Below are positions 1 to 62,622 of a DNA stretch of 62,622 bases, piece by piece. The notes beneath the pieces were generated by a model. The model searched no databases. It saw nothing but the letters and a program-made list of their open reading frames with translations, and was not told where the DNA came from. Position numbers and translations under genes: made by a program. This DNA is from Nemertoderma westbladi (Eukaryota > Animalia > Xenacoelomorpha), in assembly GCA_032718475.1 (NCBI GenBank), contig JAUCBJ010005048.1:1-62622 (forward strand), written 5' to 3'. Positions within the stretch are counted from its first letter, which is position 1, and each line of letters opens with the position of its first letter.

Positions 1-2763
1 GGGTAACTGTTAAAGGGGTGAGTGTTTATTGTTACTCTGTTAGTGTTAAAGTGGTGAGTGTTTATTGTTACTCTGTTAGTGTTAAAGGGGTGAGTGTTTA
101 TTGTTACTCTGTTAGTGTTAAAGGGGTGAGTGTTTATTGTTACTCTGTTAGTGTTAAAGGGGTGAGTGTTTATTGTTACTCTGTTAGTGTTAAAGGGGTG
201 AGTGTTTATTGTTACTCTGTTAGTGTTAAAGGGGTAAGTGTTTATTGTTACTCTGTTAGTGTTAAAGGGGTGAGTGTTTATTGTTACTCTGTTAGTGTTA
301 AAGGGGTGAGTGTTTATTGTTACTCTGTTAGTGTTAAAGGGGTAAGTGTTTATTGTTACTCTGTTAGTGTTAAAGGGGTGAGTGTTTATTGTTACTCTGT
401 TAGTGTTAAAGGGGTAAGTGTTTATTGTTAATCTGTTAGTGTTAAAGGGGTGAGTGTTTATTGTTACTCTGTTAGTGTTAAAGGGGTGAGTGTTTATTGT
501 TACTATGTTAGTGTTAAAGGGGTGAGTGTTTATTGTTACTCTGTTAGTGTTACTTAAAGGGGTGAGTGTTTATTGTTACTCTGTTAGTGTTACTTAAAGG
601 GGTGAGTGTTTATTGTTACTCTGTTAGTGTTACTTAAAGAGGTGAGTGTTTATTGTTACTCTGTTAGTGTTACTTAAAGGGGTGAGTATTTATTGTTACT
701 CTGTTAGTGTTACTTAAAGGGGTGAGTGTTTATTGTTACTCTGTTAGTGTTAAAGGGGTGAGTGTTTATTGTTACTCTGTTAGTGTTACTTAAAGGGGTG
801 AGTGTTTATTGTTACTCTGTTAGTGTTAAAGGGGTGAGTGTTTATTGTTACTCTGTTAAGTGTTAAAGGGGTGAGTGTTTATTGTTACTCTGTTAGTGTT
901 AAAGGGGTGAGTGTTTATTGTTACTCTGTTAGTGTTACTTAAAGGGGTGAGTGTTTATTGTTACTCTGTTAGTGTTAAAGGGGTGAGTGTTTATTGTTAC
1001 TCTGTTAAGTGTTTAAAGGGGTGAGTGTTTATTGTTACTCTGTTAGTGTTAAAGGGGTGAGTGTTTATTGTTACTCTGTTAGTGTTACTTAAAGGGGTGA
1101 GTGTTTATTGTTACTCTGTTAGTGTTAAAGGGGTGAGTGTTTATTGTTACTCTGTTAGTGTTAAAGGGGTGAGTGTTTATTGTTACTCTGTTAGTGTTAA
1201 AGGGGTGAGTGTTTATTGTTACTCTGTTAGTGTTAAAGGGGTGAGTGTTTATTGTTACTCTGTTAGTGTTAAAGGGGTGAGTGTTTATTGTTACTCTGTT
1301 AGTGTTAAAGGGGTGAGTGTTTATTGTTACTCTGTTAGTGTTAAAGGGGTGAGTGTTTATTGTTACTCTGTTAGTGTTAAAGGGGTGAGTGTTTATTGTT
1401 ACTCTGTTAGTGTTAAAGGGGTAAGTGTTTATTGTTAATCTGTTAGTGTTAAAGGGGTGAGTGTTTATTGTTACTCTGTTAGTGTTAAAGGGGTGAGTGT
1501 TTATTGTTACTATGTTAGTGTTAAAGGGGTGAGTGTTTATTGTTACTCTGTTAGTGTTACTTAAAGGGGTGAGTGTTTATTGTTACTCTGTTAGTGTTAC
1601 TTAAAGGGGTGAGTGTTTATTGTTACTCTGTTAGTGTTACTTAAAGAGGTGAGTGTTTATTGTTACTCTGTTAGTGTTACTTAAAGGGGTGAGTATTTAT
1701 TGTTACTCTGTTAGTGTTACTTAAAGGGGTGAGTGTTTATTGTTACTCTGTTAGTGTTAAAGGGGTGAGTGTTTATTGTTACTCTGTTAGTGTTACTTAA
1801 AGGGGTGAGTGTTTATTGTTACTCTGTTAGTGTTAAAGGGGTGAGTGTTTATTGTTACTCTGTTAAGTGTTAAAGGGGTGAGTGTTTATTGTTACTCTGT
1901 TAGTGTTAAAGGGGTGAGTGTTTATTGTTACTCTGTTTGTGTGACTTAAAGGGGTGAGTGTTTATTGTTACTCTGTTAGTGTGACTTAAAGGGGTGAGTA
2001 TTTATTGTTACTCTGTTAGTGTTAAAGGGGTGAGTGTTTATTGTTACTCTGTTAGTGTTAAAGGGGTGAGTGTTTATTGTTACTCTGTTAGTGTTAAAGG
2101 GGTGAGTGTTTATTGTTACTCTGTTAGTGTTAAAGGGGTGAGTGTTTATTGTTACTCTGTTAGTATTAAAGGGGTGAGTGTTTATTGTTACTCTGTTAGT
2201 GTTACTTAAAGGGGTGAGTGTTTATTGTTACTCTGTTAGTGTTAAAGGGGTGAGTGTTTATTGTTACTCTGTTAGTGTTAAAGGGGTGAGTGTTTATTGT
2301 TACTCTGTTAAGTGTTAAAGGGGTGAGTGTTTATTGTTACTCTGTTAGTGTTACTTAGAGGGGTGAGTGTTTATTGTTACTCTGTTAGTGTTAAAGGGGT
2401 GAGTGTTTATTGTTACTCTGTTAGTGTTAAAGGGGTGAGTGTTTATTGTTACTCTGTTAGTGTTAAAGGGGTGAGTGTTTATTGTTACTCTGTTAGTGTT
2501 AAAGTGGTGAGTGTTTATTGTTACTCTGTTAGTGTTACTTAAAGGGGTGAGTGTTTATTGTTACTCTGTTAGTGTTAAAGGGGTGAGTGTTTATTGTTAC
2601 TCTGTTAGTGTTGAAGGGGTGAATGTTTATTGTTACTCTGTTAGTGTTAAAGGGGTGAGTGTTTATTGTTACTCTGTTAGTGTTACTTAAAGTGGTGAGT
2701 GTTTATTGTTAGTCTGTTAGTGTTAAAGGGACGAGTGTTTATTGTTACTCTGTTATTGTTAAA
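1..2763. repeat. 36-bp tandem satellite (aaaggggtgagtgtttattgttactctgttagtgtt) with 40-bp (+actt) variants
   Basis: Near-identical tandem units throughout; the ORFs here only repeat KGVSVYCYSVSV (12 aa = 36 bp). The array runs off the window start. Confidence 0.97.
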
Positions 2764-2784
2764 GTAAAATCAACACCCCGTATA

Positions 2785-5421
2785 CTCGTGTGACTTACTT
2801 TATCTACTTGTGATTCACTTTGAACTACTTGTGACTCACTTAGAAACACGTGTGACCTACTTTGAACTACTTGTGACTTAACTATGAACTACGTATGACT
2901 TACTTTGTACTACTTGTGACTCACTTTGTACTACTTGTGACTCACTTTGTACTACTTATGACTCACTTTGGGCTACTTGTGACTCACTTTGAACCACGTT
3001 TGACTCACTTTGTATTGTACTACTTGAGACTTAACTATGAACTACTTATTACTTACTTTGTACTACTTATGACTCACTTTGCGCTACTTGTGACTCACTT
3101 TGAACCACGTGTGACTCATTTTGTATTGTATTACTTGTGACTTAACTATGAACTATTGTGACTTACTTTGTACGACTTGTAACTCACTTTGTACTACTTA
3201 TGACTCACTTTGCGCTACTTGTGACTCACTTAGAACCACGTGTGACTCACTTTGTATTGTACTACTTGTGACTTAGCTATGAACTACTTATGACCTACTG
3301 TGTACTACTTGTGACTCACTTTGTACTACTTGTGACTCACTTTGCGCTACTTGTGACTCACTTTGAACCACGTGTGACTCATTTTGTATTGTATTACTTG
3401 TGACTTAACTATGAACTATTGTGACTTACTTTGTACGACTTGTAACTCACTTTGTACTACTTATGACTCACTTTGCGCTACTTGTGACTCACTTAGAACC
3501 ACGTGTGACTCACTTTGTATTGTACTACTTGTGACTTAGCTATGAACTACTTATGACCTACTGTGTACTACTTGTGACTCACTTTGTACTACTTGTGACT
3601 CACTTTGTACTACTTATGACTCACTTTGCGCTACTTGTGACTAACTTAGAACCACGTGTGACTCACTTTGAACTACTTGTGACTTAACTATGAACTACTT
3701 ATGACTTAACTATGAACTACTTGTGACTTACTTTGTACTACTTGTGACTCACTTAGAACCACGTGTGACTCACTTTGTACTACTTGTGACTTAACTATGA
3801 ACTACTTATGACTCATATTACGCTACTTGTGACTCACTTAGAACTACGTGTGACTCACTTTGTACTACTTGTGACTTAACTATGAACTACTTATGACTCA
3901 CTTTGAACTACTTGTGACTTAACTATGAACTTCTTATGACCTACTGTGTACTACTTATGACTTACTTTGTACTACTTATGACTTATATTGTACTACTTGT
4001 GACTCACTTTGTACTACTTGTGACTCACTTTGTACTACTTATGACTCACGTTGCGCTACTTGTGACTCACTTAGAACCACGTGTGACTCACTTTGAACTA
4101 CTTGTGGCTTAACTATGAACTTCTTATGACCTACTGTGTACTACTTGTGACTCACTTTGTACTACTTGTGACTCACTTTGTACTACTTATGACTCACTTT
4201 GCGCTACTTGTGACTCACTTTGAACTACTTGTGACTTAACTATGAACTTCTTATGACCTACTGTGTACTACTTGTGACTCACTTTGTACTACTTGTGACT
4301 CACTTTGTACTACTTATGACTCACTTTGCGCTACTTGTGACTCACTTTGAACTACTTGTGACTTAACTATGAACTTCTTATGACCTACTGTGTACTACTT
4401 GTGACTCACTTTGTACTACTTGTGACTCACTTTGTACTACTTATGACTCACATTGCGCTACTTGCGACTCACTTTGTACTACTTGTGACTCACTTTGTAC
4501 TACTTATGACTCACTTTGCGCTACTTGTGACTCACTTAGAACCTCGTGTGACTCACTTTGAACTACTTGTGACTTAACTATGAACTTCTTATGACCTACT
4601 GTGTACTACTTGTGACTCACTTTGTACTACTTGTGACTCACTTTGTACTACTTGTGACTCATTTTGCGCTACTTGTGACTCACTTAGAACCACGTGGGAC
4701 TCACTTTGAACTACTTGTGACTTAACTATGAACTTCTTATGACCTACTGTGTACTACTTGTGACTCACTTTGTACTACTTGTGACTCACTTTGTACTACT
4801 TATGACTCACTTTGCGCTACTTGTGACTCACTTTGAACTACTTGTGACTTAACTATGAACTTCTTATGACCTACTGTGTACTACTTGTGACTCACTTTGT
4901 ACTACTTGTGACTCACTTTGTACTACTTATGACTCACTTTGCGCTACTTGCGACTCACTTTGTACTACTTGTGACTCACTTTGTACTACTTATGACTCAC
5001 TTTGCGCTACTTGTGACTCACTTTGAACTACTTGTGACTTAACTATGAACTTCTTATGACCTACTGTGTACTACTTGTGACTCACTTTGTACTACTTGTG
5101 ACTCACTTTGTACTACTTATGACTCACTTTGCGCTACTTGTGACTCACTTAGAACCACGTGTGACTCACTTTGAACTACTTGTGACTTAACTATGAACTT
5201 CTTATGACCTACTGTGTACTACTTGTGACTCACTTTGTACTACTTGTGACTCACTTTGTACTACTTGTGACTCACTTTGTACTACTTTTGACTCACTTAG
5301 CGCTACTTGTGACTCACTTAGAACCACGTGTGACTCACTTTGAACTACTTGTGACTTAACTATGAACTTCTTATGACCTACTGTGTACTACTTGTGACTC
5401 ATTTTGTACTACTTATGACTC
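2785..5421. repeat. 21-bp minisatellite (tactacttgtgactcactttg and variants)
   Basis: Tandem 21-bp units with recurrent variants (gaaccacgtgtgactc, gacttaactatgaac). The array resumes after the LINE at 7082-7175, and that tail is copied at 16590-16683. Confidence 0.95.
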
Positions 5422-7081
5422 TACTACTAGGATCGGCATGCTGCATTGCAGCTGCATTTTTAAAAATGCTGTGCCGGCTTGTCAACAAAATTGCACCGCC
5501 ACAACTCCCTATCACCCATGACACTTGCTAGATCATCCGCATCTTTAAGGCCAGTGTCCTTTAAGATGCGTCTCAAGAAAGTCATGGGCTGTCCATGTGC
5601 TTATTCACTCCATGAGGCTGCCAAAGTACAAGATTATGCACTGGCTGGTCCTCACGGCGAAAGCAATGTCCTGCAAAGCGGAGGCGATTTTGTTCTAGTG
5701 TCAAGCTTGGGGGAACCAATGAGACACCTCCAATGTTATATAGTGTCTGGTTGGAGATGTGTGCATTGTACTTGACACAATGAACCCGGCGTAGCATTCT
5801 TGTGAATGTGCCATCCAGAGATTTGGTGTCCTCGGCAGTTAGAGCCCAGCATGGACTCCCGTAGAGGAGTACTGGAACTACTGCTGCTCTAAATAATCGG
5901 ACCTTAAGTTTCCGATTAATTCTCGGTGACTTCCAAATCCTGGAAAGCCTATTCAAGGCTGCCCATGCCTTTCCCTTACGTATTCGAAGGTCCTCACCTG
6001 ACTTCCGGATCCATGATCCCAGGTAACAGAAGTCGTCCACATGCTCAAGCATACCATCCTTTGAGCTTATGCTCATCCGATCAGAGACTTGCTGAGGACT
6101 TTCAAAGTTAACTGTCAGAATTTTGGTCTTTCTGGAGTTAATAAAAAGACCAACACTAGAAGCAGCATGTTCTAATGAGCTGAGGAGCCGTTGGGCTCCC
6201 TCTAATGATTCTGAGAGTACTCCTAAGTCATCAGCAAAGTCTAGATCAGTTAGGTACTTGGCAGGATTTCCTCGACTTCTGGAGCCAGTAGGTGGAGTTA
6301 TCATCACCCCATCATCATTATAATGATCTAAGGACATGCGTAGAACATAGTCAACCACAATAATGAATAAGAATGGTGCAAGTGTGTCTCCTTGGAGGAC
6401 GCCCCATAACACTTCAAATGGTTCTGTGTCTACTGTCACAATAATGAATAAGAATGGTGCAAGTGTGTTTCCTTGGAGGACGCCCCATAACACTTCAAAT
6501 GGTTCTGTGTCACCGTCAACAGTAGACACAAATGTTGTCGAACCATCATATACTGATCTGATTGCTGCAATAATTTCATCAGGAATCCCATATAATGAAA
6601 GTATGCTGAACATACGTGAGCGAGAGACTGAATCAAAGGCCTTGAAGAAGTCAACAAAGATAACAGCCAGATGCCTGTCTTTCTTTTTTGATAACTCTTC
6701 AATTATCCTTCTAAGTGCCAAAATGGGCTCCATGGTCCCACGACCTTTACGGAACCCATTCTGATTTCCACGGAGCAGTCTCTCAATGGGATCCCTGATG
6801 CGATTTAATAGAATCCTATTGTATAGCTTTGCAGCAATCGAGATCAATGAGATTCCCCGAAAAGAACCATAGAGTGTTAGGTTGCCCTTCTTGGGAACTG
6901 GCACCAACTTATTTGTTTTCATTTCTTGTGGGACTCTTGTTGTTCGGTACATGTCTACTATGATGGGATAGATGAGCTTTAAACACTCAGGTATTTTAAA
7001 TACCTCAGGGGGAACACCATCTACTTCTGCAAAGGAGATATCGCCAATGGGAATATCTGGGAGTACAGACTCAGACACTTT
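5422..7081 (-). mobile_element. 5'-truncated RTE-group (RTE/RTEX-like) non-LTR retrotransposon, RT region
   Basis: ORF 5582-7078 has the RT motifs NQNGFRKGR, FVDFFKAFDSV, GVLQGDTLAPFLF and DLDFADDL. There is a short (TAG)n-like 3' tail at about 5422-5430 and a frameshift near 5600. tacttatgactc flanks both ends (5410-5421, 7082-7093) as a candidate TSD, though the target is a minisatellite. Confidence 0.9.
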
Positions 7082-7254
7082 TACTTATGACTCACTTTGC
7101 ACCACTTGTGACTCACTTTGAACCACGTGTGACTCATTTTGGATTGTACTACTTGTGACTTAACTATGACCTACTTAATGACTTAATGAATCTACTTGAA
7201 AAGATTTGAAGATAATATATAGGTTAACTTACCATTTACCATAATTTAACTAAC

Positions 7255-7382
7255 CTCAAGGTATTCACGTTCCTGAACTCCGGGCTTATTTTCTCTGGTT
7301 TGCTACAAGTATAGTGAAATATTGCAGCATAGGTTAAAGCCGGTAGGTTTCTCCTGTCCGCTTTTTCGAAACCGGCCTCCAT
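7255..7382 (-). pseudogene. first coding exon of a SWIM/YqaJ-exonuclease-type transposon accessory protein (ISL2EU/Kolobok-like); copied at 16763-16890
   Basis: Translates MEAGFEKADRRNLPALTYAAIFHYTCSKPEKISPEFRNVNTL and ends at an AG|GTTAGT donor. GF.KA...NLP and EFRNV.T resemble, from memory, the N-terminus of transposon-associated SWIM-YqaJ proteins. Confidence 0.5.
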
Positions 7383-7584
7383 TACACCTTGATGGTAACT
7401 GTATAATAACTTTTACTTGTACCGCTGTAGCCACTATTGAAAAAAAAATGCTCCTTAAAATTCTAGAATTTTTACCAGCTAGCTAAATAACTAGACAAAA
7501 AAACTAAATAATTTCCATCTAGTGCTAATCTACCGATCCCGCATTGTTCGCTGTAAAACCGATTAAAAAATCGATTAATGAAAC

Positions 7585-8756
7585 TGTTCGCGCTTTCAGA
7601 CCTTTAGCAGTTTAACCTGCCAAATTTAGATGTCTTCTAGATTATAAATCGACTTTAGCATATGACGAGTATTTGATACACTACATTAGCCGAAGCCAGT
7701 CTATGCGCGACCATTCACCCGCTGGATATACCCGGGAGACTGGATTCGGAAGCTTTGACCTTATTGCGGTGTAGGCCTACTGTATTATTCGACTGATTGT
7801 TAATATATAATCTCTGACCAATATTATTCACTTTCGGGAAATATTAACAGTTCCTTTAGGACGTGGCGCTCTAAATATGTAAACAGAGTTATGACTTACA
7901 CTAGACACAACGGGATGGCTATGGATTCACGTATAAAGCGCATTCTTTAGGAGATGCTTCGTTATCAGTCACAATCATGCACACTACCGCACAATGCTGC
8001 ACACCGATCTGCCGACCTTCACTAATTTTAGTCACATATAAAGAGAACAACCACTGACTCATGTAGTGCCTATGAAATAGCATTAGATTCACTCCAAAAC
8101 CAATATAATGTAAGTCGCAATTGTTATATGTAACCGGTCTCTCTAACCTTCAGTATATCAAGAAGATTGGGGTTTCTGATTATTTAGCGATATTATCCAA
8201 TATAATAATATTCCATCAACTGATATAATTAATAACCGACAGTAAATAGCAGTAAAAATGCGGTGTTTTGGTTTGATATTGATTAGTTTGTATTGGTTGT
8301 TTGTTTGTGTGATAACGGTTATACGTTCTATGATCAAGCCTACTAATGTTTTGCTAAAGCCTGAAAAACACAGAGATTCCAAAGCCGGTCTTCTGGCATC
8401 AGGAAAAAATGTCAACATAAACAGTAATGCATTGCGCGATTTCCCGGAGGTTTCTGTACAAATAACAGGAGAATCGCTCTGATTGGTTGTCCGAACAAAG
8501 GAACAAAGAAAAAGCTACACGTGTACAGATCAGCTGTTAGCCGTCGTCATAGTAACTACACTGTGTCAAGAGGATTTTAGCGTATTGCGACATAAAATTG
8601 CTAGTTATGTCCGCTAAAGTACACATACAGAAGAAATGGCTTTTTATGTTCACTAAAACACCAGTACAGTAAGGAAACGGCTTTTTATGTCCGTTAAACC
8701 AACTACAGAGTACTTTGCGGGGAAAATAACCAGCTAATTCCGCAAAAGCTGTTACA
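7585..8756 (-). repeat. 3' LTR of element A (1172 bp)
   Basis: Begins tgttcgcg and ends ttaca; essentially identical to 17093-18264. Confidence 0.93.
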
Positions 8757-8899
8757 CCGCTCCCAGAAAATGGGATTTAATTCTATAAAATATAAAAAAT
8801 CACAGTTTCTAAAATATAAAAATACTCTAAACAGTTAGTCTTTCTTACGCGGACGGCGCTTACGCAGTTTTTTGAGGCTAGCAAGAGTCCTTTTCTCTT

Positions 8900-10205
8900 T
8901 GGGGCGAGCCACTTTACTAGGAGGGCTATAACTCCCTATAACTCCTGGGTGAAGGGTGCAATACAATTGCATCAGAAGATTTAAGGTTATGGTCGATGTC
9001 TCGTCCATTTCGATATGCTTCTCCTCGAGCTGATTTTCCTCCGCTTATCGTTGGATGCGTTCGTCCAAAAACTCTTGCAGAGAATAGGATCGTCCAAGTT
9101 CGATATCTTCTTAGAGATTCTGGATTTCCTGATCGAACTGAGATAAAGCTAATTCGTTTACCGCTTGGACTTGCTGCTGCAATTTACGTTTCTCTAAACA
9201 ATTGTAAGTTCCTTTTCCGATCTTTTGACGAATAGCGTCTAACGCATTTCGTACAACTCTCTCCTCCGCCTCGGTGACAGGTTGTATCGGGTTAAACAGG
9301 GACGATGATACGGTTGAATGACGATATTAGATGTCCGCGTCCCAATCCGGCTAGGTAAGATGGGCGAATATCTAGGGAGCCCACAACCGGAGTGCCACCG
9401 ACTAATTGTTCGGGTAACCCTAGATCTTTGAACAGTGAGTACAGTTCGGGAGGATCCATGATACTATTAGGATCAAGAGCCTGAGGTCTTAACTAGGGGA
9501 TGAGGAGGTCTGACCGAGTATTCCGGAACTCTGATCATAGGTCTAATTAAGGATCGTTTGAATCGAGCGAGCGTAGGTGATACATCGAACAAGTTTCGCT
9601 CGAAACTCCCATAAATATAGCGAGTAAAACCGTGTTTAAAGCAACGTCTCTACGGATGTTTATGTCTTTCCGTTTGTTGGTTGGGTCTTGGGCATTCATC
9701 GCAATAATACCAAATACACACGTCTTGTAGGGGAAACGCGGGTGATATTTATTTGGTTTTACAATGTTTCTCTCAAGGATTCCAAATATACGTTGGAGTT
9801 ACCGCGTTTATCCGGTTCTTTAACGTCTTCTCTTTCGATTCGATTTCGAATAGAATTTTCGCATTCGATTTTCAGTTTATCGTTCCGACTCCGCTGGGTA
9901 GGATATTTAAATAGTACCATTTCCCTTTCGGTGTCGACATCGTCCATATCGTGTAAATCGATAGGATGACCAGTAGTTAAGAAGTCCATATACGTACCAT
10001 TACGATGCGTATAGCGAGCAGTGAATTTTCGATAGTCCAATTCACGCGTAAGTTGCTCCTGGGACATCGGCGGTTCGATATAACGACCATCGTCCTCCGT
10101 AGTAGTTGGACTAGCGTCGCTGCGTATCAAGCTATCAACAAACGCTTGCAACGGTAGAGTATATTTCTCCCTGATACCAAGATCATCTTCTATCAACTCA
10201 GTCAT
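8900..10205 (-). pseudogene. orphan accessory ORF (ORF3) of element A, disrupted
   Basis: ORF 9759-10205 continues through frameshifts and stops (WYYCDECP..., MDPPELYSLFKDL..., VTEAEERVVRNALDAIRQKIG...). Differences from the element B copy are biased to synonymous sites. Confidence 0.7.
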
Positions 10206-11833
10206 GGCTGCTATATGAGTTTATCAATATTATAATGAGTTTATAATTAGGCTAGCGGGCGTCGCTGCCTACCCCTCTCGGCCCCCGGACAGCGCAAGAT
10301 CCTCAGCGCTGGTGTACTTTCGCCGATGTGCCTATCGCCAACGTCGTAGCTGCACAACGACCACAACAACCAGCGCGAGTCACTCCACCGTCCGTCCCAA
10401 AGGCTCAGATTTACTTCAGGTTCTTACTGGAGAGTTAGGGCTACTTTCACAATTGCGACTCGCTACTGTAAACACACTTTAGTAGTAACATTCACCTATA
10501 AACGCACAAATTCCACACAACTGTCACAAATTGTACACATGCAGGCCATTTGTTCGTTAGTCAGTGCCTTCCAGAATGCCACGTTATTATTGGGTATCCT
10601 GGGATACTAGCAGTATGCTATTTATTCCTTATGCCATTCAATGGGGCAAGCCTTTATTGTTCTTTTAACTCACTTCTAATTCTAGCGTGGTTGTTGCCAT
10701 GGTGACATTATGGAAAGCTAGCAGTAGAATTAGGGTAATTCTCATGCATACAGATCTGGGATGCTATTTAATAGTAATTCTTTAATTGTCAATATTCCTC
10801 TTTATACATGATTTTATGAATTTTGTCGGCTATTGACTATATATTGGAGATTCTCGCACACTAATATACTTAATAGGGTGAATCTCCGCTCCCATGATCT
10901 ATTAATTAATGGAATTTTGGGAATGTTATAAATTGTATAAAAATGACAATTTTATCAAATTCATTAAAAGATGAATTTAAATTTATTCCCGTAAATTTTA
11001 TTATTTAATATTAAATAGACACAATTTTATTCCAGAACATGTCTGGGGACTGGAATCCTTGATTCTAGGAAATTGGTCTTTTTAAGAATATCGGTAAGTG
11101 CTACGATATCTTAATAGACTAGAATTTTAAAGGATCGAAAATTTGACAGATTTTGTAAATATTAATAATTAATATTTAGGATGGGCACCGGTTTATTCCA
11201 GAACTTGTCTGGGGACATTAATCACTGATTCTAGAATTTTGTCTTTCAAGTATATCGGTGGGTGCCGCGATATCTTAATCGACTAGAATTACAGATGGTC
11301 AAAGGGTTTAACAGATTTATTTGCGTTGTACGCTACTGTTAAAGGGACATCACGCTACTATATGTATTATTTAATATACGGTATGAGAGCAATATCGCAC
11401 GAAGCAATGTCAGTTGTTAATGTCGTTTCCAAGGTCTACCCAGAGCTTGGTTTAGCCGAGACACGAGGATCTCAATTTTGCATTCCTAATACTCTACTTT
11501 ACCAATAATACTTGAATATAGTAGGAGCTTTATTGTACTTTAATAAGTACGGATATTTCATCTTACTGTAGTTACGTATTTGTAATGTAATACACAGTAA
11601 GGAAAGAGAAAAATAATTATTTCTCGCCGTCGTTGTAAATATATAATATATAAGTAATTAAGTAATAAACACTAATATATATTGCACTAATCTACTAAAT
11701 AATCGCTAAAATAACATTCTACTAAATCAAATTAAAGAAAACGATTATAATAAAATTACATAATAATACATACATAAATATAAAATAATAAAAACAAATA
11801 CAAAATATAGTCACACACCCACTCCAGCCGTTG

Positions 11834-14800
11834 TTAAGTTGGGGAGTCCCTAGATGTTTGTTGGATTAGGGAGGTGGTCGTGGGAAGAGTATCTTGCCTT
11901 CCATAGTTTCCGGAGAGTTCTCTGTCTCTTTCCAGTAAACATAAACGACCAACTGGGCGATTGAGCTGCTGTGTCTCGAAGACAATTCCCGGTTTCTTGA
12001 AGTTACGTCGCATGACGACGAGTTCTACCGATCGCACCAAACCATCATCCGAGATGTGAGTCTCGATGATACGACCTGTCTGCCACCGCTTACGTGGAAG
12101 ATCTGAATCCACAATAAGGACCATGTCTCCAGCGCTGACGTTTTCTTGCTGCGCAAACCACTTAGTTCGAAGTTGTAGCGTGGGCAGATAATGTTTTTCG
12201 AAATGGTCAGCGAAACGACGGGATAACAACTGCATAAGTTGCCAAGTTTGCCGGCAGTATTCGTCTCCGTCTGTGATTTCCGATCGTGGGAGCATGGCTA
12301 CCGGTTTCTTCAGTAGGAAGTGCGCGGGTGTTAGCGCTTCCAGGGAATCGGGACTCGATGAGACTGGCATAAGCGGTCTCTCGTTGAGATAGGCGGCGAT
12401 TTCCTTCATTAACGTCCGCAAAAGTTCATCGGTGAGATATGCGCGGCACGGCACTATGAAGTGAAATGCGGTCTTCACGCTCCTGATTAATCTCTCCCAA
12501 CTTCCTCCCCACCAAGGGGCATCGGCGGCGTTAAAGGTCCAGCTAGATGCTGTTACCCTTAGCTGATCGTCCACCTGTCTTTGGTTCCAATCTTTGACGT
12601 AAGCTTTGATTTCATTGTTGGCACCAATGAAGTTCGTTCCCTTATCAGATCTCATCGTGTTACTAGTTCCAAAGCGAGCGATCTGTCGTCGTAAGCTCAA
12701 TAGGAAGCTGTTGGTCGATAAATCGTTCACCATATCGAGATGGATAGCTTTGTCATACAAACAAAGATGACACACCATCTCTTGACTATAGTCCTAGCAC
12801 GATATACTTCAATAGGGCCAAATAAATCTACACCGGTATTAGTAAAGGGTGGTTCATAGAAGCTTACTCGTTCCCTAGGTAATTCTGCCTCTCGCTGTGT
12901 TAAAGGCCTACTGAATGCTTTCCTACAGGGTATGCAGTTCCTAAGAACTTGGTTCAGAGCTCTACGGGGTTTATAAAAATAATAGCGTGTTCGAATTTCG
13001 CTAAGAACTCGTTCTCTACCAGCATGATAAAGTTTGCTGTGAACATCTACAATCATCTTGATTTGTATTTCAAGATTTCTAATGAGTATGGGAAACTTGG
13101 TGTCAAAGGATAATGGAGCATTAGTTAATCTTCCTCCAACACGTATCAACCCATCTATCATTGTGCTAGAGAAACGATCCCTTAAGCGCATCTGTGGATT
13201 TCTCAACAACAGGAAATACTTATCGGAATCCTCATAGCATTGCAGGAGTCTCAGCATCTGCTTGTTGGTTTCTTCATGCTCCTGATAACTGATCTTCTCC
13301 TTCAGAAACCTGTCGGATATCTTATATTTGGGAAGATCTTTACCAACATGGACCTGCACAGATGTCAGTGGAGCGGTATCACTATTGGTCTTCGCCCTGG
13401 AGTAATGATGATGAAAACATCGTTTTAAATATGTAACGGCCTTACAGAGCCGGTTCCAGGAACTGTAGTGATATATCGCTCTCTGTAGGAGAGGTGAGAG
13501 TCCTTGCGAGACGTCTGGTATTCCAGATTTCCAATCCCTCTCTCTGATTTCCACAACAGACTTATTTGTGGCTGTGGGTTTCGGATCCAAAGCGTCGTCT
13601 CCGGAAGTGTGTAGTACAGACAGATCTACCACGGGTTTAAATAACTTCGATTTACTCGCCCGAGTTTTAGGTTTGACTTTCTCCGCTCCCTTGGCCTGTC
13701 TAATCTCTGCCGTAGTAAGATGAGGAGGCCATTCATCCTCTTCTTTGCTTAGGAAGTCGGGTCCACCTAACCAGTCTGGAGTATCTATCAGTTCTTGTGG
13801 AGTTGCTCCCCTGGAGGCGATGTCTGCTGGATTAATCGTTCCGGGGCAATGTCTCCATTGATCCATCTTCATGCGACTAAGTATAATGGCTACTCTGCTG
13901 GTAACGAAGACGCTGAACTGACAGACTTCATTGGTTATATACTCCAACACGAGTAAAGCATCGGTCCAATAGACAGTTTTCTCCAGTGGATAGTCGATCT
14001 GTTCTGTTACATTCCGGCCGATGGCTGTAGCGTATAGAGCCGCTTTTAACTCCGCTCGAGGAACTTTCAACTTGTTGTTTATCAATGCCTTAGAGGTAAC
14101 TAAGGCGACTTTGATTCCATCCGGAGTTTCCACTCTTAGGTAGGCTACTATACCTATTCCCATATCGCTGGCGTCTCCAAACACATGGAGTTGATAGGAA
14201 TACGTAGGGAGAACATGACCAAAATATGAACGGGAAATTATAAAGTTCTCGATGGCTGGTAGAGAATCTTCCCATTTCATCCACTTCTTTAATAATTCTC
14301 CCTTAAGTGGATCGTCCCATGAGTGGTTTTCAAGCCACATTTGTTGTACTAAACTCCGAGCAATCAATATAACTGGGCTAATAAATCCCAATGGATCGAA
14401 ATAAGTGCTCAGGATACTTAAACAAATCCGTTTAGCCGAACTGGATTATCTCGCTGTTTTAGCTGGAAAAACAGTATATCTCTCTCTGTGTCCCATTTCA
14501 AACCAAGTGTCTTGGTTTCTGGAAGATCATCTTTAATTAGGTCTAGGTCTTTCGCTCCTCGATCTTCTACCGGGATCGATTCCAGAAACTCACGGGAGTT
14601 GCTGGTGAATTTAGTTAATCGAAATCCACCTCTTTTTAAGCACTCTACCGTTCCTTTGGCGACATCAATGGCTTCTTCCACAGATGGAAGGGACTTTAAA
14701 TTATCGTCCATGTATATATCCCGTTTGATGTTGTCGATCACCTCTTTTGAGAAGGCATCCCGGTTGTCATCAGCAGTGGTGCGCACCACTGAGCAGGCGT

Positions 14801-16252
14801 TTGAAGGGCTTGAGATGATCCCAAAAGCCTGGATGGTCATCCAATACTCCACCGGTTTCTGGTTGAGGTCTCCTTCAGGCCACCACAGAAATCGTAGGCT
14901 GTCTCGATCCCTATCCAGCGCCTTGACTTGTAAGAACATGCCTTCTATATCGGAGGCGAAAGCGATTGAATATTGTCGTAATCTTAAGAGTATTCCCAAT
15001 AAGGATTGGAGTAAGTTGGGTCCTGGTAACAACTCGGAATTAAGGGATTGGCCCATGTAGAGGGCGGAGCCGTCGAATACTACTCGTACCTCATGAGGTT
15101 TACCGGGTTTGGGAACGTAATGATGTGTTAAATAGTACGTTCTTTCAGTTAGGGGTGTTCCTTCCGGTACTCGCTCCGCATATCCCTTATTAATAAATTT
15201 CTTCAACTGAGTCTGATACATTTCTTTAGCTGAAGCATTTGCCGTAAGGCGTCGATGTAGTTGAGCAATTCTTTTCTCCGCCAAGGGTCGGTTGTTTATG
15301 AATTTTGGTTCTCGCTTTCGGAATGGGAGACCGATTTCATATCTACCTTGATCTTTGAGAAAACGTGTAGTTGTCTCCTGGATCTGCTTGGCTCTTTCTT
15401 CTTCTACTGATAGGGCCTTATCGTAGGAATTGGGCTCCGCCGCCTCTTGAGTAAAGAATCGTACGGCGTGTTCATCTCGAGTTTTCGCGTTATATCTATC
15501 TATTACTTCATTCAGTTCGTCGTTATAGTCGACTCGTCTTGATGGACTAATGACTTGACATAGGTTCACTTGGTTTTGCCAAGTCTCATTTTCCGTAAGC
15601 ATATCAATGGTATTCTCCTCTTCGAAGAGCTGGTGGATATCGTCATTATCTGAGGAGTATGGTGTTCCCTCAGTTGGGTCGTCAACTTCACTGCTCTCCA
15701 CTTCCCATTCGCTTAATTGATATACCTGTTCTTTTGGTAATCTTTCCATAAGAGTTCTACGGGAAGGGCCAGTAAAGTACCAACCTACTCTAGTTCTTCC
15801 CGCATAGACTTGTAATGGTTGCGGTTGAGCAGGCCGTTTCTCCAATGTCTCAAGCGCTTCATGCGCATTTTGGCCGATGAGTATTTGCACTCCAGGGTAA
15901 TCCGTGTTGAATCTAGGTATATTAAGCTGCTGGGTGGAATCGTCCTCATCCCAGTTATAAGGTTCTACTTGGCTGGTAGCGAAGTTCTTTATTGCCACCA
16001 TTTTTACTGACCTTATACTATGTTCTCCTAGTTCATCCTGGGGGGTGGACAACGCACCTACATAATAATCCGCTATTACTGTAGATTTCCAAACCTGCAT
16101 AATTCCTGACATGTTTAACTTAGTTCGGAACTTGGGTTGTCCAGCAAAGATGTCTTCGGCTAGTTCTTTGTCGATGAATGTTCCTGTGCTACCGGAGTCA
16201 AGGAGGGCGTTCACTATATAACTCCTTTTAGGTCCGTGGACCCTCAACTGTA
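11834..16252 (-). pseudogene. pol: BEL/Pao pol (protease, RT, RNase H, integrase), two frameshifts
   Basis: LLDSGS (protease); VRVVFDGSA, DIEGMF, DIYMDD (RT); HVFGDAS, PRAELKAA, YWTDA (RNase H); H..H..CIPC, GVDLFGP, SDKGTNF, WWGGSWER (integrase). Split over ORFs 14418-16586, 12727-14391 and 11834-12778. Confidence 0.93.
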
Positions 16253-18264
16253 CTTTACGGAACCCATTCTGATTTCCACGGAGCAGTCTCTCAATGGGAT
16301 CCCTGATGCGATTTAATAGAATCCTATTGTATAGCTTTGCAGCAATCGAGATCAATGAGATTCCCCGAAAAGAACCATAGAGTGTTAGGTTGCCCTTCTT
16401 GGGAACTGGCACCAACTTATTTGTTTTCATTTCTTGTGGGACTCTTGTTGTTCGGTACATGTCTACTATGATGGGATAGATGAGCTTTAAACACTCAGGT
16501 ATTTTAAATACCTCAGGGGGAACACCATCTACTTCTGCAAAGGAGATATCGCCAATGGGAATATCTGGGAGTACAGACTCAGACACTTTTACTTATGACT
16601 CACTTTGCACCACTTGTGACTCACTTTGAACCACGTGTGACTCATTTTGGATTGTACTACTTGTGACTTAACTATGACCTACTTAATGACTTAATGAATC
16701 TACTTGAAAAGATTTGAAGATAATATATAGGTTAACTTACCATTTACCATAATTTAACTAACCTCAAGGTATTCACGTTCCTGAACTCCGGGCTTATTTT
16801 CTCTGGTTTGCTACAAGTATAGTGAAATATTGCAGCATAGGTTAAAGCCGGTAGGTTTCTCCTGTCCGCTTTTTCGAAACCGGCCTCCATTACACCTTGA
16901 TGGTAACTGTATAATAACTTTTACTTGTACCGCTGTAGCCACTATTGAAAAAAAAATGCTCCTTAAAATTCTAGAATTTTTACCAGCTAGCTAAATAACT
17001 AGACAAAAAAACTAAATAATTTCCATCTAGTGCTAATCTACCGATCCCGCATTGTTCGCTGTAAAACCGATTAAAAAATCGATTAATGAAACTGTTCGCG
17101 CTTTCAGACCTTTAGCAGTTTAACCTGCCAAATTTAGATGTCTTCTAGATTATAAATCGACTTTAGCATATGACGAGTATTTGATACACTACATTAGCCG
17201 AAGCCAGTCTATGCGCGACCATTCACCCGCTGGATATACCCGGGAGACTGGATTCGGAAGCTTTGACCTTATTGCGGTGTAGGCCTACTGTATTATTCGA
17301 CTGATTGTTAATATATAATCTCTGACCAATATTATTCACTTTCGGGAAATATTAACAGTTCCTTTAGGACGTGGCGCTCTAAATATGTAAACAGAGTTAT
17401 GACTTACACTAGACACAACGGGATGGCTATGGATTCACGTATAAAGCGCATTCTTTAGGAGATGCTTCGTTATCAGTCACAATCATGCACACTACCGCAC
17501 AATGCTGCACACCGATCTGCCGACCTTCACTAATTTTAGTCACATATAAAGAGAACAACCACTGACTCATGTAGTGCCTATGAAATAGCATTAGATTCAC
17601 TCCAAAACCAATATAATGTAAGTCGCAATTGTTATATGTAACCGGTCTCTCTAACCTTCAGTATATCAAGAAGATTGGGGTTTCTGATTATTTAGCGATA
17701 TTATCCAATATAATAATATTCCATCAACTGATATAATTAATAACCGACAGTAAATAGCAGTAAAAATGCGGTGTTTTGGTTTGATATTGATTAGTTTGTA
17801 TTGGTTGTTTGTTTGTGTGATAACGGTTATACGTTCTATGATCAAGCCTACTAATGTTTTGCTAAAGCCTGAAAAACACAGAGATTCCAAAGCCGGTCTT
17901 CTGGCATCAGGAAAAAATGTCAACATAAACAGTAATGCATTGCGCGATTTCCCGGAGGTTTCTGTACAAATAACAGGAGAATCGCTCTGATTGGTTGTCC
18001 GAACAAAGGAACAAAGAAAAAGCTACACGTGTACAGATCAGCTGTTAGCCGTCGTCATAGTAACTACACTGTGTCAAGAGGATTTTAGCGTATTGCGACA
18101 TAAAATTGCTAGTTATGTCCGCTAAAGTACACATACAGAAGAAATGGCTTTTTATGTTCACTAAAACACCAGTACAGTAAGGAAACGGCTTTTTATGTCC
18201 GTTAAACCAACTACAGAGTACTTTGCGGGGAAAATAACCAGCTAATTCCGCAAAAGCTTTTACA
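16253..18264. repeat. about 2.0-kb direct duplication of 6745-8756
   Basis: LINE 5' part, minisatellite tail, spacer and LTR recur at a constant offset of 9508 with near-complete identity. Confidence 0.95.
17093..18264 (-). repeat. LTR of element A, configured as a solo LTR
   Basis: GAAAC lies immediately on both sides (17088-17092 and 18265-18269). Confidence 0.9.
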
Positions 18265-18718
18265 GAAACGCCTGGCAATATTTAGCTAGCTATATTTATT
18301 TTTAGCTACATACAGCTCTACGGTACAGGTATGGGCGAAATAAATATTATTCTAGAATAATCGCCTCCATACCGCTATCCTATAATCGATTCTTAACACA
18401 ACATAAATACACATCCAAATAAATTTTTAGCTACATTTATTATTTGTTTTATTTTAGATACTGCAATATTATACTTTATATTAGCCAATCAACTGCGCTT
18501 GACAACTGTTGCTGTGTTATGGCTGACGTCACTCGTGCAGTTTCAGCTGAAACGGCCTGATTTTTCGATGTTGCTAATTTTGCGTTTTAAAATTGCCACT
18601 CAATAACTCGGCCAATATTATTTTTTTTGAAGTAAAATTGCTCTCTGGGGATTTTTCACATGCTCTTTCATATGAAACCAACGAAAAATCGAAAAAAAAT
18701 TTCAGAGTCGTCTACCCC
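18265..18718 (-). mobile_element. probable terminal part of an ISL2EU/Kolobok-like DNA transposon interrupted by element A
   Basis: Ends ...gagtcgtctacccc|at (GGGG terminus plus AT on the minus strand) and is continuous across the GAAAC TSD with the segment carrying the YqaJ-like exon. The other end was not found. Confidence 0.35.
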
Positions 18719-19343
18719 ATTGAACAACTCTCCTCTGGGGTGGTGGGATTCCCCATGATTTAATGATTTACTTTACTTTAATTTTAATTTGTTTTTATTA
18801 AATATATTTATTGCTGCTTAGAAATATGGACGAAGTATTGTAAGTTGAGTACATGAATATCATTTACATTTTACTGCATTGACACAAAACAACATTTTTT
18901 AATGGTAACCCTTACCAACCCTTACCACCAATGTTATGTTGATAAAGTTGTAACAATGTCGATTCTATAGTGAATTTTTTAAAACGGTAATTGGAAGTTA
19001 TCGTGATCGTTTCCATGGTAACGGATAATATTAAATTCATTGTCCTTTAAAATAATTATATAGCAGTAATAGCAGAAAGAATGCGGATCTTCCAAAATAT
19101 TTCAAAAATAATTTATACTATAAAGATCAACTGGTGGACATAATGTGGTTCCGTATCTGTATAGTCTTCAGTGTCCTGCAAATCGCATACGATTGTAATT
19201 CATTGAATTGAAGGGTAGTTTATTATGAATTATATTGTTAATTACATTCCATTTTCAATAACTCATCTCTGTCGCTCTGCTATTAATTGGTATTGACTCA
19301 CAACACACCCATTGCAGTACGTTGTTTACTTATAAACTTATAG

Positions 19344-19499
19344 GCCAAAGGAGACCAACCACCTACGCAGGCCCCTAAGGATAGCGATGAGTATGTTTTG
19401 GATTTATTAATGATTTGTGAAGATAAATTGCTAAAGTTAGACGAAGAATTAGAACCGGAAAACTTAGAGGAACTTCGAGAACAAATGGAGCAAGATGAG
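19344..19499 (+). CDS. ODAD3: internal exon of CCDC151/ODAD3-like outer dynein arm docking complex subunit
   Basis: tag|GCC...GAG|gt, 156 nt, phase 0; AKGDQPPTQAPKDSDEYVLDLLMICEDKLLKLDEEL... matches the recalled CCDC151 C-terminal motif YV..LL...EEKLLKL. Confidence 0.72.
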
Positions 19500-19565
19500 G
19501 TTAGGGATATTATTGTTGATGAGGTTAGGGATATTATTGTTGATGAGGTTAGGGATATTATTGTT
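19494..19565 (+). repeat. 3 x 24-bp tandem repeat spanning a splice donor
   Basis: gatgaggttagggatattattgtt occurs three times exactly. Confidence 0.95.
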
Positions 19566-19764
19566 ATATTTATTATATTTTATATTTTATAATTATATAT
19601 TATATTATATTTATTATTATATTTAATGTTTACTGACTGCCGTCAGTGAATAATAAATTATTTCAATTTATTTTGCTTAACTTTATTAATTGTTTTTTAT
19701 GCCGCTGAATTATAGTTGGAAAACGCTGCAGTAAGTAATCTTGATTCTCTACGATATTATTATC

Positions 19765-20088
19765 ATTAGCAAGTCGTAGGACTTGATTACTGTAAGAATT
19801 GTTGGCTGATTGATTGACTGGCTGACTGACTGGCTGGCTGACTGATCTACAGCCTAAACTACTCTAACGATTTTGATGAAATTTTCACAGCGGCTAGATA
19901 CCGCGATTCTAAGGTCCCTGGTATGTTCCGCTATTTCGTCCATGAGCCGTGGGCTCGAAAAATAGAGATTAACGAAAAAACGCCATAGGCGCAATGGTAA
20001 AATAACACCAATGACAGCTTGTTGATGGAATTTACATTTGATTGATGACTTCCGACTTGCTTAACGGCGTCTTGATGCCGTCTCTAGT
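19765..20088 (+). mobile_element. non-autonomous Helentron/HINE-like element
   Basis: Subterminal inverted repeat agcaagtcg (19768) / cgacttgct (20053), internal (tgac/tggc)n microsatellite, 3' hairpin acggcgtc-tt-gatgccgt followed by CTAG-T. Confidence 0.7.
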
Positions 20089-20419
20089 TATGTATTCTAT
20101 TGATTTGTATGAAGTTTACAGAAGTTATCCTACCCTTCATTCAGTCTGCTCATTGCTTGTCTGACGTTTATTTAGGTTTATGAACTGATAACCCCCAACT
20201 GATTATAAAGTTCAATTTTTGAAATATTAAACAATTTCTTGTATTGAGAGGATCCACATTTAATTGTTGGGATCCCTCGTGGGTTGACAGGGTATCTTTC
20301 GTTCGACGGGATTCCTCTACATTTGATGGCGTTGACATGATCATATTGGGTGGACATAGTTTGATTTGTTCCTATTGGGGACTGACTTATTGGTTCTATA
20401 ATATTTTGTTATTTTTTAG

Positions 20420-20504
20420 TATATCGCTAGTTTAGAAGAGAGACAACCGCGTTACAATGTAAGAGTGAAACTTCCCGTAAAAGCAGTTGATAAACCTTAT
20501 GATG
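20420..20504 (+). CDS. ODAD3: penultimate exon of CCDC151/ODAD3-like gene
   Basis: ttttttag|TAT...GATG|gtaagt, 85 nt; YIASLEERQPRYNVRVKLP resembles CCDC151 ASLEGRLPEYNTRIALP; splice phases join correctly on both sides. Confidence 0.75.
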
Positions 20505-20837
20505 GTAAGTTACGGTTAAGTGATTATATTCACTACCGAGCTGTAGATGTTTAAGAGGCAGGGTGCGGCCTTTTTCATTTTCCGGAGGAGGAGGAGGAGG
20601 GGAGGGGCTGAATACGAGGAGAAAACGAGTTCAAAAGAGAAAATTGTATTTAAAAAGAACAAGTAAAAAGTATATTAGTTTATCACTATAATCAGCTTAT
20701 TTATTCGTCACAACTTTCTTTTATTGACGTTTTTCTTTCGTGCCACATTTAATCAAAATTTATTGGGTTTATGTCCGTTTTTTTTTTATATTTTAAATAT
20801 ACTCTATACATTTGTATTTGCTGTCTTTCCTTTATAG

Positions 20838-20962
20838 ATGAAGATGATTCTGGAGATGACGATGACGTATTGAGCAGAGATGACATTAAACGACAGGGAC
20901 AGATGCTTGTAGACTCGAAAACAAATAGAAAAATGACCAAACGAAAGAAGAAAGGCAAATAA
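20838..20962 (+). CDS. ODAD3: terminal exon of CCDC151/ODAD3-like gene
   Basis: Polypyrimidine acceptor, phase 1; DEDDSGDDDDVLSRDDIKRQGQMLVDSKTNRKMTKRKKKGK*; AATAAA at about 21113. Confidence 0.75.
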
Positions 20963-21299
20963 TTTTTTGTGATCCATCAACTACAATCGTTGCTATTCCA
21001 AATGTTATGAGGAATGGCAAATATATCATGTATTATTTATATCTTTATTGATCAACAAATTGTTTTAATATCATCATGCTACAGTATGTTGACCAATGAA
21101 ATACGTTTGTCAAATAAAAGGTAATGTTATCACAACTCTCAGAAGTTTTAAGACTAGAGGTAAATCTTCCATGATCAGATTCTGTACGGTTTGTTCGCCC
21201 TAAAGCTTCACTCGAATCGATTAATAATAGACAATGAGTTAGTGCGTTTAGAAGGACCTTTTTCTAAGTGACCAAAAATATGATTTAAAATGAAATAAC

Positions 21300-23115
21300 C
21301 GAGTATATTTCGGGCAACAGCCCTTTATCAACTCAATTCAGGTAGACTGCATGCAGGTGTAAAGTACAGAAGTACATACAGGACTAAACTACTACAGGGC
21401 TAAACTACTACAGGACAGTCTGTGATTCCTTACCGGTAAGTGGTGGGTTGCATGCAACCCCCCCTCCCCTTGTTTTTGCTTCCTATTGGTTGGTGGTACG
21501 GCTGTCTAAAATACTACTAAATTACACCAAATTGATAGAACTGAACATAATATACGAATTAATGAACTAAAGCTACTGTATAAAAATGTGTGCAAAATAA
21601 CTCAACTAATGCCCCCCCCCCCCCCCCCCCCCCCGTAGTACTCCCTGGCTGTGTGCTTTGGGGTGCGTGGGTGTATATACCGTGCGTGCTGTGTCTACTG
21701 TATGTTTTGTGTAAGTACTTAACTGGTGTGCTATGTGCCTACGCGTAGTTGTACGCGGTTACCATCCGCTATCGTATTCTGAGGGGTGTTGTATGTTTAT
21801 TTCTGGGTTCAGGTGGTGTATCAATACATTCTCGCTGATCTTCCTGTCGGGCCAATTCCTGCACCGGCGGAGGACCTGGTGGTTGAGCGCCATCTGACCA
21901 TGGACCATGTCTGGCTAGGTAGTGTGCCGCCACGGAGCTCCTTCGTGATTTGTTATTGTTTCGTACCGCGTTCCTGTGTGCCATTGTGCGTATCCTAATG
22001 GGTTTATATGTTTCGCCTATGTATCTCTCTTTGCATAAATTGCACGTAGTTTGGTAAATTACGTTCTTTTTTGTGCAGTTGCGTGTACCGGGGGAACATG
22101 TGTAACATATTGTGTTAGGTAGTTTGGGGCATTTGGGTTTGTTGAGCCGTGTTTGTATTAATATATCTTTTAATTTCCGTCCCGGTGTGAACACAACCCT
22201 GGTGGTTCTAGAAAACGGAGACCTTCTAATATCTCCTTTACCTTCCTGCGAACGTCCTCGTTGATGTGGGGGAGTATGATTGGGTGTTTCGGTTGATTGT
22301 CTGCTGTGGGTGGAGTACGTTGTGAAGGGATGTGGTATGCGGGTGAGTCAGATTGGGTGATGAGTCTATTGACCACTGCTGGAGGGTAGTTGTTTTGGTG
22401 GAGTAACTGTCTGTTGGTTTGTATGGCGTGTTGCTTGGCGACCGTTGTAGAGCTGTGTAAGATCGTTTTATGTATTAGGTTCCTAGCCGTATTGAGTATC
22501 ACTGACTTCGGGTGGTGGCTATTGTAGTTCAGTATGATACCAGCGTTTGTGGGTTTTCTCTACGGTTCTATGTCTATGGTTCCTTGGTCATTGACTTTGG
22601 TGTATACGTCTAAAAATTATAGTCCGGTGTAAGATTGTTCCATCGTGTACTGTATGTTTATGTGTTGTGCGTTTATAAAATCTAGAAATTGTCCCAACTC
22701 TTCCTCCCCATGTTTCCACACTGACCAACCATCGTCCAAGAACCGATACCAACACTCTGGTGTTAGTCGGTACGTGTTAAGGTACTGAGATTCTTTTATA
22801 TGAATGTAAATGATGGCAAAAGGTGCCGCCGCCCTATTCCCCATACCCATCCCATCTTTTTGTTTATAAAATTTATGGTCGAACTCGAAATAGCTAAAAT
22901 CTATAACGAGTTGTAATAATCCATAAAATTCAGGTATGCTGAGTCCAAACAAGTTGATACTATGTTTATGTTTATTAGCGAAGTCTGTGACGTCATCGAT
23001 AGCTTCTCCTACGGGGATACTGGTATAAAGCGACACTACAGGGTATGTCCGTGGAAAACAGGATGTCTCCTGTTTCCAATGGGGATAACTCTTTTAAACG
23101 TCGTATAAAATCAAC
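21300..23115 (-). mobile_element. Penelope-like retroelement, degenerate and 5'-truncated
   Basis: RT motifs ILFSTDI/VVSLYTSIP, YKQKDGMGMG and WYRFLDDGW; GIY-YIG NVIYQTTCNLCKERYIGET; several frameshifts. Confidence 0.9.
21301..21334 (-). ncRNA. minimal type I hammerhead ribozyme (U3-A8 core variant) associated with a Penelope-like element
   Basis: Minus strand GAG-UUGAUAA-A-GGGC-UGUU-GCCC-GAAA-UAUA-CUC: stem I GAG/CUC, perfect stem II, GAAA, palindromic AUAU in place of stem III; about 430 nt 3' of the GIY-YIG ORF on the same strand. Confidence 0.7.
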
Positions 23116-25370
23116 TTTTATATAGCTATGCTGTTTTCATATAATAAAAAAAATTCATGTTTGCTCAATACTTATATTTTTATTTTATAACTAAAGTATT
23201 TTTCATTACAATAAAACTATAATTATTTATTACATTAGAAAAAAGGTGGAACTTTTTTTTCACTATTCTCAAGGCATTTTATTTACCGAAAGCAGCTGAT
23301 GGAGAAAAGGTTAATAGCGCGGGCAAAAGTTAAAAAAGGTTTAAAAAATTATGTTCTACTGTAGAACAAATATGTTTTGTTCTAGAACATTTAAAAATAA
23401 AAATTTATTAAAAATTAGTTATTATGTGTAATAAATAGTTTATTTATCTATAAACATTAAATATACAAATTATCAGGCTAGCTAGTGATTTTCCAAATTA
23501 GCTAGTATTTTTAAAGAAATTAAAAAAAATTTATTAAAAATTAGTAACTACGTGTAATAAATAGTTTGTTTATCATTTATAAACATTTAAATTTTTTTAA
23601 AACAATTACAAATTATCAGGCTAGCTAGCTGGTGATTTTCCAAGTTAGCTATTATTAAAAAAAAAAAATTTTTTTCAAAATTATACTTTTCTTTTATACT
23701 ATTCTTTGGAAATGTCAATAATATTTGGATCTTTAGAGCACTTTTTGTTTTCGTGACGTGGCATTTTATTTAATGAAAACAGTTAAAGCGAACCTACTAC
23801 ACTGTAAACATTAAAAACATTCTAGAATAATATTATGAAGTATTTAAAGGTAACATATTAACATTTTAAGGTGTATTATTAGGAATTATAAATTTTTAAA
23901 AAAATGTTCTAGAACAAAAAATATTTGTTCTAGAACATTTTTTTTTACAAAACTATAGCTAATATGACATAGAACATTTAAGAAAAAAATGTAGCAAAAA
24001 CTAGCTACTACAAAAAAAATCCCGAGCAGGGGTACACATACTGTAGTAGTGCCGTCATTGATTACTTTGCAGCGTTTCGTCCTATAGGCCCCAACGCTGC
24101 AAAGTAGTTAAACATATTTAAACATATTTTTATAACAAGTTAAACATTGCAGCGTTACGAGTAATTCACCAGAACGCTGTTAAGTTGACATAATGTAACA
24201 AAATATATTACTATTATTACTGAATCAATATTGTTTACAATACTGAATAATTATTACTGGATGAACATGAAATAGAACCAAACTTCATACATCATTCCGA
24301 TGTATCAAGTATGGTTCTATTTCATGTTCATCCATGATTTACCGACTTATTTGCGTTGAAACATTTTAAATGTCGACCACCGACGGTTCACTGATTATAC
24401 AGTTACACAAAGGCTCCTAGACTTCGTGGCTTTGTCTCACATTGTAAACACGGAGCGAAGCGAGCGGATATTTTTTTACAAACCTTTTTATACTTTTATG
24501 ATATAAAATACTGTAGAAGTTAGGAGCCGAGTTGGGCCTTTTTTTAAGGATTACTTTTGGAGTACACATCTACACTCGTTGGTTATTTTCAAATTTGGGG
24601 CCCCCTATCAAGCCGAGGCCCCTAGGCTGCAGCCTAAAATGCGGAGGCGTTGAAGCAGCCCTGTACACATGATAAATTCATAGAAGAGTACTGCAATATA
24701 CAGTAATTTGTTCTATAGAGTTTGTGAAACGATAAATTAATAGCAAGAATTTATGAATTCTTAAGATAAGAAAACCGTGATCGATTAAGTATGTGCGAAC
24801 TCCATGGGAACACGCGAATAATCTAGAGAATGCTAGAATGAATGATGATGGAAATAAATGACGTAGAGTTCCTGCAAACATATGGCTAATGAGTCATATT
24901 CTACTAATGTAATAATTCCATGAAAATTCATGACGTTGGCGTCATTCATTGGTTAATAAAGTAAAGTAAATTAATCCATACTAGTAAGTTCAAAGTCTGG
25001 CCAGTAGTAACTCTATAAAGTAGCCGACCTCAAATTGCTGCCAACATTATGACATATTTATCTTTTATGGTGCTATCTGCTATCATTTGTCAGACTGTGC
25101 TTTATGTGCAGTATAGTGTTCAGTTCATAACAGCAACAGGCATATAGGCTACCGCTAACATGTATTACATATTTTTATTGAATATTTTATTATTTACTGT
25201 TTTTGACTCCATTTAGCTGTTTAGACCTTAGTATTACAGCTGCAGGAACGCGTACGCAGTACGAGCGCGAGGTACATACATATTGTACATGTACAACTAC
25301 CCAATCCCAACCAGTAAAGCAAATAAAAAATAAAACAAAGCCGACTGGTCGTGGTGTGGTTGCTTTGCTA

Positions 25371-26307
25371 CCAGGTTGGAATTCATGCTGCAAAACTCGG
25401 ACGCGTACCTGCGCGAATGACCGCAAACCAGATGCGCGTTGCGCGTTTGGGTTTGACAGGTGCGCGTTCGGGTGTGAGACAGATGCGCGTTGCGCGTTCG
25501 GGTGTGAGACAGGTGCGCGTTGCGCCTCAGCGCGCAGCTCTGCCTCTGATGCGCACCACAAATTAATTGAAATCACGAAAATACACAAAAAAATTTCGCT
25601 CGCTGCGCTCGCATTAGTTTCTCATTTCCAATTCTTCAAACAGTCAAATCACTTCACCATAATACTGTAATACCGGCAACCGGAGCTGAATTTGTCTATT
25701 TATTTTAACTACAGTACTCTATTGTTGTATTGTTATTAGGTCTATGCTATGCCGATGTTACGTTAGTAAACAGGTAAAGTCAGAAAGTAACAATGTATTA
25801 TAAGTATGACTTAATTATAAGCCAACTGTATGTTTAAGCCTAATTGTTAGGTAGGCCTATTGCCTATACAAAGTATTATTGGCAGACTGGTACCTATTTC
25901 AATATTCGTTTTTTTGAAATTACCGGTACATGTTTTGTTTGTAATCTAAAATAATATTTTCTGTTATAAAAGCAGTGAGCCCGATGGGCCACCATAGTAG
26001 TGGATTAAAAAAATATTTTTTAATATTAACAATTTTGATGTTGCAAAAATTACATTTATTATGTAAGCCTAGATTCAACGTACAGATAGACAGACGTAAA
26101 GAAGCTTAAAACGCTCAAACTTGTAAAATAGGAATGTAAAATTGTTCTTATGAACTGTGCGATTTTTTGAGATATGCATGACATGAGCTGCGCGATTTTG
26201 TTTGGATTATGACATATGATGAGGTGCGCGACGAGCCAATTTCAGGTGCGCGGTGATTTCAAAACAACAAAGCGTACCTGCGCGCTCATGCATGAATTCC
26301 AACCTGG
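25371..26307. mobile_element. hAT-like MITE
   Basis: 18-bp TIR ccaggttggaattcatgc / gcatgaattccaacctgg; 8-bp TSD CTTTGCTA (25363-25370, 26308-26315); subterminal gcgcg-rich repeats. Confidence 0.88.
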
Positions 26308-27197
26308 CTTTGCTATAGGTTAGAATATTACCGGTGCCGTACGCGCACAGTTCTGCAGTTCTCTACTAAACCCAGTGAACTTGTTTGCACTGGCAATATA
26401 AGTCAACCTGATTCATTGATTGATGTAAGGTGTCCTGTCCATATCCCTAAATTTCGTATATTGTTTTGGTTAGAATAAAAAAATAATAATTGATGATTAT
26501 ATTTTTTAATTCCCCGTGTCAAGATATCACTCGTAACGCTGCCAGCTGCCAGCCTTGCGGCCTGACGGAACGATGCAAAGTAATCAATTACATGGCAACA
26601 ACTCTTTAATTAGATTTAAATGTATAATTAATACTGCAGTACTGTCAGACTGTGTACCTGTTAATAAATTTCACTAGCTTATTCGATATAGTACAGTAGT
26701 ACTGTAGTAGGCCTACATGAATAAAATGTTTAAATGAGCATCCATAAAATCCTTTATATTTTATATAAAAATGGGAGGGCCTATACCTGTCAGCCTGTTA
26801 ACCTGTTCAGCTGTTGCCTGTATACAGCTGTACAGCGCAAGCGCAATACTGAGAGTGAGAGCCGACCCGGTACAGGCTGACAGCACAAACAACTGAACAA
26901 CTCACTGACTCAGCAACCGCTAGCTAGGCCTACTTCCAGAATAAACCGGCTGACCGGTAGCAGGTACCGGTCAGCCGGTAGGCCTACTCTGCCAGTCTGC
27001 TGTACTGTACCGCAGTACCGGTCAGCCGAAACTGTAATTTACCGGTACAGGTACTTCATACTTACTGACTTAGGCCTATTCATATCCGGCTGTCCTGTCC
27101 ATATCGTACAGACGTATATTCTGATTTAGTTAATTTGATATTAGACTGCACTGCTGCAGGCTGGCAGAAATGTAAGAGTTAGAACCCCCCCCCACCC

Positions 27198-27978
27198 CCA
27201 GACTGGAATCTCTATGTTCAGCACGCCGGAGGTGCGCCGGGCGTAAAATAATTTGCGCCAACCGACACTAAATTTACACCTACCACAAAAATATGTCCCT
27301 AGCACATATAAAATGTGCGCCAACAAAGAAAGTTTAAAAACTAATATTAATTACCTTATATCGTATTGAATTGAATTGAATTGAGTCTACGCTTTATAGT
27401 AAATAAGATATTTAGTAGATATACCAGTATACAAGATTACAAGAATACAAATTGTACACTTCAACAATAACAAAGTGAGAAACAACAGTTTGCTGTAAGA
27501 GTTTTAACAAATTACTATAAAAATACCAACAATAACCAGTCAGCCAGTATACATACTATACAAGGATACAAATTGCAACAAATTACAGTACACTGTACGT
27601 ACACTTCAACAATAACAAAGTGAGAAATAACAGTTGTAAGAGTTTTAACAAATTACTAGAAAAATACCAACAATAATAACATGGTAACTGGTTGAGTTTG
27701 AGTTAAATTGAGTTAATCTGATAGGGGCCTACATAGCTAGGTAGGTATGGACACTTCCCAGATTGAGAGCCTAGTTGATGGTCAACAACCTTACTAATTT
27801 CTACGCCAGCACTTGCTGACTTGCTTATATGCCTCGGCTGCGCCGAGGCATTAGTTTCTGCGCCGGCGCTTGCTTCTGTGCGCCGGCGCTTGCTTCTGTG
27901 CGCCGGCGCTTGCTTCTGTGCGCCGGCGCTTGCTTCTGTGCGCCGGAGCCCTGAAAGTGCCGAGAGATTCCAGTCTGG
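27198..27978. mobile_element. hAT-like MITE
   Basis: 16-bp TIR ccagactggaatctct / agagattccagtctgg; 8-bp TSD CCCCACCC; internal 21-bp GC-rich minisatellite (27860-27946) and an internal direct repeat. Confidence 0.85.
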
Positions 27979-29660
27979 CCCCACCCCCGAGTAGAAACGG
28001 CTTTGTGGTGGGGTTTGCTGTCCTGTTTAGGTCTACACAGGTGTAAGGCATACAGGCATAGAGTCTAATGCTGTAATGGTGTGGTGGATGTATATGTATG
28101 ATGTACGGGTAGGCAGGCAGGCAGGCATGGTCTGGTCATGGCATATCTGTCTTGCTATCATTTATAGGGCAATTCCACGTGACACTATGCAGTACCTGAC
28201 AGCCTGACTACAGGACAATGTGACGTTTTCAGCGCCATTGATTTAATGATTTCAACCAAAATATTAAAAGAAAAATTGTAATTTTTTCAGGGTGGGGGTC
28301 GATTCACCCCTCGACCTTTTCGCCCCAAATCGATTTGCCTCACATTTTAGGGGGATATGGACCTGGGGCAGATGATATTATTGACTAGCTGACTAGTATT
28401 CTTTTTAGGTACAATATATTAGAAAGTGCAGAAGTACCAGATGATGAGATGACTCAGTTTGTTTCACATGTAATTCATTATCTATGCTTCTAGGTCCCGC
28501 GGGTTCGAACCCTTGCCGAGCCACAAGAGTTGCCTATGAGAGTTGTCACTGTTGCATGTGAGTCATGTGATTCAATATATTGAAGCTTAAAAGAAAAGTA
28601 GACAGAAACAGCATTTGGATTTGCTTGATTTACCTTATCAATTTGTTTCACATTATAAGATCTTGAGGAGAAAATTTTACGTGTAATCGAGGTTCAACAG
28701 TGCTTGTAACAAGATTTCTACTGTAATTTATTGCAATAGATTGAAAATCTAAAAAATATGAAAAATAAATTAACTAAAAAATAATATTTTATTAGATTGA
28801 AGGTCTAAAAGATATTACATGTAGACGTAATCGAGGGTAGTGTTTGTATCAAGATTTCAATTTCTGAATATTACACTTTCTAATATCATTGTACCTAAAA
28901 AGCCATTCATTCAAAGGATAGGCTAAATTATCTTCTCAGTTTAGAACTTCAGAACTTTTTTTATTGTAGTTTATTCAACTTTCGCTAAAAAATTTCCGCT
29001 TGATCAAGTGGTGTGACGTGTGACACTACTGGACACAAAATGCTCCAGCTGAAAAATTGAAAAAAGTAATCTTATTATATAGGCCTATAATATATATATA
29101 TATATTTCTGCTCTATTTGAAGGTGTGGCCAGTCAAAAATTTACCAGTGGATCAAGCATAGGTTAAATGTTTTCATGGCACAATTTTTTTTAAAAAAATC
29201 AACACAAATTTATGTAGTTGTACCGGTACAAATAATGTGTGACACTACAGGACGTGATCCTACAGGACGTTTTTCCCATGCTCATTTGAATCATGCTCAT
29301 TCCAATTTACAAATTGGAATTTAGTAGGCCTATTTAATAATTTAATTTAATAATTTCCAAAGTAGTAGGCCTATTGAAGATATTACTGTATTATATAACG
29401 TGATGTGAGATGTGACTAGGACTACAGCAATGTCATAACACAACAATGTCACATAACAGTCTGACAGGGGCGACATCCGACCCATTACATATTAAAATGA
29501 TGTAGGCTGGTAGTACCACCACACTGTACTGTACAGTAGGCCTACTGTATGTAAATAAAATATATTGGCTTACTACTGTACTACTACCAGGATAAATGTG
29601 TTGAGATCCCTCTCTCTAATGTTGTGAGGTTGTGACATTACAGGACACAGTCTGATAGTC

Positions 29661-30280
29661 AAATAGTGACACTACAGGACAAAAATAATGCACAATATAT
29701 CAAGACCCAGGTGACTTTACATTGATTTTCTTTTACTGTTTCGTAGAGTTTCATTCAAGGGAGGAGCTCAGCCAGTCAGCTGATTTGGTGAAACTTCACC
29801 AATTTCAGAATTTTTGACCAATTGAGATTAAAAATTGGAGATAAATGTGACACTACAGGACACAGTTAAATAGTGACACTACAGGCTGACACATAAATAA
29901 TGCACAATATATCAAGACCCAGGTGACTTTACATTCATTTTCTTTTACTGTTTCGTAGAGTTTCATTCAAGGGAGGAGCTCAGCCAGTCAGCTGATTTGG
30001 TGAAACTTCACCAATTTCAGAATTTTTGACCAATTGAGATTAAAAATTGGAGATAAATGTGACACTACAGGACACAGTTAAATAGTGACACTACAGGCTG
30101 ACACATAAATAATGCACAATATATCAAGACCCAGGTGACTTTACATTCATTTTCTTTTACTGTTTCGTAGAGTTTCATTCAAGGGAGGAGCTCAGCTGAT
30201 TTCGTGACACTACACCAATTTTTGACCAATTGAGATTATAAATTGTAGATAAATGTGACACTATACAGCTATAGGACATG
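29661..30280. repeat. about 210-bp tandem repeat, 3 copies
   Basis: Units start at 29661, 29868 and 30080; the gtgacactacaggac motif also recurs across 28170-29660. Confidence 0.9.
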
Positions 30281-30857
30281 ATTTAAAAAACAGTAGTAAA
30301 TGGAAAACAGCAAATATTGGCAGTCAATTTAAGCTCGTTTTAAAGCATGTAGATAATCCAATATATACATATAAAAACATACAAAATATGTGCACTTCAA
30401 CATATTGACAATACAATACAAAAAAACAGAAATCAATACCTTGAAGGTCTAACACTCACAAAGGACTATAAACAAACGACGAAATGTGAGGTTTTCTCCC
30501 ATAGGCCTAAGCCTAACGGATAGCACCCCTGCGGCAGACTGCAATAAAACCCAATAAAGCCTATTAAAACCTAATTGCCATCCCTGAGAGTACCCCACCT
30601 CTAAATTTACAATAAAACCGCTCATACAAATTACCGTAATTCAGTTTGTGTGCTAATAGTGGTTTTTTATATTTGTTGTTGCTGGTGCTCTTAGGGAACT
30701 GTTAAGTTCTTATCTGAGTCTAATAATAAGAACAGACCAGTTTCTAAAAATGCTGTTTGACCAGAAATTGCTTCATAACTTTCAAATTTTGGAATGAAAC
30801 TACTGAACTACTCGCACTATCTACATCTACAATCTAACAACGATCTGCACTTACATA

Positions 30858-31800
30858 GACCATGTCCCAGAATATAGTGTCGTAATTCAGTGACACGCCC
30901 CCCCCCCCCCCCCAAAAAAAAAAATTTTCTACAAATCTTAATGCTGTAATGAGATTGCATGAAATTTGAAACAGAGATGGTTTCACCTCCCAACCACTGA
31001 CTGGGTGAGCCAGAATTTTTATTTTTGCTTTCAATCTTTAGCTACAAGCGTTTAAAAAAAGTGTCTCCAGCGATATTACATCAGTTACACTGCAGTTATT
31101 CTTCTACCTTATAGCTGTTTCATTGTACCAATGGAAAGCTGGTCATTCAAGGATTCTAAATATGTAACACTTAACACAATTTGAATTTCGTTGAAAAATA
31201 GCTGAGATATGAGCGTTCAAATGTTGCATGGTTATGCACCTGTGCGAGGCAATTTTATTCTGTTTAATAAATGCATCATAATCTGGAATATTTTGTTTAT
31301 CCAAATACGTAGCTGGGCAACAATGCATTACATCTTTAATCATACTTATTACGTAGCTATTCATACATTTAAAAAATGTTTCAGAATATGGTTTATTTAT
31401 TAAATAGAATAAAATAGCCTCGCGCAGGTGCATGACCATGCAACATTTGAACGCTCATATTTTTTTTTTTTTCTATTTTTCAACGAAATTCAAATTGTGT
31501 TAGATATTTAGAATCCTTGCATGGCCAGCTTTCCATTGGTACCATCAAACAGCTATAAGGTAGAAGAATAACTGCGGTGTAACTGGTGTAATATCACTGG
31601 AGACACTTTTTTTAAACGCTTGTAGCTAAAGATTGAAAGCAAAAATAAAAATTCTGGCTCACCCATTCAGTGGTCGGGAGGTGAAACTATCTCTGTTTCA
31701 AATTTCATGCAATCTGATTAAGATTTGTAGAAAAATTAGGGGAGGGGGGGGGGGGGGGGGGGCGTCACTGAATTACGACACTATATTCTGGGACATGGTG
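30858..31800. mobile_element. foldback MITE, Tc1/mariner-like (TA TSD)
   Basis: About 430-bp inverted arms (accatgtcccagaatatagtgtcg... / ...cgacactatattctgggacatggt) flanked by TA on both sides. Confidence 0.88.
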
Positions 31801-32001
31801 TAGTTGCGTAGGCCTTTCACCTATCCTTATTGCTTATTATATACAAAATACATTACAGAAGCCCATTTACAGTGTTAGTTCAGATTCAGTTTATACCAAT
31901 ATTTTATACCAATATATATATATATATATACTGATATATAGTGAGGGGTTAACCTTACACCTTCAAAATTGACGAATATATATATTGATACCTTGATATA
32001 A

Positions 32002-33837
<1,836 letters not shown>

Positions 33838-34581
33838 ATGGATTTTCTCCTCTCAATCTATAAACCTAACTTTCATATACTCCACTCTGTACTCAGTTAC
33901 TGACTTCCTGTTATTCATTTAGGGCGTATATCAATATCAATATAAATGATAGATGTTGTTAATGTTTACTTGGTAGCATCTTTAATTGCATTTTAGTTAT
34001 AGTATTGTGTAGTAAAACATGCGTGGCCTGAATCCAAACAATGTATAGGCGGGTCTTTTGTTCTGACTTGCTTACAGTGTTCGTGATCATACCATTATGC
34101 GAGTACGGTTCTGAACCAACCACAGACAGTATACCGGTAGCGGTAGTGATTATTTCAAGGCCTCCTGTTTTATCTGCTTCCAAACTGATTTATTTGTATT
34201 TTCATAGTGTTATTTGATTTGTAACTTTTCAAACTGTGAATAATTTTTCTGCATGTATTTGGTAACTTCTTTTAATCTATTATTTCTTCTTCAGTAATGT
34301 AAACTATCCCTTCATTCATGTGTAATAAGTAAACATAAATTCTATATAATTTAACTTGCATATTTTATAAACCTTTGTCACGAAAATACCTTTACTTTAC
34401 CTGAACGTGGGTCATGCTATCTCAGTTCGAATTTATCATATTCGGTAGAACACTCTAGAACACTCTACTTTCGCGGAGGCAAAAATGTCGTATCTTCTTT
34501 CGAACGTCCATGTCTCGATGCGGTCCTACTAAAAACCGCAATTTACCGCAATTTACCGCAACTAGTTGTTATTTTCAAGTA

Positions 34582-34652
34582 GCTGCATGGTCTATAGTGG
34601 CGAAATTCCTGGGCATCCAATTAGGAGGCCCCTGTTCGATCCCTTGCTGCCT
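34582..34652 (+). other. degenerate tRNA-like sequence or tRNA-derived SINE head
   Basis: A-box-like tggtctatagtgg and B-box gttcgatcc at tRNA spacing; cloverleaf stems are imperfect. Confidence 0.4.
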
Positions 34653-34892
34653 TGACCGTGTAGAACTGTTTTCTGTCAGTGCTGTGTATTAATCCTACGA
34701 ATTACCCCAAACCAAAATACCCCGAAATATTTGTCACTCACGCTTATTGTTTTGGTTAGAAAACCTTGCCACTGTAACCTGCTCCTTTCCGTCGCCGTTT
34801 TTAAACATTGTTGGCTTATTTTTGGGTACCGGTAATAGTTTAGCCTTTTTGTGGTATTTTGTGACTATTTTGGGGTAGGCCTAATTCGTAGG

Positions 34893-35052
34893 ACCTGCTG
34901 ATCTAAATAATCGGACCTTGAGGATCTGTTTTATTCTATGGGACTTCGAAATTCTGGACAGAATATTCAATGCTGCCCCATGCTTTCCCCTTACGTAACA
35001 GAAGGTCTTCATTAACCTTACAGTAGTTTCGGATTCGGATCCAGGATCCCAA
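34893..35052 (-). mobile_element. short diverged RTE fragment
   Basis: Similar to 5880-6025 (ctaaataatcggacctt, gctgcccatgc..tcccttacgta, cggatcca.gatccca). Confidence 0.7.
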
Positions 35053-35374
35053 GTTGTAGAAGTTATCCATAAGACTTGGTTAGGTAGGATTAGCGATGAA
35101 CAAACAGCAATCACTAGTCGTCCCATACAATTACGAACGACAGTATGAAGATAGTTAATGGTCAGCTTCTTTGCAAAAATATATATTTGGCATTAATCAA
35201 AATAATTACATAGCGCGGGGAGATGATGGTCTACGCTTTTGTCTACCTCCACTGGTTATCACGTGCGCTTCATGTACAAGCTATCTCTAGTCCAAGCTGT
35301 GTTCTTCATTTTGAAAATTATCTCTAGACTGGGACGTGAGCTAATATGTACATTGTGCAAAGCGATATCAGTAT

Positions 35375-37892
35375 CCTTCATGTACAAAGCTATCTCTATA
35401 CCAACCAGTATACTTCATGTACAAAGCTATCTCTAGACCGAGTTGTGTCCTTCATGTACAAAGCTATCTCTAGACCGAGTAGTGTCCTTCATGTACAAAG
35501 ATATCTCTAGACCGAGAAGTGTTCTTCATGTACAAAGCTATATCTAGACCGAGAAGTGTCCTTCATGTACAAAGCTATCTCTATACCAACCAGTATACCT
35601 CATGTACAAAGCTATCTCTAGACCGAGTAGTGTCCTTCATGTACAAAGATATCTCTCGACCGAGAAGTGTTCTTCATGTACAAAGCTATATCTAGACCGA
35701 GCAGTGTCCTTCATGTACAAAGCTATATCTAGACCGAGCAGTGTCCTTCATGTACAAAGCTATCTCTAGACCGAGAAGTGTTCTTCATGTACAAAGCTAT
35801 ATCTAGACCGAACAGTGTCCTTCATGTACAAAGCTATTATCTAGACCGAGCAGTATCCGTCATGTACAAAGCTATATCTAGACCGAGCAATGTCGTCCAT
35901 GTAGTCTACAAAGCTATCTCTAGACCGAGCAGTGTCGTCCATGTAGTCTACAAAGCTATCTCTAGACCGAGCAGTGTCGTTCATGTACAAAGCTATATCT
36001 AGACCGAGCAGTGTCGTTCATGTACAAAGCTATATCTAGACCGAGCAGTGTCCTTCATGTACAAAGCTATATCTAGACCGAGCAGTGTCCTTTATGTACA
36101 AAGCTATCTCTAGACCGAGCAGTGTCGTTCATGTACAAAGCTATATCTAGACCGAGCAGTGTCGTTCATGTACAAAGCGATATATCTAGACCGAGCAGTG
36201 TGCTTCATGTACAAAGCGATATCTAGACCGAGCAGTGTCTTTCATGTACAAAGCGATATCTAGACCGAGCAGTGTGCTTCATGTACAAAGCGATATCTAG
36301 ACCGAGCAGTGTCTTTCTTGTACAAAGCGATATCTAGACCGAGCAGTGTCTTTCTTGTACAAAGCTATCTCTAGACCGAGCAGTGTGCTTCATGTACAAA
36401 GCGATATCTAGACCGAGCAGTGTCTTTCTTGTACAAAGCGATATCTAGACCGAGCAGTGTCTTTCTTGTACAAAGCTATCTCTAGACCGAGCAGTGTCCT
36501 TCATGTACAAAGCTATCTCTAGACCGAGTAGTGTCCTTCATGTACAAAGATATCTCTAGACCGAGAAGTGTTCTTCATGTACAAAGCTATATCTAGACCG
36601 AACAGTGTCCTTCATGTACAAAGCTATTATCTAGACCGAGTAGTATCCGTCATGTACAAAGCTATATCTAGACCGAGCAGTGTCGTCCATGTAGTCTACA
36701 AAGCTATCTCTAGACCGAGCAGTGTCGTCCATGTAGTCTACAAAGCTATCTCTAGACCGAGCAGTGTCGTTCATGTACAAAGCTATATCTAGACCGAGCA
36801 GTGTCGTTCATGTACAAAGCTATATCTAGACCGAGCAGTGTCCTTCATCTACAAAGCTATATCTAGACCGAGCAGTGTCCTTTATGTACAAAGCTATCTC
36901 TAGACCGAGTAGTGTCCTTCATGTACAAAGCGATATCTAGACCGAGCAGTGTCGTTCATGTACAAAGCGATATCTAGACCGAGCAGTGTGCTTCATGTAC
37001 AAAGCGATATCTAGACCGAGCAGTGTCTTTCATGTACAAAGCGATATCTAGACCGAGCAGTGTGCTTAATGTACAAAGCGATATCTAGACCGAGCAGTGT
37101 CTTTCTTGTACAAAGCGATATCTAGACCGAGCAGTGTCTTTCTTGTACAAAGCTATCTCTAGACCGAGCAGTGTCCTTCATGTACAAAGCGATATCTAGA
37201 CCGAGCAGTGTCTTTCTTGTACAAAGCGATATCTAGACCGAGCAGTGTCTTTCTTGTACAAAGCGATATCTAGACCGAGCAGTGTGCTTCATGTACAAAG
37301 CGATATCTAGACCGAGCAGTGTGCTTCATGTACAAAGCGATATCTAGACCGAGCAGTGTCTTTCTTGTACAAAGCGATATCTAGACCGAGCAGTGTGCTT
37401 CATGTACAAAGCGATATCTATACCGAGCAGTGTCTTTCATGTACAAAGCGATATCTAGACCGAGCAGTGTCTTTCATGTACAAAGCGATATCTAGACCGA
37501 GCAGTGTGCTTCAAGTACAAAGCGATATCTAGACCGAGCAGTGTGCTTCATGTACAAAGCGATATCTAGACCGAGCAGTGTCTTTCTTGTACAAAGCGAT
37601 ATCTAGACCGAGCAGTGTCTTTCTTGTACAAAGCTTTCTCTAGATCGAGCAGTGTCTTTCATGTACAAAGCTATCTCTAGACCGAGCAGTGTTCTTCATG
37701 CACAAAGCTATGTCTAGACCGAGCAGTGTCCTTCATGTACAAAGCGATATCTAGTCTGAGCAGTGTCCTTTATGTACAAAGCTATATCTAGACCGAGCAG
37801 TGACTTTCATGTACAAAGCTATCTCTAGACCGAGCAGTGTTCTTCATGCACAAAGCTATGTCTAGACTGAGCAGTGTCCTTCATGTACAAAG
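35375..37892. repeat. 37-bp satellite (atgtacaaagctatctctagaccgagcagtgtccttc), left part
   Basis: Tandem units; higher-order duplication at offset 790 (35778 vs 36568); interrupted by element B. Confidence 0.96.
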
Positions 37893-39022
37893 TGTTCGCG
37901 CTTTTAAGACCTTTGGCAGTTTAACCCGCCAAATCTATATGTCTTCTAGGTTATAAATCGAATTTAGCCTATGACAAGTATTTGACACAAATAAATCCAA
38001 CATTAGCCGAAGCCAGTCTATGCGCGACCATTCACCCGCTGGATATACCCGGGAGACTGGATTCGGATGCTTTAATTTGATTGCGGTGCAGGCCTACCGT
38101 ACTATTCGATTTGATCGTTAATATATAATCTCTGACAAATATCATTCACTTTCGGGAAATATTAGCAGTTCCTTTAGGACGTGGCGCTCTATCTATATAA
38201 ACAGAGCTATGGCTTACACTAAACACAACGGAATGGATTATAAGTTACACATAAGGCGCATTCTTTAGGAGATGCTTTGTTACGCGGACAAGCACATACA
38301 GACCATTGCACACCGCTGCACACTGAATTGCCGATAGTCACTGATTTCAATCATATATAAAGAGAATAGCAACCGACATTTGTAGGGCCTATAAAATAGC
38401 ATTCAATTCACTACAAACCACGATAATATAAGTCGCAATTGCTATATGTAACCGGTCTCTCTAACCTTAGTGTATCAAGAAGATCGGGGTTTCTGATCGT
38501 TTATCGTTATTCTCCAAATAACAATATGTAAACAACTGATACAATTAATAACAAACAGTAAATAGCAGTAAATAATGTGCAATACGTACCGGTAACAGTT
38601 ATGTGTTCTTATAATTAAAGCCGTTCTAATGCTGGAATAATTCCATAGCCGATGTTCATGGCATCAGGAAAACCAACACACTGAACCCTGTGCGCTGTTG
38701 CAGGTAGCTTTCAACACAAAGAGGAAAAGCTCTCATTGGCAGAGCTCCATATTCCACAGATTCCACGAATGTCTAAATGCCGAACTATTCGGGTTTTTGC
38801 AGCCCTTAGCCAACACACAGGATGAATCACTCTGCTTGGTTGACCTTGCTCTGGTTGGTTGATCGAACAGAACAAAGAGGCCATACGTACAGCAAATCAG
38901 CCAATCAGCCGGTAGCTTGCACCATTTGAGTTAGGGAGTTTTTCTTTAGAGTATTTGAGCGCATTAAGGGAAACTGGATTGCGAAGCAAAAGGGCCAGTT
39001 ATATCCCACAAAAGCTTTTACA
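37893..39022 (-). repeat. 3' LTR of element B (1130 bp)
   Basis: TGT...ACA ends; direct repeat of 49241-50364. Confidence 0.95.
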
Positions 39023-39137
39023 CCGCTCCCAGAAAATGGGATTTAATTCTATAAAATATAAAAAATCACAGTTTCTAAAATATAAAAATACTCTAAACAG
39101 TTAGTCTTTCTTGCGTGGACGGCGTTTACGCAGTTTT

Positions 39138-40605
39138 TTAAGCTAGCAAGAGTCCTTTTCTCTTTGGGGGAAGCCACTTTACTAGGAGGGCTATAACTCC
39201 TGGGTGAAGGGTGCAATATGATTGCATCAGAAGGTGTAGGATTATGGTCGGGGTATCCGCCGTTTCGATATGCTTCTCCTCGAGCTGATTTTCCTCCGCT
39301 CGTAGCTGGATACGTTCATCCAAAAACTCTCGCAGAGAATAGGGTCGTCCAAGTTCGATATCTTCTTAGAGATTCTGGATTTCTTGATCGCACTGAGATA
39401 AAGTTAATTCGTTTACCGCTTGGACTTGCTGCCGCAATTTACATTTCTCTAAACAATTGTAGGTTCATTTTCCGATCTTTTGACGAATAGTGTCCAACGC
39501 GTCTCGTACAACTCTCTCCTCTGCCTCAGTGACAGGTTGTATCGGGTTAAACAGGGACGATGATACGGTTGAGTGACGATATTAGATGTCCGCGTCCCAA
39601 TGCGAATATTTAGGGAGCCCACAATCAGAGTGCCACCGACTAACTGTTCAGGTAGCACTAGATCTTTGAACAGTGAGCACAGCTCGGGAGGATCCATGAT
39701 ACTAATAGGATCAAGAGTCTGAGGTCTCACTAGGGAATGAGGAGGTCTGATCGAGTATTCCGAAACTCTGATCATTGGTTTATTTAAGGATCGTCTGAGT
39801 CGAACGAGCGTAGGTGATACGTCAAACAAATTTCGCTCGAAACTCCCACCAGTATAGCGAGTAAAACCGTGTTTAGTGCAACGTCTCCGCGGATGTTTAG
39901 GTCTTTCCGTTTGTTGGTTGGGTCTAGGGCATTCATCGCAATAATACCAAAGACGCACGTCTTGTAGGGGAAACGCGAGTGATCTTTCTCCAGCTTACAA
40001 TATTCCTCCATCTGTTCGAAGCTATCCGGTACAACAGGTAGCGGTCGATCGGCGGTAAGATACATCATAGTGGAATAGAGCCGTTTGAGTTCTACCATGC
40101 GGTCATGATGTATACCTTGAGGATATCGAGTTTCTAGATTCTGTTGACTGGTAATATCGAGATATGTTTCTCTCAAGAATTCCAGATATTTTGGTGAAGT
40201 CGCTGCGTTTATCCGGCTCTTCAACATCTGCACTTTCGAGTCGGTTTCGAATAGAATTTTCGTGTTCGAGTCTCAGTTTATCGTTCCGCTTCCGCTGGGT
40301 ATGATATTTAAATAAACCATTTCCCTTTTGGTGTCTATATCGTTCGTATCGTGTAGGTCGATAGGATGACCAGTAGTTAAGAAGTCCATATACGTACCAT
40401 TACGATGCGTATAGCGAGCGGTGAATTTTCTACAGTCCAACCCACACGCAAGTTGCTCCCGGGACATTGGCGGTTAGATATAACGACCATCGTCCTCCGT
40501 AGTAGTTGGACCAGCGTCGCCGCGTATCAAGCTTTCAACAAACGCTTGTAAAGGTAGAGTATATCGCTCCCTGATACCAAGATCATCTTCTATCAACTCA
40601 ATCAT
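39138..40605 (-). pseudogene. orphan accessory ORF (ORF3) of element B, disrupted
   Basis: ATG at 40605 after tagcag; pieces 40273-40467, 39784-40233, 39449-39958 and 39138-39323 are colinear with element A 8900-10205. Confidence 0.7.
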
Positions 40606-42243
40606 ATCTGCTATATAAGTTTATCCATATTATAATGAGTTTATATTTAGGCGAGCGGGCGTCGCTGCCTACCCCTCTCTGTCCCCGGACAGTGCGAGAT
40701 CCTCAGCGCTGGTGTACTTTCGCCGATGTGCCTATCGCCAACGTCGTAGCTGCACAACGACTACAACAACCAGCACGAGTCACTCCACCGTCCGTCCCAA
40801 AGGCTTAGATATACTTCAGGTTCTTACTGGAGAGTTAGGGCTACTTTCACAATTGCGACTCGCTACTGTAAACACACCTTAGTAGTAACATTCACCTACA
40901 AACGCACAAATTCCACGTAACTGTCACAAATGGTACACATTCTATCACACATTCGGGTCATTTGTCCGTTAGTCAAGTGCCTTCCAGAATGTCACGTTGT
41001 TATTATGTATCCTTGGATACTAGCGGTGTGCTATTTATTCCGTATGCTATTCAATGAGCAAGCTTTTTATTGTTCTGTTAACTCGCTTCTAATTCTAGCG
41101 TGGTTGTTGCTATGGTGACATTATGGAAAGCTAGCGGTAGAATTAGGGTAATTCTCATGCATACAGATCTGGGATGCTATTTAATAGTAAGTCTTTAATG
41201 GTCAATATCATCTTTATATATGATTTTATGAATTTTATCGGCTATTGACTCTATATTGGAGATTCTCGCACACTAACACACTTAATAGGTGAATCTCCGC
41301 TCCCATGATCTATTAATTAATGGAATTTTGGGAATATTATAAATTGTATAAAATAACAATTTATCAAATTCATTAAAAGATGAATTTAAATTTATTCCCG
41401 TAATTTTATTATTTAATATTAAAATAGACACAATTTTATTCCAGAACAAGTCTGGGGACTGGGATCCTTGATTCTAGGAATTTTGTCCTTTTAAGAGTAT
41501 CGGTAAGTGCTACGATATCGACTAGAATGTTAAAGGATCTGAAATTTGACAGATTTTATAAATATTAATAGTTAATATTTAGGATGGGCACCGGTTTATT
41601 CCCGAACAAGTCTGGGGACGTTAACCACTGATTCTAGAATTTTGTCTTTCAAGTATATCGGTGGGAGCCGCGATATCTTAATCGACTAGAATTGCAGATG
41701 GTCAAAGGGTTTAACAGATTTATTTTGCGTTATACGCTACTGTTAAAGGGACATCACGCTACTATATGTATTATTTAATATACGGTATGAGAGCAATATC
41801 GCACGAAGCAATGTCAGTGTGAAGAGGCAAGTCGTTTCCAAGGTCTACCCAGAGCTTGGTTTAGCCGAGACACGAGGATCTGAACTTTGCATTCCTAATA
41901 CTCTGCCTACCAATAATACTTAAATATAGTAGGAGCTTTATTGTACTTTAATAAGTACGGAGATTTCATCTTACTGTAGTCACGTATTTATAATGTAATA
42001 CGGACAGTAAGGAAAGAGAAAAAGAATTATTTCTCGCCGTCGCACTAAATATATAATATACAGGTAATTAAGTAATAAACGCTAATATATTGCACTAATC
42101 TACTAAATAATCGCTAAAATAACATTCTACTAAATGAAATTAAAGAAAACGATTATAATAAAATTACACAATAATACATACATAATATAAAATAATAAAA
42201 ATAAAAATAAAATAATATAGTCACACACCCACTCCGTATGTTG

Positions 42244-45200
42244 TTACGTTATGGAGTCCCTAGATATTTGTTGGATTAGGGAGGTGGTCGTGGGAAGAGT
42301 ATCTTGCCTTCCATAGTTTCCGGACAGTTTTCGGTCTCTTTCCAGTAAACATAAACGACCAGCTGGGCGATTGAGTGGTTGTGTTACTTTCTCCGCTCCC
42401 TTGGCCTGTCTAATCTTCGCCGGGGTAAGATGAGGAGGCCATTCATCTTCTTTATTTAGGAAGTCGGGTCCACCTAACCGGTCTGGAGTATCTGTCAGTT
42501 CTTGAGGAGTTGCTCCTCTGGAAGCGATGTCGGCTAGATTAATCGTCTCGGGGCAATGTCTCCATTGATCTACATTGGAGTTAATATCGTCATTATCTGA
42601 GGAGTATGGTGTTCCCTCAGTTGGGTCGTCAACTTCACTGCTCTCCACTTCCCATTTACTTAATTGATATACCTGTTCTTTTGGTAATCTTTCCATTAGA
42701 GTTCTACGTGAAGGGCCAGTAAAGTACCAACCTACTCTAGTTCTTCCCGCATAGACTTGTAATGGTTGCGGTTGAGCAGGCCGTTTCTCCAATGTCTCGA
42801 GTGCCTCATGCGCATTTTGACCGATGAGTATTTGCACTCCAGGGTAATCTGTGTTGAATCTAGGTATATCAAACTGCTGGGTGAAATCGTCCTCATCCCA
42901 GTTATAAGGTTCTACTTGGCTGGTAGCGAAGTTCTTTATCGCCACCATTTTTACTGACCTTATGCTGTGTTCTCCTAGTTCATCCTGGGGGGTGGACAAT
43001 GCACCTACATAATAATCTGCGATTACTGTAGATTTCCAAACCGGCATAATTCCTGACATGTTTAACTTAGTTCGGAACTTGGGTTGTCCAGCAAAGATGT
43101 CTTCGGCTAGTTCTTTGTCGATGAATGTTCCTGTGCTACCGGAGTCAAGAAGGGCGTTCACTATATAACTCCTTTCAGGTCCGTGGACCCTTAGCTGCAC
43201 TACGGGAAATTCTCGGATTCCTACATTGGAAGTTGGTGCTTTCCAAGGTGGTTGTCGGTCAGAAGTAGTAGGGGGGAGCTCGCTGTCGGTGTCCTTTTCA
43301 TACGTAAGTGCTCGATACACTGCAGTATTTATCAGGTAACAGGATTCGTTTTCGTCGGAGAATTTGTCCGTATAGAATCCTTCCATCTCAGAATATTGGT
43401 CAGTGTCGTTCACATCACTGAATTGGACATGTAGTTCGGACTCACTTACCTGACTCGGGCTGTTTCGTTCGAATTCCGTGTGCAACAAGATATGATGTTT
43501 TGCGCCGCACTTTGCACACCTTGCGTCGGAGTAACAGGTTCGCCGTTGGTGTCCTCGTCTGAGGCAATTATAACACAACCGCTTATCCCACATGACTTCA
43601 CGTCTGTCCTTTAGTGATTTCCTCAGGAATTCATCACACGCACTTAAACGGTGGGGCCCGTCGCACAGCACACATTTTGGTTTGATGTTACTTACCTTAC
43701 TTTGAGTAACGTTGTGCACACTCGTTCTTTCCTCGGGCTTTCTTACATGAATTCTCTTAGGGGACGTAGGAGGAGTTTTTCTTACCTGTTCTCTCCTGTC
43801 ATTGGTTCGAGACTTGAATTTACTTACGTCCTTAGGCGCTTTGTTGTCATAGTAAGATCTTTCAGTGTCTTTCCCGCTATCCTCTCCTTGAGAAGTCTGG
43901 CTTTCGCCGTCGTTGGTATAACACACTGGTATTACCTTTCTCCTAGAAACGAGTTTCTCACTTACCTTATTTTCCGGTGTCTTCTCTCTGGACTGTTTTA
44001 GGAGCTGTAATTTCACTTCTCCATCTAAGAATGACATGAGATCAGCCATGGTAGGGTCTCGTCGTTGTTGTTCCATCATATATAACACTTTCTTATCCCA
44101 GCGTGTACCTACTCCACCCTTCGGTAAAGTAGAAGCCACGGCTCCAATGACCATAGAACTCTGATATTCATGAGACTTACCTAACCAATCTAATTGTCTA
44201 CAGATCTCTTGAATCTCATCGGAAAACTCTATTATCCCGCTGCTAATGAACTTTCGGGGCGCTACTAATTTTGCATACAAATATCTAGCTATGTTATTCC
44301 TATTACCATACCTGATGTTTAGTGTATCCCAAACTTGTCTTAATCCGTCTGGATGTCCAATAAACTTTAACGCCATTAACTTGGGCAGTTGGGAGATCCT
44401 TCCAAGCACTCGATGAGGAATCTAAGTTTCTCTCCGTTAGATAGCACAGAGTTCTGTATGTTATCTTTGTAATATTCATTAAAAGGTAACCATTTCATCT
44501 CATCTCCATTGAACTTGACGATCTTTCCCACCTTTACCGCTTGATGGGCTTCGGTTCTAGCCATTTATTTAATATCGAGTTATCGGTATATAAATTTCTC
44601 GGATTATGATCAGGTCTATAGGGAATATCATTATCAACAGGTCTATAATTACCCTTAATAGGGTTCACTATAGGAGTTTCTACTTCGCTAGCAGTATAGA
44701 TGCGTGTAGGCTCCACACCTTGCGCATGAAATACTTCAGACCTAACAGGTTGACACATTGTTACAGGGGGTGGTGGTATACCCTTTTGTGTATTTACTAA
44801 TTTATCGCGTTCTAATGCGATACTTTGCTGCACTTCTTGCAACTCTAACCTACTTTCCCTAATTGTTCCCTTTAACTGCTGCATAGTTCCCTCCATCTCC
44901 TGGGCCTGCTGAGAGGAGCGAGAATGTTGTTCCCTCAGCTGTCCGAGCAGGAGACCCATCTCCCGTCGTCCCTCATCTACCCACTCGACCGCCGAAGCGG
45001 GAGGCGCCAACGTTGTAGCGGGCAGACGAGGGACAACGGGCGACAAATCATTATTATTTCGTTTGGAGTCCAGGACATGAACATTTTCAAGGGTGGTTCT
45101 GTGGGGCACAGGTAGCTTCGTGCTGTGCAGAGGGAATTTAGAGGTAGGTTCAGGGAGTACAGGTGTCTCTATCACCGAAGGGGTGGCTTCGAGAACAGGC

Positions 45201-46860
45201 CTAATTATTTCAGGCTCATCTACTATAGTAGGGAGTCTTTCTATGTTAATTATTTGGTCTGTGGGTTCTGTACTACCTAAGTCTGTGCTAGCTAGTTGCC
45301 TTCTAACAGCTGGGGGCAAATCAGGCAATTTCTGACGGTGGGAAATTCTTTTACGTCTGCTTAGGCGAGATCGATTTCCTCCGCCTTCAGGATCGGTGGT
45401 ATCGCCTTCCTCAGATGATGTATATCCCTGTCTTTTGGGAGTTGATCGACTCATCATCTGCATATTACTAGCTGTTAACTGTTTATTGAAGTTGTCTTGC
45501 CTCTCTTGAAGATTTTCCAACTCTAGTTGGGTTGTCTCTTCAGATGCCCTCTGTTCTGCTTCAGCCACTGCCTCTGCCACTGCCACTGCCGCTTTTCTTT
45601 CCGCTTCTGCCGCTGCCACTGCTGCTGCGACTGCCGCTTTTCTTTCCGCTTCTGCCGCTGCCACTGCTGCTGCCACTGCCGCTGTCTTTCTATCTTCTAT
45701 ACGTTTTTTCTTTACTTGTTCTTCTTGAACCTTAGCGATGCGGATGCTTTCATCAAATTTAGCTTGGTTCGCAGCTATCCTATCCACATCGATTGCGTCC
45801 AACACAAGCTTGGCTCCTTCACTATTAGGGCTAAGTCCGTCTAGCCTTCTCCTCAACTCTTCATCACCTAAAAAACGTTGATAGTCTGACAGATAGATGT
45901 CAATGGCATCCCTCTTATGCGGTTTCTCTGCCGTCGCTTCACTTTCCACTTGGGAAAAAGTAGCGTCTGTTGATTCTCCATGGGTTGAGCGCTCATCCAG
46001 CTGGGCTTTCCACTGAGCCGTTCCTTGCACCTGGAGACTCACCCGTTGAAACCAAGTCTTTACGGCAACTTGCAACGACGTGTCTTGTCTTCTTTTAGAA
46101 GCCTCCTCAAAGGCCGATAAGATTAGCCTGATTCGTAGAATTCTTTCTCTAACTTGATAAAGCAGCTGTCCCTGCTCTTGAGGTCCTTGGGGTTGTTGAA
46201 ACAGTTGTTCTTCTAATCGCTCCATGGAGCTGAAGAATCCCTGTACGTATCCAGCTCGGACCTCTTCCACACAGCTGGATCGATGGTTTCCTTGGTTACT
46301 CCCATCCTGTGTATGTCTTCCCAGGCAGCTTCTGATAAATCAAACGGGAGTCCGGGTCCGGGGAAGTTCCATTGCGACTCGACAATAGACTTCAGTTCTT
46401 CCCTTGTGTATCCCGCATAACTATCTTTAGTCGATCTCTTATTTCTCGCCCAATCGATCTGGTGTTCTTCCACCGCAATCAATAACCTAGTGAGTACGGC
46501 TGCAGGAAGGATGAGAAGGGGGTCCGAATAAACCGCATCTGTCATCTTTGCGCCGTGCTCGGGTGTCAGCTCTACAGTATCCGCACTACTGGAGCTGTCG
46601 GGCCGCTGAGAAATAAGTTCTTGGCTCACGGGTTGTTGCTGTTCTGCTGCTTCTTGGTCCCGCTTGACCTGAGCTCGAGTGCCTATGATAGACCTACGAT
46701 GTTGGACTAGCCTAGGGTCTGATATTACTACTGGAGGGATGATCTTTCTTACAGTAGGAGGTGAGTTGAACTTCGGTCCCACATGTTCCACACTCCTGTC
46801 TGGGTCACATATGGTTGTATCTAGGAGACTGTCTGATAGGTTTTGTTTTGTGTCAGACAT
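42244..46860 (-). pseudogene. gag: BEL/Pao gag-protease with pol remnants, frameshifted
   Basis: KFNGDEMKWLPF...EKLRFL capsid region; triple knuckle CVLCDGPHRLSAC / CYNCLRRGHQRRTC / CAKCGAKHHILLH; LLDSGS protease; three frameshifts (about 46250, 44550, 44400); internal 45-bp Ala-rich repeat. Confidence 0.92.
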
Positions 46861-46984
46861 GTTGATTTGTACAGTTGAATGCCTACTGCTATATTACAGT
46901 TTAAGCAAGTCTAGTAATTCAGTATCACTGTTAGTCTAGTAATTAATTACCGATACTGCTACTCAGTGTAGCGTGATATATATA

Positions 46985-47370
46985 CAATACATTAGAATAC
47001 CGGTATGCTTATAGTATATATATAAGTATTATTACAGACTAGGTTTGTCACAGAATACCGGTATATAATTCCAGCACAAATATATATAAATATATAATAG
47101 GCCTATCGTGGATACCGGTATGCAGTTTACACTTATAGTATATATAAGTATAATTATTAACTAGAATTAATTACAGAATACCGGTATAATTTCAGCCTAA
47201 ATTTATAAATATATAATAGGCCTATCGTGAATACCGGTATACAGCTTACACTTATAATGTATATATATAAGTATAATTACAGACTAGAATTAATTACAGA
47301 ATACCGGTATAATTTCAGCCTAAAATTTATAGAAATAAATATAATAAGCCTATTGTAAATACCGGTATGT
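46985..47370. repeat. about 120-bp degenerate tandem repeats in the element B leader
   Basis: Recurrent agaataccggtat and aatatataataggcctatcgtg blocks, about 3 copies. Confidence 0.8.
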
Positions 47371-48321
47371 CAATTATTTTAGAATAATTGAATTTCTGAA
47401 ATTTCAGGGGTTACTTAGTTACTTTAACTTACTTTATTACCGCTATTTAAGCAGTAGTCCAACTGATATTTAGACCTAATTGATGTATGGCAGGCCTACT
47501 ATTTATAAATCGTTTGAGTTGATTTATAATATATATACCCGTTAAAATAGGTTTTTTGTCAATATTTGAAATAAATGTTATTATTTCTGGGGGGAGTCAC
47601 TACACAGAAGCTGTGCGCTCTCAGTGGAGTGCTACTTGTTGGACACTAAAACAAATAATTCTAATTTACCTAAGTTACTTAATACTACAAATTACCTACA
47701 ATTCGGGGTGAGATTACAATCTCTAAGTAAACATAAAAATTTACAAGTACGAATTTTTAGGGTAATTTTACAAGAAGTCTACAAACCAGCCTAACAAAGG
47801 GTTAGAATATCTGGTTATTACAACGGACAGGTTACTACGGTATTTGAAAATAATAAGTAGTAGTAAATATACTGCGTTGTCCAGATAGAAAAATACCACC
47901 GTCTGACGACTTATAGCCGTGGCGCTATAAGTACTACGTTATGTATCACGGAGTGTTCCTACCTAGAAGTTAATTACCGCGGTCTACCAGAACCAACGTG
48001 CCTATTAACCACTTTACAACACAAATATACTGCCTACACACTAATCACCTTCGGAAAGCACTGTACACTAAACCCTAAATTAGGTACAAGTACTTATACA
48101 ACAAATAATCAGTAGTTAAAAATACTTGAACAGCTAAAAGAACCACAGTATCTGCTGGAGTGACCGGGGCACAAAATCACCAGTCTTTACCTATGCCAAG
48201 CAGCCCTGATGTAGTACCGGGGTTAGTTTAACTATAACGGTATATATAACAAGCACAATTACTGTAGGAATAAACTTAGGGGTATGAATGTTGCGAATAA
48301 TCGCATAAACTCTGAATAATA

Positions 48322-48895
48322 AATATTACGCTACGCGTACAGACTACTCAAACAAAATGCAGACCAAATGCTGACAGACTACCGTCAAGCCCAAACAAAC
48401 TACGGTATATGCAGACTCCGAAATGGTTAGTTAGTATGCGTTCTAACCCAGTAGTACGACTTATTCTTTCGAGGGGGTTTACCTCACAGCTCTGGAAGCC
48501 CCTACATTCCCAACTGGCACTTTATCGGACATACACTCTACACACACCGAAATCTCTCAAGACCTAACAACAGCCAGACAACAATCCAGCCTACAAATTA
48601 TCTAAATAAGAAATATTACGCTACCCGTACAGACTACACAAACAAAGTACAGACCAAACGCTGGCAGACTACTATCAAGCCTAAATAAACTACAATATAT
48701 GCAGACTCTGAAATGGTTAGTTAGTATGCGTTCTAACCGAGTAGTACAACTTATTCTTTCGAGGGGGTTCACCTCACAGCACTGGCAGCCCCTACTTTCC
48801 TAACTAGTACTTTTTCGGACATATGCTCTACACACACTACAGCCCCTTCAGACTTAACAACAGTCAGACAACAGTCTAGCCTACAAATTGTCTGT
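48322..48895. repeat. about 291-bp tandem duplication in the element B leader
   Basis: aatattacgctac.cgtacagactac at about 48322 and 48613, colinear to gcctacaaatt. Confidence 0.88.
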
Positions 48896-49229
48896 ACAAT
48901 CTGAGCAGGCTTACACGCCTTCTGCTCAATATTGGCCTACAAATAAATAAAACTTGACAGAAATAAGTAAAATCTCAATAAAAAACCAGGGCGGGCCCTC
49001 CCTGATTCAATATTAAGGCCTACCGGTATATAATTATCAAATCGAATAATACTGCTGTACCTGTACTGCTGTAGGTACCGGTCCGGGTTGTTAGGTTGTC
49101 AGGCCTACTAGGTACCGGTTGTCCGGTACTTCAGCGTTATTGCCTACTGCAATACAGAAGCTATATCTGTTATTGTTCTTACCAGAACAATAGTAAACTG
49201 TATTTATTGCCTACACTGCAATCAGAATT

Positions 49230-49240
49230 ATAACTGTTAC
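49230..49240 (-). promoter_or_regulatory. PBS-position 11-mer GTAACAGTTAT, complementary to an LTR-internal 11-mer (candidate self-priming site)
   Basis: Abuts the 5' LTR with no TGG; exact reverse complement of the LTR 11-mer at 49940-49950 (and 38592-38602). Confidence 0.6.
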
Positions 49241-50364
49241 TGTTCGCGCTTTTAAGACCTTTGGCAGTTTAACCCGCCAAATCTATATGTCTTCTAGGTT
49301 ATAAATCGAATTTAGCCTATGACAAGTATTTGACACAAATAAATACAACATTAGCCGAAGCCAGTCTATGCGCGACCATTCACCCGCTGGATATACCCGG
49401 GAGACTGGATTCGGATGCTTTAATTTGATTGCGGTGCAGGCCTACCGTACTATTCGATTTGATCGTTAATATATAATCTCTGACAAATATCATTCACTTT
49501 CGGGAAATATTAGCAGTTCCTTTAGGACGTGGCGCTCTTTCTATATAAACAGAGCTATGGCTTACACTTAACACAACGGAATGGATTATAAGTTACACAT
49601 AAGGCGCATTCTTTAGGAGATACTTTGTTACGCGGACAAGCACATACAGACCATTGCACACCGCTGCACACTGAATTGCCGATAGTCACTGATTTTAATC
49701 ATATATAAAGAGAATAGCAACCGACATTTGTAGGGCCTATAAAATAGCATTCAATTCACTACAAACCACGATAATATAAGTCGCAATTGCTATATGTAAC
49801 CGGTCTCTCTAACCTTAGTGTATCAAGAAGATCGGGGTTTCTGATCGTTTATCGTTATTCTCCAAATAACAATATGTAAACAACTGATACAATTAATAAC
49901 AAACAGTAAATAGCAGTAAATAATGTGCAATACGTACCGGTAACAGTTATGTGTTCTTATAATTAAAGCCGTTCTAATGCTGGAATAATTCCATAGCCGA
50001 TGTTCATGGCAAAACCAACACACTGAACCCTGTGCGCTGTTGCAGGTAGCTTTCAACACAAAGAGGAAGAGCTCTCATTGGCAGAGCTCCATATTCCACA
50101 GATTCCACGAATGTCTAAATGCCGAACTATTCGGGTTTTTGCAGCCCTTAGCCAACACACAGGATGAATCACTCTGCTTGGTTGACCTTGCTCTGGTTGG
50201 TTGATCGAACAGAACAAAGAGGCCATACGTACAGCAAATCAGCCAATCAGCCGGTAGCTTGCACCATTTGAGTTAGGGAGTTTTTCTTTAGAGTATTTGA
50301 GCGCATTAAGGGAAACTGGATTGCGAAGCAAAAGGGCCAGTTATATCCCACAAAAGCTTTTACA
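49241..50364 (-). repeat. 5' LTR of element B (1124 bp)
   Basis: Direct repeat of 37893-39022, followed by the TSD. Confidence 0.95.
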
Positions 50365-51283
50365 CAAAGCGATATCTAGTCTGAGCAGTGTCCTTCATGT
50401 ACAAAGCTATATCGAGACCGAGCAGTGCAGTGTCTTTCTTATACAAAGCGATATCTAGACCGAGCAGTGTCTTTCTTGTACAAAGCGATATCTAGACCGA
50501 GCAGTGTGCTTCATGTACAAAGTGATATCTAGACCGAGCAGTGTCTTTCTTGTACAAAGCTATCTCTAGACCGAGCAGTGCCCTTCTTGTACAAAGCTAT
50601 CTCTAGACCGAGCAGTGTCCTTCATGTACAAAGCGATATCTAGACCGAGCAGTGTCTTTCTTGTACAAAGCGATATCTAGACCGAGCAGTGTGCTTCATG
50701 TACAAAGCGATATCTAGACCGAGCAGTGTCTTTCATGTACAAAGCGATATCTAGACCGAGCAGTGTGCTTCATGTACAAAGCGATATCTAGACCGAGCAG
50801 TGTCTTTCTTGTACAAAGCGATATCTAGACCGAGCAGTGTCTTTCTTGTACAAGCGATATCTAGACCGAGCAGTGTCTTTCTTGTACAAAGCGATATCTA
50901 GACCGAGCAGTGTGCTTCATGTACAAAGCGATATCTAGACCGAGCAGTGTCTTTCTTGTACAAAGCGATATCTAGACCGAGCAGTGCCCTTCTTGTACAA
51001 AGCTATCTCTAGACCGAGCAGTGTCCTTCATGTACAAAGCGATATCTAGACCGAGCAGTGTCTTTCTTGTACAAAGCGATATCTAGACCGAGCAGTGTCT
51101 TTCTTGTACAACCGATATCTAGACCGATCAGTGTTTTTCTTGTACAAAGCTATCTCTAGACCGAGCAGTGCCCTTCTTGTACAAAGCTATCTCTAGACCG
51201 AGCAGTGTCCTTCATGTACAAAGCGATATCTAGACCGAGCAGTGTCTTTCTTGTACAAAGCGATATCTAGACCGAGCAGTGTC
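50365..51283. repeat. 37-bp satellite, right part
   Basis: Resumes in register after the CAAAG TSD. Confidence 0.96.
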
Positions 51284-51353
51284 AATGACAAATTTTGCCA
51301 AAAACCATGAAATCTGGGGTACTTGTTTTAACGCCCAAGATACGTTTTATGAA

Positions 51354-52800
51354 TCAAAGATGCACTCGCTGACAAGCAGTCCCGTTATGGACGCCCCACA
51401 CAACACATCCGTATTCTAGAATAGGCTTAATAAGAGCGTCGAACAACTTTATCTTTAATTCAAAGGATAGACCTGGGAATCTGTGAAGATACTTCAATAG
51501 AGAGAAATACGCCTTTGCACCCTTTTCTACGGAGCCCCTAAAGGGACATTTGTGAAGAGATATATTTTTTTTAGTAACACGTACGAACGTGTTACCTAAC
51601 ACGTTCGCACGTGTTACCTAACACGTTCGCACGTGATACTAACACGTTCGCACGTGTTACCTAACACGTTCGCACGTGTTACCTAACACGTTCGCACGTG
51701 ATACTAACACGTTCGCACGTGTTACTAACACGTTCGAACGTGTACTAACACGTTCGAACGTGTTACCTAACACGTTCGCACGTGTTACCTAACACGTTGC
51801 GACACGTGTTACCTAACACGTTCGCACGTGATACTAACACGTTCACACGTGTTACCTAATACGTTCGAACGTGTTAGCAAAATACTGAGAAATGCTCGCT
51901 ATTGGACAACTTCGTAAATATTATTCTGGAAAATAACTGGGGGTAAATTTAAAAAATAAATCAGAGTGGTATCTTCTAGACATTGTTTCGGTGACCTGTT
52001 AGCTGAGGTGAACCTCTGATATGCCTCTGTCTGTAAGTATATTATAGTATACACCACTCCACCATGAACCCATCACTTAACAGTATAATACGAGAATATT
52101 TCGAACGTTCGATTGCATATAAAGACATTTTAACACGTTCGAACGTGTTAGTATCACGTGCGAACGTGTTAGGTAACACGTGCGAACGTGTTAGTATCAC
52201 GTGCGAACGTGTTAGGTAACGTGCGAACGTGTTAGGTAACACGTGCGAACGTGTTAGGTAACACGTGCGAACGTGTTAGTATCACGTGCGAACGTGTTAG
52301 GTAACACGTTCGAACGTGTTAGGTAACACGTTCGAACGTGTTAGTATCACGTGCGAACGTGTTAGGTAACACGTTCGAACGTGTTAGTATCACGTGCGAA
52401 CGTGGTACTAAAAAAAAAATATCTCTTCACAAATGTCCCTTTAGGGGCTCCGTACTTTTCCGCCAGAGCAGCCTGGCCCTGGCCTTTAAAAAGTTACCAG
52501 TTGAAGATAACACAACGCCAAGATATGTGTAAGAATGTATACCCTTTAATTGACAATCCCGGAATAGCCATTTTTCGTTACAAGCATGTTGTCCACCCCT
52601 CCTAAAAACCACAATGTCAGATTTATCCATATTGTCCAGAAATGCCCAGTAGGATGTGTAATCACTTAAGACATCAATGGCAGCTTGCAAGCCTTGCACA
52701 GAATCACTAAAAAGACGATGTAAAGAAACAAAAACAGTTTAAAGGTACTTCAAGACCTTCTAATCCGCTACCTTTTAATTCACCCTCCAGATCATTAATG
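51354..52800 (-). mobile_element. CR1-group (L2/Crack-like) LINE RT fragment interrupted by a MITE
   Basis: QGLQAAIDVLSDY..., YTYLGVVLSSTGNF, LFDALIKPILEYGCVVWG; removing the MITE and one TSD copy restores ALAEKGAKAYFSL. Confidence 0.8.
51528..52454. mobile_element. non-autonomous DNA transposon, IS3EU-like, with inverted minisatellite arms
   Basis: TIR TACGGAGCCCCTAAAGGGACATTTGTGAAGAGAT; 6-bp TSD CTTTTC (51522-51527, 52455-52460); arms of 22-23-bp aacacgttcgcacgtgttacct repeats in opposite orientation. Confidence 0.8.
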
Positions 52801-52819
52801 CACCGCTACATGTTTCCAT

Positions 52820-53060
52820 GTAGCGGTCTCTCAATAGGATCTCTGATACGATTTAATATAATTCTATTGTATGGCTTTTCAGCTGTCAAGATCAACGAGA
52901 TTCCCCGAAAAGATCCAGTGTTAGGTTGCCCTACTTCGTGGGAACTGGCACCAACTTATTTGTTTCCATTTCTTGTGGGACTCTTGTTTCTGTGCATGTC
53001 TATTATGATTGGGTAAATGAGCTTCAAACACGTCAGGGGTACCATCTGCTCCACTAGGAT
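52820..53060 (-). mobile_element. diverged RTE fragment of the same family as 5422-7081
   Basis: Colinear with about 6780-7025 (gagattccccgaaaaga, gggaactggcaccaacttatttgttt). Confidence 0.85.
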
Positions 53061-53339
53061 TGATTGGTCTTAATACAAACCGCCATTGTTAATAAATGAC
53101 TTCCAGTACCTTGGATCATGTATAGAGTAATAGAGAGCAGTAGATAATACAGGTTAGGAAAGTAGAGTTTTATGATACAATACGACCTGTATCATCTCTA
53201 CAACTCTACCTGATCGCAGACTGTGATTCAGTCAGTACTGCTGGAGGAAGTAAAAACGAGGTCACACCAGATTGTCGTCATACCAGACGGCCCACATGCA
53301 ATAAGAAATTATTGATTTTGAAAATTTCGCTACAGAATA

Positions 53340-54250
53340 ATAAAATAAATCAATCAACCTGTAGGAATTTACCATTCAAATGTACCGTCCTTGCTAGCCA
53401 TAGTTCGAGCTGAACTGCTGCGCATTCGCCGACTATCGGATTCAACAAATATTTTCAAACAACAAAGGCATTTATATCTCGAAAAGTGTAAACTCAGAGG
53501 ATACATTCTTGAACTTCCTTTTAAGTTTGTATACGTGGGACCCACCCCAATGTTTAACATCCATTGTAGCCAACAACACTTTCCGCATTCACCAAGCCAT
53601 ACAAATCAACAAAACAACATAAAACCGCCTACCCAACGTTTCTATCTGTCAACGACACCACAATTTATCCCTACCCTCAGCAAAGTTGTACGTCGGCATA
53701 ACAGACGAGTTCAGCACCTTGGTGTAACATTACATACTGTCCCACGAAATGCACCTACTTTGGGAAAGCTTATAATACGCAAACAGGAACCACAAACAGC
53801 TCAAGGTAACCATGCATGTTTGCAGCCCCGCTGCCTCACCTGCTTGGCAATTGCGGATATGAAGGATGGGACAGCATGGGGCGAGCCAATCATCGGGAGG
53901 TTTGATTGTAAATCCAGCAACGTTCTACTGTATATATCATTAAATGTAAAACTCACCACTATCAATACTACCTCGGTCAAACTGAACAACGTCTGCACAA
54001 GAGGCTCAATAAACATCGGGAGAACATCAACAGCTACGGGAAAGCTCTGGATAAGGCAATAAAGAACAACAAGCCGAATCTACTGTGACAACAACTGACC
54101 CGGAGGTGCTACTGCTTCAACATTTCAGTAGCTGTAATAATTACGAAGTAACATGCGTCCAGCAATTTCGTAACCACCAGCGTCGCATTCATACTGAAGC
54201 ATTAATTGCCTCCGCCCACCCCTCAATAAACTGGTACAGTACCACTTCTA
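53340..54250 (+). mobile_element. Penelope-like element 3' fragment (thumb, linker, GIY-YIG)
   Basis: AELLRIRRLS; CLQPRCLTC Zn-linker; FDCKSSNV; after a frameshift YYLGQTEQRLHKRLNKHRENI. Confidence 0.82.
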
Positions 54251-56482
54251 TAGAATGAAACTTTGACCCGATGGCTCGCCCCCACCTAACATTTGGATAT
54301 AACAAACTCACACCACCTCTAATAATTAATTAACTGTACGCTCTAGTTGTTTAGTTGTTTACTCTTCATTCTCTATATTATATCACTACAACAACATATA
54401 ACTTACATAATACTCTAATCTGTTTGCTTGGTGCTTTAATACACATTTGTGTCAGCCAGCTGTACTGTACGCTGTACGAGCCGAACATATTAGTATTCAA
54501 TAGGTAATACCCAACTTTTATAAAAAACTTTTTAAAAATTGTAATAATATGTAATCTTGTAGGGATTCCTTTTATTTAGTAACAGTAATATGTGTCTTTT
54601 TCTCCCCCTCAATTATATGCAGCTCATGGCTTAGGTATTCTTTTCCTTTCTTTTAAATAATATATTTTAATGATTTTTTATTTCAGAACCAACATTTTTT
54701 ATAATTTTTTTACCCTTTTACCAGCCTCACTTTTATTTGTAAATTTATAATTCAACGACTTAATATCGGAACCAACAATTTTTAATCATTTATTGGTTTT
54801 AACGTTATCCCCTTTTTTTAAATACGTAATTTTGCTGTTACCTATTTTTACCGAGCCAACAATATATTTAGCACCCTTTTTAGTTTTATTTTTAAAATTT
54901 TTAACACGTCTAATACCTTAACAACACATGTAGCCTACAATTCTATCTCTAGGCCTACATACAGTATTACGACAAATCTGAAATATGTAATCTATTCTAT
55001 ATCGGAATTTGGTGGCATAATAATTAGTATATTGTGTTTTAATACAAACTATTTTTGTTAACCGTGGCATTAGACACTTTCTACAGTCATTATTCCTGAA
55101 ATTCAAATTCACGGTAGACGCTTAACGCAAATACAGTAGGTCTACCTACAGTACTGTAGGCACTTTCCATAGATAAATAATTACTATATTGTATTACATG
55201 CTAATTACGATATTATCATGGTAATGGTACTAAGGCTACCTAGAATACTTGATTTCTTTCAGTTATACTGTACTAAAAATAAAAACAATAACGTTTATCT
55301 TACCGGCATCCGTATGGTACAATATCATGGTATTTATTTTCCCGAAAAATGTTAAATCCTGAACTTTTCATTTTCATGAGTGGGATAAAAAGGTAAATTT
55401 AATGATGAAAACATAGATAAAAACATAGAAAGCGCTCGTAAATAGGGAAATATTTCCATGTCAATATCGTTGGCATATAAATCTCCCTTTGTTGCTTTCC
55501 AACAAAAGGTCCAACAACAGGGCGGTGTTTTCCTCTGCATGCAGTGACAACCGGCTTGAAAATCTGGCCCATGTAAAGTACACCAGTCTTTCTGCTATAA
55601 TATTTCACTTTGCAGTTAACCCCCAAGTGAAGAATACCATAGGATTTCACTAAACAACCAAGTTTCAGAAAGGGAGAATCAAACCAAAACAATACACGTA
55701 TTAGTATATATACAGAAAACAAGATACGAGTAAGCGATGAAACACTTAATAATAAATTTTTTAAATAATTTCAAGCGAAAAGTGAAAACCTGGTATTCTT
55801 CACATGGGCGATAAAACTCGTGTTTTGGTTCGGATTCTTTGAGGTCGCCCCGGGGTCTGTTGTTCGTGGTTCGTTTTAGATTCGCGGACGGTTTGGCATC
55901 AGCGAGACGACAGTACACATTTTCGTCGGCCTAGCAACAACTGTCCGATGGGCAGAAAGTGTTGGATGTCTGATGGTCTGGTGTGCTGTATGCTTTATAC
56001 GTAGGCACTCGTGTACAGTACATGTCATTTATAAGTCCTTGACTACTGACGCCTTTTGACAGAAAGCAGGTGTATGTACCAGTTACTCGGTTCACCTACT
56101 CTCCGCGAAAGCTTAGTAAAGTGGTTTAATTTAAACCCACAATAATTAATATTTAACAGTTTCATGCACCGGGATATAAAGAACACACTTTATATATCAC
56201 CGGGAGTAAATAAGAGAAATGTGATTTATTCCCGTAAGTTACCCTATAATTCCACAATAAAGAAAATTTTTTCGGAATAAAAAATAATAATTTTTCAAAC
56301 CAATTATGTTTCGATGTGAAGAAGTCTTTGAATTTATGGATAGAGAGTTACGTATATGATATAATGGTGTGACAGCACTTTTCATCAAGATTGAAGGCAG
56401 TAATTTTCAAATTAAGTAATTCCAAATATCTAATGTATAATACAGTACTAAGTGTTGATTATATGATGAAAATACCCGTAAT

Positions 56483-58183
56483 TCAATAATTAAGCTTTGT
56501 ATTTTGGTTGTAGAAAAATACTTTTTTGGTTAACGTTGTTTTCGGAAGAGAAACCTGTTTGGATAGATCGACGAAAGTCGCGTTAGTCATCCTACGATTA
56601 ACTTCAGTAAGAATCGAAATCAGATCGTGTTTATTGGCAAACTCGTCGATACAATTACACAACTCCTTTATGTAATATCCTCTATAGGACAAGTGACCAG
56701 GCGTGGTTGAATGGGCGATTAGGAAGTCCTGCTCCGATGCGACGTAATGCGATGGGGCCCCGACGCTGTCAGTCGGAGGCAGTTTTGCGCTCTCCATAGA
56801 CTTCAGCCCCATGCAAGCCTGGAAAAAGAACATTTTTGGTTTCCTCGCCAATTGAGGACAAACTGTGGCTTGGAAGTGCCTGGTTAATTGAGAGTATTCA
56901 ATAGGTATTCCGTCGGATCCATACAGAAACCCATCCCTTCCATGTGTCATTACGAAACAAACAAACGAGTCGCAATCGTTGTGCCTTGGATCGCGAGAGA
57001 GTTCACAGAAAACGTCATTGAGAAATATCGCCGACAAATCGTTCGCCTTTGCCACGGTGTAACCAAGCTTTGTGAACGTTTTCTCCAGTCTTTCGACATC
57101 TTCCTCACTTCCTACTCTGTCCTCTAAATCTTCGTCATCTGAATTCGTTTTCGTAAAGTGATAATTGTTGATTATAAGACACAATCCATGAGGATTTTTG
57201 AACATATCATATTGAAGGTCTGGCCCTTCGCGGGAGGAAGGCTGATCTTCCTGAACAGATTTACTGTCTGCATCGCGATGTTGGTTTCCAAACATTACCT
57301 CAGTGAACGATAATTCGTTGACCCCTGTCGAAGGGGCAGCTTTATTTTGTCTTTCTCGCGTCTCCTCCTGATACGATTGCCTCGCTTCACTGACAACAAT
57401 ACCCATATTTCCATGACGACACTGTGCAAACCAAACACTTCCGGTATATTTGTCCACTTTAGCCTGTGTCTGTCTTAGATGAGCGTTTGCGCCCACAAAA
57501 TCAGCTAAGACAGAGACATCCTTCTCGCTAATGATTCTAGACTTTTCTAGAACGCGTATAAGTCCTATAGTATCGGCAACATCATCCCAATCACAACGAG
57601 GTGCCACGGAACGCCCTGTCCGACATATACACTTGAAATCTTCGAAATCCTTCTTGGTAAAATCTTTAATAACCTCGTAAAGTAGTGCCCGATACGGCGA
57701 GAAGTAGGTGAAGGGATTCTGATGGATTTTGTTATGTATTTTTAAACGATCCGTATTGAATATTTGAAGTAGGTCCATTCGTACCACCATGTAGAGAAGT
57801 ATCTCTAAAAATCCCGTGTTATTCTCAGCAATGAGTCCTGTTTGGCAGAGTTCTTGGAACAGTTTCAATCCCGAATCAATTTCCTCCATTCTATTCTCGT
57901 CGATTTTGTCGGAACACAAGAACTTCATGTGTCGAATGTCGCGTCGCTTTAGATTGTTGGCCACTCGTATTAGTTGGGTTTGGAAAGTTCCGTGGTCGAT
58001 CCTTGCCGCATCCACTGGGGGATTATTCACATGGCCTCTCTCGGAAGGTGAAGAATCGTCATGTACAACGTTTCTCATAGTTGCCATTACTAAACGAAGA
58101 CGTAGTTGTTGTTTAAACAACGTCTTATTGTAACCGAGTAATGAACAATGTTTATTAATTTTAGGCTTTTCATGTACACTCAT
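56483..58183 (-). CDS. casp8: caspase-8/10-like initiator caspase with tandem DEDs, single coding exon
   Basis: 566-aa ORF with DED motifs (MKFLC, RMDLL, SPYRALLYEV, LEK), GLCLIINN, CFVMTHG (catalytic His), KPKMFFFQACMG (catalytic Cys), DFLIAHST, TLTKKVFF; cag acceptor immediately before the ATG. Confidence 0.93.
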   Translation of the reverse strand: MSVHEKPKINKHCSLLGYNKTLFKQQLRLRLVMATMRNVVHDDSSPSERGHVNNPPVDAARIDHGTFQTQLIRVANNLKRRDIRHMKFLCSDKIDENRMEEIDSGLKLFQELCQTGLIAENNTGFLEILLYMVVRMDLLQIFNTDRLKIHNKIHQNPFTYFSPYRALLYEVIKDFTKKDFEDFKCICRTGRSVAPRCDWDDVADTIGLIRVLEKSRIISEKDVSVLADFVGANAHLRQTQAKVDKYTGSVWFAQCRHGNMGIVVSEARQSYQEETRERQNKAAPSTGVNELSFTEVMFGNQHRDADSKSVQEDQPSSREGPDLQYDMFKNPHGLCLIINNYHFTKTNSDDEDLEDRVGSEEDVERLEKTFTKLGYTVAKANDLSAIFLNDVFCELSRDPRHNDCDSFVCFVMTHGRDGFLYGSDGIPIEYSQLTRHFQATVCPQLARKPKMFFFQACMGLKSMESAKLPPTDSVGAPSHYVASEQDFLIAHSTTPGHLSYRGYYIKELCNCIDEFANKHDLISILTEVNRRMTNATFVDLSKQVSLPKTTLTKKVFFYNQNTKLNY

Positions 58184-58757
58184 CTGCTCAAGCCAAAAGA
58201 ATTACATGAACATGGAAATATAGGTTTTCAAAATAGATTTAACTAAAATTTTAAATAAAAGTACACTAATTATAATCTGCAATAATTATGAAATAAAATA
58301 TTATAATATACACTATATTATATAGGCCTACTATACTTTGTACAAATAAAATGAAATAAACATCTTCTTTATAATATTAAACTACTTCGCGTTTCATATT
58401 TTGGCTATGGCATAAGGTTCGATTGTACCTACACATGATTCATTACTTGCCAACATTGTATTTTCCAGGTTAATAAAAGACAGTCAGTGCTTGGGGAAAT
58501 TACGAGGAGATATAACCAATTGGAGTTTACCACCGCCCTCTGATATTACTGTTGGCTTATCAATAATGAGACATTACTCAACTATATCATAACAGTACAA
58601 ACACAAATGGCTCAGTACATAGAAATCTAATTTCGAAAGCATTAATTCAGTAATTAAAACTAATGTATGCTGAGTGAGTAATAGTAATTATGAACATAAT
58701 GTATCCTTAAGGGAGGAGGGGGGGTGGGGGGGTTACCCCTTGCCTTTTTTTTCATCA

Positions 58758-59786
58758 GATTTTTTTTAATGTGTTTTCCGATGTAAATTTTTGTGTTGAT
58801 TCCAAATCTGAAATCAATTTTTCGACAAGTTGTTTTGTTCTCGAGTTATGGCAACTTTTGTAATTTTCATCCAAAATTTAAAAAATTTTAATTTTGGTGC
58901 AGCACCACATTTGACACCAAAAAAGACCGTCGAACACCCAGAAATGTCGAAATGTTTTGCCATTTTCGGAATTGGCGCCGCAAATTAGCCTATAGGTATC
59001 AAAACCGCAAAAGTAATCAGGAGTTGTAATCAGGAGGAAATTTAAAACACGTTTTTCTCAGTTTATAATTTTTTTCACATAATTCCCTATTAGTTCTGTA
59101 ATTTTTAACCGATTTTAATTCTGTTTGCGTTTTTTCGAAGCTCATCCTGGTGTCGCCAACAAACGATACTACCAGCTTTATTTTGTTTTTAATTATGTCA
59201 AAAGTTACAGCATTTAAAATCTCAAAATATGCTAAAAATACCCGAATTTTGAAAATACTAGAATTTTTAGCATATTTTGATATATAACTTATAATGGTAA
59301 CTTTTGATATAATAAAAAATAAAATAAATCTGGTAGTATCGTTTGTTGGCGACACCAGGAGCTTCGAAAAAACCCAAACAGAATTAAAATTGGTTAAAAA
59401 TTACAGAACTACAGTAGTAGGGAAAAAAATGATAAACCGAGAAAAACGTGTTTTAAATTTCCCCCTGATTACAACAGACCAAACATGCACCAAAATGTGA
59501 ATTTTTTTAAATTTTTAAAAAATGATCTTCTTTTGCGGTTTTGATACCTATAGGCTAACTTTCCGCGCCGATTCCGAAAATGGCAAAACATTTCGACATT
59601 TCTGGGTGTTTGACGGTCTGTTTTGGTGTCAAATGAGGTGCTGCACCAAAATTAAAAATTTTCAAATTTTGGTTGAAAATTACAAAAGTTGCCATAACTC
59701 GAGAACAAAACAACTTGTCGAAAAACTGATTTCAAATTTGGAATCACCACACAAATTTACATCGGAAAGCACATTAAAGAAAATCT
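58758..59786. mobile_element. foldback or long-inverted-repeat element
   Basis: About 500-bp inverted arms centred near 59265 (e.g. gtgtcgccaacaaacgatactaccag / ctggtagtatcgtttgttggcgacac); termini and TSD unresolved. Confidence 0.82.
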
Positions 59787-60054
59787 TCTAGAGGATATAG
59801 AATTCATCATGAAGATAATTCAGTGTTTTCCTGTTACACCCCCCACCCCCAGTTCTGTTACACCCCCAGAATGTCCATTTACCTCCCCCCCCCCTCGTGC
59901 TGTTACCACATTCCATTCCTGTTACCCCCCGTTACACGTAACGATTCCTGTTAACCTCCTCCAACCCCACATTGGATATTATTTGCAGGATATAAGCGCT
60001 AGTGAATATATAAACTTGATAGGAAAATTTTTTTTGTATACGATATTGTTAACA

Positions 60055-60250
60055 ACATCGTTTATTGTTTTTGTTAGAAAAACCAGTCTCTGTAACCTGC
60101 TCCTTTCCCAAAATTGCTGACATCATCGTTTATTGTATTGGTTAGAAAAAGCCGTCTCTGCAACCTGCTCCTATCCCTCAATTGGTAACAATATCGTTTA
60201 TTATTTTGGTTAGAAAAAGCCTTCTATGTAACCTGCTCCTTTCCCTCACC
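60055..60250. repeat. about 68-bp tandem repeat, 3 copies
   Basis: atcgtttatt...gttagaaaaa...aacctgctcct.tccc three times; one related unit at about 34740-34790. Confidence 0.8.
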
Positions 60251-60412
60251 AACTAAAATTCGTAGTGACAAGTTTATTAAAACCACTTTATTTTAACTAA
60301 ATAATAACATATAAGATGACAACTTAACTAGCTGAAAGCTCAACAAGTTTAACAGCACTGCGTACGCGATAGTCCCTAATTTGTCAGCGTTTACACCTGT
60401 ACATAGTGTACA

Positions 60413-61005
60413 ATGGTAGTGGTTGGCGGATTCTTTCTTCCACATGGCGGACAGGCAATGGACCCGCTATATTTGGACAAATGTTTGCCTCCTTCGTCCC
60501 ATGAAATAGCCTGGAAACTCCATAACGCCAGTATTATATGCGGCCAAGCTATCGCCGAACTGAAACCCGATTTAATATTCGTTACTTCGCCTCATGGACA
60601 TACCGATTATAAGAATCACACTTTGTATTTGGGTGAGGAAGCTTTTGGGAATCTCACAGAAGAAGATAAAAATTCCCCAGACACTGATCACTGCTACCTA
60701 CCTTTAGATAAATATCCCGTATCTTTAGTCTGGATAATCTGGATAGGAAACTTTCCAAAAACATAATAGAAACCTTAGATAAATCCTTCCCTACTTCCGG
60801 TATTCGGTTTAACGGGGTGGTTCCAGTTCCGCTCCACTGGGGCGAGATCATCCCGTTGGCTTTCATTTCACCCAAATTCCTCAAATCGACTAAAGGAGTT
60901 ATCTTGAATCCGCCGAGCATGCGAATCGCACGCGATGGTTACCGTGCGCTGTGCGCCGAAACTAGCCGCCTAGGCAACGCGTTGTTCACCTTCTTTGATT
61001 GCTAA
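60413..61005 (+). pseudogene. LigB-family (class III extradiol dioxygenase subunit B-like) gene, frameshifted and truncated
   Basis: GGFFLPHG, LKPDLIFVTSPHG and PLHWGEIIPL motifs; frameshift near 60730 at a short tctggata duplication; stop at 61003-61005 before the expected C-terminal part. Confidence 0.72.
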
Positions 61006-61611
61006 GTGTAAAAATGCTAATCTTTAGAATAACATCATATCACGCCTGCCTTGCGATAGCAGCCAATAAAAGCAGAGCTGATCACGCCTTACTACAAAAC
61101 CAAGTAGCCTGAAATTAAAATTACGCTAAAACTGCAACCCTTAAGAGTAGGGAGTTAAAAGTTTGTGTCATCTAAACTTCGCGAATCCCGGTAAGAATCA
61201 TTTGGTCACACAATCTACAATAATTAAAGGTTTCTTATGGGTCTTCACAAAGAAGATTATAGCACAAAGATTACGTTCCATGTTACCATGTTACGTTCCT
61301 TCGTTATGTAAGTATAAAACATCAGTTACGATTTACCTTAAGTCTTGTTATAGTTCGTTTACAGTATATCATGCAAATCAAGCATAAGGAGTATATATGA
61401 AGTGTGTGGTGAATGTCACCTTAACTGTTAAGTTAGCATTACAATTATTAAGCTCGTATAAGAAACAACACCAAATAAAATTTTTATTACATTACTATCA
61501 CAGATAAACAAATAAAAACAATTTTAACAATCCCATTAATACCCATCACCAGGATACAATGATACTTTTAAAACTTAATGGTAATTTTGAAAATTTTTAG
61601 TTTAAAGCGCG

Positions 61612-61908
61612 CTAGACGCAAGGTAGCCCAGCACCGTCATCAAGCCCTAGGCCGCTCCTCCACTTCACCCTGGATCCCCGAAGGCAGTGGGTGGCGCCGC
61701 GGATGACCGCCAGCTGGATGCGGGTGCGAACCCAGCCCATGGTGACGCTGTAGGGACGCCCCCATGACCGATGCAGCCGGTCAGCCACCACGCGAAGCAG
61801 GTGATTTGCCTGAGGAGCGAGTACTCCGCAGCAGGACGCAACGAAAGGCGAAAAGTCGCCTCTTCGAGCGGTAACTACGTCCGCATAGAGCCGCCTCTTC
61901 TCGTCTTG
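61612..61908 (-). mobile_element. 3' end of a CRE-clade non-LTR retrotransposon (restriction-like endonuclease C-terminus)
   Basis: Not in the ORF track because it lacks a start. Translates QDEKRRLYADVVTARRGDFSPFVASCCGVLAPQANHLLRVVADRLHRSWGRPYSVTMGWVRTRIQLAVIRGATHCLRGSRVKWRSGLGLDDGAGLPCV*; GC-rich island. Confidence 0.82.
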
Positions 61909-62213
61909 TATAGGTCAGTACAATTTGTATTATGAAATGTGATTATGTCTAATATTCTCGATGAATCATTCATTCAACTTGCGGTTTTTTGTATAGGGTC
62001 AAATCTTTTAGAACGTAGAGGTGTGGGGTGGGCCGATGGGTGTTGTTTTTCTGCTAAAACTCTCGTTGGAGGGAGGGGTGATGAGTTGTGGAGTTGTAGC
62101 AATTCCGCGGCAATAATGCCCCTCAATGAAGAGACCACCTTTACTATTAGGGACGTGTTGTTCAATTAATAAATGCAAAATAAATGAACCCGTGAAAATG
62201 ACGCCAATGCATA

Positions 62214-62245
<32 letters not shown>

Positions 62246-62622
62246 TCGTGACGCAATAACTATTACATAACATCATCGGTATTGTGGGAAAGTGCACTTT
62301 GCAGCGTTGTGACCCGATTGTATTTATGTACCGAGCGAGCGCAGAGAGGAATGTTTTTATAAATAAACAAGAGTCTTTAACGCATTCTAATACATTATTT
62401 CATACTATAATAGATTCTGGAACGCGGTACTTTAAGTTGTTTCCGTGTTATTGATTACTTTGCAGCGTTACGAGTAATTCACCAGAACGCTGATAAGTTC
62501 ACATGACATAATGTAACAATAACAATTTAACCCCCTCCATGGGATAATTATATACGCTATTGACATCTCATTCATTACTAGGAAAATTGTAACTGCAACC
62601 TGTGCTACAGTATTGATTTTCG

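Follow-up and report, generated by a model that had tools for sequence, protein, structure and literature searches.

Probable self-primed reverse transcription in a BEL/Pao retrotransposon of Nemertoderma westbladi

Self-priming, in which a retrotransposon starts reverse transcription from its own RNA, is given for the Tf1/sushi group, for Tcn1 and for the TAR lineage of copia in the accessible parts of the papers that treat it (PMC4600332, PMC6934838, PMC7175516, PMC6317226). As far as that material goes, Tf1 primes with its first 11 bases, and RNase H cuts between bases 11 and 12 (PMC7175516). Three duplexes are needed, namely that of the primer site and two between site-adjacent sequence and the LTR downstream of the primer (PMC10085805, in its available portion). 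Copying carries the primer into the end of the cDNA, the reverse transcriptase adds non-templated bases, and the Tf1 site starts with ATAAC (PMC11042837, likewise in part). For the plant elements Tcn1 (Ty3/gypsy) and TAR (Ty1/copia), the accessible text predicts self-priming from complementarity of at least 10 nt lying 0-5 nt after the LTR (PMC6317226).

In the ICTV description of Belpaoviridae, the primer site is 18 nt long and complementary to tRNA-Arg or tRNA-Gly, genomes measure 4.2-10 kb, and the replication of these elements is called poorly understood (PMC8742986). The BEL/Pao element Achilles has a tRNA-Tyr site according to the available part of its description (PMC4580426). Literature searches listed no report of BEL/Pao self-priming; subscription papers, Repbase reports and supplements could contain one. 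The accessible portions of PMC3601003 and PMC8220671 hold nothing on the subject, and PBS and tRNA go unmentioned in the main texts of the Sinbad paper, the metazoan BEL/Pao survey and the Troyka paper. Self-priming is therefore a known mechanism that appears unreported in BEL/Pao.

The stretch of DNA analysed here, referred to as the window, is 62,622 nt long and contains two elements, A and B. Judging from its sequence, element B likely primes minus-strand DNA synthesis with a segment of its own RNA and not with a tRNA. B is a young, pol-deleted BEL/Pao element of 12,472 nt on the minus strand (50364-37893), with the following parts:

49241..50364, minus strand: 5' LTR of B, 1124 nt, with TGT..ACA ends
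44534..46893, minus strand: two overlapping ORFs (226 and 601 aa) that precede the gag domain and have no Pfam match
42244..44421, minus strand: ORF with DUF1759 (below the curated cut-off), zinc-knuckle and protease-like motifs; the RT/RNase H and integrase stretches are absent relative to A
37893..39022, minus strand: 3' LTR of B, adjoining the polypurine tract without a spacer

The element is flanked by a target duplication of CTTTG and sits in an array of a 37-bp satellite (35369-37892 and 50364-51283). Its two LTRs are identical at 1118 of 1124 positions and differ further by one 6-nt indel. Gag- and protease-like sequence is kept, and two pol stretches present in A, of about 1.77 and 1.70 kb, are absent. 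Because B measures 12.5 kb even without this roughly 3.5 kb of pol, a parent near 16 kb is implied, which exceeds the 4.2-10 kb range of Belpaoviridae (PMC8742986). At 42244-43201, the two pol gaps leave gag-protease in a single open frame, which continues into the final pol codons of the element. B is possibly a propagated non-autonomous form. Its interior further includes a 2.3-kb leader with tandem repeats of 290 and 123 nt, an Ala/Glu-rich repeat in the two ORFs at 44534-46893, and a 3-kb stretch after pol. The rest of the window is filled with other satellites (36, 21 and 228 bp) and inverted-repeat elements. Near the latter, at 56483-58201, lies a single, apparently intron-less ORF of 572 codons with death effector and caspase domains, similar to caspase-8.

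Element A supplies the pol region for comparison and a second type of LTR:

17093..18264, minus strand: upstream LTR of A, with GTTTC on both sides, a motif variant at 17830-17820 and its primer site lost
11834..16253, minus strand: pol part of A in three frames, with protease/RT, Pao RNase H (PF05380), integrase (PF17921) and DUF5641
7585..8756, minus strand: 3' LTR of A, with a motif variant at 8322-8312

A lacks its 5' interior, and its upstream LTR is followed by the same 840-nt non-element flank as its 3' LTR. The segments 6745-8756 and 16253-18264 form a near-identical duplication of 2012 nt, consisting of A's LTR and 840 nt of a flanking RT-bearing element, whose ORF (5582-7084) carries RVT_1 and DUF6451. 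Acidic RNase H motifs, which we take to be catalytic, are visible in the ORF of A.

The family is assigned to BEL/Pao by its pol domains, and the missing tRNA site is the departure from the usual pattern. Profile searches matched PF05380 (3.8e-36), PF17921 (2.2e-7), PF18701 (4.9e-21) and PF03564 (1.1e-4, below the cut-off). As in Belpaoviridae, a Pao RNase H region, an integrase, DUF5641 and a DUF1759-like gag are present, the order is PR-RT-RH-IN, and TG..CA LTRs, a polypurine tract and a short target duplication (5 nt) are found. In contrast to tRNA-primed members such as Achilles, B has no tRNA-type 18-nt site and spans 12.5 kb. A profile search found no chromodomain in the window element, which thus carries BEL/Pao domains and not those of the Tf1/sushi group. 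Among the matches listed, homologues with the same domains come mostly from aquatic animals, and no close protein relative appears (the best reaches about 48% over parts). The viral collection yielded no relative by protein and six sequence-pattern matches without similarity to the element, and the exact LTR pattern is absent from the metagenome contigs. In a quick tree that held no named reference elements such as Sinbad or Suzu, the window RT forms a long branch without placement.

The case for self-priming begins at the junction of the 5' LTR and the leader:

49230..49240, minus strand: primer-binding site position, GTAACAGTTAT, with no spacer and no TGG; variable among copies
49940..49950, minus strand: 11-mer in the 5' LTR at LTR position 415, exact complement of GTAACAGTTAT; predicted self-primer

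A sequence-only reading had proposed that the 5' LTR of B is followed without spacer by an 11-mer whose exact complement lies in both LTRs, that a TGG-starting tRNA site is missing, and that a homologue of the motif persists in A. These observations were confirmed. The site occupies 49240-49230, its exact complement occurs within the whole window only at 49950-49940 and, in the 3' LTR, at 38602-38592, and the first TGG stands at +57. The homologue in A is ATAACCGTTAT (8322-8312, with a second copy at 17830-17820) and differs from B at positions 6 and 11. The same reading had placed the motif close to the switch from divergent to conserved LTR sequence and had noted extra AGAA pairing. The motif lies about 15-25 nt upstream of the start of conservation (49925), in the divergent part. 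Since AGAA lies upstream of 49950, the extra pairing is possible only if transcription starts further upstream.

A match of at least 11 nt to the LTR at offset 0 arose in 12 of 20,000 dinucleotide shuffles (0.0006); for offsets 0-3 the value is 0.0031. Within the interior of B, 14 of 10,178 positions have an LTR complement of at least 11 nt, forming six separate sites with the primer site included. The motif is nearly palindromic: of its 11 positions, 8 are self-complementary in B and 10 are in A. Consequently, just three positions in B separate a reverse complement from a direct copy, and all three fit the reverse complement. No tRNA gene was found in the window, and there is no credible Rfam match in 46900-50400. 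Both LTR types carry AG and then AAC 5-6 nt upstream of the motif (49957-49950 and 17837-17830), which may serve as a splice acceptor or belong to an initiator. AATAAA is absent from both LTR types, and no TATA box is common to A and B.

This arrangement resembles that of Tf1, Tf2 and Tj1 of the Tf1/sushi group (Ty3/gypsy chromoviruses), for which the accessible accounts likewise describe an 11-nt site directly after the LTR CA and complementary to an LTR segment. B also has the Tf1-type combination of a site 0-5 nt from the LTR with at least 10 nt of LTR complement (11 nt at offset 0). In the available text, the same combination is the criterion by which self-priming is predicted for Tcn1 and TAR, which belong to other superfamilies. 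B differs from Tf1 in being BEL/Pao and in the roughly 700 nt that separate the motif from the LTR end, and its start site and cleavage are putative.

Variation among copies adds a second line of evidence. Six sequencing runs from four studies contain the stretch or part of it, none of them recorded as RNA; the one run of presumed RNA origin covers neither the site nor the motif. The contigs aligned over 49195-49280 number 252 in run X1, 174 in X2, 114 in X3 and 10 in X4, the last of which lack most of the site; X1 and X2 represent one sample and may be the source of the window. The LTR-leader junction of B is the normal structure of the family; many contigs, from runs belonging to two studies, span it. 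The site varies at 5 of its 11 positions. A change at 49240 is present in 26 (X1), 16 (X2) and 8 (X3) contigs and in most of the aligned depth, although depth sums do not equal copy numbers. This change is the complement of the letter at position 11 of A's motif, so that B carries the rarer allele, which matches its own LTR. The commoner allele starts with ATAAC, as does the Tf1 site in the portion of the literature available. A central change complementary to position 6 of A's motif appears in three loose-end rows, among 22 of 52 listed (four contigs in X1, one in X2 and one in X3), and in these three rows the LTR end, too, has A's form. Both A-matching changes are transitions. Further variants occur at site positions 8, 10 and 11, and neither LTR type, A or B, carries a letter that corresponds to them.

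The prediction that A-type LTRs would be accompanied by a correspondingly altered site is therefore borne out in part. Both A-matching changes exist among the copies, but their pairing with A's motif is indirect: the primer site of A itself is missing, the link runs through the LTR end only, and no contig holds both motif and site. Small insertions accumulate at one edge of the site:

49222..49231, minus strand: region at the distal border of the site, rich in small insertions among copies (10 of 12 listed indels, at the distal end or just past it)

Within 49195-49229, the listing contains no substitution that reaches 1%.

Fold predictions place the site between two helices, an arrangement reminiscent of the three-duplex layout in the available Tf1 literature:

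49426..49441, minus strand: predicted LTR arm of helix X, with a pair probability of 0.95-1.0 and 0 of 200 shuffles as good
49209..49224, minus strand: helix X, leader arm (predicted), pairing with 49441-49426
49363..49375, minus strand: predicted upstream arm of helix Y, lying in sequence that A and B share unchanged
49244..49259, minus strand: helix Y, LTR-end arm (fold prediction)

Helix X comprises 15 pairs with one mismatch, and the homologous segment of A would pair with the leader of B (2 of 200 shuffles as good). Helix Y has a probability of 0.36-0.68; shuffles were as good in 35 of 200 cases in B, which is not significant alone, and in 9 of 200 in A. Bases 1-6 of the site are predicted to be unpaired at 0.78-0.93, and opening the site has a computed cost of 3.5 kcal/mol, compared with 11.7 gained from the primer duplex. 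In global folds with a longer leader, the probability of primer pairing is just 0.01-0.29, owing to competing helices; the proposed pseudoknot cannot form in the program. At 49135-49227, the leader of B holds the helix-X arm in two related versions, spaced about 70 nt, and some contigs join across one. In relatives, a helix comparable to X is not a general feature: across 15 loci, 5-96 of 100 shuffles were as good.

The relatives were drawn from a scan of metagenome contigs, which gave 79 loci (from the best 80 of 492) with 31-45% identity in the best segment. In 14 of them, the 5' LTR end is fixed by two copies, and removal of one duplicate left 13; the other loci were left out as too short, circular or lacking a 5' LTR end. 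A self-complementary site of 10-15 nt is found in 12 of the 13, across a predicted LTR splice junction in ten and contiguous in two. At offsets 0-3, nine carry a site that pairs over 10-15 nt with a GT..AG junction of the same element's LTR (0-7 of 300 shuffles), two have contiguous matches of 10-11 nt (5 and 0 of 500 shuffles) and two have no match. The offset was widened to 0-5 afterwards, which added L084 with a 12-nt match. L037, whose LTR end is uncertain, has no self-complementary match. All 11 unconstrained matches at offsets 0-3 start with GT or AT, as in the window, while TGG stands at offset 0 in none of the 13 relatives and at +2 in one. When LTRs and leaders of different loci are combined, 13 of 182 pairs attain 10 nt, six of them within a group of three closely related families. 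A blind scan covered eight further loci, with a purine-T start and the donor pattern imposed; five gave spliced matches (0 of 200 shuffles each) and three none. The match offset (0-4 nt) broadly tracks the spacer at the polypurine tract. No TATA-like box was evident by eye 30 nt upstream in the relatives.

The predicted LTR introns have GT..AG borders, measure about 76-186 nt and would leave an exon junction that is the complement of the primer site (L009, L014, L015, L026, L050, L071, L073, L077, L082, L084, L007, L019, L024, L044 and L064). The primer segment of most relatives spans a predicted splice junction, a layout that the accessible text does not give for Tf1. A splice-made primer was also considered for B and rejected, as its best spliced match is 10 nt (22 of 300 shuffles) against 11 contiguous. 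In the quick tree, primer types do not cluster beyond shuffles (82 and 88 of 500). The long, unplaced branch of the window RT makes these relatives distant ones, and shared ancestry of the self-complementary trait is plausible.

Self-priming of B would proceed as follows. Helices X and Y would hold the primer site open in a loop, to which the 11-mer would anneal as a pseudoknot. The duplex stops exactly at the LTR border, and there, at its 3' end, the element's RNase H would cut the RNA, leaving a 3'-OH. Plus-strand synthesis would later copy the primer, which would keep site and primer in step and leave variable extra letters just beyond the site. The variable distal edge may reflect such copying together with non-templated bases as in Tf1, or else the partial copying of LTR sequence that precedes the motif. 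B, in which RT, RNase H and integrase are absent, would have been copied in trans or would have lost them after insertion. The proposal of tRNA-independent self-priming is thus supported by the site variants, the predicted Tf1-like helices and 12 of 13 relatives, but the transcription start at 49950 that had been expected with it is not required. The relatives seem to use a primer segment internal to a spliced RNA, and with the match spanning a predicted splice junction in ten of 13 relatives, a start far from the 11-mer is compatible with self-priming. The odds are about even between an 11-mer that forms the extreme 5' end of the transcript, as in Tf1, and one that lies within a longer 5' fragment.

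Helices around the primer site are also found in tRNA-primed retroviruses, and the pairing in B could be real but serve packaging, dimerisation or a conformational switch, with the motif mediating RNA-RNA kissing and something else acting as primer. The self-complementarity of 8-10 of the 11 motif bases and the competing helices that displace the pairing in long folds agree with such a role. It is nevertheless unlikely, given that the duplex stops exactly at the LTR border, that the offset in relatives follows the polypurine-tract spacer as expected of primer-end geometry, and that the site has no other primer candidate. Priming by half of a host tRNA, by a tRNA fragment or by some other small RNA of the host, with the LTR match as a by-product, has a precedent in the half-tRNA priming that the available text describes for Ty1/copia lineages (PMC6317226). 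However, a host primer would be expected to reset the site in each cycle, yet five positions vary; the site also differs between families in a way that matches each family's own LTR. Together with the lack of a tRNA in the window and of an Rfam family in the leader, this makes a host primer very unlikely.

Two further explanations treat the complementarity as incidental. The palindromic core TAACNGTTA occurs also at window positions 4 and 61422, and a DNA-binding site of this kind, present twice, would merely resemble a reverse complement. This is highly improbable, as the three asymmetric positions in B match the reverse and not the direct form, including B's rarer allele, and the matches of relatives are mostly non-palindromic and arise only after splicing; site changes that are compensatory rather than parallel are partly seen among the copies. 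That a genuine tRNA site of B was lost by rearrangement, leaving a match due to chance or local inversion, might be suspected from the deleted pol and duplicated leader segment of B and from the rearranged state of A. The recurrence of the same LTR-leader junction across many contigs and two studies largely refutes it, and the near absence of TGG at the corresponding position in relatives also speaks against it, so that this explanation is extremely improbable. Priming by the element's own RNA remains the likely reading for B.

With regard to the wider group, the evidence leans towards a broad swath of aquatic BEL/Pao elements having dropped tRNA priming, mostly in favour of a splice-assembled LTR primer, with the intron-less window family convergent on the three-duplex layout and ATAAC start of Tf1. 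Since the family is abundant in the host's sequencing runs and its site is variable, the mechanism is testable by observation alone. If it is true, self-priming would have originated in a third LTR superfamily, and primer sites missed in annotation would be explained. The elements would be freed from the tRNA supply and presumably also from silencing by tRNA fragments.
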